Assembly (NCBI GenBank): GCA_965223005.1 | Contig: CBDCVK010000002.1 | Location: 1 to 64,000, forward strand | From: Terriglobia bacterium | GTDB lineage: Bacteria; Acidobacteriota; Terriglobia; JAJPHL01; JAPKYU01 | DNA length: 64,000 bases | Direction: 5' to 3' | In this document: in pieces, positions 1-64,000 of the stretch | Numbering within the stretch: position 1 is the first letter of the stretch | Layout: every line of letters starts with the position of its first letter | Notes under the pieces: model-generated | What the model saw: only the letters and a program-made list of their open reading frames with translations | What the model was told of the DNA's origin: nothing | Databases searched by the model: none | Translations under genes and position numbers: made by a program

Positions 1-1829
1 GAAACTGACCGCCACGAGCATGCCAGCCCGAGTCATAGTTGGTCTTGACCAGGATTGCCTCACCCCGGCCCAGGTTTTCCGACACGCGCGCCCTGTCGTA
101 CCGGAGCCATTGGAACCGGGCCCGGCGCTTGCCTTCGGCCCAGGCCACGTAGGCGGCCAGCGCCCTCCGGTCGTCAGTGGAGCGCAGCGCGGGCAACCGC
201 CGCAGCGCCCCCAGGCTCACCACCACTGCCGTTGGTCCCGCGCCGGGCACGGCGTAGATCTTGTCGCCGCGCCCGTTGTTCAACAGTTGCGGCAGTCCAG
301 CAAAGCGCTCAGGAAAGACGTAGTGATGGTAGTACTCTTGAGACGCTGCTGAGTGCACCAGCACGCGGCGGCAGCCGAGTGCGCGCGGCCACAGTTGCGC
401 CAGGCGCCGCGCCTTCTGCGGTGAGTCGCAGGAACCCAGGGCAGCTTCGCGCTGCGCCGCCAGGATCAGCGGATTGACTGCGCCTTGTGGGCTGCCACCG
501 CCAACCTGCGGAATATCCGCGAACACGTTCAGGCGTGCCCGCAGGTTCGCCGGAAACAAAGACCCGCCCGGGCGGCTGGCGGGCCAACCAATCGGTGATC
601 TGGTAGAAGAGGGTGGCGTGCGGGTCAGCCGCAAACTGGTGGCTCCAGGCGGTCCGCAGAAACAAATGCGACGCTCCTAGAGTGGCCCCCAGCGTGGCAA
701 TGATGATGGGAGCGGCCAGCACTGTCAGGCGTCGCGGCTTCGGCAGCAGTGACAGCACCAGTCCCAAGGCCAGCGCCAGCGCCATGTGGAATTCCACGCC
801 CGACCGCCACGGCTCAGAGAAGAAATCGCTTCCGGCCTGCGAGAACGCCAGGCCAGAAGCTCCGGCGAGAGCAATCCAGGCGAGCAGGAAGGCCACCACG
901 GGCGGGGTGCGCGACCACATCGCCAGACTCAGCAACACGCCGGCTGCGGCCACGGCCCCAACGGCGAACAGGCTCATCTCGCTCAGCAGCACCCGCTCGG
1001 CCAGGTGCTCGACGTACGCCAGGCTGGCTCGGGTTGCAAAAGAGCCGGCGGTCAGCCAGAAGGCGCCCAAGGTGTGGGCCGTCACCCAGATGGCCAGCGT
1101 GCGCTTGATGGCGGTCCGGTAGTCCGGGGTGCGGCCCAAGCCGACGATGCGGCCTTGCGCCACCAGCACCGCTCCCAACCCCATCGTCAGCGCCACAGTG
1201 CCCGACTGACTCGTCAGCGGCAACAGTGCGGCGGCAAACGAAGCGACGGAATAGTGGAAGAACCGAAAGTCTTCCAGCGCGCGCCAGGCAGCCAGCAGCA
1301 CCAACGGCAGCAGGGCCGCAACCGCCAGGTGCCCTGCCTCGCCGTATTCCAGCAGCGTGACGAACGGCCACGGAGCCCTCCCGTAGCGGCCGGCCAGCCC
1401 GGCCGGATCGGGGAGCAGGTAGATCGCAGAAGGCAGCACGCTGTAAGCGAGCGCGGCAACGGCGGCCCAAAGCCGGCTGCCCAGCAAATACCGCGCCAGA
1501 AAATACAGCGTCACCGGAGCCAGCGCGTAAGCCAGCCCGCTCACCAGGTGGTAGGCGCGCGCCACCGACAAGCCCGGGACCAGCCAGGCCAGCAGGGCCA
1601 CGCTGCCGGGCAGCAGGGGCGGGCCGGAGTAGTGGAAGGGAATGCCGCCGTACCACAGCGGATTCCAGGTAAAGTGCTGCTGCTGGAAGAGGCGGGCCAG
1701 CCCGATCGAGGTGTACTCAGCACTCCAGCCGCGGAGGGAAAATTCGGCAACCAGGTAAGGCCCCAGCAGAGCCAGGTTGCCGACGAACAACAATGCGGGC
1801 AGTAGGATGTCCTTGGGACGGCGCGGCAT
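1..1829 (-). CDS. Multi-pass membrane protein, 6-pyruvoyl-tetrahydropterin synthase-related / GT-C-like; frameshifted near 545, 3' end uncertain near the window edge
   Basis: ORF 309..1829 has WNPLWYGGIP and many TM segments. Removing one C at ~545 (GGC GAA [C]CTG CGG) continues as LNVFADIPQVGGG...EYYHHYVFPERF. Confidence 0.65.
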
Positions 1830-1912
1830 TTCGGCGCACCTTTAGCGCGGCAGAAGGCCCGGGTCAAGCTCTGTTTTCATCTGTAGCAAGAAGGTGCGCT
1901 GCCAGTCGGGGG

Positions 1913-1989
1913 TGGGGTGAGCGACGGGGATCGAACCCGCAACGTCCGGAGCCACAGTCCGGTGCTCTACCGATTGAGCTACGCTCACC
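1913..1989 (-). tRNA. tRNA-His (GTG)
   Basis: Reverse complement GGTGAGCGTAGCTCAATCGGTAGAGCACCGGACTGTGGCTCCGGACGTTGCGGGTTCGATCCCCGTCGCTCACCCCA: cloverleaf, GTG anticodon, G-1, encoded CCA. Confidence 0.97.
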
Positions 1990-2042
1990 GCTGGAAACTA
2001 TCGCTATCTCTCAGACTAGCACAGCGCTCCGCGCCCATCAAC

Positions 2043-2510
2043 TTAGCGTGGTTGTCCCAGACCACCCTTCGCCAGGACCTTCCCTTGCTCATCGGACAGG
2101 CGCGCGGTGAGCGGCTTGCGCAGGTTCTCCAGGCGATCCGCTGGGATCCATACCGCATCGAACGGATACGTCAGCGCCTGGGTTACCATAGTGTCCTTCG
2201 GGGGAACAGTGACCCCGACTTCGACCGTAAGGGTAGAGCCGCGCAAGCTCACTTGCGTGATCTCGATCCCGTAGCCGCCTGTGGGTTTTTCGCCGAGAGC
2301 GGCCACGATGACCACACGGTCTCCACGTCTGTCCAAGGTGATGCTTGGGGGCGCGCGGCGCACCTTGCGCACCTTTTTTGCGAGGGAGGCGCGCTCCTCT
2401 GCCGTGGCAGGCTTGAAGGGGATACCGCCGGCTCCGGATGCAGCCAGCGCCAATAGGAGCGTCAAGTTCACACAGAACATCATCACTTCCATGGTAGCCC
2501 AACGCGCCAA
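2043..2510 (-). CDS. PrcB C-terminal domain (protease complex subunit PrcB family) secreted protein
   Basis: Motifs GEKPTGGYGIEI and VTQALTYPF; signal-like N-terminus. The true start is probably a few codons downstream. Confidence 0.8.
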   Translation of the reverse strand: MARWATMEVMMFCVNLTLLLALAASGAGGIPFKPATAEERASLAKKVRKVRRAPPSITLDRRGDRVVIVAALGEKPTGGYGIEITQVSLRGSTLTVEVGVTVPPKDTMVTQALTYPFDAVWIPADRLENLRKPLTARLSDEQGKVLAKGGLGQPR

Positions 2511-2564
2511 CGGTACGGCAAGGCATTCTCAAGAGCGGTGCGAATGCAGGTTGGTTCCAAGGGC

Positions 2565-2735
2565 TCATCCACGATCGTCGCGATGTTCCAATCGCTGGTT
2601 CAGGTCCGCCAGTTGGGCCGCAGTTTCCATCAGCGCGCCCAGTTTCAGCAGCTCTATATTGGTTGGCGGGACACCCACTGTCTCAGCCGCCTGGGCGACT
2701 CGCTTCCATTCCTCACGAATTTCTTGTGCCGTCAT
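2565..2735 (-). CDS. Small hypothetical protein (56 aa), divergent from the HTH gene
   Basis: MTAQEIREEWKRVAQAAETVGVPPTNIELLKLGALMETAAQLADLNQRLEHRDDRG*, preceded by GAAGGTGAG; below the ORF-track cutoff. Confidence 0.5.
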   Translation of the reverse strand: MTAQEIREEWKRVAQAAETVGVPPTNIELLKLGALMETAAQLADLNQRLEHRDDRG

Positions 2736-2776
2736 TGTCTCACCTTCATCGCGTCATGCTCGAGTGTGCCGCTCGT

Positions 2777-2855
2777 TTCCACTCCGGCCTTCCACTCCGG
2801 CATTTCACTCTGGCCTTGCCACTCGGGCCTTCCGCCCCGGCCTTGCGCCTCGGCA
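2777..2855. repeat. Degenerate 13-14 bp tandem repeat, about 6 copies (TTCCACTCCGGCC)
   Basis: TTCCACTCCGGCC / TTCCACTCCGGCA / TTTCACTCTGGCC / TTGCCACTCGGGCC / TTCCGCCCCGGCC / TTGCGCCTCGGCA. Confidence 0.8.
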
Positions 2856-3018
2856 CCAACCTGCGCTACCCTGCGGGTTGGTCCTTTGGGTTCTTAGCAC
2901 CTTTCGAGTGCTGACAACCGCAAAGGCGTTTTCTTGGCGTATAGTAAGCTTTTCAGAATATGTTGTAAAGCTTATAATGTGCGTATTTACATTAATCATT
3001 ATGGTATAAGAAGGCCTT

Positions 3019-3411
3019 ATGCAGGAAGCCTCCCGCGAACTCGTCAAGCGTCTGAAGATGCTCAAGAATACCCTGCAGCTGACCTGGAGCGAGCTGGCGT
3101 CGCAGCTTGGCGTATCGAAAAGCTGGATCGACCAGGTCCTCTACGGCACGCCGCCCGAGGAACCCAGGCCGCATGTCCTGCGGCGGATTGAAGAACTCGA
3201 AGCCAAGATTCGGCAACCGAAGACATCCATGCAGATGCTGGAACTGGGGGATTTGAAACTCCGGGTGGCTGCCCTTGAACGACGTATGACGGAAGTCGTT
3301 GAAATTCTCAGTCGCCTGGGAACACCAGCGCCCGCTGTGAAACTGATGGAAGAAGGCCATGAACTACGGGAGCCTCCGCTGCGGGAGGAAGAGAAGCTGC
3401 CGGAGGGCTAA
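3019..3411 (+). CDS. XRE-family helix-turn-helix transcriptional regulator
   Basis: LTWSELASQLGVSKSWIDQVLYG HTH followed by a coiled coil; AT-rich palindromic upstream region. Confidence 0.75.
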   Translation: MQEASRELVKRLKMLKNTLQLTWSELASQLGVSKSWIDQVLYGTPPEEPRPHVLRRIEELEAKIRQPKTSMQMLELGDLKLRVAALERRMTEVVEILSRLGTPAPAVKLMEEGHELREPPLREEEKLPEG

Positions 3412-3475
3412 CGGTGTCGTTGCCAACCCTGTGGGGTTTAAGAGGGGGGGCGAATCGCCGTCGAGTGGAACTGGC

Positions 3476-4825
3476 CTACTCGGAGCTGAGCGGCGGTCGC
3501 CCGATGGAACTGTAGTGGAAGCCGTGGCCTCGTATGGTGGCCGGATCAAACACGTTGCGGCCGTCCACCACGATCGGGTAACGCATCAACTTCCGCACCC
3601 GGGCCAGGTCAAGCTTCCGGAACTCATCCCAATCCGTGCAGAGCACCAGGCAGTCGGATTCTTCGAGCGCGGCGTAGGCATCTTGGCAGTAAACCACCTG
3701 GGGCAGCACGCGCTGCGCGTTTTCCATGGCGCAGGGATCGTAAGCGCGCACCGAAGCGCCCTCCCGCAACAGTTCCCGGATAACGTCAAGGGCTGACGCC
3801 TGGCGAATGTCATCCGTGTCGGGTTTGAAAGCCAGGCCGAGCACGGTGACGGTCTTGTCCCTGAGGTTCCATATCGCCCCCCGGATCTTGCGTAGGAAGC
3901 GCGCCTTCTGGTCTTCATTGATGGCCTCCACCTCGCGCAGGAGGCGGAAGTCGTAACCAAGCTGCTCCGCGATCTGGTAGAAGGCCTTCAGATCTTTGGG
4001 GAAGCAAGAGCCGCCATAACCCAGGCCGGGTTGGAGAAAGGTGGCACCAATGCGGGCATCCAGTCCAATGCCGTGCGCCACATCCACAATGTCCGCTCCG
4101 GATTGCTCTGTCAGGATGCTGATGGCGTTGATGAAGGAAATCTTCATTGCCAGAAACGCGTTGGAGGCGTGTTTGATCAATTCCGCGCTTTTGATATCGG
4201 TGAGCAACAACGGCGGTGGGGAAGTGTCTCTGATTCCGGCGGCGCGGTAATAGTCTCCGGAAGTTAACGGCCGGTAGAGTTCGGCCATCAGCTGGCGCGC
4301 CTGCTCGGAGTCGGCCCCCACTACAATGCGATCCGGGTGGAAGAAATCGTTCAGGCCGCAACCCTCGCGAAGGAATTCCGGATTGGACACAAGGTCGTAG
4401 TCGCCGCCGTGGTGATTGAGGTTGATGACGCGGCGAATGTTTTCACAGGTGTTCACCGGCACGGTGCTCTTCTCCACGATCACCCGGTAGCTTGTCAGGC
4501 ACCGCCCAATGTCGCGGCACACCGCCTCGATGGCGCTCAGGTCGGCCTCGCCGTCCTGGCGGGCAGGTGTGCCCACAGCGATGAACACGATCGAGGCCTG
4601 GTTGAGTGCTGGCGGAATTTCTGTCGAGAAGTGGAGGCGCCCGGCGCCCGCATTGCGCGCCACCAGTTCTTCCAGGCCCGGTTCGTAAATCGGCAGGCGG
4701 CCCTGGCGAAGCTCGGCAATCTTGGCCGCATCGTGGTCCACCAGCGTGACTCGATGACCAATCTCGGACAGCCCCACCCCGGTGACCGATCCCACATACC
4801 CCGCGCCGATGATGGCAATCTCCAT
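3476..4825 (-). CDS. ugd: UDP-glucose 6-dehydrogenase
   Basis: GAGYVG Rossmann motif, KSTVPV, SNPEFLREG, GYGGSCFPKD, GLAFKPDTDDIR. Confidence 0.95.
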   Translation of the reverse strand: MEIAIIGAGYVGSVTGVGLSEIGHRVTLVDHDAAKIAELRQGRLPIYEPGLEELVARNAGAGRLHFSTEIPPALNQASIVFIAVGTPARQDGEADLSAIEAVCRDIGRCLTSYRVIVEKSTVPVNTCENIRRVINLNHHGGDYDLVSNPEFLREGCGLNDFFHPDRIVVGADSEQARQLMAELYRPLTSGDYYRAAGIRDTSPPPLLLTDIKSAELIKHASNAFLAMKISFINAISILTEQSGADIVDVAHGIGLDARIGATFLQPGLGYGGSCFPKDLKAFYQIAEQLGYDFRLLREVEAINEDQKARFLRKIRGAIWNLRDKTVTVLGLAFKPDTDDIRQASALDVIRELLREGASVRAYDPCAMENAQRVLPQVVYCQDAYAALEESDCLVLCTDWDEFRKLDLARVRKLMRYPIVVDGRNVFDPATIRGHGFHYSSIGRPPLSSE

Positions 4826-5064
4826 TAGAGCAGCTTTCTCCGGTTTGCTCGCCTAGCGCCTAATTCTAAACAATTCGAGGTCGGTTACCGCAACTGCCCC
4901 ATAACCTTCAGCATCACTCGCCGGCACCACGGGTCACCGGAGGTCCGGGCTGGGTAAAGAGCGCGACGCCACCCAGATGAGTTGCGCCTGGGCGGCGTGA
5001 GAAGCTGGCAGGTTAGGCTGCGGCCAGCCGGCGGTCGGCTACGGGCGCCGGCAGAATCCGTTCG

Positions 5065-6114
<1,050 letters not shown>

Positions 6115-6158
6115 GATCGGTTCTCCCTTCGGGCGGCCGGTCTGGGCGTTGGCAGGCT

Positions 6159-6200
6159 AAAAACATCGCGGCCCACCGTTGCCGGTGGGCCGCCGAGATG
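6159..6200 (-). terminator. Intrinsic terminator in the aroF leader (attenuator)
   Basis: Minus strand CATC-tcg-GCGGCCCACCG-GCAA-CGGTGGGCCGC-GATG-TTTTT, about 45 nt upstream of the aroF start. Confidence 0.85.
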
Positions 6201-6222
6201 ATGCCAAATTCCTAAGACGCAC

Positions 6223-6297
6223 TCAGCTGCACACCTGGCAGACACGCCAGTAGGAGCGGCTAAATCGAGACACGCAAAGTTGGCCTCGGAGCGTCAT
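6223..6297 (-). CDS. Putative aroF leader peptide (24 aa, [24 protein letters not shown])
   Basis: ATG lies 7 nt after a perfect TATAAT; F, Y and W codons are clustered; the ORF ends just upstream of the terminator. Confidence 0.7.
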
Positions 6298-6304
6298 TTT
6301 TTGC

Positions 6305-6334
6305 ATTATACGCAGGTCTGGGAAACTCTGTCTA
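6305..6334 (-). promoter_or_regulatory. Sigma-70 promoter of the aroF leader
   Basis: TAGACA-N18-TATAAT on the minus strand. Confidence 0.7.
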
Positions 6335-6416
6335 GAGGTTTGTGCGTGTGCGCGCACTCCGGGTTCCTGTTTGGGAAACGCACGCGGCCACTTCTTCCCT
6401 ATAGTACAATCGCCGC

Positions 6417-6556
6417 ATGGAGATTGCGGTGGGCGCCGGCCACGCGGGATTTGCTCTGACGCTGGAGATGCTCCGCGCCTGGCTGGAAACCAGCTTCGCT
6501 GGCGGGCGTCACCAGAGGCACCTCGAGAGGATCACCGAGTTAGAAAGGAACCGGGG

Positions 6557-6560
<4 letters not shown>
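6417..6560 (+). pseudogene. rpiB: Internally deleted ribose-5-phosphate isomerase B (47 aa in-frame remnant)
   Basis: [14 protein letters not shown] (RpiB N-terminus) fused to [25 protein letters not shown] (RpiB C-terminus); catalytic CGTG core absent; ATGA overlap with glyA. Confidence 0.8.
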
Positions 6561-7828
<1,268 letters not shown>

Positions 7829-7922
7829 GTCCGCGTGTGAGTCCCCAGTGTGAGTTCCGATGTAGCTCAGCCCCAGCGACTGGGACTTGCGACTTGGACC
7901 TTAGGGCCGTGGACGTTGTTTG

Positions 7923-9080
7923 ATGAATATCGCCGATGAACATCGCCCGCTGAACATCGCCATCGATGTGCGACGCCTGGCCGACTTCGGCGTCGGCACC
8001 TATATCCGCAACCTGGTGCGCACCTTATTCCACAAGGATGCAGAGAACCGTTATCTGCTGATCGGGCCGCCGGAACAGATCGAAGAGCTGGACGCTCTGC
8101 CGTCCAATTTTGAGCCCTTGGACTACACCCAGAGTGATGAATCACCCGGGAACCACTTCCGGTTCCGCTTCCTACTGCAGGAGCGAAGAGTGGATGTGCT
8201 GCATATCCCCCACATGCGCATCCCGCTGCTGGTGCCCTGCCGCTATGTCGTCACGGTTCACGACCTGGCCGATTTCCTGTTTCCCGCCGACAACGGATTC
8301 CGCAACAGCCTGCGCCTCTATTTCGTGCGGCACGGACTGCGCGGCGCGGCCCGCATCATCACCGTTTCCCGCGCCACCCACCTGGACCTGACCGAACTTT
8401 GCCGGATCCCTCCAGGAAAAATTGAGGTCGTGCACAACGCTATTGACGAGCGGTTCAGCGTTCCTACTCGTCACGACGAAAAAAAGTTGGCGCTGGAGCG
8501 CTACGGGGTCAACTACCCGTTCGTCCTTTACGCCGGCAACGTTAAGGCGCAGAAGAACCTGGTCCGTCTCATCGAAGCTTTCGCCGTGCTGAAGGGAGAG
8601 TTGCGGGCGCACCCTGTCTACGGCGACCTGAAGCTGATCCTGATCGGCGATGAGCTGGGCAAGCACCCTCACCTGCGCAGCACGGTGGTCAAGACCCGCA
8701 TCCAGCAGGATGTGCGCTTCCTGGGCTTCGTGCCGGTGGACGTGCTGCGAGTGTTCTATTCCTCAGCCGAGGTGTTCGTCTTCCCATCGCTGCACGAAGG
8801 CTTTGGCCTCCCGCCGCTGGAGGCGATGGCGCAGGGCACGCCGGTGGTGGTCTCCAATGTCTCCTCTCTGCCGGAGGTGGTGGGGAACGCGGCGGTGATG
8901 GTGAATCCTGACAACGTCTTCGACATCGCTCGCGGGGTGAAGCGCGTTCTGCTGGACGTGGACGCCCGGGAGCTGCTCCGACAGCGTGGCCTGGAGCAGG
9001 TGAAGAAATTCTCCTGGGAGCGCTCGGTCGGACGCGTTCTGGAAATTTACCGCCAGACTGCGGAACGCCGCGCCTTCTGA
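7923..9080 (+). CDS. Glycosyltransferase family 4 (group 1)
   Basis: VVTVHDL, KNLVRLIEAF, FVFPSLHEGFGLPPLEAMAQGTPVV. Confidence 0.93.
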   Translation: MNIADEHRPLNIAIDVRRLADFGVGTYIRNLVRTLFHKDAENRYLLIGPPEQIEELDALPSNFEPLDYTQSDESPGNHFRFRFLLQERRVDVLHIPHMRIPLLVPCRYVVTVHDLADFLFPADNGFRNSLRLYFVRHGLRGAARIITVSRATHLDLTELCRIPPGKIEVVHNAIDERFSVPTRHDEKKLALERYGVNYPFVLYAGNVKAQKNLVRLIEAFAVLKGELRAHPVYGDLKLILIGDELGKHPHLRSTVVKTRIQQDVRFLGFVPVDVLRVFYSSAEVFVFPSLHEGFGLPPLEAMAQGTPVVVSNVSSLPEVVGNAAVMVNPDNVFDIARGVKRVLLDVDARELLRQRGLEQVKKFSWERSVGRVLEIYRQTAERRAF

Positions 9081-9240
9081 TCGCCTTAAAATCTCTCCGC
9101 CTGGGATCGCCGCTCGGCGGGGCCGTGTCAATTCTGACGCGAGTGTTCGCCGCACCACGCCCTGGATTGCCCTAACTCCCTACAAGCTATTTCCCAGCAA
9201 TGAGTTAGCTTTTGGTCCTAGGCCTGCCCTCATCTTGGGC

Positions 9241-9846
9241 ATGATGCCCTCTGGAAGCAAGCCCATCAAGCAAGCAGCTGCGGCGAGAGCCGCGTTGGCA
9301 ATCGCCATAGCGATTCTGTCAGCAATGGAGCTCGCCAACGCTCAAAGCTCCGCCGCTCTCCCAGAACAGGAACGTCAGAGCGAGCGGCGGCTGGTGATCA
9401 ATGTCCGTGCCAGGACCCTCGAACTGTTCGAGAACGGCGAATGGGTGAAGAGCTACCCCATCGCCGTGGGCAAGCCCTCGACACCGACCCCACTCGGCAC
9501 CTTTCAAGTTTCTACCAAGGTCAAGAACCCCACCTGGTACGGGCCGAACAAGCAAGTGATCCCGCCCGGCAAGAAGAATCCGGTGGGGACGCGCTGGATG
9601 GGCTTGGATAAGAAAGGGTACGGCATCCACGGAACCAATGACCCCGATTCCATCGGGCTCGCGGCCTCCCGCGGCTGCATTCGCATGCTCAACCGCGAGG
9701 CCGAAGACCTGTTTGCCCGCTTGGAAGTTGGCGACCAGGTGGAAATCCTGGCTGAGCCGATGACGGCTGACGCCGCCACCTTGCGCGACTCGTATCGCCC
9801 AGACGGCACCGACACCGGCACTGGCGATCTGGTCGGGGGGAGCTAG
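9241..9846 (+). CDS. L,D-transpeptidase (YkuD family)
   Basis: YPIAVGK, TPTPLG, YGIHGTN, SRGCIRM; signal peptide. Confidence 0.92.
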   Translation: MMPSGSKPIKQAAAARAALAIAIAILSAMELANAQSSAALPEQERQSERRLVINVRARTLELFENGEWVKSYPIAVGKPSTPTPLGTFQVSTKVKNPTWYGPNKQVIPPGKKNPVGTRWMGLDKKGYGIHGTNDPDSIGLAASRGCIRMLNREAEDLFARLEVGDQVEILAEPMTADAATLRDSYRPDGTDTGTGDLVGGS

Positions 9847-9848
9847 CC

Positions 9849-10001
9849 ATGGAACTGGGCTTCACAGATACGCTGTACGTCTCCTTGGCGGCTGTAGTGG
9901 GTTTCCAGATGGCACTGGCCGCCGACTACTTCCTACTGAAGCTCCTGCTCCGAATTATGCGCTCCGGGGTTCCGCGGGAGCATCCCGACAGCAATCTGTG
10001 A
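9849..10001 (+). CDS. Small membrane protein (50 aa)
   Basis: MELGFTDTLYVSLAAVVGFQMALAADYFLLKLLLRIMR..., starts 2 nt after the LDT stop with GGGGAG upstream. Confidence 0.55.
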   Translation: MELGFTDTLYVSLAAVVGFQMALAADYFLLKLLLRIMRSGVPREHPDSNL

Positions 10002-10090
10002 AATTTCTCAATCACACCTGTCCGCGAGTCAGGGCTTCGCGTCCATACCTGGCCGTTTTCCCGAATCTGACACTGCGGTAATATCAGTGC

Positions 10091-11356
10091 ATGCTCCCGC
10101 TTGTTTTGCTTCTGGCATTAAGGCTGCCCCAAACGGAAGTCGACGCCTTTGCTCGAAGGGTGGCGCAGGCTCTAGCTCAAAGCCAGGCGCCGGGTCCGCA
10201 CAGTCGCGTTCAGTTACAGGTGGAGGACGCTGGAGGGGTCGGCGCTGCCGGGCAACTCGCTCGCGCCTTGCATGAAGCGCTCCTACTTGAAGGATTTGAG
10301 CCGACGGCCGCGGGGAAATTCGGCCATCGGGTGTTTGCCTATCTGAGCCTGCGCCGCGGCCGGCCACTGGCTGCGGTACGAATCCTCGGGGAAGGGGGTG
10401 GCAAAGAGGTAGCGGTGCTGTTTGCCGAATTCTCACCCGGCGCGGCGCCAGAACCGGTTCAACCGGAAGGCCCCCCGGTGGCGATCCGCACCCGAACGCT
10501 GCTGGCCACCGAGCTTCCGGTGCTGGACCTGGAGGCCGATCGGAAGGGAAACCTCTTTGTCCTGCACCCGGACCGCTTGGTTGTCTTCGACTTGAACGCC
10601 GTCGGTCTACCGGGAAAACCCCCAGTAAAAGCAGCGGTCGGGCTCGACACGGGAGCCAAGCGTTTGCGCGACCCGCTGGTGCGGTTGCTGACGCACGACA
10701 GCCCTCGCCGGTTGGAGTTGTATTCCGCCGCCGAGACGTTGGCGCCAGCGCCTCCAAAGATAATCGAGGGCTACACCCTCAGGAGCTTGGAAGCTTCGGC
10801 CCCGCTACGGGTGTCGCATCCATGGCGTGCCGTCTCCCTTCAGTTCCGGCTCGCCGCCGGCAGGAACTTCCTTTACGGCGGTCCGGTGACGAAGCTGTAC
10901 GGTTTGGCTCCGGTGCGCAGCCCGCTCCGCGCGCACTGGGTCCTGTTGGACGGCACCGGACGTTTGGTGCTGACCGACGCCAGCTTGCGGCCGATCAGCA
11001 TCGCTTCCGGTCCTTTCGGAGGCGATGTCGCCTCGGCGGCCCTGCCCTGCACCGGGACCCTCGTGATGGCGGCCGGCCCCGAGCCGCATCCGCTCCGCGA
11101 CCGCATCAGTGTCCTTCGTTTAGAGAATGACCGTCTGCGGCCCCTCACCGGCCTGGCGATGGAAGGCGCCGTCCGTCGTCTGAAAACTCTCCCTCCTGTC
11201 GGCAAAGCGCGGCGAATCCTCGCTGTGGTTCAAAACAGCGGTGAGGTCCAAACCGGCGCTGTGGCTCAAACCGACGCTGTGGCTCAAACCGACGCTGTGG
11301 CTCAAGCCAACCAGGCCACCCGCATCGAAGAAATCGAATTGAGGTGTTCCCCGTGA
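10091..11356 (+). CDS. Secreted hypothetical protein (possible beta-propeller-like)
   Basis: Signal-like N-terminus; 421 aa; GTGA overlap with the next gene; 6-aa repeats near the C-terminus. Confidence 0.65.
   Translation: MLPLVLLLALRLPQTEVDAFARRVAQALAQSQAPGPHSRVQLQVEDAGGVGAAGQLARALHEALLLEGFEPTAAGKFGHRVFAYLSLRRGRPLAAVRILGEGGGKEVAVLFAEFSPGAAPEPVQPEGPPVAIRTRTLLATELPVLDLEADRKGNLFVLHPDRLVVFDLNAVGLPGKPPVKAAVGLDTGAKRLRDPLVRLLTHDSPRRLELYSAAETLAPAPPKIIEGYTLRSLEASAPLRVSHPWRAVSLQFRLAAGRNFLYGGPVTKLYGLAPVRSPLRAHWVLLDGTGRLVLTDASLRPISIASGPFGGDVASAALPCTGTLVMAAGPEPHPLRDRISVLRLENDRLRPLTGLAMEGAVRRLKTLPPVGKARRILAVVQNSGEVQTGAVAQTDAVAQTDAVAQANQATRIEEIELRCSP
11221..11310 (+). repeat. 18-bp in-frame tandem repeat x5 (AVAQTD-like)
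   Basis: Units of CGCTGTGGCTCAAACCGA. Confidence 0.85.
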
Positions 11357-12864
11357 GGCTGCGGCCACAGGGCAGGCGTCGGCTTCGTGTTCGGCAAGCC
11401 TTTTTGATTTGCGTCTGCATTTTCGGCGGGGCGCTGCAGTTGTCCAGCGCGGCCCGGCCGCGCTACGGCGGCACTCTTCGGCTGGGTTTTTACCAAACAG
11501 CGGAGACCTACGACCCTACGGCGGCCACCACGCTGCCCGAACGCCTCCTTGCCCGCTCTCTGTACGAGACCCTGGTAGCGTTTGATGATCGGGAAGGCGA
11601 TGATCGGGAGGGAGACGATCGGGAAGGCAGAGCCATGGGTGCTGCGTCGGGGCTGGCCGCTCGTTGGCATGCGGAATTGGGGGGCAAGCGCTGGGTCTTT
11701 CAATTGCGCCCCGGCATCCGGTTCCACAATGGAACGCCTCTGAGCGCGGCAGCGGTGCAGGCCTCTCTGGAACGGGCAGTGGCCCGAGCGCAGACAGCTA
11801 GCGCAGCCTACCTGCGCCGCGCGCGATTCGTGTGCGCATCGCCTTCCCCAAGCCGCCTGACCTGCAACTTGGCCAAGCCCATAGCGGCGCTACCGAAGCT
11901 ATTGGCCGATCCGGCCTTGGCCATCGCCGAGTCCGACGGCGCCGGTACCGGCCCCTGGAAGCTGGCCTCCTGGTCGCTGGGAACTCGTGCCCGACTGGAA
12001 GCATTCGACGAGTACCGGCAGGGCCGGCCCTTCCTGGACGCAATTGAAGCAAGATTCGGAACCGACCCGCGGCGGCAGCGGGTCGATTTCGAACTGAAGC
12101 GCGTGGACGTGCTTGTAGCAATGCCCACCGAGGCTCGCGCCCCAGGCCAGGTGCGCGCTGCGCTTCCTTCCAACCTGTTGCTCCTGGGCTTTTCCCCTGC
12201 CACGGCGTTCTTGCGCGGAGGCGAGCAGGGCGGGCTTGCTGCCCGCCAGGCGCTGCTGGCCGTATTGGACCGGGAAGCGCTCGCCGACCTGCTGCCGCCC
12301 GGCCGGGCCCGTGCGGCAAAGGCATTCTTGCCGGGTTGGGTGAGCGGCTACGACTTTCTGCTTGGGTTCGGAGCCTGGCGAAAGCCTGGGACGGCCCAGC
12401 GGCTACTGCAGCCCGCCGGCGCGCTACCTCGGGGACCGTTCCGGTTGATCTATGACGCGGCCGATCCGGTAGCAGAGCTGGCTGCTTCGCGGCGCGCATT
12501 GGACTTGCGCGGCATGGGGATGGAGTTGCGGCCTCAGGGCCTCGCTGGCGCCGGCTTCCGACAGGCCCGGCAAGCGGGCCGCTATGACCTGTTCCTGGAA
12601 TCGGTGTCCCTGCGTGTAGAGCACCCCGCGGCTGCTCTGGCCGACCTGCTGTCTCGCCATAGCCCGGAGCGGGTTCCGATGGAACTGTTCCAGCCGGCCC
12701 GCTCGATTGAACTCCAGTACCGGCTGGAGAGAGCGGCGCTGGAGGATTTACGTCTGATCCCTCTGCTTCATTACCGCGACCAGTACAGTTTCCAGCCCGG
12801 CCTGGAACAGGTGCGCCTGAGGGAAAATGGTATGCTGGACCTTGCCAATGCTTGGAAGCGATAA
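11353..12864 (+). CDS. Family 5 extracellular solute-binding protein (OppA/SgrR-like)
   Basis: PRYGGTLR, LYETLV, WVFQLRPGIRFHNGTPL, GTGPWKL, GRPFLDAIE. Confidence 0.85.
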   Translation: MRLRPQGRRRLRVRQAFLICVCIFGGALQLSSAARPRYGGTLRLGFYQTAETYDPTAATTLPERLLARSLYETLVAFDDREGDDREGDDREGRAMGAASGLAARWHAELGGKRWVFQLRPGIRFHNGTPLSAAAVQASLERAVARAQTASAAYLRRARFVCASPSPSRLTCNLAKPIAALPKLLADPALAIAESDGAGTGPWKLASWSLGTRARLEAFDEYRQGRPFLDAIEARFGTDPRRQRVDFELKRVDVLVAMPTEARAPGQVRAALPSNLLLLGFSPATAFLRGGEQGGLAARQALLAVLDREALADLLPPGRARAAKAFLPGWVSGYDFLLGFGAWRKPGTAQRLLQPAGALPRGPFRLIYDAADPVAELAASRRALDLRGMGMELRPQGLAGAGFRQARQAGRYDLFLESVSLRVEHPAAALADLLSRHSPERVPMELFQPARSIELQYRLERAALEDLRLIPLLHYRDQYSFQPGLEQVRLRENGMLDLANAWKR

Positions 12865-12949
12865 GGCGCGTCGGCCTCATGCCATCGGGAAGCCGAAGCT
12901 CCCCTAGCGGATGCCCGTGGTCCGCGCGATCCCCGGATCAGCGCCAACC

Positions 12950-14714
12950 ATGAACTTGAGTTTCCGCTGGAAGTTGCTGTTGGCATTCGGCGTCACCACC
13001 GTGGTGGCGGTGGCGGTCGTGGCATTCGTGGCCACCCGGCTGGTGGGGGCCTCCTTCCTCCGCGGCGATCGGGAACGCATCGAAGGGGTACTGGGGCAGG
13101 CGCGGGCGAGCATCCAGCGCCGCGGCGAGCTGGCGGGCCGGCGTGTGACTGCGGCCTCGGAAAGCGAAGCCGCCACCCGGATGGCCATCGCACTGAATCA
13201 GTCGCCGCAGGGAACACCGGCCCCAGGCGTTTTCCTGACGGAAGCAACCACGCTGGCACGCGCTCACGAACTGGACCTGCTGCAACTGATCGCACACGAC
13301 GGAACAATCCTCTCTTCGGCCCAGTGGCAGGCGCGCGCCGGCTACCGCGAACCAGGACTGGCGCGACTGGTCTCGCGCAAGACCCCCTTTGTGCGCCTGG
13401 AGGAATTGCCGTCGGGGCAGGTGCTGGCAGTCGAAGTGGTGCGTGATCTCAGCCTCGGGGCGCGTAAGCTGTACCTGATCGGTGGGTACCCTCTGGACGA
13501 GTCCTTCGTCAGCGAACTCAGCCAGGCAGGCTTGGAACATGTGGTTCTGTTCCGCCTGGCCGGGCAGGGGCAACTGGTGCCCATGTCCGGGGCGTCCCGG
13601 CGGGAAGCTGTCGGCGAGCAGCAAAGTCGACCGGGGTCCGGCGTCGGGGAAGCACTGCGTCTCGTCGCAGAACGTGTGGTCCTTTCTGGCGCGGAGTACC
13701 GGGGCGAACTGGGGCGCGCGGAAGGCGTGGCTGCGCCCTCCAGCGTCGCGGGCACCCCGATTCGCGACGTTGCTGGAACCACGCTCGGCGCCCTGGTGGT
13801 TACCGTATCGGGGGCCGAACGGGTCCAGGTGATCCGCTCACTGTATTGGGCGGCCGTGGTGGCCGGGGCGTTAGGGTTGCTGGCTGCCATGGTGCTGACT
13901 GCGTGCCTCCAAGGAGGTGGCAGGCGGCAATCTGGAGTACCGCATCCGGCCGCGCGGAGATGACGAGATGGCCCGTCTCTCAAGCGCATTCAACCAGATG
14001 GCCTCTAGCCTGCGAGAACATCGTGAGCGTCTGGTGCAAGCCGAGCGAGTGGCCGCTTGGCGCGAGCTGGCCCGCCGCCTGGCCCACGAGTTGAAGAACC
14101 CGTTGTTCCCTCTCCAGCTTTCCATAGAGAACCTGCGCCGCGCCCGCCAGACGGATCCGGCAAACTTCAACGAAGTCTTTGAGGAGGGAACGACCACGCT
14201 TCTGGCCGAACTGGAGGAGCTAAGACAGATTGTGGCGCGCTTCAATGATTTTGCCCGAATGCCGCGGCCGGAGCCGGAGCAGACTGACTTGAGGGGCCTG
14301 CTTGAAAAGACGGCGCGCCTGTACGAAGCGCGCATCCGTCAGGAGAGCATCGCGCTGGATTTACAGCTGGCCCACGAACCCGTAGTGGCCCACGCCGATC
14401 CCTACCTGGTGAGCCAGGCCCTGGGGAACCTGGTATTGAATGCGCTGGACGCGATGCCCGGTGGCGGCCGCTTAGAATTATGTGCCTTCGCCCACAACGG
14501 CCGCGCCGTCGTGGAAGTCGCCGACACCGGCCGGGGACTTACCGAGGACGAGCAGCAGCGCGTCTTTAGCCCCTATTACACCACCAAGCAGCACGGCACA
14601 GGACTGGGATTGGCCATCGTGCAGTCGGTAGTAGCCGACCACGGCGGCCGCATCACGGTGGAAAGCGCCCCTCAGAAAGGGACTCGCTTCCGCATCGAAC
14701 TCCCCTCATCATGA
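12950..14714 (+). CDS. HAMP sensor histidine kinase (NtrY-like), disrupted near 13905
   Basis: TM1-periplasmic-TM2 in one frame; HAMP remainder, AWRELARRLAHELKNPL, NALDAM, DTGRG, TTKQHGTGLGL in another frame. Confidence 0.85.
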
Positions 14715-16102
14715 AATTGAAAATCCTGATCGTGGATGACGACCCCAACACGCTGGCGCAGCTGGCGCGGGCGTTTCGCATGGAGGGGTTGGAAGCGGTG
14801 GTCGCCGAATCGGCCGAAACGGCGCTTCAGCGACTGCGCGAGAACGGCGTGGATGCTGTAGTTTCCGACGTGGTGATGCCCGGGACCAGCGGGCTGGAAC
14901 TGCTGGAAGCGATCCGCCGCGAGCGCCCGGACCTGCCGGGCGTGATGATCTCCGGCCAGGCCACCATCGAAATCGCGGTGCGCGCCACCCGCTCCGGCGC
15001 CATTGATTTCCTGGAAAAGCCGGTCTCGGCGCAAAAGTTGCTGGTGACGGTGGAGAACGCGGTGCGCCTGCGCCGCCTGGAAGAGGAGAACGTCGAACTC
15101 CGTCGCCAGATGGGCGACGGCGAGCTGCTGTTTCGCAGCCCGGCAATGAAGCAAGTCGCCTCCCAGGTGGAGCTGGTGGCGCCCACCGACTCAACTGTCT
15201 GCATCCTGGGCGAAACCGGGGTAGGGAAGGAGCTGGTGGCTCGCGCCATCCACCGCGCCAGCCCGCGCCGCGACGGTCCCTTCATTCAGCTCAACTGCGC
15301 CGCCGTGCCGGCCGAACTCATCGAAAGTGAGTTGTTCGGCCACGAGAAGGGTTCCTTCACCGGGGCCGTCAGCCGACACATCGGCAAGTTCGAGGCGGCC
15401 AACGGGGGAACCCTGTTCCTGGACGAGATCGGCGACATGCCTGCGCCGATGCAGGCCAAGCTGCTGCGCGTGCTGCAGGAGCGCCAGTTCGAACGCATCG
15501 GTTCCCATCGGATGATTTCCGCCGACGTCCGCGTGGTGACTGCCACTAACAAGGATTTGCGCCGCCTGATCGCCGCCGGCCAGTTCCGCGAAGACCTCCT
15601 CCACCGCATCTACGTCTTCCCCATCGCTGTGCCGCCGCTACGCGAACGCCTGGAGGACGTACCACTGCTGGCCGAGCACTTCGCCCGCGAGATCGCCCTG
15701 AGGAACAACTGGAAGGAGGCGCGCATCGCGCCCGAGGCCCTAGAGCGGCTGGTCCGCTACGGCTGGCCGGGCAATGTGCGGGAACTGCGGAACGTGGTGG
15801 AGCGGGCGTTGATTCTGGCGCGCGGCGGCGAAATCGCTGGCCCGCTGGTGGATGAGTTGCTAGGCACAGCGCCCGGTGCCTCCGGTCGAGCGTCCAGTCG
15901 CGACTCCGGCCAATTTGGCTTCCGCGGCCGCCCCTTGAAAGAAACCATGGAAGAGGTTGAGCGGCAGGTGGTGCTGGAGGCGCTGGAACAGCACGGCTAC
16001 CAGATCGCGCCGACCGCTCGCACCTTGGGCTTGGAGCGCAGCCACTTTTACAAGAAATGCAGGCAGCTCAGCATCGACCTCCGCACGCTCCGGTCGGAGT
16101 GA
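14711..16102 (+). CDS. Sigma-54-dependent response regulator (NtrC/NtrX/AtoC family)
   Basis: Receiver domain, GETGVGKE, ESELFGHEKGSFTGA, LFLDEIGD, WPGNVRELRN, Fis-type HTH. Confidence 0.95.
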   Translation: MKLKILIVDDDPNTLAQLARAFRMEGLEAVVAESAETALQRLRENGVDAVVSDVVMPGTSGLELLEAIRRERPDLPGVMISGQATIEIAVRATRSGAIDFLEKPVSAQKLLVTVENAVRLRRLEEENVELRRQMGDGELLFRSPAMKQVASQVELVAPTDSTVCILGETGVGKELVARAIHRASPRRDGPFIQLNCAAVPAELIESELFGHEKGSFTGAVSRHIGKFEAANGGTLFLDEIGDMPAPMQAKLLRVLQERQFERIGSHRMISADVRVVTATNKDLRRLIAAGQFREDLLHRIYVFPIAVPPLRERLEDVPLLAEHFAREIALRNNWKEARIAPEALERLVRYGWPGNVRELRNVVERALILARGGEIAGPLVDELLGTAPGASGRASSRDSGQFGFRGRPLKETMEEVERQVVLEALEQHGYQIAPTARTLGLERSHFYKKCRQLSIDLRTLRSE

Positions 16103-16207
16103 GATTGTCGGCTCCGGGACAGTGACTCGCTTGGTTATCCGCGCCCGGTGGGGCAAGGGCTGCGTTGACATTTTTAACGTTCTGCCCGTATTGTGTTTGT
16201 AGATCGA

Positions 16208-16756
16208 ATGCAGGAGCAAACCTACGCTATTGTCGTCTACCTGCAGGGTCCTCTGGCCCAATTTGTAAACCGCCTCCGGGAGCAACTCAACCCCGAATAC
16301 GCAGGCAAGGGTGCCCACGTAACGGTAATTCCGCCTCGCCCGCTGGTCATTTCCGAGGAGGCGGCTGCGGAAGAGGCACGCGCGCAGTGCGCCGGGTGGG
16401 AACCTTTCGAGCTGGAAGTCGGCAACATACAGACCTTTCTCCCCGTTAATCACGTTGTCTACCTGGGGCTTAGGCAGGGGGCCGACCAATTGCGCCGCCT
16501 GCACCAGACCTTAAACCGCGGATACCTGGCCTGCCCGGAGCCGGTCGAGTTCGTTCCACACATCACCATCGCCCAGGATCTGAGCGAGCAACGCATCCTG
16601 GATGTGTTCGCCCAGGTTTCCAGCGGATTTGCCGCCTATGCTGGACCCCGTCGCCATCCGGTAAGGACGCTGACCTTCGTGCGCCAGAACGATGCGGGCG
16701 ATTGGATCGACTTGGCTGAACTTCAACTTGGGCGTGCCGGTGTCTTGACACGGTAG
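16208..16756 (+). CDS. 2H phosphoesterase / 2'-5' RNA ligase family protein
   Basis: Two HxT motifs (AHVTV, PHITI); upstream TTGACA-N18-TATTGT. Confidence 0.85.
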   Translation: MQEQTYAIVVYLQGPLAQFVNRLREQLNPEYAGKGAHVTVIPPRPLVISEEAAAEEARAQCAGWEPFELEVGNIQTFLPVNHVVYLGLRQGADQLRRLHQTLNRGYLACPEPVEFVPHITIAQDLSEQRILDVFAQVSSGFAAYAGPRRHPVRTLTFVRQNDAGDWIDLAELQLGRAGVLTR

Positions 16757-16874
16757 GATGACCGCGTACCACCCCGTTCCACACCACATATAGACAGCCA
16801 GACCCTAGATTCCTCAACCAGTCGTAGCCGGGCTATCCCCATGGCCTGGGTTACGGAGAGGGCCAAGATTTCCC

Positions 16875-16930
16875 TTGACAGTTGTGGGTGGAAGGGGTAA
16901 AAAGTGGGCAGAAGTGGAGATAAGTGGAGA
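16875..16930 (+). promoter_or_regulatory. dcw promoter with MraZ-binding direct repeats
   Basis: TTGACA-N17-TAAAAA with GTGG(G/A) at 16884, 16904, 16914 and 16924 (10-bp phase). Confidence 0.8.
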
Positions 16931-17054
16931 AGCATGAACGGGGTGGCCCAGAACTCTCCTGTAAGTGGGACATCCGGGTCAGGGTCAAGCTTGTCGTCGG
17001 CTCGGAGGATGCACGGCCAAAGTGGCTGAGGGAAGCGCGGCTGAGGGAAGCGAA

Positions 17055-17237
17055 ATGACACCAGTGAGCGAGCTACGGCAGGAGATGGCATGGGTTGCGG
17101 CCACCGACGCGGCCAACCAGAACATGCGAGCGCACGGGCGCATCGTTTGGGACGCAGATGACTACAACGTGGCTACCGTGGAATTGGACCGGCTCTTGGA
17201 AGGCGAGAGGGAGTCCGAGCAGTGCTTCGACGAGTGA
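17055..17237 (+). CDS. Small hypothetical protein (60 aa) upstream of mraZ
   Basis: MTPVSELRQEMAWVAATDAANQNMRAHGRIVWDADDYNVATVELDRLL..., with a GAGGGAAG RBS. Confidence 0.6.
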   Translation: MTPVSELRQEMAWVAATDAANQNMRAHGRIVWDADDYNVATVELDRLLEGERESEQCFDE

Positions 17238-17300
17238 AGCTGCGGCCTGACGGGCCGCATTGGCTGACGGTCCCAGGCAGTTTTGAAACGGGCATGACCG

Positions 17301-17744
17301 ATGCTTCGAGGCAACTATCCGGCGCGAGTGGACGAGAAAGGGCGGCTGAAGGTTCCCGCCCCCTTCAAAGACGACCTGGAAGAGAACTACGGAAAACATT
17401 TTTATATCACCAGCCTGGACGGTCAGTACGTTCGCATTTATCCCCTGGAAGAGTGGAACAAGTTGGAAGAGAAGCTCCAGGCGGCTTCTTCGTTCAACCG
17501 CACGCGCCGCAAGTTCCTGGACCGGACCAACTACTTTGGCCAGCTGGTGGAGATGGACAAGCAGGGCCGAGTGCTGATTCCCGCCGTTTTGCGGGAAGAG
17601 GCCGAGATGAAAGGCGATGTGGCGGTGCTCGGCAACCTGGCCTTCCTGGAAGTGTGGAATCGCGAGCGCTTCGTGAAGGAGAGGATCGAGCAGAACCCGA
17701 TTACGTCTGAAGACGAGGGGCTGCTGGAGCAGTTGGGGATTTAA
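17301..17744 (+). CDS. mraZ: Division/cell wall cluster repressor MraZ
   Basis: Duplicated DEKGRL / DKQGRV motifs; position ahead of rsmH. Confidence 0.96.
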   Translation: MLRGNYPARVDEKGRLKVPAPFKDDLEENYGKHFYITSLDGQYVRIYPLEEWNKLEEKLQAASSFNRTRRKFLDRTNYFGQLVEMDKQGRVLIPAVLREEAEMKGDVAVLGNLAFLEVWNRERFVKERIEQNPITSEDEGLLEQLGI

Positions 17745-17747
17745 GGA

Positions 17748-18704
17748 TTGGCCCTATCCGGGCACGTTCCGGTGCTGTTGCGCGAGGCGCTGGAGTACTT
17801 GGCCATCCGGCCCGAAGGAACCTACGTGGACTGCACGATAGGGGCTGGAGGGCACAGCGCCGAGATCGTCCGGAGATTGACCACCGGCCGGCTGCTGGCG
17901 CTGGATCGCGATCCACAAGCTCTGGAGCTGGCGCGGCAGAGGCTGGCCGAATTCGGGGACGCCGAATTGGGGAACACCGAGTTGGGGAACAAGGTGAAGC
18001 TGGTGCAAGCCCACTTCGAAGATCTGGTTGAGACCACGCGGCAACAGGGTGCCGCGCCGGCCGATGGCCTGCTGGCCGACCTCGGCCTCTCCCGGATGCA
18101 GTTGGACAATCCCCAGCGGGGCTTTAGTTTTGCGACGGAGGGGCCGCTCGACATGCGCATGGATCCAGCTCAGCCCCGAACCGCCGCAGAAGTCGTAAAT
18201 CGAACCGGCGAGCGCGAGCTGGCCGATTTGATTTACAAATTCGGAGAAGAAAGGAGGTCGAGGAAAATCGCCAGAGCGATTGTCCGGGCGCGGCCGCTGC
18301 GGAGCACCAAGCAGTTGGCAGAAATTGTTCAGGCCGCGTCCGGGCCATCGCGTCGTCGAGGGCTCCATCCGGCTACGCGCACGTTTCAGGCTCTGCGCAT
18401 CTTCGTGAACAATGAACTGGGCGAGCTCGAGGCCATGCTGGCTTCCTTACCTTCTTCCCGCACCTTTCGGCCGGGTGCCAGAATCGTCGTCATCAGCTTT
18501 CATTCTTTGGAAGACCGAATCGTAAAGCAATCGTATCGGCAGTGGCAGGCTGAAGGATTCGCGCGCATCTTGACCCGGCACGTGGTGGTACCGTCGCCCT
18601 CGGAGGTTCAAGCCAACCCCAGGGCGCGCAGCGCCAAGCTCCGCGCAGCGGAAATCTCGGCCGTCGGCGGCCGCACAAACTCGGCAAACCTGAAGAAAGG
18701 TTAA
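17748..18704 (+). CDS. rsmH: 16S rRNA (cytosine1402-N4)-methyltransferase
   Basis: HVPVLL, DCTIGAGGHS, GPLDMRMD, HPATRTFQALRI, ISFHSLEDRIVK, NPRARSAKLR. Confidence 0.97.
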   Translation: MALSGHVPVLLREALEYLAIRPEGTYVDCTIGAGGHSAEIVRRLTTGRLLALDRDPQALELARQRLAEFGDAELGNTELGNKVKLVQAHFEDLVETTRQQGAAPADGLLADLGLSRMQLDNPQRGFSFATEGPLDMRMDPAQPRTAAEVVNRTGERELADLIYKFGEERRSRKIARAIVRARPLRSTKQLAEIVQAASGPSRRRGLHPATRTFQALRIFVNNELGELEAMLASLPSSRTFRPGARIVVISFHSLEDRIVKQSYRQWQAEGFARILTRHVVVPSPSEVQANPRARSAKLRAAEISAVGGRTNSANLKKG

Positions 18705-18710
18705 GGCTCC

Positions 18711-19226
18711 ATGGCAGATGCATTTCGGTTCCCGAACCTACCCCCCCCGACCGGGCGGCGTCTTCCGCAATGCGTCGTTCGAGCTGACGCTTTCTCCCTC
18801 CCACAGAAGATTGACAACTCACGGCTGGTCAAGGTGGCCGATCCGCGGGAGCGGCGCGCGCAGCACCGCCTGGTGCTGGTCAGCCTGCTGCTGTCGGCCG
18901 CCATCCTGGCCTCCGCCTGCCAGCGATTCGCGATCATCCGGAGCGGCTACCGCCTGGAGGAGCTGAAGGGGCAGCGCGAGCAACTACTGGAAGCCAACCG
19001 GCAACTGCACCTGGAAGAAGCGTCGCTCCGGAACCCGGAGCGAGTGGATGCCATTGCCCGCGCGCAGCTCGGTTTCGCCACGCCGACGCCCAGCCAGATG
19101 CGGCCTCTGGAGCCACTGCCGGACGGCCCGGACGGAGCGGTGTTCGCCGCCGTGCATCCCCCGCCTCTTTCCCAGTCCGTCGGCGCCCAGTCGGTCGGGG
19201 CCGCGCTTCCGACCGTTGTTCCCTAA
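18711..19226 (+). CDS. ftsL: Cell division protein FtsL
   Basis: Single TM, coiled coil, ASLRNPERVDAIARAQLG; lies between rsmH and the PBP gene. Confidence 0.85.
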   Translation: MADAFRFPNLPPPTGRRLPQCVVRADAFSLPQKIDNSRLVKVADPRERRAQHRLVLVSLLLSAAILASACQRFAIIRSGYRLEELKGQREQLLEANRQLHLEEASLRNPERVDAIARAQLGFATPTPSQMRPLEPLPDGPDGAVFAAVHPPPLSQSVGAQSVGAALPTVVP

Positions 19227-19235
19227 GCGAAGCCC

Positions 19236-21299
19236 ATGCTTCCGGTAGCCGACCGCCGGGGCGCTTCCGCAAGCGCTCCCTCTGCCTCCGTCCGCTACCC
19301 GGTGCTCATTGCTATCTTCGTCCTTTGGATGGCGGCTGAAGCCGTTCGCTTGGTGCAGCTCCAGGTTGTTCGTCACACCGAGTTCCTGAGCAAGGCGCAG
19401 CGGCAGCAGCAACGCACCATTGAGGTCAGTCCGAAGCGGGGCGTCATCTACGACCGCAATTTTCACGAGCTGGCCAGGAGTGTTTCGGTAGACTCGGTCT
19501 TCGCGGTCCCGGCGGAGATCCCCGCACCGAAAAACGTCGCCTCGTTACTAGCGCGCGTGCTCGGGTTGAACGAAGGCGACTTGCTGGCGCGCATGGAGGC
19601 CAGCCGCAACTTCTGTTGGGTGAAGCGGAAAGTGGATCGGCTGGAGGCGGAACGGGTGCGCGCCCTCAACCTGGAGGGCATCTACTTTCAAAAAGAGAAC
19701 AAGCGGTTTTACCCTAAGCGTGAGTTGGCAGCCCACGTGCTAGGCCATGTGGGTGTGGATGAAGTCGGGTTGGCGGGCCTTGAGTTCAAGCTGGACAAGA
19801 CGGTCCGTGGACGTGCTGGCAAGCTGCTCATTCAGACCGACGCCCGCCGCCGCTGGTATGGCCGCACCGAGCGGCCGCCCGAGGTTGGCCAGAACGTAGT
19901 TCTCACCCTCGACGAGAAGATCCAGTACATTGTTGAGCGTGAATTGTCGGCAGCAATGGCCACGACCCGGGCGCGCGCAGGCACCGTAGTGCTGCTCGAT
20001 CCCAGCAACGGCCAGATTCTAGCGCTAGCCAATCGGCCCACCTTCAACCCGAACGCGTACGCTCAGGCGCCCCGGAAAGCCTGGATAAACCGGGCGGTGG
20101 CGTCGGCCTACGAGCCCGGGTCCACCTTCAAGGTGGTGACCATTGCCGCGGCGCTCGAGGAGCGGCTCACCCGGCCCAGCGAAGTCATTGACTGCCAGAT
20201 GGGGTCCATCGAAATTGCCGGGCATACGATCCGTGACCACAAACCATTTGGTCCCCTCACGGTCACTCGCATCCTGGCTTACTCCAGCGATGTGGGAACG
20301 ATCAAATTGGGGCTGAGGCTGGGGAACGACCGCATGTACCGCTACATTCGGAAATTCGGATTCGGCGCCCCGACCGGGGCAGGCTTGCCCGGCGAGGCCC
20401 GGGGCCTGCTGCGGCCCCCAGACCGCTGGTCAAAGATCTCCATCGGCGCCATCTCCATGGGGCAGGAAGTGGGTGTCACCGCCATGCAGTTGATCACCGC
20501 CATCTCCGCGGTCGCTAACGACGGCATCCTCAATGAACCCAGGATTGTCCAGAAGCACTTCCGTCAATCGCCCAGGCGGCAGGCGGCACTGCTGTTCGCC
20601 GGGTTGCGCGGCGGCACGCCGGAGCCAAAGGGCAGGCGGGTGCTGAGTCCCGAGACAGCGCTGGAGATGAAGCAGATGATGCGACAGGTGGTGTTGATGG
20701 GCACCGGCATGAAGGCGCAATTGAACGGCTGGTCCGCCGCCGGCAAGACAGGGACGGCACAGAAAACAGACCCAGCTACCGGATCCTACTCGCGGACCGA
20801 TTACGTGGCCTCCTTTGTCGGCTTCGCTCCGGTGAATGAGCCTGCAATCAGCATGGTGGTCATCCTGGACTCCCCGCGCGGACACTATCACGGTGGCGAA
20901 GTGGCCGCACCGGTGTTCCAGCGCATTGCCGAACAGGTGCTGTCCTACCTGGGCGGGGCGCGCGATCTGCCTGTCCTCCCCGAAGCAGAGCAGCCGGAGG
21001 TGGATGCCGACCAGGTGATCGACTTTGCCCTCCAACTCGACTTGGCCAAGGCCTCCCGCGCCTCGTCTTCCGGCGTCCGGAAGGCCTCGAAAGCCGGCTC
21101 AACCGTTGTGCTCGACCTGGACAAGTCACAGGTGGCGCCGGAGTTCTTGGGCAAGTCGGTGCGCGACGTGGCCGAACAGGCGCTCTCGTTGGGACTGGCT
21201 GTGGAGCTGCGAGGAACGGGCGTCGCCCGCCAGCAGGTGCCTCCTCCCGGTAGCCCCCTGGCCTCCGACACCAAAGTCACCGTGCGCTTCTCCCCCTAA
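19236..21299 (+). CDS. ftsI: Class B penicillin-binding protein FtsI with PASTA domain
   Basis: RGVIYDRN, YEPGSTFK, SSDVG, KTGTAQK, C-terminal PASTA. Confidence 0.93.
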   Translation: MLPVADRRGASASAPSASVRYPVLIAIFVLWMAAEAVRLVQLQVVRHTEFLSKAQRQQQRTIEVSPKRGVIYDRNFHELARSVSVDSVFAVPAEIPAPKNVASLLARVLGLNEGDLLARMEASRNFCWVKRKVDRLEAERVRALNLEGIYFQKENKRFYPKRELAAHVLGHVGVDEVGLAGLEFKLDKTVRGRAGKLLIQTDARRRWYGRTERPPEVGQNVVLTLDEKIQYIVERELSAAMATTRARAGTVVLLDPSNGQILALANRPTFNPNAYAQAPRKAWINRAVASAYEPGSTFKVVTIAAALEERLTRPSEVIDCQMGSIEIAGHTIRDHKPFGPLTVTRILAYSSDVGTIKLGLRLGNDRMYRYIRKFGFGAPTGAGLPGEARGLLRPPDRWSKISIGAISMGQEVGVTAMQLITAISAVANDGILNEPRIVQKHFRQSPRRQAALLFAGLRGGTPEPKGRRVLSPETALEMKQMMRQVVLMGTGMKAQLNGWSAAGKTGTAQKTDPATGSYSRTDYVASFVGFAPVNEPAISMVVILDSPRGHYHGGEVAAPVFQRIAEQVLSYLGGARDLPVLPEAEQPEVDADQVIDFALQLDLAKASRASSSGVRKASKAGSTVVLDLDKSQVAPEFLGKSVRDVAEQALSLGLAVELRGTGVARQQVPPPGSPLASDTKVTVRFSP

Positions 21300-21400
21300 G
21301 CCGGTCTTTTCGCGACCGCCTTTGCCAATCAGGGGGCCAGTCAGGTGGGTCAATCAGGCGGGCCAGTCAGGTGAAAGCTCTAGAATCAGTTCACCAACCG

Positions 21401-22921
21401 ATGAAGCTCCGGGAACTTCTGCGCGGGATCGAGCCGGTCGAGATTCTCGGGAATACAGAGATTTCAGTCACCGGCCTGCACTATGATTCCCGCCGCATCC
21501 AGCCGGGCCATGTGTTTGCGGCCGTCCGGGGAGAGAAGACGGACGGGAATCAGTTCGTCTCGCAGGCGCTGGAGGGCGGGGCAATCGCCGTGGTCACTGA
21601 AGCGCCTCCGCCAGGCACGCCGTCTTTCACAGGGCGCGCCTGGGTACAGGTAACGGACGCGCGCAAGGCCCTGGCCACAGCAGCAGCCAACTTCTACGGC
21701 CACCCGGCACACGCGCTGGAGTTGGTGGGCGTCACTGGGACCAACGGGAAGACCACTACTTGTTTCCTGCTGGACGCCATCTTTGCTGCGGCGGGCAGGA
21801 AGTCCGGGCTGTTCGGTACCATCGAATACCGGCTCGCCGGACGCAGCCTGCCGGCGCCGAACACGACGCCGGAATCGCTGGACCTGCAAGCCTACCTGGC
21901 CGAACTGCAGGCCATGGGCGCGACACACGCCGCGCTGGAGGTATCCTCGCACGCCCTCGCCATGGACCGTGTCTATGGCTGTCCCTTCCAGGCCGCAGTG
22001 TTCACCAACCTGAGCCGTGACCATCTGGATTTCCACGGTACCCTGGAAGCTTACTTCGCCGAGAAACGGAAGCTGTTCACCGGCTGGGGGGCCCAGCCGC
22101 CAGAGTGGGCTATCTTGAACGTTGACGATCCCCGGTCGGAAGAGCTGCGCGGCTGCGGAAGCGCAAACGTCCTCACCTACGGCCTGGCTGCCGTCGCGCA
22201 AGTGCGGCCGCAAGGAGGAACCTCCGGGCCAAATTCCGGGCGCTTCCTCATGGACAGTCCATGGGGAAAGCTGGAGAGCCGATCGCCCTTGCTGGGACGG
22301 CCCAACGCCTACAACCTGCTGGCCGCAGCCGCCGCGGCACTGGCGTTAGGATTCGGCGTCGAGCAAGTGGAACGCGGGCTGGCGGACCTGCAAGCTGTGC
22401 CGGGGCGCTTCGAGCAGGTGCAATCTGGCCAGCCTTTTCTGGTGCTGGTGGACTACGCCCACACCGACGACGCCCTGCGCAATCTGCTGACCACGGCCCG
22501 CCAATTGACTAACCGGAGTGGCCGCGTCATCACTCTGTTCGGCTGCGGCGGCGACCGTGACCGCACCAAGCGCCCCCTGATGGGACAGGTGGCTGGCTCC
22601 CTCAGCGACTTGGTGGTGCTTACCAGCGACAACCCACGCTCGGAGGAACCGCGCGCCATCATCGCCGACGCACTGGTGGGCCTGGAACAGACTGGCGCGC
22701 GGCACCACACAGAGCCCGACCGCGCCCAAGCCATCAAGCTGGCCCTGCGCGAGGCGCGACCCGGCGACATCGTGCTGCTCGCCGGGAAGGGCCACGAGAC
22801 CTACCAGATCATCGGCGAGCGGGCGTTGCCCTTCGACGACCGCGCCGTTGCCCGCCAGGTCTTGCAACGCCTGGGCTACGAACCGGGCTACGAAATAGAT
22901 GAGGCAGAAAAAATTGACTGA
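21401..22921 (+). CDS. murE: UDP-MurNAc-L-Ala-D-Glu--meso-DAP ligase
   Basis: GVTGTNGKTT, TTPES, EVSSH, DHLDFH, VDYAHT, DNPR, AGKGHE. Confidence 0.97.
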   Translation: MKLRELLRGIEPVEILGNTEISVTGLHYDSRRIQPGHVFAAVRGEKTDGNQFVSQALEGGAIAVVTEAPPPGTPSFTGRAWVQVTDARKALATAAANFYGHPAHALELVGVTGTNGKTTTCFLLDAIFAAAGRKSGLFGTIEYRLAGRSLPAPNTTPESLDLQAYLAELQAMGATHAALEVSSHALAMDRVYGCPFQAAVFTNLSRDHLDFHGTLEAYFAEKRKLFTGWGAQPPEWAILNVDDPRSEELRGCGSANVLTYGLAAVAQVRPQGGTSGPNSGRFLMDSPWGKLESRSPLLGRPNAYNLLAAAAAALALGFGVEQVERGLADLQAVPGRFEQVQSGQPFLVLVDYAHTDDALRNLLTTARQLTNRSGRVITLFGCGGDRDRTKRPLMGQVAGSLSDLVVLTSDNPRSEEPRAIIADALVGLEQTGARHHTEPDRAQAIKLALREARPGDIVLLAGKGHETYQIIGERALPFDDRAVARQVLQRLGYEPGYEIDEAEKID

Positions 22922-23020
22922 CCGGCCGTAGACAGAGTAAGCAGGGACGCGGGCCGCATTGGTCAAACTTGGGGGTCAAACTTGCGGCCCTGTGGGGAGT
23001 GGCGATCTGTCTCCGAGTTG

Positions 23021-23434
23021 CTAAAGTCTGGTTGTTTTACCGGCGACCTGTAAGCGCACGAGCGCCCGCTGCAGCGCCACCATGGCTCGCTTCGCGTCGG
23101 TCTCCGGGTCGGGATGGCTCAGACGCTGCTCGGCTCGCTCCTGCGACGCCCTCGCCCGCGACGCGTCAATCTCTTCCGCCTTCTCGGCCGTGTCGACGAG
23201 CACCTTCGTGTGTTCCGGCAGGACTTCCACCAAGCCTCGTCCGACTACCAGGTGCTGGGTCCGCCCTCCCTGCCGATAGCTGATTTCCCCAGGCCTCAAC
23301 TGGGACAGAAGTGGCGCGTGTCCCGGCAGCACGCCCAGGTAGCCATTGCGGGCGGGAATTTGCGCCTCTTCTACGTCCTCGCGGGCCACCATCCGTTCCG
23401 GGGTGGTGATTTCCAATCGAAATGTTTCAGCCAT
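23021..23434 (-). CDS. atpC: ATP synthase F1 epsilon subunit
   Basis: LEITTPE, GYLGVLPGHAPL; operon position. Confidence 0.95.
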   Translation of the reverse strand: MAETFRLEITTPERMVAREDVEEAQIPARNGYLGVLPGHAPLLSQLRPGEISYRQGGRTQHLVVGRGLVEVLPEHTKVLVDTAEKAEEIDASRARASQERAEQRLSHPDPETDAKRAMVALQRALVRLQVAGKTTRL

Positions 23435-23486
23435 AGGACGGGCTGGCCTCAAGTTTCCGGCGCCAGAACAGAGCGCCCAAACGAAA

Positions 23487-24956
<1,470 letters not shown>

Positions 24957-25859
24957 CTATTCTAAGGCTGCGGCTCCGGAAACCACTTCGATGATTTCCT
25001 TCGTAATGAAGGCCTGGCGAATGCGGTTCATGTTCAGCGTGATCCGCTCGATCATCTCGGCGGCGTTGTTGGTGGCCGAGTCCATGGCGGTCATGCGAGC
25101 AGCATGCTCGGCGGCCGCCGACTCCAGTAGCGACCGGAACACCTGCACCTCCACGTAGCGGGGCAGCAGCTCGCGGTAGATTTCCTCAGGCCGCTGCTCA
25201 TAGATGTAGTCCACTTGGCCGTGGTCCCCTGGCGCTTCGCCCGAGCCGGGCGGAATTGGGTCCAGCGGCAGCAGGCGTTCCACCACCAGACGTTGCGACA
25301 GGATGCTCTTGAATTCGTTGTAGAGGAGATAAATGGCGTCGTACTGCTGGTCGGAATAGCGTCGGCTGACCTCCCCGGCGATCTCCCGTGCGTGAGCGTA
25401 ATCCACCCGGGCGAAGATATTGACGTACTCGGCTTCCAGGTCGCGCCGGCGGCGGAAAAAATCCCGTCCTTTGCGACCGATGGGGATCAGGCCGACCTGC
25501 CGCTCCTGGGCAGCGCGTTCCTCCAGAAACGCCTGCGCGGCCTTGACGACGTTGCTGTTGAAAGCCCCGGCCAAACCCTTGTCGCCGGAGAGCACCAGCA
25601 GCAGCACACGGCGCTCCGGACGCCGGGCCAGCAGCGGGTGAGCAGTGGCGTCCTCTTCGCCGAGCTGCTGGCTGGCCTCCAGCCGTGCCACCACGTTCGC
25701 CAACGTCTGCCGCATCAGCGCGGCATAGGGCCGGGCGCTGAAAACACGCTCTTGGGCCCGGCGCAGCTTGGCCGCCGCAACCATCTTCATGGCTTTGGTG
25801 ATCTGCTGCGTGTTGCGCACGCTCCGCAGGCGCCGCCGGATATCGATTAGCGAGGGCAT
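24957..25859 (-). CDS. atpG: ATP synthase F1 gamma subunit
   Basis: ITKAMKMVAAAK, ARMTAMDSATNNA, ITKEIIEVVSGA. Confidence 0.98.
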   Translation of the reverse strand: MPSLIDIRRRLRSVRNTQQITKAMKMVAAAKLRRAQERVFSARPYAALMRQTLANVVARLEASQQLGEEDATAHPLLARRPERRVLLLVLSGDKGLAGAFNSNVVKAAQAFLEERAAQERQVGLIPIGRKGRDFFRRRRDLEAEYVNIFARVDYAHAREIAGEVSRRYSDQQYDAIYLLYNEFKSILSQRLVVERLLPLDPIPPGSGEAPGDHGQVDYIYEQRPEEIYRELLPRYVEVQVFRSLLESAAAEHAARMTAMDSATNNAAEMIERITLNMNRIRQAFITKEIIEVVSGAAALE

Positions 25860-25862
25860 GGA

Positions 25863-27407
<1,545 letters not shown>

Positions 27408-27440
27408 TCACTGCTTGACGCAGCGCCTCTTGGCGCCGCG

Positions 27441-27986
27441 TTACTCAGAACTCAAGCGTTGGCGAACCTGCCTCAATTGCTCGCGGAGCGAGCCGTCGTA
27501 GATGGTGCTGCCGATGCGGGTCACGGCGCCGCCCAGCAGCTCCGGATCGATCGAGCATCGCATCCGGACCTGCTTGCCGGTCAACCCCCCCAGGGCCTCC
27601 TCGAGCAACTGGCGTTCGTCCGCCGCCAGCTCGACGGCACTGGTTACTTCTGCTCGCACGATGCCCCGCCGCTCGTCCAGCAACGTTTCCAACTTGCCCA
27701 GGACCTCGCCCAGCAGATTCATCCGGCGGTGATCCAGCAGCACCAGCAGGAAATTGCGGCTGGTGCGGGAAAGCTCGAGCGGCGCCGCCAAACGCTCGAT
27801 CAAGGCGCGCTTGCGGGCAGCCGGCACCGCCGGGTTGGCCAGCACCGTTCGCAGCTCCTCGCTGGTTTCCAGAAGCCCGAGGAACTCTCGCAGCCCGGCA
27901 ACCACACCTTCGGGTGCAGCCGGGGCATTGGGGCGCGCCAGCACGTCGGCCAGAGCTCGCGCATATCGGGCGGCTACAGCGGCCAT
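27441..27986 (-). CDS. atpH: ATP synthase delta subunit
   Basis: VAARYARAL, DPELLGG, IYDGSL. Confidence 0.95.
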   Translation of the reverse strand: MAAVAARYARALADVLARPNAPAAPEGVVAGLREFLGLLETSEELRTVLANPAVPAARKRALIERLAAPLELSRTSRNFLLVLLDHRRMNLLGEVLGKLETLLDERRGIVRAEVTSAVELAADERQLLEEALGGLTGKQVRMRCSIDPELLGGAVTRIGSTIYDGSLREQLRQVRQRLSSE

Positions 27987-28028
27987 GAAATCATTTCTCC
28001 TTGTCGTTGCTCAAGAGGCATCGTGGCT

Positions 28029-28142
28029 CTAGCGGCGTGCTGAAAACCCCGCCTGCGTGTCAGGAAAGGCATGGCGGTCGAAAAGCAGATTCCTCGCTTC
28101 GCTCGCAATGACATCGAAGGCAGTTTTTCAGCCCTCTGCTAG
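28029..28142. mobile_element. MITE-like element (IS5/IS1182-like TIRs, CTAG at both ends) carrying a REP-like palindrome
   Basis: CTAGCGGCGTGCTGAAAA ... TTTTCAGCCCTCTGCTAG (15/18 inverted match); internal AGCAGATTCCTCGCTTCGCTCGCAATGACA. Confidence 0.7.
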
Positions 28143-28669
28143 TCCTGCCTGTCGCGCAGGCTTCCTGCGTACTCCCGCAATAGCGCCACCTGCCGCTCCG
28201 GCGTCAGGTGTCCCCGAATCCGTTGCTCCGCCAGTTCCGCTGCCAATCCGGCAACGTAGCTCTTCAGCTCTCCTCTTGCCGACTTGGCCAGGGCCCGCAT
28301 TTCCTGTTCCGCCGCCGCGAGAATTCTTTCGGTTTCGGCACCAGCGACTTCCCGCAGACGCGCCCTCTCGCTCTCGGCCTCGCTGTCAGCAGTCGCCCGC
28401 AGTTCGGCCATCTCCGCTTCCAGGCGCTCCAGGCGGCCTTCGATTTCCTGAAGGCGCTGTGCTGCCTCCTCGCGCGCGCGGCGACCACTTTCCAGGCCTT
28501 CCTGGATCGCCCGGGTACGGCCGGCGAAAAATTCTTTGATCGGCTGACGCAGCAGATAGCCGAGCAGGCCGAAGAAAACCAGGAAATTGACCCACTTCAA
28601 AATGCCCTGGATTGGGCCAGACTCCGACGCGAGGAGAAGGAGCAAGAGTGAGGGAGGAGGCGAGGTCAT
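28139..28669 (-). CDS. atpF: ATP synthase F0 subunit b
   Basis: KWVNFLVFFGLL TM followed by a coiled coil; start at ATG 28669 overlaps the b' stop. Confidence 0.9.
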   Translation of the reverse strand: MTSPPPSLLLLLLASESGPIQGILKWVNFLVFFGLLGYLLRQPIKEFFAGRTRAIQEGLESGRRAREEAAQRLQEIEGRLERLEAEMAELRATADSEAESERARLREVAGAETERILAAAEQEMRALAKSARGELKSYVAGLAAELAEQRIRGHLTPERQVALLREYAGSLRDRQD

Positions 28670-29127
28670 CAACGGGCCGTCTCCGCTCTGGCTCTCAAGA
28701 CTGCCTCGGTGATGGAATCTGCCATTGCGCCGCTCTCCTCGGCCAGCAACGTCCTGGCCCTCTCGACCTCGGTGCGCAGTTCCTCGCGTGCCATCCGCAC
28801 CTGCTCCTCCGCCTGTGCCCGAGCGCGGCGGACATGCTGGGCGCATTCCTCCACGGTTTGTTGGCGCTCCCGCTCCAAAGCGCGGTACATTTCCGCGCGA
28901 GCTTCCCTCAGGGCCTGCTGGTACTCGGCACTCTTGCGGTCGACCAACTCCAGACGCTCCCGGGCAGACTGCATCGCGCCTTCCGTCGCCTGGTGACGCT
29001 GGTGCAGGATCTGTTCCAGCGGGTTGAAGAACATTTTCTTGAGAAATATGTAGAGCAGCAGCACCAACACGAAGGTCGGCACTGCGTTGCGCAACAAGAG
29101 AGCTAGGGCCTCGACGACCTTTTCCAT
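28669..29127 (-). CDS. ATP synthase F0 subunit b'
   Basis: N-terminal TM, FFNPLEQILHQR, coiled coil; first gene of the operon. Confidence 0.88.
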   Translation of the reverse strand: MEKVVEALALLLRNAVPTFVLVLLLYIFLKKMFFNPLEQILHQRHQATEGAMQSARERLELVDRKSAEYQQALREARAEMYRALERERQQTVEECAQHVRRARAQAEEQVRMAREELRTEVERARTLLAEESGAMADSITEAVLRARAETAR

Positions 29128-29265
29128 TGCCCCTCGGCGGTCCCCTGTGGGTGCGACCCAAGCGGGGTCGCCGAACCCACTGAAAACAGGAACGCTAGCA
29201 CAGCGGCCGCGACGTGGTCAACGGCATCGCCCGGATAAAGTCACGTCTCGAGTGAATCGGGCATG

Positions 29266-29404
29266 CTACTCCAAGGCGATGGTGACGGTGTTGGATGTGA
29301 GGCCTCCGGTGGTGAGTACCACTGGGACCACACCGCCCATGGGAGCGTTCGGCGGAACTCGGGGGATTGACAGGAGCGTGGCTAGTATAGGAATCGGAAC
29401 TTTG
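29266..29404 (-). pseudogene. Remnant of a TIGR03437-type (Solibacter C-terminal domain) protein
   Basis: VPPNAPMGGVVPVVLTTGGLTSNTVTIALE*, with no coherent upstream ORF. Confidence 0.6.
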
Positions 29405-29602
29405 TGAGGCGCCTCAACGTGTGGGAGGCTTAAGCGGCTGCACTGCTGCACTCCAGGGCTGAGGCCTGCGAAGCACTCCGGGGCAATTCACCGACCTTAC
29501 TGAACTTTGTTGCAGTGTTGTCTTCTCCCCCTGGTCTTGTAAACTTAAGAGTTCGATAGCGGAAAGGTCGGAGTCGCCGGCCGATTCTTGGGAGGGAGAG
29601 AA

Positions 29603-30535
29603 GTGCTGCTCCGCATCCTGCTCGCGTTGCTTGCGTTCGGCGCGGCTGGTGCCGCGCCGAACCCCGGATGGCCGCTGCGTCCGCCCGTCGGCTTCCAGCC
29701 GGTACCCGTACCGCCCGATAATCCCCTGACGCCGGAAAAAATCGCCCTGGGAGGACGCTTGTTTGCCGACCGCCTGCTGTCTGCCGACAGCACCGTGGCC
29801 TGTGCTAACTGTCACCGGCCCGACTATGGCTTCACGGTGCAGGAACGTTTCGGGCGCGGCATCGGCGGCGTCTCGACGACGCGTCGGCCGCCTACCCTGC
29901 TGAACCGCGCCTACGGCGATTTGCACTTCTGGGACGGCCGGGTGGCTTCGCTGGAAGAGCTGGCCCTGCTGCCGATCCAGCACCCCCAGGAGATGGGACT
30001 GAGCCTGGACGAGATGGAGCGCCGCCTCCGCCGCCATCCGGAATACCCAGGTGAGTTCTTGCGTGTGTTCGGACGGGAAGCAAATGCGGCCGACGTAGCC
30101 CACGCCTTGGCTGCATTCCTACGCTCGCTGCTCTCCGGCCCCAGCGCGCTTGACCGCTTTCTGGATGGCGACGCTACAGCGCTCTCTCCGGCCGCCCAGC
30201 GCGGCTTTGGATTGTTCCGCGGCAAGGCGCGTTGCATCTCCTGCCACTGGGAGCCGAACTTCACCGACGAGCAGTTCCACAACACCGGAATCGCCGCCCG
30301 CCAGCCGGTCTTCGACCGGGGCCGCGGCGGTGGTGCCTTCAAGACCGCTACCTTGCACGAGGTTTCCCGCCGGCCCCCTTACATGCACGACGGCAGCATC
30401 CCAACCCTGGAGAAGGTGATCGAGTTCTACGACGGGGGCGGCGAGCCAAATGCCCAGTTGGATGCTGCCGTTCGACGACTAAATCTGACTCCACAAGAGA
30501 AATCCGACCTGCTGGCCTTCCTCAAGTCGTTGTAG
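29603..30535 (+). CDS. Di-heme cytochrome c peroxidase (CcpA/MauG family)
   Basis: CANCH and CISCH, PPDNPLTPEKIALG, FWDGR, PYMHDGS; GTG start after GGAGGG. Confidence 0.93.
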   Translation: MLLRILLALLAFGAAGAAPNPGWPLRPPVGFQPVPVPPDNPLTPEKIALGGRLFADRLLSADSTVACANCHRPDYGFTVQERFGRGIGGVSTTRRPPTLLNRAYGDLHFWDGRVASLEELALLPIQHPQEMGLSLDEMERRLRRHPEYPGEFLRVFGREANAADVAHALAAFLRSLLSGPSALDRFLDGDATALSPAAQRGFGLFRGKARCISCHWEPNFTDEQFHNTGIAARQPVFDRGRGGGAFKTATLHEVSRRPPYMHDGSIPTLEKVIEFYDGGGEPNAQLDAAVRRLNLTPQEKSDLLAFLKSL

Positions 30536-30578
30536 TGCTGCCCCCCAGCCGCCAAAGCTGGCGGCAAGCCCGACGCGA

Positions 30579-30634
30579 GACCGTCCACTACAGACCGTCC
30601 ACTCCGGACCGGCCGCTACAGACTGGCCGCTACG
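30579..30634. repeat. 14-bp tandem repeat x4
   Basis: GACCGTCCACTACA GACCGTCCACTCCG GACCGGCCGCTACA GACTGGCCGCTACG. Confidence 0.8.
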
Positions 30635-30659
30635 GCTGCGTGTGGTAAACTCGGCTGCC

Positions 30660-30878
30660 ATGTCGAACCCGTTTGGCGGCTTGAACGTCCTGAAGAACTG
30701 GAAAGTTGGGGACACGCGGGAACTGACCTAGAACGAACTCCGCGGCCTGCACGGCACGTCCGCGTATGACTCCTACAGCGGGACTTACCACCTCAATGGT
30801 CTCACCTGGCGCATTGTCGGGCAGATGAGCCGGGCCGACGGCGAGACCGTTCTTACACTTCAGGCAATGGGTGAATAG
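30660..30878 (+). pseudogene. Small hypothetical protein with an in-frame TAG
   Basis: MSNPFGGLNVLKNWKVGDTRELT*NELRGLHG...LTLQAMGE*; TGTGGTAAACT lies just upstream. Confidence 0.5.
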
Positions 30879-30950
30879 CCGGTAGTTTCCTTCCGCTGGT
30901 TTGTCAGGGTTGGCCGGTTTGTCAGGGTCAGGAAAGAGAGGAGTTGCAGC

Positions 30951-32660
30951 ATGAGGAGAGCACTCAGTGTCGTGCTGGTTCAGATCATGGCGAGCTTAGT
31001 CATCGGGAGTACCCCTGCCGCCTTCGCACAACCCAATCCGAAGCCTGGGTCACTTCACCTGACCGTCCTGGATGCTGACTCCGGGCAACCCACTCCTGCC
31101 CGAGTCGAACTGCTCGACAAGCAGGGCGAAGCCTACGTGGCCAGAGATGCTTTACCCGTCGATGGCGACTGCGAACTGTACTACGGTAATTCGCCCCAGG
31201 AAGACCTCTCAGGATGGACATTGGAACGAGCGCTGGCCCTGTTAAAGAAAAAAGTCGACAACCCTTACACTGGAACCACCCAGTTTTACAGCGTCGGGAA
31301 GTCAGTGGTTTCCTTGCCGCCCGGGACCTATAAGCTCAAAGTCTTTAAGGGTGTTGAATACAAGATCCAGGCACGGGAGATTGACGTCCGGCCAGGGAAG
31401 ATCACACAGCTGACGGTGAATATGTCGCGCTGGATCAACATGCCAGAACAAGGCTGGTACAGTGCCGATGACCACATCCACATCGCCCGGCCCGTAAAGG
31501 AACTAGACCCAATTATTTCCAAGATGATGCAAGCGGAAGACCTGCACGTGGGGAATCTCCTGCAGATGGGACTCTCCATACGTTTCAACCGCACCCCTCA
31601 GTATGCCCATGGACCCGACAGCATCTATCAGGAGGGGAATTACATCCTGGCCACAGGACAGGAAAATCCACGCACCGATTTTCGAGGTCACACGATTATC
31701 CTGGGAGCGAGCTCGCCTATCCATTTTCCCAAGAATTACTTGATTTACCGATTGTTCTTTGAAGAGGCGCGGCGTCAGGGAGCACTCAGCGGTTATGCTC
31801 ACTTCGGCGGCGATGAAATTGGTGGTGATTTCGGCCTCGGCATCGATCTGCCTCATGGCCTGTTGAGCTTTATTGAAGTGTTGCAGTGGAATCGAGGAAT
31901 TTACAATTTTTGGTATGACGTTCTGAATGCGGGTTTTCGCATAACACCAACGGCCGGGACAGACTATCCGTGCGCAAGAGCAAATATACCTGGGCGTGAG
32001 CGATTCTATACGAAAGTGGAAGGTCCTTTCACCTACGAGAATTGGTTGGAGGGGGTCCGCAAGGGACACACCTTTGTGACTACCGGGCCAATCCTTGAGT
32101 TTCGAGTCAATGGCAAGGGAATGGGGGAAGAAGTGGTGCTGAGCCGGCGCGGCTCAGTGCAGCTGGAAGGCCGAGTGCGCTTTGATCCGACCTGGGATGA
32201 GGTAGAACATCTTCAGGTCATTGAGAATGGGCAGTTGTTGCGAAGCTTCCCGAGAAAAGTGGGGGCGGCCGAGATCCGGTTTCAGTTTGAACACGATGTT
32301 CAAGAGTCCTCCTGGCTAGCTATTCGAGCTTATGGAAACAAGCTGGGCGAGATAGATCCCATGAGCAACCATATCCAGGGCACCAGGCGCCATACGTCGG
32401 AAGCTCACTCATCTCCGGTTTACTTAACCTTGAAAGGTGGACCTCCTCTCTCGGCCCAACCCCGGGTTAAGGCTGCAGCTCGTGCTTGGCTGGCCCGGCT
32501 GGAAGATTTCGAATCCCGGTTGGCTGAGGATCAGATTGAGAGTTTGGACAGAGAATATATTGGGAACATTGTTGAACTGGACCTCCTCCTCAAGAATCGT
32601 GAGGCCTTGCTGGAGGAAATCCGCAAGGCTAAGGAATACTTCACGCGTTTAGCACAATAG
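30951..32660 (+). CDS. CehA/McbA-family secreted metallohydrolase (PHP-like)
   Basis: GWYSADDHIH, GYAH, WYDVLNAG, AGTD, GHTFVTTGP, AHSSPVY. Confidence 0.85.
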   Translation: MRRALSVVLVQIMASLVIGSTPAAFAQPNPKPGSLHLTVLDADSGQPTPARVELLDKQGEAYVARDALPVDGDCELYYGNSPQEDLSGWTLERALALLKKKVDNPYTGTTQFYSVGKSVVSLPPGTYKLKVFKGVEYKIQAREIDVRPGKITQLTVNMSRWINMPEQGWYSADDHIHIARPVKELDPIISKMMQAEDLHVGNLLQMGLSIRFNRTPQYAHGPDSIYQEGNYILATGQENPRTDFRGHTIILGASSPIHFPKNYLIYRLFFEEARRQGALSGYAHFGGDEIGGDFGLGIDLPHGLLSFIEVLQWNRGIYNFWYDVLNAGFRITPTAGTDYPCARANIPGRERFYTKVEGPFTYENWLEGVRKGHTFVTTGPILEFRVNGKGMGEEVVLSRRGSVQLEGRVRFDPTWDEVEHLQVIENGQLLRSFPRKVGAAEIRFQFEHDVQESSWLAIRAYGNKLGEIDPMSNHIQGTRRHTSEAHSSPVYLTLKGGPPLSAQPRVKAAARAWLARLEDFESRLAEDQIESLDREYIGNIVELDLLLKNREALLEEIRKAKEYFTRLAQ

Positions 32661-32781
32661 GACGTGCTGGACGAATAAAAGGAGTTCAAGCACGCACCCG
32701 CTCGTGTATCTCCCTCATCGGCGCAGGTTCTGACCATACATGATAAAATTGACTCTGGGGATCGGAAGGAGAGATGTTGTA

Positions 32782-33615
32782 ATGAAACTGCGATTTAGTT
32801 TTTGGTCTGTGGCACTGCTGGTTCTTGCGGTATCGGCGGTACGCGCCGACACGCTGCGACTCCGCGACGGGCGCACGATCGAAGGCGATTTTGTGGACGG
32901 TAGCCCTCGCCAGGTCCGGTTCATGGGAAAAGACGGCGCCCTGAAGGTCTATTCCATTACTTAAATCAGGAGTATCGTTTTCGGAGAGGCTCCCGCGCCG
33001 ACCGCCGGCAGACCCGGCGCCCGCCGCCGCTCCTCTGTTGTGCTGCGGCCCTCTCCGCCGACCCAACCCCGGCGACCCTCGGCTTCCGCAGCTCCAAGCT
33101 GGCGCACAGCGGTTTCGCTGCCAGTCGGCACCGTCGTTACCGTCCAGATGATTGATTCCATTGACTCCGACGTGACGCGGGCAGGAGAAAAATTCCTGGC
33201 CAGCCTGGACGACCCGCTGGTGGTAGAGGAGAGGATCGTGGTCGAGCGGGGCGCCGATGTGACCGTGCAGGTGGTTCGCGTCGAGCAATCGGGAAAGTTT
33301 GCCGGCCGGGATGAAGTGGCGCTGAAGCTTTCCGACATCACCATCGGCGGGAACAAATACGCCGTGGCCAGCAGCTATGCCGAGGTGGCCAGTGGGTCCC
33401 GCGGTGAGCGGACCGCCAAAGTCGTCGGAGGCACGGCGGCGTTGGGCGCCATCATTGGTGCCATCGCCGGCGGGGGCAAGGGCGCGGCCATCGGGGCCAC
33501 TGCCGGCGCGGGCGCCGGCACAGCGGTGCAGGCTGCCACCCGCGGCCAGCGCGTCCAGATTCCCTCCGAATCCCGCCTGGACTTTACACTCACTCAACCG
33601 CTCCCGGTGAAGTAG
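32782..33615 (+). pseudogene. Secreted glycine-zipper protein with one in-frame TAA (32962-32964)
   Basis: Signal peptide plus DTLRLRDGRTIEG; the same frame continues to [24 protein letters not shown]...IPSESRLDF. Confidence 0.7.
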
Positions 33616-33677
33616 CGTTGCCCTTTTGGGGCATCAGCGGTGGTGGCGGCGGGCTAAAACGCCTGCCGCTAGAGGGC

Positions 33678-34763
33678 TCAGGGTCGCCCGCTGCGAAGCG
33701 CCTGCTGAACCATTAGCAACTCGCTGACGTTGTCCATCGTCACGACGCCCACCAGTCTGCCGCCTCGGAGGACGGGCAGGGAACGACAGCCGCAGGTTTG
33801 AAGGCGGGCAAAGGCGGACTCCAGCATCTCAAAAGGTCCGGCGGTCTCAAACTGCCGCTGCATTACGTTACCCACTAAAGCGTGAGATCCATGCTGCGTC
33901 AGCCCCTTCAGCATGTCGGCCCGAGTCAGAACCCCCACCAGACGCTCGCTTTCCAACACCGGAAAGTCCTGTTGAAAGCCCGCCAGGACGTGGTCCACAG
34001 CCCGCGATAAAGGCTCATCGGGGGAGAGCGCGCGAAAGTCGGTGATCATAGCTCGGCTGACGGGGATCCCACCCAGGGCGGACCGCATCTGCACCATCGA
34101 CGATTCCTGAGCGGCACCTATCCAGACAAACAGCGCAATGAAAACCAGAAACGGGTTGAAGAACAGGCCCAGGAAGCCAAACAACAAGGCCATGGCCTGC
34201 CCGACGTTGGCGGCAATCTGGGTCGCCTGCACGTAGTCCATCTTCATCGCCAGCAAGGCTCGCAGCACTCGCCCGCCGTCCATCGGGAAGGCGGGTAGCA
34301 GGTTAAAGACCGCCAGCACCACGTTGACCCACATCAGCCGGGCGAGCCAGGAGCCGCCCAGCAGAGTCATCGGCGGCAGCACCGGCGATCCGCCGACGCT
34401 AACGAGAATCACAAACAACCCGGCGGCCAGCGCCACGTTGACCGCGGGACCTGCGAGCGCGACCAGCAGCTCCTGCCCTGGCTCTTCGGGCATCCGCTCC
34501 AACCGCGCAACTCCGCCGATGGGCAGCAGGGTGATGTCGCGCGTTCCGATGCCAAAGCGCCGGGCGGTCAGCGCATGCCCCAACTCATGCAGGACCACGA
34601 TGGCAAACAGCGTGAGGATGAACGCCAACCCACTGGCCGCGGCGGCCAGACTCCGGCCTTGCTGATAGTGAATCAACGCCACCCAAGCCAGCAGCAGCAG
34701 AAAGGTGGCGTGCACGTAGATGCCGATGCCAGCGATTGCACCTAACTTCCATGACCACCGCAT
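33678..34763 (-). CDS. Site-2 protease (M50) with CBS domains
   Basis: HELGH, ALAGP, NLLPAFPMDGGR, C-terminal CBS pair. Confidence 0.95.
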   Translation of the reverse strand: MRWSWKLGAIAGIGIYVHATFLLLLAWVALIHYQQGRSLAAAASGLAFILTLFAIVVLHELGHALTARRFGIGTRDITLLPIGGVARLERMPEEPGQELLVALAGPAVNVALAAGLFVILVSVGGSPVLPPMTLLGGSWLARLMWVNVVLAVFNLLPAFPMDGGRVLRALLAMKMDYVQATQIAANVGQAMALLFGFLGLFFNPFLVFIALFVWIGAAQESSMVQMRSALGGIPVSRAMITDFRALSPDEPLSRAVDHVLAGFQQDFPVLESERLVGVLTRADMLKGLTQHGSHALVGNVMQRQFETAGPFEMLESAFARLQTCGCRSLPVLRGGRLVGVVTMDNVSELLMVQQALRSGRP

Positions 34764-35029
34764 CGTTCTCCCTTCCTTCTCCAGGGCACGCGACGTAGAG
34801 TCCCGGCGGCGTACACCGGATGCGAAAGAGCTCCTGCTCTCGCTCGGTAGGCCAGAATAGCACCCCCAGCAGGCTGCGGTGACATCCCGGGGCGACTTTT
34901 GTCGCTGAAACGCCCGGGCCGGTTCTTGCCGGTGGAATGGAAGGCCGCTTTTTGCGTTTGGAACGCAAGGAAGGATATCGTTCGAGTCCAGCGCTTCGCC
35001 TGTAGTAGCCTATGCTTTCGAGCCTGAAC

Positions 35030-35869
35030 ATGACCCTTCGAGAAGTCAACGTCGGTCCGCTGCGTTTGGGAGGCAGCGGTGGGCCGTTCCTCATTGCCGG
35101 GCCATGCGTGATCGAGTCAGAGGCTCATGCCAGTTCGCTGGCCGAGCGGATCGCTGCCCTGTGCGCTGATCTAAAGCTGCCCTACATTTTTAAGAGCAGC
35201 TACGACAAAGCCAATCGAACCTCCCTGGGTTCTTATCGGGGTCCGGGTCCGCGCGAAGGGCTCAGAGCCCTGGAGAACATCAAGCGCAGTGTAAAAGTGC
35301 CCATTCTCACCGACGTGCACGAGCCAGGGCAGGTGCCGGCCGCCGCCGAAGTCGCTGATGTGCTGCAAATCCCAGCCTTCCTCTGCCGGCAGACCGACCT
35401 TTTGCTCGCCGCCGGCCGTTCCGGGCGTGCCGTCAACATCAAGAAGGGCCAGTTCCTCTCACCTTGGGAGATGGAACGCGCGATCGAAAAGGTGGCCAGC
35501 ACGGGCAATGAAAACATCCTGGTCACCGAGCGCGGCACCTGCTTCGGCTACAACAATCTGGTCGTGGACATGCGTTCGTTCGCCATCCTGCGTGGCTTCG
35601 GCTATCCCGTTGTATTTGACGCGACCCACTCGCTGCAGCTTCCCGGCGGCGGAGGCCATCAAAGCGACGGCCAGCGCGAGTTTGTCGAGCCGCTGGCCTG
35701 CGCGGGAGTGGCCGCCGGTGCCGACGGCCTGTTTATGGAGGTCCACGACAACCCGGAGGCTGCGCTTTCCGATCCGGCCACGCAGCTGCCCTTGTCCCAG
35801 CTCAAGCCGCTGCTGGAAAAAGTCCTGGCCGTCCACCGGGCTGTCTCAAAGCCCAGATCGGCCGAATAA
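35030..35869 (+). CDS. kdsA: 3-deoxy-8-phosphooctulonate (KDO8P) synthase
   Basis: IAGPCVIE, KSSYDKANRTS, QIPAFLCRQTD, KKGQF, FDATHS. Confidence 0.97.
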   Translation: MTLREVNVGPLRLGGSGGPFLIAGPCVIESEAHASSLAERIAALCADLKLPYIFKSSYDKANRTSLGSYRGPGPREGLRALENIKRSVKVPILTDVHEPGQVPAAAEVADVLQIPAFLCRQTDLLLAAGRSGRAVNIKKGQFLSPWEMERAIEKVASTGNENILVTERGTCFGYNNLVVDMRSFAILRGFGYPVVFDATHSLQLPGGGGHQSDGQREFVEPLACAGVAAGADGLFMEVHDNPEAALSDPATQLPLSQLKPLLEKVLAVHRAVSKPRSAE

Positions 35870-35937
35870 GGCTCGGCTGAATGGCGCGCGGATGAACAAG
35901 CGTATGTTCGCGAGGCTCTAGAGCCGAAGGAGTAACT

Positions 35938-36720
35938 TTGTCAACAGCCCAACTCAGTGGAAAGATCATCATTGTCACCGGTGGTACTCAGGGTTTGGGT
36001 GAGGCCATTGCCCGCCATCTGGTCGAGCAGGGTGCTGGCGGTATGGTGATCTGTGGACGCAATCGCGCCAACGGGCAAAGGGTTTCTGGCGCCCTAGAGG
36101 CGGCAGGGTGTCCAACCCTGTACGTGGCTGCCGACCTCTCAAAAGAGGCCGATTGTCGTGAGGTGGTACGAGCATGTGATGACCGTTTCGGCCGGGTCGA
36201 TGGACTGGTCAACGTTGCAGGCGATACCCGGCGGGGCACTTTAGAGGACAGCTCAGTGGCCCTTTGGGACCATCAGTTTGCAGTGAATGCACGGGCGCCG
36301 TTTATCTTGATGCAGGAAGCGGTGCGTATCATGAAACGGGAGAAGATAGCCGGTAGCATCGTCAATATAATCAGTATGGCATGCTACGGTGGGGAACCCT
36401 ATCTCACACCGTACTGTGCATCCAAGGGAGCGCTTGCCACTTTGACCAAGAACGTTGCCAATGCTCTTCTGTTTGATCGAATCCGGGTCAACGGTCTGAA
36501 CGTCGGCTGGATGAGCACGCCAAACGAGGATGTCGTACAGAAGGCTTCGGGACGGCCCGACAACTGGTTAGAGTTGGCCGAAGCCAAGTCTCCGTTCGGG
36601 CGACTCTTGCGCCCCAGCGATCCGGTCCAACTGGTTGCGCTCTTGCTCAGCGACGATTCGGGAATGATGACCGGCTCCCTGATCGACTTTGACCAGGTCG
36701 TGGTCGGGGCTGGGAGCTGA
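35938..36720 (+). CDS. SDR family oxidoreductase
   Basis: TGGTQGLG, YCASK. Confidence 0.93.
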   Translation: MSTAQLSGKIIIVTGGTQGLGEAIARHLVEQGAGGMVICGRNRANGQRVSGALEAAGCPTLYVAADLSKEADCREVVRACDDRFGRVDGLVNVAGDTRRGTLEDSSVALWDHQFAVNARAPFILMQEAVRIMKREKIAGSIVNIISMACYGGEPYLTPYCASKGALATLTKNVANALLFDRIRVNGLNVGWMSTPNEDVVQKASGRPDNWLELAEAKSPFGRLLRPSDPVQLVALLLSDDSGMMTGSLIDFDQVVVGAGS

Positions 36721-36807
36721 CGCTTAGTCTCGGTCTTTTAATGGAACCCCAGCTAGCCTGCGCCTTCCTGCTTGCGTGCCCCGCGCCACGCGCAGAAGTC
36801 TCAGCTG

Positions 36808-38322
36808 CTACTTCTGGGTTACGTAGACGGCGTAAACTCGAGCGTCCTCGGGCCGAAGTCCTTCATAGGTAATTCGGATACGAAGCGCGTGAGGAAACTC
36901 TTGTAGGCTCTTTTTGTTACCCCACTGCACCGGCTGGCGAAGCCCGCTCTGCTTGACCAATGCGCTATCCGCTCCCGAATAGCCCGCCACGCCTCGCAAT
37001 TGCTCGTCCAGCAGTTCTACTTTCAGATAGCTGTCTTCCGAAAGGCCATCGGCATTGAGGTAAATCTTTCCTCCTGCATCTTCCAGCCGTATCGGACAAG
37101 TAATAAAGTGCGAGGCTTCAAAGGGGCCTTCACTTTTCCGGCGCCGGACGGGTTCGAAATACCCTAGCCGATCTCGCTCCCAGGTCGCCACGCGGATTTC
37201 ACCGCTCATCCAACCCCCATACCAGACCAGGGTTTGATCCCCGAGGTTTTCAAATCCCTGTCCCTGGATCAGCGATGGGTGGGCCCCGTCGGGCTCCTCG
37301 GCGGCTGAGATGATCCGGAAGTCCGGAATCGGTTCGCGGTAGTGCAAACCATCCTGAGTGACGACCAGACCGAGGTCCATGCTGATGTAGCGACGATCAT
37401 CGTTGTCGGCTCCGTGCCATTGCCCGTAGAATCCCAGCAGGACATTTCCTCGGTCCCAGATTGAGGCTCCCAGGTGAACCTGTTCTCCGGCACGCCGGAA
37501 AAAGACCGGCAAGCGAGGAGGGATGTCGTCCCTGCGGAAACCCACCACCCCCGACTGTGTCCAGTTTTCGAAATCGTAAGAGATGTGGGTCACCAAGATG
37601 CGCTTGGGATATCCTAACCCCTGTCCGTTGACGTAGTAGGCGCCGTTCAGCTTGACCATTCCGGCCATTTCGAATACTGGCCCAACCGGGTTTTTGGGAG
37701 ATTGTTTCCACTTCAAGCCGTCCGGGCTATAGGCAACTCCGAATTTCGCCCCGTACCTATCGCTCTCGAAAACCATCTTGAAGCGACGGTTCGGATCAGG
37801 ATCATCGGGTTCGTACAGGACTAGGGAAGCCCTTAACCGGTCGATGTTGAGATCGACCAGGTTGTTTTGTTTGCTCCCTTCAAACTCGACCAGGCCTAGC
37901 GCTGGTTTCTCCCAGTGCATGCCGTCCTTACTGACTGCGTAACAAACCCGTCCAAGGCCCCATCCGGGCCAGCCTCCAGCTCTGGTGTCGTACACTTCGG
38001 GGGCTCCGATGTACCACATCCGGAGTTGGTCTCCGATCTTTATCACCGTTCCATAGTAGGCCACCGCTTTGGAGTCGGGCTCGCCGGGTTTGCCCATGCG
38101 AATGATGGGGTTTTCCTTGTGTTTTTCGCCTGAGATCAGGCCCAGTTCCAACCCGTAAATGAGTGGAATGCTGTAATTGTCGTAGGGGAAAAGAACAACC
38201 TCTTCCAGCGACCGCTCCGGCCCTCCATTAAGCGCAACCACCCCACCCTTGGCAGGGGCTTGGTGAACAAACGCCAGCAGAACGACAACGACTATCCAAC
38301 CTAGAACGGTGTATCTTTTCAT
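36808..38322 (-). CDS. Secreted five-bladed beta-propeller glycoside hydrolase-like protein (GH32/43-like)
   Basis: Signal peptide; repeated SxDGxxW boxes (SKDGMHWEKP, SPDGLKW, SYDFENW). Confidence 0.7.
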   Translation of the reverse strand: MKRYTVLGWIVVVVLLAFVHQAPAKGGVVALNGGPERSLEEVVLFPYDNYSIPLIYGLELGLISGEKHKENPIIRMGKPGEPDSKAVAYYGTVIKIGDQLRMWYIGAPEVYDTRAGGWPGWGLGRVCYAVSKDGMHWEKPALGLVEFEGSKQNNLVDLNIDRLRASLVLYEPDDPDPNRRFKMVFESDRYGAKFGVAYSPDGLKWKQSPKNPVGPVFEMAGMVKLNGAYYVNGQGLGYPKRILVTHISYDFENWTQSGVVGFRRDDIPPRLPVFFRRAGEQVHLGASIWDRGNVLLGFYGQWHGADNDDRRYISMDLGLVVTQDGLHYREPIPDFRIISAAEEPDGAHPSLIQGQGFENLGDQTLVWYGGWMSGEIRVATWERDRLGYFEPVRRRKSEGPFEASHFITCPIRLEDAGGKIYLNADGLSEDSYLKVELLDEQLRGVAGYSGADSALVKQSGLRQPVQWGNKKSLQEFPHALRIRITYEGLRPEDARVYAVYVTQK

Positions 38323-38453
38323 CTACGCTACCCTCCTCAATGACGGAAATTCTCGCTTTCCACGCTGTCCGCCAGGATTATGTGGCAGGCCCGCTTGGTG
38401 TAAGCCAGGTTGCGATAGAAGCTCCAGCCGCCAACAGATCCAGGATTTCGCTC

Positions 38454-39782
38454 CTATGGTCGTTCACGGAGCATCGCCTTCACCTTCGAAGAAGCTGAGA
38501 TCCGGCTTCGTTTCACATATGCCTCGTGATTCCGTTCGATCCGAGAAGGCCGGTACGCGTAGTTCACCATGAAGCCGAACGATTGCGTCAGGCCCTTCTC
38601 GGATGTATCCCCAAGCCAGTTGATCTGTTCCACCGATGCCCCGTTGCCCAAATGGAATGAAGCGACCGGGTCGACCGCACGGCCCTCCTCGCGCTCGCTA
38701 AGGAGATAGTGGGCGCAAAACCATGAAAGCAATGGCCGAACCCGATCGCACGCGTCGCGGTTTTCCTGCCAATCGGTGTCTTCCACGGCGTCTAAAACGG
38801 AGAGATCGTGGCCTCCGGCCAGTTCCGCCTTGCGATCGACCGGCAGACCATTCAACCATGTTCGGAAACCAGGCAAGGGCGACAGCGTTGCAAAGGATCG
38901 CAATTTTAGATCTTCTGCCTGCAACTCGGCGATGACGTGCTTGATGAGGAAATTTCCGAACGAGATACCACGCAACCCGTCGAGACAATTGCTGATGGAA
39001 TAGAAAACCGCTGTATCCGCTCGCCGCAGATCCAGCGGTTCGCTGTCACAGGCCAGCAAGGGGGGAATTGAGGAAGCAAGTCCATGGGTCAAGGCGACCT
39101 CGACGAAAATCAGAGGCTCGTCCGCAAGAGCTGGGTGAAAAAAGGCAAAGCACCGCCGGTCCTTGGCGAGCCGTCGCCGCAGATCATCCCAGCCATGAAT
39201 CTCGTGAACCGCCTCATGCTCGATCAGCTTCTCCAAGATGCTTGCCGGTGTGTGCCAGTCGACGCGCTCCAAGCGCAGGAACCCGGGGTTGAACCACGAA
39301 GCCAGCAGATGGTGAAGATCCACGTCCACCGGTTCGAGCTCCGGCCGGGCCGGCAGAAAACGCAGTATATCTTCCCGCATCCGCACCAGCGCCTGGGTTC
39401 CGCCGGGCGTCAGATTGACGCGACGGAACAGCTCCTGACGAGGCGGCTCGACCGCGCCGAACAGCTCGGCCAGCGTTTTGGCATTCGGCTTGGCTCGATA
39501 CTTCTCGGCCGCCGCCAGGACAGACTGCCGATCAGGGAGAAAGTCCGGTTCCAATAGGGCCAGAAAGAATGCCTCTCGCGCGGAAGGCGCCAAGCGGCGG
39601 TAGCGCTCGGCGACTTCCCGCCCCAAGGCGATCCCGGAGGCCTCGCCGCGTTCGAAGAGTAACTCGCGGCATAGCGATTCAAGCGACGCGGCGCCGGTCG
39701 CTCTCCATCTTCGTCGCAACTCGAGGCCGCGGTCGGCGATGGAGTCCCAGACCCGTCGAAACAGCGCGCCCTTCGAAACCAT
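38454..39782 (-). CDS. Malonyl-CoA decarboxylase
   Basis: EAVHEI, RRCFAFFHP, EPLIFVEVAL, FYSISN, GISFGNFLIK, TLSPLPGF, FHLGNGA. Confidence 0.95.
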   Translation of the reverse strand: MVSKGALFRRVWDSIADRGLELRRRWRATGAASLESLCRELLFERGEASGIALGREVAERYRRLAPSAREAFFLALLEPDFLPDRQSVLAAAEKYRAKPNAKTLAELFGAVEPPRQELFRRVNLTPGGTQALVRMREDILRFLPARPELEPVDVDLHHLLASWFNPGFLRLERVDWHTPASILEKLIEHEAVHEIHGWDDLRRRLAKDRRCFAFFHPALADEPLIFVEVALTHGLASSIPPLLACDSEPLDLRRADTAVFYSISNCLDGLRGISFGNFLIKHVIAELQAEDLKLRSFATLSPLPGFRTWLNGLPVDRKAELAGGHDLSVLDAVEDTDWQENRDACDRVRPLLSWFCAHYLLSEREEGRAVDPVASFHLGNGASVEQINWLGDTSEKGLTQSFGFMVNYAYRPSRIERNHEAYVKRSRISASSKVKAMLRERP

Positions 39783-39979
39783 CAGACAGCTACCTCTCCT
39801 TCACGGTGGCCTTCACAGTGGCCTTCAAGGTGGCTGGCAAGCGAAAGTTGGAATTTCCGATTTGAGCTTCCCGTCGCCCAGAAGCATACGGCAGTTGCCT
39901 TCTCGACTCAAGCTCAGATCACTGTAGCGAGGCCGAGCCATTGCCAGAGCCGCTGGGCTTGGCGAGCCGGAACAGGAAG

Positions 39980-40582
39980 CAGGTAGGAACAGTTCGCCCG
40001 GCCGCGCTATTTTTCGTCTCTGGCACGCAGATCAATGCGCAGGTGCCGTTTGAGCTGGTATCCGGAGCGGGTTTGGTCACGGTGCAGGTGACGCGGGGCG
40101 GTGAAACCAGCACGGCGCAGCCGGTCGCGATTGCGGCCGTATCGCCGGGGATTTTTACGCAGAACCAGCAGGGCACGGGCCCCGGGGCGATCCTGCACGC
40201 GGCAGATTTCCAGCCCGTCAGCGAAAGCAACCCGGCACAGACGGGCGAGTTCCTGCTGATCTTTTGCACGGGGTTGGGGCCGGTCCTGCCGGAAGTGCCA
40301 TCCGGCAATGTTGCTCCCGGCACGGAGCCATTGGCGCGAACCGTTAGCCCGCCGTTGGTAAACATCGGCGGCATTCCCGCTGAGGTGGTCTACTCCGGCC
40401 TGGCCCCGGGATTCGTGGGGCTGTACCAAGTGAACGTCGAGGTACCCGTGGGTTTGTCCCCCCCGAATTCGCAGCCGGAGGGTGCCGCCCCGCCCGTTAC
40501 GCACAACCTAGAAATCATCAACATCGGTGTGCCGAGCAACATCGTCGAGGTACCCGTGGGAATAAGCCCGCCGACTACTTAG
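39980..40582 (+). pseudogene. 5'-truncated TIGR03437-family C-terminal domain
   Basis: LFFVSGTQINAQVPFE, AVSPGIF, SNPAQTGE, YSGLAPGFVGLYQVN; no N-terminal part. Confidence 0.75.
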
Positions 40583-40701
40583 TCCCCGAGGGTTTGTCTC
40601 AGCCAATACTCACAACCTAGAAATCATCAAGGTAAACCCTAGCTGATCTGCCGCCTGCCGTGCTTGTGGAGTCCAACCAGCCACCAAGTGCTGGTGCGCT
40701 G

Positions 40702-40731
40702 TTGACAACCCAAGCCAGCAGGACCTACACT
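40702..40731 (+). promoter_or_regulatory. Sigma-70 promoter of the heme-binding protein gene
   Basis: TTGACA-N18-TACACT. Confidence 0.6.
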
Positions 40732-40837
40732 CCGCGCACCTCTCTAGTGCTAGGCCGACCGGGACCGGTTTTATCCAGGTCAGCCTAAACAAGAGTGAGG
40801 CTCCGAAGCTGGCATCGTCAACAAGGAGGTTGTGAGC

Positions 40838-41593
40838 ATGAAAGACAAGAAAAGAATCCTCAGTGCTGCTGTGGCAACCGTCGTATTGACTGCCCTGTTT
40901 TTACCTGCAGCCAGTCACTTACCAACCCACGCGAAACTCCAGGCCGCCCTGAAAACGGTGGTTGCAGAGAAGAACGGAGGCTTTGGCCTCCATATGTGGG
41001 CGACCATCGTTGACCGGGATGGTGTGGTGCGGGCCGTCGTGTTTTCCGGAAAGGCGCGGGGCGATCAATGGCCGGGAAGCCGGGTCATCTCGGCACAAAA
41101 AGCCAACACGGCCAATGCGTTCAGTCTTCCGGGACTGGCGTTATCAACGGCAAATCTCTTTTCAGCGGTGCAGCCAGGAGGGAGTTTATTCGGGCTCCAG
41201 TTCAGTAATCCCGTGGCTACGGACGTGGCCTATGGCGGCCCTTCTGACGCCATTGGCACGGCAAAGGACCCTATGGTCAATCAGAAAATTGGCGGGGTGA
41301 ATGTATTTGGCGGTGGTTTGCCCTTGTATGATGGCGATGGCAAACCGGTGGGAGCGGTTGGCGTCAGTGGTGATAGCTCCTGTGCAGACCATAACATCGC
41401 GTGGAAGGTCCGCCATGCACTCAATTTGGACAACATTCCTGGGGGAGTGAGCCCGACGAAAGACGATAATATTGTGAATGACATTACAAACGGCGCGAGT
41501 GCAGGTGGTTGGGGACATCCCCCATGTGCTCCCAAGGCAACCCAAGTAGCGAAGGAGCTCGTGAAAACCCACCCGATTGGGCCTCAGCCGTAG
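40838..41593 (+). CDS. Secreted heme-binding protein, GlcG/HbpS family
   Basis: IVDRDG, SAQKANTA, FGGGLPL, GAVGVSGD; AAGGAGG RBS. Confidence 0.88.
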   Translation: MKDKKRILSAAVATVVLTALFLPAASHLPTHAKLQAALKTVVAEKNGGFGLHMWATIVDRDGVVRAVVFSGKARGDQWPGSRVISAQKANTANAFSLPGLALSTANLFSAVQPGGSLFGLQFSNPVATDVAYGGPSDAIGTAKDPMVNQKIGGVNVFGGGLPLYDGDGKPVGAVGVSGDSSCADHNIAWKVRHALNLDNIPGGVSPTKDDNIVNDITNGASAGGWGHPPCAPKATQVAKELVKTHPIGPQP

Positions 41594-41626
41594 GTAAAGT
41601 TCTCTGGCAGCGCGTCATGTAGACGA

Positions 41627-41734
41627 GCCTAACATGGGCTTGAAGCGGATGGTGGGGGGTGCGACGAAGCGAGGAAGAGGTGACAGGCGGGTATCTCCTC
41701 AGCCCCCCACTGCCGCTGAAGCTTGCCTTTAGGC
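41627..41734 (+). other. Degenerate integron attC-like site
   Basis: GCCTAAC...AAGCGG...GCCGCT...TTTAGGC (R''/L''/L'/R' layout; first base of GTTAGGC altered). Confidence 0.55.
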
Positions 41735-41860
41735 TACGACATCAAGAAACGGCCATGTTCGGGCCTCACCCTCCCGGTCTGACTCTCCCTCTAGGCAGGG
41801 TCCCCAATTAATGGGCGTCGGATTCTGTGGCCGCTGTTGATGGCTTGATGGCTGCTCGAC

Positions 41861-41956
41861 TTACAGCCTGGGCGCACGGCGGCTAGTGAACGCCACGAAA
41901 ATGGCGATGCCAATGACTATGATAAGCCAAATTGGAACACGAATTTCCTCGTACAC
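41861..41956 (-). CDS. Small single-TM protein (31 aa)
   Basis: GAGGAGG RBS; MYEEIRVPIWLIIVIGIAIFVAFTSRRAPRL*. Confidence 0.5.
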   Translation of the reverse strand: MYEEIRVPIWLIIVIGIAIFVAFTSRRAPRL

Positions 41957-42218
41957 TCGTGTCCTCCTCGAGTGACGCACAGTGTAGTAGGCTTGTTCTG
42001 GGTAAGTCAATGGACTACGCGGTTCAGGTCAAGCGATGACAGGTTATCGGTTACCTTTGCCGAATAGGTCCCCACTAACGGGCTAGTGTTTACCTATGTT
42101 CCAGCTTGGACGGTGTGGGGGCTTGGCGGCCTTCATTTATCGCACAGCTATCGTCACCCCATCTTGGTTGGTATGTCGCAGTTATCAAGTGCCAATCTCG
42201 CTCAGAGCCGAAAATAGG

Positions 42219-42234
42219 TGGCACGCGGCGTGCT
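42219..42234 (+). promoter_or_regulatory. Putative sigma-54 (-24/-12) promoter
   Basis: TGGCACGCGGCGTGCT, with GG-N10-GC spacing. Confidence 0.5.
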
Positions 42235-42277
42235 CAGGCGGGGTTGCGTTGCGGATTTATAGGGCCGAACCTATGTA

Positions 42278-42354
42278 GAGAAGAAACGGGATTCATCACC
42301 GGGACAGATATCGTCATCGACGGTGGCCGGATCGCGTGGACCGCTGCCAAGTGA
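42278..42354 (+). pseudogene. C-terminal remnant of an SDR oxidoreductase
   Basis: EETGFITGTDIVIDGG...*. Confidence 0.6.
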
Positions 42355-42503
42355 ATTGATTGAGGCGCCTCAGGACGTCGGGACAGCCGCATTTTTTCAC
42401 AGCTTCAGCTGTGTCGTCGCCTCGGACAGGCCCATAAGATTGACGGGGGTAGCGCTAGGATCGGAATTATTTCAAGAGCACAACTTAGGAAAGGGCAACA
42501 TAG

Positions 42504-43547
42504 ATGGTCGTCAAGACAGCCGAAGACTTACGAGCACTCGTCAACCGGATCCTGCTCGCCGCGGGAGCCAGTCAGCGCAACGCGAGCGGAGTTGCCGATC
42601 ATCTGGTGGCGGCAAACCTGGCCGGCGTTGACACACACGGGATTCATCATCTCGGCCGATACGTGAAGATGATCAACGACGGAGTGCTCGCACCGACCGC
42701 CGATCCGGAGGTCGTTCAAGAGGGTCCTACGAGCGCGCTGCTTCGAGGCAACTGGGGGTTCGGCCACGTCACAGCTCGGGATGCCATGGAAGTGGCGATC
42801 CACAAGGCGGAGGAACACGGAGTGGCCGTGGCGGCTATTGTCGAAACGACGCACATCGGCAGGCTCGGGTACTACGTGGAGATGGCGGCTCAGCGGCAGT
42901 TGATTGGGATGGTCTGGGCGGGCGGATACGGCGTAGGAACGCCGGTGGCAGTTCCCTACGGAGGCCGGTCTGCGGTCCTTTCCACGAACCCCGTTTCGAT
43001 CGGCTTTCCGGCGGGAAAGGACTCGTCCATGATGTTCGACTACGCTACAACCGCAATTGCCGGCAGCAAGATCGAGTTGGCGAGTAGCCGAGGGCAGGAA
43101 CTTCCGCCGAACTCGATCGTCGACAAGGACGGCAATCCTACCACGGACACGGCCGCATTCTTCGATGGTGGAGCACACGTGCCCTTCGGCTCGCACAAAG
43201 GTTACGGGCTCATGATGGCAGCCGAGTTTTTCGGGCGCATTCTTACCGGTTCGGATGACTATGCCGACACAGAGCGCGGTGGTCCCGTCATGCGCCACCA
43301 GGGAGGAACCTTGGTGGCGATTCGAGCTGACCTGTTTCAGCCCTTCGACGGCTACACAACTCGCGCGGAGCAGATGCAAGAGCGGGTCCGGGCCATTCCC
43401 CCCGCTCCTGGCTTCAAGGCGGTGCTCGTACCAGGTGACATGGAGTCTACAACCCGTGCGGCACGCCAGCGTGATGGAATTCCGATCCTAGACGACGTGT
43501 GGGAGCGGCTCGTCGAGACCGCTAACTCAGTTGGAGTCACGGTTTAG
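42504..43547 (+). CDS. Ldh_2-family (AllD/ComC-like) oxidoreductase
   Basis: GVDTHG, HIGRLGYY, STNP, PFGSHKGYGL, VLVPGD. Confidence 0.92.
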   Translation: MVVKTAEDLRALVNRILLAAGASQRNASGVADHLVAANLAGVDTHGIHHLGRYVKMINDGVLAPTADPEVVQEGPTSALLRGNWGFGHVTARDAMEVAIHKAEEHGVAVAAIVETTHIGRLGYYVEMAAQRQLIGMVWAGGYGVGTPVAVPYGGRSAVLSTNPVSIGFPAGKDSSMMFDYATTAIAGSKIELASSRGQELPPNSIVDKDGNPTTDTAAFFDGGAHVPFGSHKGYGLMMAAEFFGRILTGSDDYADTERGGPVMRHQGGTLVAIRADLFQPFDGYTTRAEQMQERVRAIPPAPGFKAVLVPGDMESTTRAARQRDGIPILDDVWERLVETANSVGVTV

Positions 43548-43639
43548 GCTGAAGTTTGAAACGGGTATAGCGCGCTACGCCTTTGCCGACAGTGTATAGA
43601 CGGTTTTGGGGACGTAGAAGCGAAGCGTGTTGTGCTGGG

Positions 43640-44215
43640 CGGGACTGGGACAATAAACGACTGACTTTTCACTTGAGAGGAGAGATGGTCGGCAACGATG
43701 AGATGTTCAGCGGTGAAATCGGACAGGTCGGCACACAGATGGATGGTCTGGGACACGTGGGTGTCCACATGAAGGGCGACAACTATTTCTATAACGGGTT
43801 CAAGCTCTCCGAGTTCGGCTCAGCCTACGGCCTGAAGAAGCTTGGCGTCGAAAACATCGGGGCATTCTTTACTCGCGGGGTCCTGCTCGACGTGGCTGGA
43901 TTGAAAGGTGTCGAGCGGCTGGACCCGAACTATCTGATCACGCCTGGCGATCTGCAGAAGGCTCCCGACTCAGCAGGGCTGAAAATCGGCATCGGAGACG
44001 TGGTCTTGATCCGTACCGGACACGCCCAGCTTTGGATGAAAGATAACAATACCTACAACGCGAGCGAACCCGGTATCGGCATGGAAGCTGCGCGCTGGAT
44101 CACCGATCGCAAAGTGAGCATGATTGGCGCCGACACCTGGGCCATCGAGCAGATACCCGGCGCGGATCCGGATCGAGAGTTCCCAGTCCATCAACGGACA
44201 ATTACTTCAGGGTAG
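43640..44215 (+). pseudogene. Truncated cyclase/kynurenine formamidase family protein
   Basis: GTQMDGLGH, TRGVLLDV, GDVVLIRTG, EPGI, GADTW; both ends missing. Confidence 0.75.
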
Positions 44216-44245
44216 CTGAGGCCCCATGAAGCAGGGCATACACTC

Positions 44246-46378
44246 ATGATTAGGCGCCTTGACTGGCGAGTAATGGCGATTGTCGCTGCTTTTGTTTCCC
44301 AAGTATTCTTCTTTGTTCCGCTTCAGATATTTCTGAACAACATCACTGAATTCTCAGTGAGCTTCGCTCACTTGTGCTTCTTGTTCCTACTTGCCTCATC
44401 CGGTTTGATTGCCGTCTTATACTTTGCTGCCGGCAAGCTTCCCGCTCAGATATTCTTGGCTGCCGTTACATTCCTCAGCGTCGTGGCTTTCATTGAATCC
44501 AAGATATTGTTTGGTTTCGCGAGACACCGACCCTTTGACGGAACATTGATTGATTGGGAAGCACTGAGTACGCTCTCGAATATAGAAATAGCCTCAATCC
44601 TCAGCCTTGCACTTCTGGTTGTTGTATTCAGGAGACGCCAGGAACTGTTCTATTCTGTCTCACTCTTCATACTGCTATTCCATGGCATCGGGTTCCTTCA
44701 TGCGACGATTACCGGGTTTGATTCGATTCGACAGTCCGCAAGAACCTTTCAAGATCTATCTCCTTACTTTAGAGATTGTTATCGCTTATCCAGAGAGCGC
44801 AACGTCATTCACATTGTGCCGGATAACACCCCGGGTGCCCTGATGTACGAGATTGTGACTTCTGACTTCGATCGATACTCCGAAGTGTTCGATGGTTTCA
44901 CTTTGTTTACTCGTGCTGCCGGGCGCTATCCACGCAGTTTTGCTTCGATTTCATTTTTCATGACAGGCCGGGGCCCCAACCCTGGGAGGGACTTTGTTCC
45001 CTCTTTGCCTTTCACTCGTAAGTACATCTGGAGGACTCTCAACGAACACTCCATCGTTAACACGTTGGCCCTGCATGATTTCAGGACGTTCGCCTATCAG
45101 TGGCGCGGTTCCTATTGTGCAGGGAGTTACACGGCCTGTACGGCTGGGGACGTTTTCCACGGACAGACGATTAGTTCGGGAAAAGCCACTCACACGGGAC
45201 GGGTCGGTCTTGACCTTGTGGATATTGCCTTATTTCAGGTCACGCCGGTTCTGATTCGTCGTTACATCCATAATGACGAACGGTGGTTTCTGTCCCGTCT
45301 GGTGAAAACGACGCGTACCTATTCGGCCATCTTTGATCTGTTTCTCGAAAACATGACGACCGACGAGCGTGCAGGCTCTTACAACTATTTCCATGTTGCG
45401 GGGGGGCATTCTCCAATACTGTTTGACGAGAACTGTGCCTACGTTGGGACGCAAAAAGGGAACTACGAAAACATACGCGCGCAGGTCACCTGCACCTTAT
45501 TGCAACTTGAACGCTTGGTCCAAAAGCTCAAGCAACTGGGCATTTATGATGAAACTATGATCATCATGCACAGCGATCACGGCAACCCATGGCTCACCCC
45601 ATCGTTGAACTCTGTGGGGGACGCGGTTATACTCCCACGTGTGAGTGGGGGTGCAAACCCTGCTATATTGGTGAAACCGCCAAAAATGCGGGGACTCCTA
45701 AGATTCTCACGTGCCCCAGTGAGCATAGGTGACGTCCCGGCGACGATCAACGATGCTTTTGGACTGGATGGCCAATTTCCGGGTATTCCCATGCTTAGTG
45801 TTAGTGAGACATCTGAGCGTGAACGCGTATTCCTTTGGTATGAACTTGAACCTGGAGGCCCCTGGGAAGATGTTCTGGAGGCGCTTCCCAAGGTTGTGCG
45901 CTATCGCATTCGTGGCGATCTATTCAGTCGCGAAGCCTGGATTCTGCCTTCCCCATCCGATCTAGAAGAGGCCCCTGCGGCCTTGACAATGGATCACCCG
46001 CGCTTTTCGCGTTTCGCTCTAGGTTTCAGTACACTTTGGGACCGAGAACGGCCAAAGCGCTGGGTTGAGGGTGCGCTAGCCCGCGCCCATCTTTCTTTCC
46101 CGACCGAAGGCAAGGCTCAGCTTGTGTTCGACACCGACCTACCCCCATGGATCACTGGGCAATCAATGGAAGTTTCCGTCAATGACCTAATCGTCGCTAA
46201 ATTGGACGAGCAAGACTTGGCTGGAAGCAAAAGACACGTCATCTCAGTGCCGCACGACCTGCCCCGCAGAAAGGTCAATGTTATCGAATTTGCTATGGGA
46301 AAAGCAGCAAATCCTGGTAACGATAACCGCCTTTTGTCAGTGGTATTTGCTTATGTCGGACTGGAACCGCTGGAGTAG
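44246..46378 (+). CDS. Membrane-anchored sulfatase-like (LTA synthase/alkaline phosphatase superfamily) protein
   Basis: N-terminal TM helices, NVIHIVPD, IIMHSDHG; visibly lower GC than the core genes. Confidence 0.75.
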   Translation: MIRRLDWRVMAIVAAFVSQVFFFVPLQIFLNNITEFSVSFAHLCFLFLLASSGLIAVLYFAAGKLPAQIFLAAVTFLSVVAFIESKILFGFARHRPFDGTLIDWEALSTLSNIEIASILSLALLVVVFRRRQELFYSVSLFILLFHGIGFLHATITGFDSIRQSARTFQDLSPYFRDCYRLSRERNVIHIVPDNTPGALMYEIVTSDFDRYSEVFDGFTLFTRAAGRYPRSFASISFFMTGRGPNPGRDFVPSLPFTRKYIWRTLNEHSIVNTLALHDFRTFAYQWRGSYCAGSYTACTAGDVFHGQTISSGKATHTGRVGLDLVDIALFQVTPVLIRRYIHNDERWFLSRLVKTTRTYSAIFDLFLENMTTDERAGSYNYFHVAGGHSPILFDENCAYVGTQKGNYENIRAQVTCTLLQLERLVQKLKQLGIYDETMIIMHSDHGNPWLTPSLNSVGDAVILPRVSGGANPAILVKPPKMRGLLRFSRAPVSIGDVPATINDAFGLDGQFPGIPMLSVSETSERERVFLWYELEPGGPWEDVLEALPKVVRYRIRGDLFSREAWILPSPSDLEEAPAALTMDHPRFSRFALGFSTLWDRERPKRWVEGALARAHLSFPTEGKAQLVFDTDLPPWITGQSMEVSVNDLIVAKLDEQDLAGSKRHVISVPHDLPRRKVNVIEFAMGKAANPGNDNRLLSVVFAYVGLEPLE

Positions 46379-46697
46379 CGGCGACTGGCGCCTTCCTGTG
46401 TTAACTGGCCTGTGTCCGGTCCTGGATACCCTACACCCAGACTCACGCCTCTGTGCGAAGGCGCAGTTTCGAGCTACGGCAGCTTCCCAATCCTCGAAGA
46501 AGTCCTCTCGCCGGACGCTAACGCAGCTTTTCGAGCGCCCGTAGGGAATTATGACTGTAGTAAGCGTAGTAGCTTTATAGAGGGTATGGGGCAAAGGGCA
46601 CCTGTGGACGTGGACGATTCCCGCCTATGTATCCCCTTCTACTACTTACTACAGTTACTACCGGTTGATATGGCTTAACAAAAGGTGAGGATGCATC

Positions 46698-49600
46698 ATG
46701 AAAAGACGAGAATTTCTGGGGCTTTCAATGGCTCTCGCAAGTGTTGCCTTCGGACAGAACAAGCAGAGTACGAAGACATGGAAAGAAAAAGGGCATCGGC
46801 TGATCCTGTGCAACGATGGTGGAACGCTGGCAGGGCCCTCCCTGGAAGCCCCGATCGGCGCGGAAGGCCTTGCCCGCCTGACCATTGATCGGCTGAGAGA
46901 CACTCAGGTCGACACGCTCTATTGGCAACTTGGCACCGACCCGTATCTGGGCACGCCTTCCCACCGTCTCTCCGACTTTTATTCGCACAACACCAAGGTA
47001 GGTCCGCGGTGGGGGGACGGTATGAAGCGTTTTTCTAAAGCGGGAGAGTGGCGGATCTATGAAAACACCAGACAGATGATTCAGCAGGGAACCGACCCGG
47101 CTGCGGTGGTCATCGATTACGGTCACCAAGCAGGATTGGAGGTTTTTCTGTCCATGCGTGTCAACGATACGCACGACTCGAGACTGAAGGGCAAGCTAAA
47201 CGACCCTCTCATGTCGCCCATGAAACGCAATAACACCAAATGGATCCTGGGAGGAAGCGGGCGGTCCCGCACCGCCTATAACTTTGCCATTCCCGAGGTC
47301 CGAGCGTATCGCTTGGCCCTGGCCGAGGAGGCAATTGCCAACTACGATCTGGACGGACTGGATTGGGACTTTTGCCGATCCAAAACTCTCTTCCCGACGA
47401 AGCCCGGGCGCGAAACGGAAAAGTACGCCCCCTTGCTGACGGACCTCATGCGCCGCCTAAGAGTGGCTCTTGAAAAGAAAAGTAAGCAAGTGGGGAGAAA
47501 ACTCCACTTTTCGGCTCGCGTACCAGGTACATTCAAGCAGGCTCTTTCCTACGGGATCGATGTGAAAACATGGCTGGATGAGGGGTTGATTGACGTGGTA
47601 ATCGTCGGCCAAGAATTCGGGTATAGGCATCGTCTTCCTGTTGAAGAGTATGTTAAGGCGACAAGGGGCACCGGTGTCCAGGTAATTGCACAAAACCTGG
47701 GATTGTTCATGCAGCGTCGGCCGTGGTCGGCTCGCGTATTATGGAACGAACGCGATTATTATTCGCTCCAGATGTGCAGGGCGACCGCGGCCAGTCACTG
47801 GCGCGCCGGGGCAGATGGCATTTATCTGTTTAACAATCATCTCATCGAATTCGCGCGAGACGCCAATTATGATCGCCAGCCCTGGAAAGAGATTGCCGAT
47901 CCTGATTTGATTGCCAGGAAGGATAAGCACTACTTGGTAGATCAGCGAGAGAGGGGTGGTGGTCCGCTGCCGGTAACCCTGGGGAAGCCAGGCGATGAGG
48001 CAAAGATATCGATCGATATCGCGGATGTGGGCTTGATCCGGTTTCGTGGACACGTTCCGAAAGGCGGATACGATGTCCAGAATGGGATCAACGAAGGCAG
48101 GGAGACGGGCGCGACGACAGTTCAGTGAGGAGTTCCGGATCGGAGCCGTTCGGCTGGTCTTGGATGCGGGCAAGACGGTCGGCGCCGTCGCGCGCGAGTT
48201 GGATCTGACGCCATCGGCCCTGGCGCAGTGGGTGAAGCAGGCACGTGCCGATCGGACGAAGGGCAAGACGGGGCTGACGACCGAGGAGCGCGCCGAGCTG
48301 GCGCGCCTACGCAAAGACAATCGCGAGCTGCGGATGGAGCGCGACGTCCTAAAAAAAGCCACGGCCTTCTTCGCGAAGGACCACCTGTGAAGTTCGCGTG
48401 GATCCAGGCGGAGAAGGCCACCTACCCGCTCACGAAGCTCTGCCGCTGGCTCGACGTCACGCGGAGTGGCTTTTACGCCTGGCGCGCGCGTCCAGAAGAC
48501 GCATGCACGCGAGGATCGCCGGCTGACCGTGCTGGTGCGGGCGTCGTTTGAGGCGAGCAAGCAGCGCTACGGCAGCCCGCGCGTTCACGAGGATCTCCTT
48601 GAGCAGGAGGAGCACGTCAGCCGCAAACGGGTCGTGCGCCTGATGCAGAAAGGCGGGCTGAAGGCGCGGCGGCGCAAGCGGTACAAGCTCACCACGATGA
48701 GTGATCACGATCAACCGGTGGCGGCCAATCTCCTGGACCGACACTTTGAGGCGGCCGCGCCGAATCAACGGTGGGTCGGCGACACGACGGAGTTCGTCAT
48801 CGGCGGCAGCGGGAAGCTCTACCTTGCGGCGATCTTGGATCTGTTCTCCCGGTTCATCGTGGGATGGGCCGGAGCGCCGTCAACGACCGCCATCTGACCA
48901 TCAAGGCGCTCCAGATGGCGCTGAAGCGACGCTGCCCCGACGCCGGTCTGCTGCACCATTCCGACCAGGGCGGCACCTATGCGAGCGAGGACTACCAAGA
49001 CGTGCTCGACACACACGGTATCATCTGTAGCATGAGCCGCCGGGGCAATTGCTACGACAATGCCGTGATGGAAAGCTTCTTCTCGACGGTCAAGAGCGAA
49101 CTCCGCGAGCACTTCGACAGCAACGGCGAGGCCAAGATGGAGTTATTCGACTACATCGAAGTGTTCTATAACCAGCGGCGGCGCCACTCGACGCTCGGCC
49201 AGATCAGTCCGGCCGCCTTCGAGCGACGCGTGGCGGCGTAGGGCATGGACGCTGCCGTCCCTGTGGACGCGGAAAACGCGTCCACGAGTGACTTGGATCG
49301 ACCGCACAGAACGCGGTTTCCCACAGCGTCCGCACCCATTATCGCGTTCATGAAAGGAAGAAAAAAGAGAGAGACTCAACCAACGTAACTAAACCGTCCC
49401 TGAATCGGATCAGGCTCAGATGCTCTCGCTTCGGCCGTGCAGGATGGCGCCCTTAAAGGGGTGACGTTGCGGCTTCTGATCGAACACCTTACGGCTTTGG
49501 ATACGCTGGAGTTCGATTTGAATGGCAAGTTGCTGGACACCGCCTCGGCCCGGAAGCGACTCCTCTACAACGACTGCTGGTTGGACTTCGATGTTTTCCC

Positions 49601-49727
49601 GCCGGTTCTGAAGCAGGGTTGGAACAACCTGAAGGTGAAGGTCGAGTCCCGGAACCCTCGCGTTAGCGCGAAGCTCACCCTGAGGAGCGTTGAGGTGTTG
49701 GTGCGCTATGCGGAAGAAGAGGGTTAA
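46698..49727 (+). pseudogene. Tat-exported glycoside hydrolase-like TIM-barrel protein (GHL10-like) interrupted by IS3
   Basis: MKRREFL Tat motif, NDGG, SMRVNDTH, YDLDGLDWDF, GADGIYLFN. Removing the IS and one GATG restores IADALASAVQDG... to the stop at 49727. Confidence 0.8.
48028..49418 (+). mobile_element. IS3-family element, copy 1, with 4-bp TSD GATG
   Basis: TGGGCTTGATCCGGTTTCGTGGAC ... TGAATCGGATCAGGCTCA ends; orfA 48073..48390; A7G slippery site; DDE orfB (WVGDTT, HHSDQG, DNAVMES) with indels. Confidence 0.95.
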
Positions 49728-50153
49728 AGCTGTTCCATTGTGGTGTCCCTAGTATCGGCTACGAAACGGCTTAGCATCGGCTTCTGCTAAATCGCTGTGG
49801 CCGACACTGGTGAAAGCCTTCCTGACTGACAGGCGGCATTGTAGGCAACATTGGAAAGGAAGTCGGGAGTCACATTCAGACGCCCCCTGAGAGCACCCCT
49901 CCCCCCTTGTTCAGCAACTGCGTGATCCGACTGATGGGACATTTCAGTGTGACCGTTTCTCAACGGTACGTACCCTCATCGCCTGAAGCTCTGGAACGTG
50001 TCTTTGAGCGGCTGGATGCCTTGAATGGGGAAACTGGTAAGCGGGTGCATGGGGGTAAATCGGCCCTGGGCAGCTTGCCACCCGCTACAGTTTCCGCTAC
50101 AGTCCAAGAAGTGGCAGAGGTACAGCGCACCGAAGACCCTTAAATTTCAACAC

Positions 50154-50239
50154 GCCTGGGTGGCGGAACTGGCAGACGCAAGGGACTTAAAATCCCTTGG
50201 CCCCAAAGGGCCGTGCGGGTTCGACTCCCGCCCCGGGCA
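50154..50239 (+). tRNA. tRNA-Leu (TAA)
   Basis: GCCTGGGTGGCGGAACTGGCAGACGCAAGGGACTTAAAATCCCT...GGGTTCGACTCCCGCCCCGGGCA; long variable arm; CCA not encoded. Confidence 0.96.
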
Positions 50240-50339
50240 CTTTTCTTTCTTGAACTTAGCGGGATCACAGTCGGACCAGAATCACAGAAATCTGCTCCGA
50301 CTTTGACCGTACTTTGACACTTCTCTCGCGAGGTGGGCG

Positions 50340-51211
50340 TCATTGGATCACCGCGGAGACCTGTACTTCCTGAGCTGCCTTCGCCTGTGCCTCCTGGAGC
50401 ACTGCGAGCTTGGAGACAGCATGCGAAAGGTCGGCCTCGCTGACTATGGCGTATCGGCGATACATGCTCTCTGTCTTGTGGCCCGTCAACACCATGGCCT
50501 GAGAACGCGGCACTCCCGCCTTCTCTAGGCGACGAACGGCAGATCGCCGGAAGTCATGCACCCACCGACCAGGAATACCGGCAGTCTCGCACGCCTTTTG
50601 CCACGCCTTGTAGAAGCTTTTGATTGGGCGTCCGTTTCTGTGGAAGACCCAGGACACAATCTGGGAAGTGGTGCGCTCGACTGTCCTCGTTCTTTCACGC
50701 TGGCGCAGTAAGAGTGATTCTAGAGCAGGAAGGCCCCCAAAGGGGAAGACGCGCCCCTCATCGTTCTTGGTGGTTCCGGGGTGGAGCCGGATGGTTTTCT
50801 CGTTCCAATCAATCTGAGCCCAATGAAGTGGCCGGACTTCTCCGATCCGCCAGCCCGTCAGGTAACAGAATTCAACTACGGGCTGTATGTCTTCAGGCAG
50901 GAAACCAAGGACCTTGCGGAACTCGGATTCGTCAAAGAAGGCCTTCCGAACGTTGTGAATCTCAATATGCGGAATATTCGGTCGTCGGTCCAGCTTATCG
51001 GCTTCGATAGCGATCGTAAACATCCGCTTGAGGATGGCCAGCTCGTAGGCGATCGTTGCTGGGGCAATCGGCACCTCTTGCCGAGAGACGATGTAGCGGG
51101 TGATTTGATCCTTGGTAATGTCCAGAGCGCGAGACAAACCGAAAAAGTCCTCCAGATTCCTGATTGCGCGTTCTGCTCGATCCAAAGACTTGTTGCCCTG
51201 CACCTTGTAAT
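50340..51211 (-). pseudogene. Tyrosine integrase, 5' end removed at the IS3 junction
   Basis: TGWRIGE, TKNDEGR, HDFRR, GHKT, RRYAI catalytic set; adjacent to the tRNA 3' end. Confidence 0.9.
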
Positions 51212-52607
51212 TGGGCTTGATCCGGTTTCGTGGACACGTTCCGAAAGGCGGATACGATGTCCAGAATGGGATCAACGAAGGCAGGGAGACGGGCGCGACG
51301 ACAGTTCAGTGAGGAGTTCCGGATCGGAGCCGTTCGGCTGGTCTTGGATGCGGGCAAGACGGTCGGCGCCGTCGCGCGCGAGTTGGATCTGACGCCATCG
51401 GCCCTGGCGCAGTGGGTGAAGCAGGCACGTGCCGATCGGACGAAGGGCAAGACGGGGCTGACGACCGAGGAGCGCGCCGAGCTGGCGCGCCTACGCAAAG
51501 ACAATCGCGAGCTGCGGATGGAGCGCGACGTCCTAAAAAAAGCCACGGCCTTCTTCGCGAAGGACCACCTGTGAAGTTCGCGTGGATCCAGGCGGAGAAG
51601 GCCACCTACCCGCTCACGAAGCTCTGCCGCTGGCTCGACGTCACGCGGAGTGGCTTTTACGCCTGGCGCGCGCGTCCAGAATCAACGCATGCACGCGAGG
51701 ATCGCCGGCTGACCGTGCTGGTGCGGGCGTCGTTTGAGGCGAGCAAGCAGCGCTACGGCAGCCCGCGCGTTCACGAGGATCTCCTTGAGCAGGAGGAGCA
51801 CGTCAGCCGCAAACGGGTCGTGCGCCTGATGCAGAAAGACGGGCTGAAGGCGCGGCGGCGCAAGCGGTACAAGCTCACCACGATGAGTGATCACGATCAA
51901 CCGGTGGCGGCCAATCTCCTGGACCGACACTTTGAGGCGGCCGCGCCGAATCAACGGTGGGTCGGCGACACGACGGAGTTCGTCATCGGCGGCAGCGGGA
52001 AGCTCTACCTTGCGGCGATCTTGGATCTGTTCTCCCGGTTCATCGTGGGATGGGCCGTGAGCGCCGTCAACGACCGCCATCTGACCATCAAGGCGCTCCA
52101 GATGGCGCTGAAGCGCCGCTGCCCCGACGCCGGTCTGCTGCACCATTCCGACCAGGGCGGCACCTATGCGAGCGCGAGGACTACCAAGACGTGCTCGACA
52201 CACACGGTATCATCTGTAGCATGAGCCGCCGGGGCAATTGCTACGACAATGCCGTGATGGAAAGCTTCTTCTCGACGGTCAAGAGCGAACTCCGCGAGCA
52301 CTTCGACAGCAACGGCGAGGCCAAGATGGAGTTATTCGACTACATCGAAGTGTTCTATAACCAGCGGCGGCGCCACTCGACGCTCGGCCAGATCAGTCCG
52401 GCCGCCTTCGAGCGACGCGTGGCGGCGTAGGGCATGGACGCTGCCGTCCCTGTGGACGCGGAAAACGCGTCCACGAGTGACTTGGAAAACCGCACAGAAC
52501 GCGGTTTCCCACAGCGTCCACACCCATTATCGCGTTCATGAAAGGAAGAAAAAAGAGAGAGACTCAACCAACGTAACTAAACCGTCCACTGAATCGGATC
52601 AGGCTCA
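51212..52607 (+). mobile_element. IS3-family element, copy 2 (no TSD)
   Basis: Near-identical to 48028..49418; orfA 51257..51574; flanks TAAT / GTCC differ. Confidence 0.95.
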
Positions 52608-52710
52608 GTCCAACTCGCTGGAGCAAAGTGCGCACGGAGTCGGTTCTGTATTATCGGTTGGAGTCAAGTTCGTGATGTAAGTTTCAAGACCCTGAGGCTT
52701 GGACACACTT

Positions 52711-53334
52711 TTATTCTCCGATCACTTTCTTTCGAGACTCGGCGATAGCGGCATAGTCGGTTTCGCCACAGGCTCGGCCTGGTCCTGGCGACCTTGGTCC
52801 ACGTGGTGGTCCGCCTCTCCGCTTCTCTTCCTCCTTCGACAGCCAGGAATGGGCGAACCTATGTTGGTTCTTTTTCCTGCGGCCAGGGTTCGCCGCAAGC
52901 CACGAATCCATCCGATGATATTCGGGGTGAATATTGAGCAATGGAAAGGCCGCTGCGAACCTCTCGTGCTGTGGCTGGCTGATTTTCAGGTATGCCCCAG
53001 CGAATGCGAGCGCCCTACTGCAGGGCGAAGAATCCGAAGGATTCTGAGCCACGGGGGTTAAGGGGGGGGGTGGGGGGACAGGGGGCGGACTGGACGAGAT
53101 TTGTGGCCCATCTGTGGCCACAAGCCCGGCTTCCTTTCTAGCCGCCAACCGGATGAAACTCGAGAGAGACATTCCCCGTTCGGCCGCTATGCGGCGAAGG
53201 TACTCAGCCCCAGCCGAATCTTCCCGAAATTTCAGCACTTCGATCTTCGGGTAACGAACCATGCGCCCGATCCTAACAACTGCCGCCCCCTGGCTTTTGG
53301 CGCGCCTGTAGCGCGCCGGTGTTGGTCGCGGCAA
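52711..53334 (-). CDS. Putative element replication/regulatory protein (RHH-like N-terminal part plus phage initiator-like C-terminus)
   Basis: LRRIAAERGMSLSSFIR, Pro-rich linker, MDSWLAANPGRRKKNQHRFAHSWLSK. Start uncertain. Confidence 0.5.
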   Translation of the reverse strand: MPRPTPARYRRAKSQGAAVVRIGRMVRYPKIEVLKFREDSAGAEYLRRIAAERGMSLSSFIRLAARKEAGLVATDGPQISSSPPPVPPPPPLTPVAQNPSDSSPCSRALAFAGAYLKISQPQHERFAAAFPLLNIHPEYHRMDSWLAANPGRRKKNQHRFAHSWLSKEEEKRRGGPPRGPRSPGPGRACGETDYAAIAESRKKVIGE

Positions 53335-53696
53335 CGGTGCCCAGGACCGCGCAGATAGTTTCCAAAAACGACTTCACCGTCGAACACCTTGAATTTCACG
53401 AAACCTCTCGCCGTGAAGCTGGTCAAGGAACCGGATCGCGCTGCGGCTAACGACCCGGCGGAACGCTGTACGCTCTTCCGGCTTGGGTGGGAGGCGACCG
53501 TTCATACGCCGATCCGGCGGAAGTTGCGCGCCGACCCGGCCGATCACGAAAGCGAGGATGCCATTAGCTGGGCAGGTCATTGTGGCCACAACTATTAGAG
53601 TCATTATAATTCATATGTGTCACTCTAAATATTGCAGCAAGAGTTAGCGCATGCTATGATGGCCTAACGCTTGCATGATGTAAGGGAGGACAGAAA

Positions 53697-54284
53697 GTGA
53701 CAGACCGCAGAGAGAAAGCCCGTTGGATCGTGGAGCTTGTAGGGAAAGACCTATCGCGCCTCAGTGCCGCTGAGTTGCTTCCCGACCGCATCAAGCTGCA
53801 CGAGTTCGCCTACCAGGACATACCGCAGACGACGCGCAATACGGCGTTCGTCTTCCCATCGCCCAATGAGCTAGAGGTTATTTCGGCCGAGCAGGGCATC
53901 ATGGCCGCATCCAAAAGACTCACACTCCAGATTCAACGGGAAACCAAAGAGGGGATGGACCTGCTCAGCAGCGGACATCGTTGGACAGTGTTTGGCGATA
54001 CCCGCGTCAAGAGAAATTCGAGGGCTCCCAGTTGCGCCCTCTGGCCAACGGCAAAACGAGGCGTGGTTAAGTCCTACGCTGGCACACTGCGGGAGATGAT
54101 TCTTTGGACGGTGGTAGACCTGTTTGCCGAGTTCTGGCGAGACGTTCGTAGGTGCGCCTGGGGAAAGTGCGGTGCCTACTTCCTGCGCCACCGGAAGCAA
54201 GTCTACTGTCAACACGATCATCGCCAGAAGGCAAATTGGGAACGATTTGTTGAAAGACACCGGCCGAAGCAGTTGAGGAAATGA
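53697..54284 (+). CDS. CGNR-type zinc-finger domain protein
   Basis: VRRCAWGKCGAYFLRHRKQVYC at the C-terminus; GGGAGG RBS. Confidence 0.6.
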   Translation: MTDRREKARWIVELVGKDLSRLSAAELLPDRIKLHEFAYQDIPQTTRNTAFVFPSPNELEVISAEQGIMAASKRLTLQIQRETKEGMDLLSSGHRWTVFGDTRVKRNSRAPSCALWPTAKRGVVKSYAGTLREMILWTVVDLFAEFWRDVRRCAWGKCGAYFLRHRKQVYCQHDHRQKANWERFVERHRPKQLRK

Positions 54285-54658
54285 CTACCGCTTCCGCTTC
54301 TGCTTTCCACCAATCCGCGGCCAGCCTCAGTCGGCAGAATTACAAAAACACGCTCCCTTTAGGGAGAGTCCCATGCGCAACTTCCCCTCTATGATGTTGG
54401 TCGGGCGGCCACCGCCGGTCACCTCCAAGCGTGCAATTGCGGAGTGTCCCTCGGAGCCGCTGCGCAGCTCTGGAGTCTTGGGAACGCAACGAGCTCATTA
54501 CGGAGCCTTGTTAAGATAGTTCATCTTCCGACTGGACAAGGAGTGGGGGAGTTCTTAGGTTCGATTTGGTTTCAATAAGCATTCCCGAGCCTTCCTGAAG
54601 CTTTCTCAACATTGCTATGCGTACCGCAAAATGAACGACTTAGCAAAAAGGGGTTAAA

Positions 54659-54703
54659 CTCATAACCCAAAGGTCGTTGGTTCAAATCCAACCCCCGCAA
54701 CCA
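54659..54703 (+). other. 3' half of tRNA-fMet (att core fragment)
   Basis: CTCATAACCCAAAGGTCGTTGGTTCAAATCCAACCCCCGCAACCA without the 5' half. Confidence 0.85.
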
Positions 54704-54710
54704 AAAAATC

Positions 54711-54749
54711 AAGGGGTTAGGGAACGTAAACCTAGCCCCTTACTTTTTT
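54711..54749 (+). terminator. Hairpin/terminator after the tRNA fragment
   Basis: AAGGGGTTAGG-N9-CCTAGCCCCTT followed by ACTTTTTT. Confidence 0.6.
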
Positions 54750-54945
54750 ATCTAACAGCCATCTAACAACTCGGCGGGCGTCGGCTCTGAAACGGAGAAG
54801 TCAGAGCTCCCCGGTTTACCTGGAATTCTCGAAGAGCAAGGGCTTCCCTGCACGGGCCGTAGGGGATCTGCCTCTAGTGGCCTGGAGTGACAGACGCGGT
54901 TCCTTGCCGGCGCAGTGGCGCACCGCTGAACGGGCAGGCGTATGA

Positions 54946-55329
54946 TCATTTCGGAATGCGCCGGATGTCAAAGTACGGACGGATTTTTACGGGAATCCCC
55001 CGAAAACCGGCCGCAATTGATGCATAGTACCGATGGAGCCCATGCCATACCCGAAATGGAAGAGGTCCCTGGGGCGGCCGGTCTACATCGACTGGTGGCA
55101 GACTCTGGTTCGAGACGAATGCGGTCAGGATCGAAAGCATCGAATCCTCGTGAAACCATCGCACGCCTGGTTCCCGCTCTGGCGAGCTGACCAGCCGGAA
55201 ATCGAGCACCGCTTCCGCTTTGTCCGATACGAAATAATTACCGGCAAGGGACGCCCTGTTAAGACCGGACCCCACCAACCATGTGTCCGGGATCTCGAAC
55301 TCAACGAAATCGTGAGTTACGTATCGCAT
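54946..55329 (-). CDS. ParB/sulfiredoxin-like domain protein
   Basis: LPPVDV...HGLHRYYASIAAGFRGIPV resembles the ParB-N DGxHR motif. Confidence 0.55.
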   Translation of the reverse strand: MRYVTHDFVEFEIPDTWLVGSGLNRASLAGNYFVSDKAEAVLDFRLVSSPEREPGVRWFHEDSMLSILTAFVSNQSLPPVDVDRPPQGPLPFRVWHGLHRYYASIAAGFRGIPVKIRPYFDIRRIPK

Positions 55330-55380
55330 GTGCGGCGAGACAATTCATTCTGAGTCTGTGTCTTGAAGAGCCCCCGAGTT

Positions 55381-55520
55381 TTATCCGTACTGGCGCAGAC
55401 GCTCAACCGCGACTTGCTGTTCCTCCTTGCTGAACAGCGCCCGCCATTCCGGCTCCAGAATTCTTCCTTCGACCGTTAGATCAAGGCGCCCGCGCTCCCA
55501 CAGGGCAATGTATCCCTCTT
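55381..55520 (-). pseudogene. C-terminal remnant of a hypothetical protein
   Basis: GYIALWERGRLDLTVEGRILEPEWRALFSKEEQQVAVERLRQYG*, with no start. Confidence 0.45.
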
Positions 55521-55589
55521 AGACGCGTGTCGCGTGAAGTAGCCTGAATAACTGGTTCCAAGTCCGAGTGTGTCCGGTCAGAGAAGCTC

Positions 55590-55922
55590 CTAGCCAGGCT
55601 TGTGTTTTTGCCTGTCTATCTCCTTTCCTACGAACTGCCTGACAGCTGTTAAGTCCTCCGGCTCCAATCCCTCGAACTGCACACCCATCGACGTGTTGGG
55701 AACGACACGCACGACCACCGCTTTAGGTGAAATGATCTCCTGTGATCCTGGCAGGCTGAACGTTAACTGCACCGTCTCACCCTCCGGAGAGGGATTGCCC
55801 GTGTATATCAGCATTCCCCCTTCACTGATGTCTCCCGCTGCAGCGAGGAAGGAAAACCTACCCGCCTGCGTTCCCACCTTGGCGACAAGCTGAACCCGTG
55901 AAGACTTCCTACGATCAAACAC
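55590..55922 (-). CDS. PilZ-domain (c-di-GMP-binding) protein
   Basis: RRKSSR and DISEGG motifs; MGVQF. Confidence 0.88.
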   Translation of the reverse strand: MFDRRKSSRVQLVAKVGTQAGRFSFLAAAGDISEGGMLIYTGNPSPEGETVQLTFSLPGSQEIISPKAVVVRVVPNTSMGVQFEGLEPEDLTAVRQFVGKEIDRQKHKPG

Positions 55923-57161
55923 CCTACCTTACCTATCCACCGTAGATACCGCGCGGTGTCCGAGACCACCTCGGTCGACAACCATGCCGAGAAACCTCGT
56001 TTCCTGACCGGCACTTTTTGTACCAAGTGGAAAGAGAGAGAATCCACTTGAGGAGGAAGTGAGGTCATGCCGACAAGGAGTTACAAGCCGGAGCAGATTG
56101 TAGCGGTGCTACGGCAGATAGAAGTGCAGATGGGGAACGGGAAGACTGCGCCCCAAGCCTGCAAAGAAGCTGGAATCCACACCCAAACCTACTACCGGTG
56201 GCGGAAGGAATACGGCGGGCTGAAGGTGGAGCAGGCAAAACGGCTGAAGGAGTTGGAGAAGGAAAACACGCGGCTGAAGCGGTTGGTAGCGGAGCTTTCT
56301 CTGGAGAAGCAGGTGCTGCGGGATGTGGCACAGGGAAACTTCTGAGCCCTGAGCGGCGGCGTTGTGCGGTGGAGCGTGCGTGGGAGCAACACGGGTTGTC
56401 GGAACGGCATGCCTGCCGGCTGCTGGGGCAATGGCGAGGGACACAACGATACGAGCCGATTCATCGGGTGGACGAGGATGCTCTGACCCGAGCGATCATT
56501 GCCCTGGGAGCGAAGTACGGGCGATATGGCTACCGGAGGATCACAGCGTTGCTGCGGAGTGCGGGCTGGGAAGTGGGCAAGGACCGGGTGCAGCGGATTT
56601 GGCGGCGGGAAGGGCTGAAAGTGCCGCAAAAACAAAGGCCGCGAGGACGGCTGTGGCTGAACGACGGTTCCTGTGTACGACTGAGGCCGGAGCGACCGAA
56701 CCACGTGTGGAGCTACGACTTCATGAGTGCCAGAACGCACGAGGGGAGAACTCTGCGGCTGCTGACCTTGCTGGATGAGTACACGCGGGAATGCCTGGCG
56801 ATCCGGGTGGAGCGGAGGATGGGCAGCCAACAAATCATTGAGGCGTTGTCGGACGTGATGTTGTGGCGAGGGATACCGGAACAGATTCGATCCGACAATG
56901 GTCCCGAGTTCATCGCCAAACAACTGCGCCAGTGGTTGGCAAATCTAGGGACCGGGACACTGTACATCGAACCGGGCAGTCCCTGGGAGAACGGGTACTG
57001 CGAGAGTTTCAATGGGAAGCTGCGGGACGAATGCCTGAATGGAGAGATCTTCTACTCGTTGAAGGAGGCACAGGTGGTGATTGAACAGTGGAGGGTGCAA
57101 TACAACACGGTGCGGCCGCACTCGGCGCTCGGCTATAGGCCCCCGGCGCCGGGGGCCTATA

Positions 57162-58555
57162 GAGTCTGTGTGAAAACCGCTTTTGCGAGTCACGTATAAT
57201 GCGCCCTAAGGAGGCGCGATGAAATTCTTGCCCTACAACCCGGAGCAAGCGTATCTGCTGCCGCCCAGCGTGCGGGAGGTGCTGGGAGAAGATCACATCT
57301 GTTTTTTTGTGCACCAAGTCGTGGAGCGGCTAGAACTGAGTGCGCTTGAGCAGGGCTACGTCGAGGAGGGCCGCCCGGCCTATCACCCTGTCCTGCTGCT
57401 GAAAGTGTGGCTGTATGCCTACGTGTTGGGGCTCACCTCGGCGCGGCGGCTGGAGCAGCGGGTGCGGGAAGACTTGGCCTTCCGGTACCTGGCGGGTGGG
57501 GCCACACCGGATTTTTGGACCCTCAACCAGTTCCGCACGCGGCATGCCCGGGCGCTGAACGATCTGTTCACGCAGGTGGTGGAGTTGGCGCGTTCGCTCG
57601 GTATGGGTCGGCTGGGGCACGTCGCCGTCGACTCGACGCGGGTGGCGGCCAATGCCTCGTGCGAGCGCGTGGAGACGATGAAAAAGTTGCGGTCCGAGCG
57701 GGCTAAGGTTCGGCGGCAGATTCGCCGCTGGCAGAAGCAGTGCAATACGGCGGATCCCGAGGAAGCGCCGGGGCAGCAGGTCGCACCGGAGAAGATGGCA
57801 GCGCTCCAGCAGCGGCTGGAGGAGATTCCGCGGCGGTTGGAACAGTTGCGCAAAGTGGGCCGGGACAAGGTTTCGCTCACCGATGCCGACAGCCGATTTT
57901 TGCGGGACCGCAAAGGATTCACGCTGGGCTACACAGCAACGGCGGCGGTCAGCGAAGATCATCTGATCGTCGAACAACGGGTCGGGCAAAATCCTACCGA
58001 CAACGCCATGCTGGTTCCGGTGGTCGAGGCGGTCGAGCAACACTGCCGGGAACGGCCTCAGAAGGTCAGTGCCGACAGCGGCTACTTTCGCTTGGAGACC
58101 ATCGTGGAACTGGCCCAGCGTGGCCTAGACGTCTATGTGCCCGACTCGAACTTGGCACGGGAACTGAACCGAGGCCAACGCGCGCCCGAAGCGCCTGCTG
58201 TACGGCATCCGGAACACCGGCGCATGCGACGCAAGTTGCGCGATCCGGCTGGCCGGGCGGTTTATCAGCGGCGCAAGGCGATCGTGGAACCCGTGTTCGG
58301 GGTTTTGAAACAACAGCGTGGAATGCGACAGTTCCGGAGGCGGGGCCTGGGGAAGGTCGCGGTGGAGTTCGCGCTGGCCGCAACGGCCTTCAACCTCACT
58401 CGCCTGTGGCGCAACAAACCAAAGCTAGATCAGGAAGGCTAGTTCAGCAGACTCCCGGACCGGCGACTCGGCAAAGATCGAAACAACAAAATTCTGCAGG
58501 GGATCATGATCCCTCTTGATTTCCAGCCAGCTAAACCGAGTTTCCACACAGACTC
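57162..58555 (+). mobile_element. IS1182-family element with TATA target duplication
   Basis: GAGTCTGTGTGAAAAC ... GTTTCCACACAGACTC TIRs flanked by TATA on both sides. Confidence 0.92.
57219..58442 (+). CDS. IS1182-family transposase
   Basis: GRPAYHP, AVDST, SLTDADS, ADSGY, YQRRKAIVEPVFG. Confidence 0.93.
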   Translation: MKFLPYNPEQAYLLPPSVREVLGEDHICFFVHQVVERLELSALEQGYVEEGRPAYHPVLLLKVWLYAYVLGLTSARRLEQRVREDLAFRYLAGGATPDFWTLNQFRTRHARALNDLFTQVVELARSLGMGRLGHVAVDSTRVAANASCERVETMKKLRSERAKVRRQIRRWQKQCNTADPEEAPGQQVAPEKMAALQQRLEEIPRRLEQLRKVGRDKVSLTDADSRFLRDRKGFTLGYTATAAVSEDHLIVEQRVGQNPTDNAMLVPVVEAVEQHCRERPQKVSADSGYFRLETIVELAQRGLDVYVPDSNLARELNRGQRAPEAPAVRHPEHRRMRRKLRDPAGRAVYQRRKAIVEPVFGVLKQQRGMRQFRRRGLGKVAVEFALAATAFNLTRLWRNKPKLDQEG

Positions 58556-58751
58556 TATAGCCCTCCCCTGCCACTGAAACCAGTTTCACAGCCCCAGGCT
58601 GCGATGTAAACTCTCACTACGGTTGGTACAAAAAATCGGTCTGGTCAACCTGTGCATAAGACAGCACGCTATCTCAGTGCATCGGTGACGGCGGAGCCTG
58701 CATGTTCACCATCAACTTGACAGTGCCTCCGGGCACAGTTTAGCGGACGCC

Positions 58752-58786
58752 AATGTGTGCCTGTTGGGCACACATTATGCTACGCT
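58752..58786 (+). promoter_or_regulatory. TA operator palindrome and extended -10
   Basis: AATGTGTGCC-N5-GGCACACATT, then TGCTACGCT, 7 nt before the GTG start. Confidence 0.65.
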
Positions 58787-58793
58787 GTCCTGC

Positions 58794-59087
58794 GTGAAAG
58801 TCTTCGCCTGGGACGACGCCAAAAACGCGAAGCTCAGAGCGAACCGGGGCATCGGGTTCGAGGACATCGTTTTCCATATCGAGCGCGGTGACTTGCTCGA
58901 CATTCTCGAACACCCGAACCCCAACCGTTACGCCGGCCAACGCATCTTCGTTGTCCAACGCGACGACTACGTGTATCTGGTGCCGTACGTCGAGGACGAG
59001 GACACGGTCTTCCTGAAGACGATCATTCCGAGTCGGAAGGCCACAACTCAGTATCTCGGTGAGGAGTCTGACGACCATGAAGATTGA
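58794..59087 (+). CDS. BrnT-family toxin
   Basis: FAWDDAKNAKL...RGIGFEDI...FLKTIIPSRKAT. Confidence 0.88.
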   Translation: MKVFAWDDAKNAKLRANRGIGFEDIVFHIERGDLLDILEHPNPNRYAGQRIFVVQRDDYVYLVPYVEDEDTVFLKTIIPSRKATTQYLGEESDDHED

Positions 59088-59343
59088 CGCCCAAGAAAAG
59101 GACCTGCTCGAGTCAGTCGAGCGCGGAGAGTGGAAGTCTACCGGTGGCGGCAAGCAAAAACGAACGCGCTACGCTCGCTACGCCAAGGCCACGTTCCGCA
59201 AGGACCGCCGGCTGAATATTCGGCTATCGAGCAAGGATCTGGAGGCGATCCAGAAGCGCGCGCTTGCCGAGGGGCTGCCGTACCAGACCCTGATCTCGAG
59301 CCTGTTGCACAAGTACGCCTCCGGGTACCTCAAGGAGGTCTGA
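59077..59343 (+). CDS. Cognate antitoxin (BrnA/CopG-like RHH)
   Basis: RLNIRLSSKDLEAIQKRALAEGLPYQTLISSLLHKY; overlaps the toxin gene. Confidence 0.88.
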   Translation: MKIDAQEKDLLESVERGEWKSTGGGKQKRTRYARYAKATFRKDRRLNIRLSSKDLEAIQKRALAEGLPYQTLISSLLHKYASGYLKEV

Positions 59344-59454
59344 TCCTGGCTGGTCCATCGGCCCGTCACCCCGCTATTGTGAACGCCGAGGATTAACAGC
59401 CTAGCGAAACAGCTGAGCCTTCACGGCCGCGACCGCGAGCAGCCCGCCGCACAC

Positions 59455-59560
59455 GACCGCGCGCCGCCTGGTCGACGCCTCCCTCAGCCCCAACACCCGC
59501 CGCGCCTACGCCGGCGCCCTCCGCCGCCTCGACGCCTGGCTCGATGGGCGCGAGTTCCTA
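59455..59560 (+). pseudogene. Fragment of a Cre-like tyrosine recombinase N-terminal domain
   Basis: ARRLVDASLSPNTRRAYAGALRRLDAWLDGR. Confidence 0.55.
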
Positions 59561-59777
59561 GGGCTGCCGGACAGTGCCGTGAGGGTCGGGAGCATGAGCG
59601 ATTGAAAGTCAGGGACGGGCAATGAGTCTTCCTCCGTTCTGTCTACACCCCCGGGGCTAGGCGTCACGCGGACGACTCGACGGGAGTCACCACGATCGCT
59701 CCGATCCGTTCCCGGTAGCTACGGGTGGCAATCGCCAATCATTACCGCTGATCCGTACCGGAGAACGGAAACGGGCA

Positions 59778-59945
59778 TCAGAACCGGAACAGCCGGTTGA
59801 ACTTTACGACGAAGCTGCGGTTGCGCAGATCCCAGCCCCGGTTGGGCTGCAAGCCGCCGGTGACGTCACGGTCGTCGGTGTAGACCACGAACAGCCCGCT
59901 GCCCGGGCTCTACTCCCACCGCAGCCGCAGGTTGCTGCCGAAGGA
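59778..59945 (-). pseudogene. C-terminal remnant of an outer-membrane beta-barrel (DUF5916-like)
   Basis: NLRLRWE*SPGSGLFVVY...RNRSFVVKFNRLFRF* with a terminal Phe. Confidence 0.55.
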
Positions 59946-60163
59946 GTTGCTGGCTGGGACGGATCGCCAGCCCCTGGAAGTGCGGCCGGGGCATGGTTTC
60001 CGGGCGCGTCGAGCTAGAGGCGCGTTGAACTCCGTTTATCTGGCGACAAGCTGTTCCATATCTAACGGTAGAGTCACCGAGGTGGCCGAGGGCGTTACTG
60101 TATGGAATGGCAGCAAGGGCAACACTTGTGTTCGACCCCACCGACGCCCCCCGCCGACGACGA

Positions 60164-60603
60164 ATGAACATCACTCTCGACACGAACTGCATCATCGCTC
60201 TGGAAGAAAACAGGCCCGACGCTCGGTACTTGCGCCGTATCGTGCAACGTGCGACAGAGCAACAGTTAAGATTGCGTGTTGCTGGGATCAGCGCGTCGGA
60301 GCGACAACCCGATGGGAAATACTCCGAGAGTTTCTTTGATTTCCAGACGAAGATCGCCGAGATCGGCCTTAAAAAAGATGTTGAGATCCTGCTACCACCA
60401 CTCATCTGGGGCGTGACGTTTTTGGACGAGAGCTTCTACGGAACTGAGGCAGGTTAACGAAGAGGCTAAGCGAATTCACGAGATTCTGTTCCCAACCAGC
60501 CCTTTCGAGCATGAAGACTATTGCAGGCACTTCGGCCTCGATCCCGCAGCACGCGACAGTGACCGGAGATGGCTGAACCGTGCGATTGATACATGGGCTC
60601 TTT
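60164..60603 (+). pseudogene. PIN-like domain protein, frameshifted and truncated by IS256
   Basis: ITLDTNCII start; continues in another frame as RIHEILFP...RWLNRAIDTWAL up to the IS end. Confidence 0.55.
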
Positions 60604-62042
60604 GAGAGTGTCTCACCTTTAGTTGAAAGTCGAGCGGCGGTTCGCTGACCTGGTTCCGTAGAATCGGGTTGGGAAACTTTCTGGAAAGGGGAACCGCCGT
60701 GCAGAGAAGCTACCACATCCTAGGCCGGAGCGATAGCCGAAGCTCCCGCAAACTGGCTGCCTACCTGGCTCGCCACGGGCAGTTTCTGCTGCCCTGGGTG
60801 GAGTTGATCGAACAATCGCGGTTAGCCGTCGACGAGCTGATCGACGTGGTGGGTAGGGCGGCGATTGAAGCGGTGCTGGAGTTGTCGGCCGCGCAGGTGG
60901 CCGGTCCACGCCGTCAGGGCCGGCGGCGCCGTGGGGTAGGCTGGTATGGGCGCCAGCGGGGACGGGTGCGCCTGAAGGAGAGAAAGCTGGCCGTGCACAG
61001 GCCACGGCTCCGGCGGCCAGGCCGGGGAGCGGGGAAAGAAGTTCCCCTCCCGGCCTACGAAGCCATGCAGGAGGGCGAGGGTCTGGGGGCCCGGATGTTG
61101 GATATCTTGCTGCGGGGCGTCTCGACCCGGCAGTACCAGCGGGTGTTGCCGGAGATGGCGGACACCGTGGGTGTGTCGCGCTCCACGGTCAGCCGGGAAA
61201 CGATGGAGGCTGCCGCAGCCGAGTTAGAACGTCTGTTGAACCGCCGCTTCGAGGAAGTAGAGTTGCTGATCCTCTACATCGACGGGATGGTGTTTGGCGA
61301 CCATCACGTGATTGCGGCTGTGGGCGTGGATGCGGAAGGGCACAAGCACGTGCTGGGGATTCAGGAGGGGGCTACGGAGAACGCCGCGGCCGTCCAGGAC
61401 TTGCTGGAAGGTTTAGTGCGGCGAGGGGTGCAGCCGGCCCAGAAACGGCTGTTTGTGATCGACGGCTCGAAGGCCTTGCGGGCGGCGATCCGCGCCGTGT
61501 TCGGGGCCGAGCAGCCGGTGCAGCGCTGCCGCGCCCACAAGTTGCGCAACGTCCTGGACCGGTTGCCGGAGCCAGAGCGGGACCAGGTGCGGGCGGCGAT
61601 GCGGGCCGCCTGGCGGTTGGATCCGAAGACCGGCAGGGCCAAGCTGGAGAAGTTGGCCCAATGGTTGGAGCGAGATTGTCCGGCCGCGGCGGCCAGCTTG
61701 CGGGAGGGTCTGGAGGAATGTTTCACCATCAACCGGCTGGGGCTTCCGGCTTCGCTGCATCGCTGTCTGGCCACCACCAATCTCATCGAGAGTCCGCAGG
61801 CGGGAGTGAGGTTGCGAACTCGCCAGGTGTGCCGCTGGCGGGATGCGGCCATGGTCCAGCGCTGGGTCGCCTCCAACTTCCTGGCCACGGAGAAAAACTT
61901 CCGCCGCCTGATGGGGTACCAGGACCTGTGGATGTTGAAAGCGATCCTCGAAGGATCAAAGTCGGCCACTCGACGGGAGGTGGCGTAGTATGATGGCTCC
62001 GAACCGCCGCTACGAACTTTCAACTGAGTTCAGGACACCCTC
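60604..62042 (+). mobile_element. IS256-family element (no TSD)
   Basis: GAGAGTGTCTCACCTTTAGTTGAAAGT / ACTTTCAACTGAGTTCAGGACACCCTC TIRs. Confidence 0.9.
60699..61988 (+). CDS. IS256-family transposase
   Basis: GVSTR, LYIDG, VIDGSKAL, QRCRAH, TTNLIES. Confidence 0.95.
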   Translation: MQRSYHILGRSDSRSSRKLAAYLARHGQFLLPWVELIEQSRLAVDELIDVVGRAAIEAVLELSAAQVAGPRRQGRRRRGVGWYGRQRGRVRLKERKLAVHRPRLRRPGRGAGKEVPLPAYEAMQEGEGLGARMLDILLRGVSTRQYQRVLPEMADTVGVSRSTVSRETMEAAAAELERLLNRRFEEVELLILYIDGMVFGDHHVIAAVGVDAEGHKHVLGIQEGATENAAAVQDLLEGLVRRGVQPAQKRLFVIDGSKALRAAIRAVFGAEQPVQRCRAHKLRNVLDRLPEPERDQVRAAMRAAWRLDPKTGRAKLEKLAQWLERDCPAAAASLREGLEECFTINRLGLPASLHRCLATTNLIESPQAGVRLRTRQVCRWRDAAMVQRWVASNFLATEKNFRRLMGYQDLWMLKAILEGSKSATRREVA

Positions 62043-62683
62043 GTTGTCTGACCTCCATAGGCTCACCGGACACTACCATCCCGTTGTTCCCCTGAGCAAG
62101 TGGTCTCAAGAATGGGACACCAGCCGGTCGAATAATTGTACTGGACAGCATCCCTCCTGGCAGCAAGCATGGGAACTGCAAGTCACTCTGAAAGGAGTGG
62201 GGTTGGAAGTGCGGTTGGATCGCCTTCTGGCCCGCAATAGAAGCTGGAGGTCGATGAGAAAGGGCAAGAAGGAGACTTCGCTCTTGCGGGCCAGAAGGGG
62301 GTCCAATTGCAGGTCATTCGGAAAGGAGGTTTCCTATTCCACCCGATGAAGAGTGGGTGGGCGACTATGCGCCTAGTCAACTGACTGACTGCGCCGTTCA
62401 CACTCCGGACCGAGAGTTCCGGTTATCGGTCCAGCGGCTAATACGCACCGCGGGATCGCGTGCAGCCACTGAGGCGATGCAAAAAAAGCTCAGGAATAAG
62501 ATAAATGACTGAGCGCTGGGACGGAAAGTCCTATGAGCCTCGTGAGGGCAGTTGCGGGACAGAGGTCGCCCAACCCCACTTAAATGTTTTGGAGTTTCGG
62601 TAGGTTGTCGTCGTCAAAATAAGAGTGAGCCGCGTGGGTTGGTGCTGTCTGCCGCGCGGGACAAACCAGAAGGGGCAAAGGAC

Positions 62684-62959
62684 ATGGGATACAAGGACGA
62701 AGGTGGCAGCCGGGTCCGGTGGTTTCTGGCAGGGGTCAGTTTCGGAGCACCATTGGCCATGCTGTACGCGCCCCGCTCGGGCCGCATCACGCGCCGCTAT
62801 CTTTCCAGGAAGGCCAATAAAGGGCGACACTTCGTTTCCGACCGGGGACATGAACTCTACGACCGCGGCCGGGAAGTGGTGGACCGGGGCCGGGAACTCG
62901 TGGAAGATGCCTCAGGGTTGGCAGAACTCGGTCGCAAGTACCTTCGCGGCTACGGATAG
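62684..62959 (+). CDS. YtxH-domain protein
   Basis: FLAGVSFGAPLAMLYAPRSGRITR. Confidence 0.85.
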   Translation: MGYKDEGGSRVRWFLAGVSFGAPLAMLYAPRSGRITRRYLSRKANKGRHFVSDRGHELYDRGREVVDRGRELVEDASGLAELGRKYLRGYG

Positions 62960-63146
62960 CAGTTCAACCGGGCTTTCTGGGGAATTTCTTTTTTTTCGGC
63001 CTATTGTCTGGGCGGGGGTTCCCAATGATGCTCGTTGCTTTTCTCTCCCTTCTGGTTGTGATGCTTCTGCTGATGAGCCTGACCGGGCCGCCCGGGCTGA
63101 CTTCCGGTAGCAGGTAGATGCCGCTCCCGTAACAGGAGGTGGCACT

Positions 63147-63597
63147 ATGCTATCCACACGCCTCATCCAGATGATTGAAGCTCACGCCGAGCAGCTCACC
63201 CAGGGCCTCGTCCAACAGTTGAAGTCGCACCCGCGCACCGCCTCCTACAAGCGTTTCTCCGACACCGAGATTCACAACCGCACCTACACCGTGTACAAGA
63301 ACCTCGGCGCCTGGACGGTGGGCAAGTCCGAGGGAGAAATCCGGCGTACCTACAAAGAACTTGGATTGGATCGCTTCGAGGAGTGCATCCCCACTGCACG
63401 AGGTGATCTACGCACTGATCATCACCAGGAAGCACCTGCTGAATTACGTGCGCACCCAAGGGCTGGGCGGCACGGCACTGGAGATTTACGGCGAACAGGA
63501 GCTGGCCAGCCAGGTCAACCAGTTTTATGACAGCGCCATCTACTACACGGCGGTCGGCTACGAACGTGCCCTGCGCCAGCTGGAGCGCCCGGCCTAG
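63147..63597 (+). CDS. Hypothetical protein (RsbRD N-terminal-like), frameshifted near 63390
   Basis: GGAGGT RBS; removing one C in ATCCCCACTG joins ...RFEECIPLHEVIYAL...FYDSAIYYTAVGYE. Confidence 0.65.
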
Positions 63598-63634
63598 CGG
63601 CTTGCCGAAGATCCCGACTGGAGGAGGAATAGCG

Positions 63635-64000
63635 ATGCGTGCCCCACCCAATGTCCTTGTCGTAGTGAGTGGGTCCTCGGATTGTGTCGCCATTTACGCG
63701 CACCTGCAGCCCCTTGGGATTACGGTCCGCCGCGCTGATGGCCTGCTGGACGCCATTCTACGCCAGGCGGATTCCCCATCCAGTGTCATCCTCTGCGACA
63801 CAGATTGCCTGGATTGGAAGGAAGCGGTGAATCTGTTCCAGCGCTTGAAAACGCCGGGCGCGGTCGTGCTCCTGACTCGGCTGGCCGACGAACGTCTCTG
63901 GGTTGAGACGCTGGACGCGGGCGCCTTTGACCTGCTGGAGAAGCCTTACCGGCCAGAGAATCTGCGTTGGGTGGTTTCCACGGCCCTGAAGCACAGGCCG
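63635..64000 (+). CDS. Receiver-domain protein, partial, frameshifted near 63855
   Basis: GGAGGAGG RBS; VILCD...; VVLLTRLADERLWVETLDAGAFDLLEKPY. Confidence 0.7.
   Translation, partial: MRAPPNVLVVVSGSSDCVAIYAHLQPLGITVRRADGLLDAILRQADSPSSVILCDTDCLDWKEAVNLFQRLKTPGAVVLLTRLADERLWVETLDAGAFDLLEKPYRPENLRWVVSTALKHRP

Follow-up and report, generated by a model that had tools for sequence, protein, structure and literature searches.

A probable leader-peptide transcription attenuator upstream of the DAHP synthase gene aroF in a Terriglobia bacterium

Results

A promoter-like site, a short reading frame and a terminator-like hairpin precede aroF

3-Deoxy-7-phosphoheptulonate (DAHP) synthase catalyzes the step with which the synthesis of aromatic amino acids begins. 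A gene for this enzyme, aroF, lies on the minus strand of the 64,000-nt stretch of Terriglobia bacterium DNA analyzed here (contig CBDCVK010000002.1 of assembly GCA_965223005.1; "the window" hereafter), and the element under study occupies positions 6334-6159 of the same strand, directly 5′ of the gene. The aroF product was recognized by NCBIfam model NF006421 at 498.9 bits, and NF006421 and TIGR01361 both exceeded their cut-offs. The features of the locus are given below, beginning with the gene on the far side of the intergenic region.

6557..7828, plus strand: glyA, serine hydroxymethyltransferase (Pfam PF00464, 546.5 bits), divergent from aroF and bounding a 442-nt intergenic region
6329..6334, minus strand: −35-like hexamer TAGACA, five of six consensus matches, 18-nt spacer to the −10 hexamer
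6305..6310, minus strand: −10 hexamer TATAAT, 7 nt 5′ of the leader ATG
6223..6297, minus strand: leader open reading frame (ORF), ATG at 6297-6295, 24 codons, TGA at 6225-6223
6262..6267, minus strand: CGA-UUU codon pair (Arg11-Phe12) in the leader frame
6264-6262, minus strand: Phe codon 12 (UUU) of the leader ORF
6247..6252, minus strand: Tyr16-Trp17 (UAC UGG), Tyr at 6252-6250 and Trp at 6249-6247, overlapping the 5′ strand of a small hairpin
6235..6250, minus strand: small hairpin on the Trp codon in minimum free energy (MFE) folds, 6250-6246 pairing with 6239-6235; read as segment 1:2, a putative anti-antiterminator
6220..6238, minus strand: segment 2, the putative antiterminator strand, running from codon 20 past the stop codon as far as +3
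6182..6200, minus strand: segment 3, the terminator 5′ arm in the folds
6164..6178, minus strand: segment 4, the terminator 3′ arm in the folds
6159..6163, minus strand: U5 tract (T run)
6123..6127, minus strand: Shine-Dalgarno (SD)-like GGGAG of aroF, from the sequence
5065..6114, minus strand: aroF, DAHP synthase of 349 amino acids whose N-terminal domain is ferredoxin-like (Pfam PF00793 and PF18152)

Together, the −35 and −10 hexamers matched the consensus at 11 of 12 positions in a promoter scan, and they stand where the initial annotation had drawn a TAGACA-N18-TATAAT promoter followed 7 nt later by an ATG. Six promoter-like sites were found in window positions 1-20000, the best-scoring of which was the one preceding the leader ORF. 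Within positions 5900-6800 it was the only site present, none being found between the terminator and aroF, and 0.4 such sites per 900 nt were expected from shuffled sequence. An SD-like word was absent from −16 to −4 of the leader start. The leader ORF was as first described, a 24-codon frame with Phe, Tyr and Trp within six codons (codons 12, 16 and 17), a cluster found in just 3 of the 241 ATG-initiated ORFs of 15 to 40 codons in the window (1.2%). An in-frame GTG at codon 9 (6273-6271) gives a 16-codon version of the ORF in which the regulatory codons are unchanged.

The hairpin ahead of aroF has a core at 6193-6168 of 11 pairs, 10 of them G-C, closed by a GCAA loop, and the T run begins 4 nt past this 11-bp stem. 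Four further pairs, between 6200-6197 and 6167-6164 and beyond a 3-nt bulge, lengthen the stem up to the U tract (15 bp; −28.5 kcal/mol); the GC-rich stem with its GCAA loop reported earlier is the inner part of this longer structure, and the U5 tract is as reported. Segment 3 is G+C-rich. The hairpin (6200-6164) lies 22 nt from the leader TGA, and 44 nt separate the U tract from the aroF ATG. Thirteen terminator-like sites were found in window positions 1-20000 and the site before aroF was the strongest, with 0.7 matches expected per 900 nt of shuffled sequence; the promoter-like and terminator-like sites are on one strand, 112 nt apart. A repeated element was considered and rejected, as the hairpin sequence occurs a single time in the window. 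A terminator belonging to the neighboring gene was likewise rejected: glyA is divergent, which places the hairpin in the 5′ region of aroF rather than behind a gene.

Aromatic-rich leaders and terminators recur upstream of aroF relatives

Genome contigs were scanned with the window DAHP synthase, and the best 80 of 598 confirmed stretches, sharing 53 to 70% identity, were taken for comparison; the top-ranked loci among these best 80 of 598 were all titled as Acidobacteriota lineages. Phe, Tyr and Trp (F/Y/W) codons were then counted per 12 codons of short ORFs over 81 aroF upstream regions. ORFs with at least six F/Y/W in 12 codons were present on the sense strand of 25 of the 81 regions, compared with 2 of 81 on the antisense strand and 0.8 of 81 in dinucleotide shuffles, and lowering the threshold to at least five gave 33 sense, 4 antisense and 5.0 shuffled regions. 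The initial annotation had named conservation of aromatic codons in orthologous leaders as a point on which it would stand or fall, and the sense-strand excess indicates that such codons are conserved. The window leader itself, with three F/Y/W per 12 codons, was not unusual in this test.

An ORF rich in aromatic codons, with a hairpin and T run after it shortly 5′ of the gene, was found at 26 loci among the best 80 of 598 (L001, L003-L005, L007, L009-L016, L020-L022, L025, L027, L029, L030, L032, L033, L036-L038 and L050), the T runs of L030 being only 3 long. Twenty-five of these loci were titled as Acidobacteriota lineages or 'Ca. Acidoferrum', and the other, L032, was titled Ca. Aquilonibacter, which belongs to Vulcanimicrobiota in the NCBI taxonomy. 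The terminators fell into two classes: class 1 (18 loci: L001, L003-L005, L007, L009-L016, L020-L022, L029 and L050) has a near-invariant CCCAC...GUGGG core, and class 2 (8 loci) has a different G+C-rich stem. Similar pairs of ORF and terminator were seen before the gene at loci titled as Planctomycetota lineages (L051, L061 and L065), Clostridia (L056, L064 and L072) and Limnocylindrales (L073). No clear leader ORF was seen at L006 (70% identity) or L008 (69%), the closest Bryobacterales-titled aroF relatives among the best 80.

The relatives' leaders are 14 to 42 codons long with 17 to 41% F/Y/W codons, and their 633 residues include 85 F, 54 Y and 34 W (27% aromatic). By comparison, the window leader is aromatic at 3 of its 24 codons (12.5%), the lowest content among the 27 leaders made up of the 26 relatives and the window. 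All three of F, Y and W were present in 22 of 26 leaders by automatic ORF pick and in 23 of 26 when the L013 ORF was corrected, the ORFs of L013, L022 and L018 having been taken from reading the upstream regions; W was missing from L027 and L033, and Y from L038. The peptides vary except at aromatic and Arg codons, and the aromatic codons show synonymous variation (UUU 55 and UUC 23; UAU 23 and UAC 29).

Rfam was searched at gathering score against 40 loci including all 26 leader loci, and no family matched any of the 26; the only matches were tRNAs and a T-box (RF00230, 111.9 bits) before aroF in L039, a Firmicutes metagenome-assembled genome, which served as the positive control. The same was true of window positions 5900-6800, where no T-box, Trp, Phe or other leader and no riboswitch matched at E values up to 10. 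We conclude that an aromatic-rich ORF followed by a terminator is a recurrent arrangement upstream of aroF relatives.

The start of the leader is consistent with leaderless translation

A TANNNT box ending 6 to 11 nt 5′ of the leader start was found in 18 of 24 leaders, the window example being TATAAT at 7 nt, and among the 6 leaders without TANNNT are three whose box ends in ATACT and so lies outside the rule. SD-like words at −16 to −4 were found in none of the 18 boxed leaders, compared with 23 of 24 aroF starts. The recurrence of both the box geometry and the missing SD in relatives supports the leaderless start that was proposed from the window alone, and supports it as a conserved trait. 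From this spacing, the window transcript seems rather more apt to begin at the leader AUG, or 1 nt before it, and to be translated without a 5′ leader than to begin elsewhere.

Relatives carry predicted alternative pairings around the stop codon

Class 1 leaders have a stretch just before or after the stop codon that repeats the terminator 3′ arm and can pair with the 5′ arm (segment 2), and an early stretch of the ORF that is able to pair with segment 2 in turn (segment 1). In an alignment of the 18 class 1 relatives, and with figures that are inflated by the relatedness of the 18 sequences, the terminator was 98.1% paired with an outer pair that is AU in 8 and GC in 8, the segment 1:2 helix was 71.7% paired with one pair that is AU in 7, UG in 6 and CG in 2, and the covariation score was 0.201 versus 0.158 in column shuffles (reached by 1 of 500), all slid controls being lower. 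The 1:2 helix was not seen in the aligned columns of 7 of the 18 class 1 sequences. RNAalifold, run on a 19-sequence MAFFT alignment that included the window, returned the terminator only, with the other helices out of register.

The position of the terminator 5′-arm partner was also compared with the predicted placement of ribosomes. In 16 of 24 leaders, a ribosome positioned at the stop codon would cover at least half of the partner; the class 2 leaders examined, 6 in number, have the partner 22 to 45 nt inside the ORF, and L011 and L014 are exceptions to the stop-codon masking geometry. A stall at one or more aromatic codons would leave the partner free in 24 of 24 leaders, and in 15 of 24 this holds for every aromatic codon. 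Finally, a leader's own partner was better than every partner taken from other classes in 12 of 28 leaders. We conclude that this last comparison gives moderate support for the predicted pairing across leaders.

Two predicted states of the window leader are distinguished in folds of shortened transcripts

In the window, segment 2 (6238-6220) can pair with segment 3 (6200-6182) to form a 16-bp antiterminator helix of −21.2 kcal/mol. The leader was folded with ribosomes modelled as a footprint of −15 to +13 nt around the A site, the generally accepted size. When transcripts ended before segment 4, the 16-bp 2:3 helix was the MFE structure for a ribosome placed at F12, Y16 or W17, the segment 2 partner being left free by a stall at every aromatic codon of the leader. 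When the ribosome was on the stop codon, segment 2 was fully masked (18 of 18 nt), and the 2:3 helix could not form. In the absence of a ribosome, the MFE fold of the leader paired 6250-6246 with 6239-6235, other stretches of the leader also paired with segment 2, and the 3′ strand of the small hairpin doubled as the start of the antiterminator strand. The fold of 6250-6246 with 6239-6235 is thus predicted to sequester segment 2 as a segment 1:2 pairing. These ribosome-masked folds in shortened transcripts behaved as the trp/pheA attenuation logic invoked in the initial annotation predicts.

Only the shortened transcripts, and not full-length equilibrium folds, distinguished the two states. 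The full transcript at equilibrium adopted the terminator fold (−28 to −29 kcal/mol) whatever the position of the ribosome, and read-through would therefore have to rest on cotranscriptional kinetics. The fold of the whole leader had a z score of −2.04 relative to shuffles. Pairing with segment 3 as good as that of the antiterminator was found in 197 of 6000 random 22-mers (3.3%) and in 319 of 1500 random 60-mers (21%) from the window, and 4 of 27 leader regions of other classes paired with the window segment 3 as well or better. The antiterminator first proposed for this leader therefore exists as a pairing, namely, as the lower half of the 16-bp helix, but its strength is within chance. We conclude that the antiterminator pairing of the window alone is not beyond chance and that the single locus by itself is suggestive, no more.

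The window copy resembles the class 1 leaders in architecture

A covariance model was built from the 18 class 1 relatives with the window left out. Searched over the whole window with default filters, the model gave no match at the element; with filters off, it matched the terminator stem only, at 6171-6192 (10.5 bits; E value of 0.032 in 2 kb). An nhmmer profile of the same 18-relative alignment also gave no match at the element. Of 23 relatives, 5 gave pairwise global alignments with the window copy that outscored 198 or more of 200 shuffles (L050, with a z score of 6.0, and L004, L003, L011 and L021), and alignments with the other 18 were no better than shuffles. We make no claim of homology for the window copy, as the model and profile searches miss the leader part and 18 of the 23 alignments equal shuffles.

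Several features are nevertheless held in common. Relative to the class 1 sequences, the terminator stem of the window is kept by double substitutions at two pairs of alignment columns, 164/174 and 165/173, and the landmarks that the window shares with the group follow one another as they do there: a −10 box 6 to 11 nt before a start without SD, CGA-UUU, an antiterminator strand at the stop codon, and a CCCAC...GUGGG terminator core with a U run. The window differs from the group in an aromatic content below that of every member (12.5% versus 17 to 41%) and in a terminator stronger than those of the relatives (−28.4 versus −11 to −25 kcal/mol). We conclude that the window copy has the same architecture as the relatives and probably shares descent with them, and that its homology with them is not established.

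A CGA-UUU codon pair is frequent in the leaders

An in-frame CGA-UUU was found in 17 of 24 leaders, the window included, and makes up 17 of the 20 Arg-Phe pairs in those leaders; the leaders are related, so the 17 are not independent events, and the flanking codons differ. For comparison, in the aroF genes next to the leaders (23 genes), 11.2% of Arg codons are CGA and 33.8% of Phe codons are UUU. The values for long ORFs of the window are 10.6% and 34.6%, and CGA-UUU makes up 1 of their 33 Arg-Phe pairs. The word CGATTT was present in 26 of 81 sense upstream regions versus 6 of 81 antisense regions, and no conserved pairing partner that would explain CGA-UUU was found by eye in the relatives' alignments.

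According to the part of PMC4046918 that was available, CGA is read slowly and de-attenuates in a Salmonella his-leader assay. We hypothesize that CGA before UUU may sensitize the stall. An extended proposal, in which the window would belong to a phylum-wide, unannotated family of leaderless leaders integrating Phe-, Tyr- and Trp-tRNA supply, with CGA before UUU as a built-in stall sensitizer and a single Phe codon being enough, is speculative and in our estimation unlikely.

Discussion

Proposed mechanism and alternatives

Comparison of the locus with its relatives argues that 6334-6159 is likely to be a ribosome-mediated (leader-peptide) transcription attenuator of aroF. The comparative data decide in favor of this reading, as the architecture of ORF and terminator is conserved before aroF relatives. 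We infer the transcription start, the translation of the ORF, the stalling of the ribosome and any role of CGA in the following scheme. Transcription would start on the A of the leader AUG or at a neighboring nucleotide, and the 24-codon ORF would be translated without a 5′ leader. With Phe-, Tyr- and Trp-tRNA plentiful, the ribosome would reach the UGA and its footprint would cover segment 2 (6238-6220); segment 3 would then pair with segment 4, the terminator would form, and RNA polymerase would halt at U5, 44 nt before aroF. A stall at UUU12 (after the slow CGA), UAC16 or UGG17 would instead open the small hairpin at the Trp codon, and segment 2 would stay free. Pairing of the free segment 2 with segment 3, ahead of the synthesis of segment 4, would keep the terminator from forming, and aroF would be transcribed. 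We infer the sensing of each amino acid in the same way, and a response of the window copy to all three is a possibility against which we lean slightly.

An alternative that keeps most of this history is that the attenuator has decayed, the regulatory codons being mostly lost and the region acting as a constitutive partial terminator or a structured 5′ region while regulation falls to enzyme feedback. The window leader does have the lowest aromatic content of the 27, the profile models of the relatives miss its leader part, its terminator is much stronger than theirs (−28.4 versus −11 to −25 kcal/mol), and the attenuator appears lost altogether in the closest Bryobacterales relatives (L002 and L008). 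Against decay, however, the promoter, start, frame, CGA-UUU, Tyr-Trp, the geometry of the stop over segment 2 and the terminator are all intact, and three regulatory codons are as many as in the Phe-Tyr-Phe leader of Corynebacterium glutamicum, which the available text of PMC11802643 describes as responsive to Phe limitation. We regard decay as improbable. A switch set instead by an RNA-binding protein, uncharged tRNA or a metabolite, with the ORF incidental, would fit the T-box before aroF in L039, which indicates that other sensors control this gene, and the window antiterminator can exist without the ORF. Nonetheless, Rfam matched neither the window (E values up to 10) nor the 26 loci (gathering score), the thing conserved is a sense-only F/Y/W-rich frame with synonymous variation, and the stop codon sits over the antiterminator strand, all of which makes a sensor other than the ribosome quite improbable.

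The promoter-to-terminator unit is complete, and it could thus be a separate small gene, in which a transcript of about 139 nt would act as a trans small RNA or encode a functional 24-amino-acid protein, alone or beside attenuation; for Sinorhizobium trpL, the part of the literature available to us reports that the attenuator RNA and the leader peptide have functions in trans. Such a gene is made very improbable by the position directly 5′ of aroF, which is kept in the 26 loci, by peptide sequences that vary outside the aromatic and Arg codons, and by the lack of a second promoter-like site between the terminator and aroF. Lastly, chance might have brought together a promoter-like site, a hairpin and a short ORF in a 442-nt divergent intergenic region, given that shuffles yield 0.4 promoter and 0.7 terminator matches per 900 nt and that the antiterminator is not significant alone. 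Coincidence is scarcely credible when the best promoter-like and the strongest terminator-like sites in 20 kb lie 112 nt apart on one strand, an F/Y/W cluster occurs in only 1.2% of small ORFs, and the arrangement recurs before aroF in 26 other loci. We conclude that a leader-peptide attenuator is the reading best in accord with the comparative data.

Significance

The window and the 26 loci offer a concrete, testable example of a predicted attenuator at the committed step of aromatic synthesis in an abundant and poorly cultured soil phylum, and they open a sizeable unannotated leader family in an understudied phylum. They also present a natural case in which one leader ORF mixes codons for three end products, and one in which the leader ORF of an attenuator is apparently translated without a 5′ leader. 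The conserved rare-codon pair CGA-UUU could be used to probe how codon context tunes attenuators. Finally, the leaders and their terminators are absent from Rfam, and a covariance model or an ORF rule could be added for annotation.

Relation to known systems

The attenuators predicted for Acidobacteria have almost no assigned functions in the available part of the work by Naville and Gautheret (PMC2965389), and neither aroF nor DAHP appears in the text of an Actinobacteria survey (PMC1262725). A literature search whose coverage left out most subscription journals found no publication that describes, for Acidobacteriota, a leader peptide with aromatic residues ahead of a DAHP synthase gene. That the element had not been characterized in Acidobacteriota, as initially supposed, is in keeping with this search, but an aroF leader peptide has already been described in C. 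glutamicum, and the novelty is therefore lower than was first assumed. The mechanism is a textbook one with a precedent at aroF itself, so the understanding of regulation is unchanged.

The C. glutamicum leader peptide was first predicted in PMC4046766, going by the portion of that paper at hand. At aroR-aroF (Neshat et al. 2014, as cited in the accessible part of PMC11802643), the leader peptide carries Phe-Tyr-Phe, and Phe limitation acts while Tyr supply has no effect. Like the window element, aroR is, as far as those excerpts describe it, a short aromatic-codon ORF directly before a DAHP synthase gene, and stalling raises transcription of the operon there. Unlike the window element, aroR belongs to another phylum and, in the same excerpts, no Trp codon is reported for it; the two were compared by their published descriptions. 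Relative to aroR, the leaders described here hold F, Y and W together (22 to 23 of 26) and the conserved CGA-UUU in addition.

The enterobacterial trpL and pheL leaders, which are mentioned as attenuators in the available text of PMC11802643, are similar in that a leader ORF is followed by a 1:2 hairpin, a 2:3 antiterminator and a 3:4 terminator with a U tract, and the stop codon is so placed that a terminating ribosome would mask segment 2. The window leader differs from trpL and pheL in mixing three amino acids, in apparently starting at the 5′ end of the RNA, in controlling the common entry step rather than a terminal branch, and in matching no Rfam leader family. TrpL and PheL each sense one amino acid via repeats of a single codon, and their translation begins at an SD.

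Two further systems are alike in part. The T-box before the Firmicutes aroF in L039 acts on the same gene, has the same terminator/antiterminator output and takes aminoacyl-tRNA supply as its signal, but it binds uncharged tRNA directly without a need for translation, and no T-box matched in the window at E values up to 10. In mycobacteria, leaderless polycysteine short ORFs are cysteine-responsive attenuators according to the part of bioRxiv 10.1101/834739 that was available, and from that part they are like the window ORF in being leaderless first-cistron regulatory ORFs that sense amino-acid supply and unlike it in amino acid, phylum and genes.

Codon bias and a small hairpin within the leader

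The leader ORF upstream of aroF (DAHP synthase) carries two further features in the window:

6262-6267, minus strand: CGA-UUU (Arg-Phe) codon pair, in frame, within the aromatic cluster of the leader
6250-6235, minus strand: 5-bp small hairpin in the predicted folds, counterpart of a hairpin in class-1 leaders

Sixteen related loci also carry the CGA-UUU pair, among them L003, L005, L007, L025, and L036 (L numbers denote loci encoding aroF relatives, the best 80 of 598 confirmed stretches). When Arg-Phe pairs were counted in 24 leaders, window included, 17 of the 20 were CGA-UUU, whereas CGA accounted for only about 11% of Arg codons nearby. No conserved pairing partner for CGA-UUU was seen. 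The pair may act as a slow-codon sensitizer. In class-1 leaders, those with the CCCAC...GUGGG terminator core, a small hairpin begins at the last UGG codon (alignment A1, columns about 80 to 100). Pairing was apparently kept with differing sequences across loci, as judged by eye in a region where the alignment is out of register.

Two Bryobacterales relatives, L002 and L008, had no terminator upstream of aroF. In both, a TATACT box was located 6 nt upstream of the aroF ATG, just before position 2501 of the locus. Because of that short distance, the aroF mRNA itself may be leaderless in the two relatives. L008 also contained a leader-like run of W, F, and Y codons with CGA-UUU (2423-2500), which was in frame with aroF and placed 78 nt upstream of the aligned aroF start.

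Other genes in the window

Besides aroF, one more gene of the window belongs to the DAHP_synth_1 Pfam family. It encodes KDO8P synthase and was ruled out as a second DAHP synthase. Separately, a cluster of mobile-element genes was observed.

35012-35869, plus strand: kdsA, KDO8P synthase (NF003543, 392.4 bits)
50340-61988: mobile-element cluster comprising a phage-type integrase, two rve integrase-core transposases, a DDE transposase, and a Mutator-family transposase

Predicted control of aroF relatives in other loci

Inspection of the region upstream of position 2501, or of the match start, indicated a short F/Y/W-rich ORF, with a terminator after it, upstream of the gene in seven loci (L051, L056, L061, L064, L065, L072, and L073) from records titled as Planctomycetota, Clostridia, and Limnocylindrales lineages. 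Shine-Dalgarno-like words precede the leader ORFs of the Clostridia loci. The leader-terminator arrangement appears to have originated in, or spread to, lineages well outside Acidobacteriota. The L032 leader, of class 2 (a different G+C-rich stem), closely resembled those of Terriglobales loci. The title of the L032 record names Ca. Aquilonibacter, a taxon assigned to Vulcanimicrobiota in NCBI taxonomy. The mismatch could reflect either a binning or labeling problem or gene transfer.

Neither leader nor terminator was found upstream of position 2501 in three Acidobacteriota loci, L018, L019, and L026. In each, a long upstream ORF ends about 16 to 90 nt from aroF, an arrangement suggesting that aroF is probably cotranscribed with its neighbor.

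Two loci, L028 (a Heliorestis genome) and L063 (a Bacillota MAG), contained repeated words rich in TAG/GAG triplets about 70 to 200 nt upstream of the gene, followed by a terminator. By resemblance, these are candidate repeats that could bind a TRAP-like protein. Finally, a T-box leader (RF00230, 111.9 bits) was identified at L039:2158-2416, ahead of the DAHP synthase gene of a Firmicutes MAG. In L039, the same gene is thus under the control of a different sensor.
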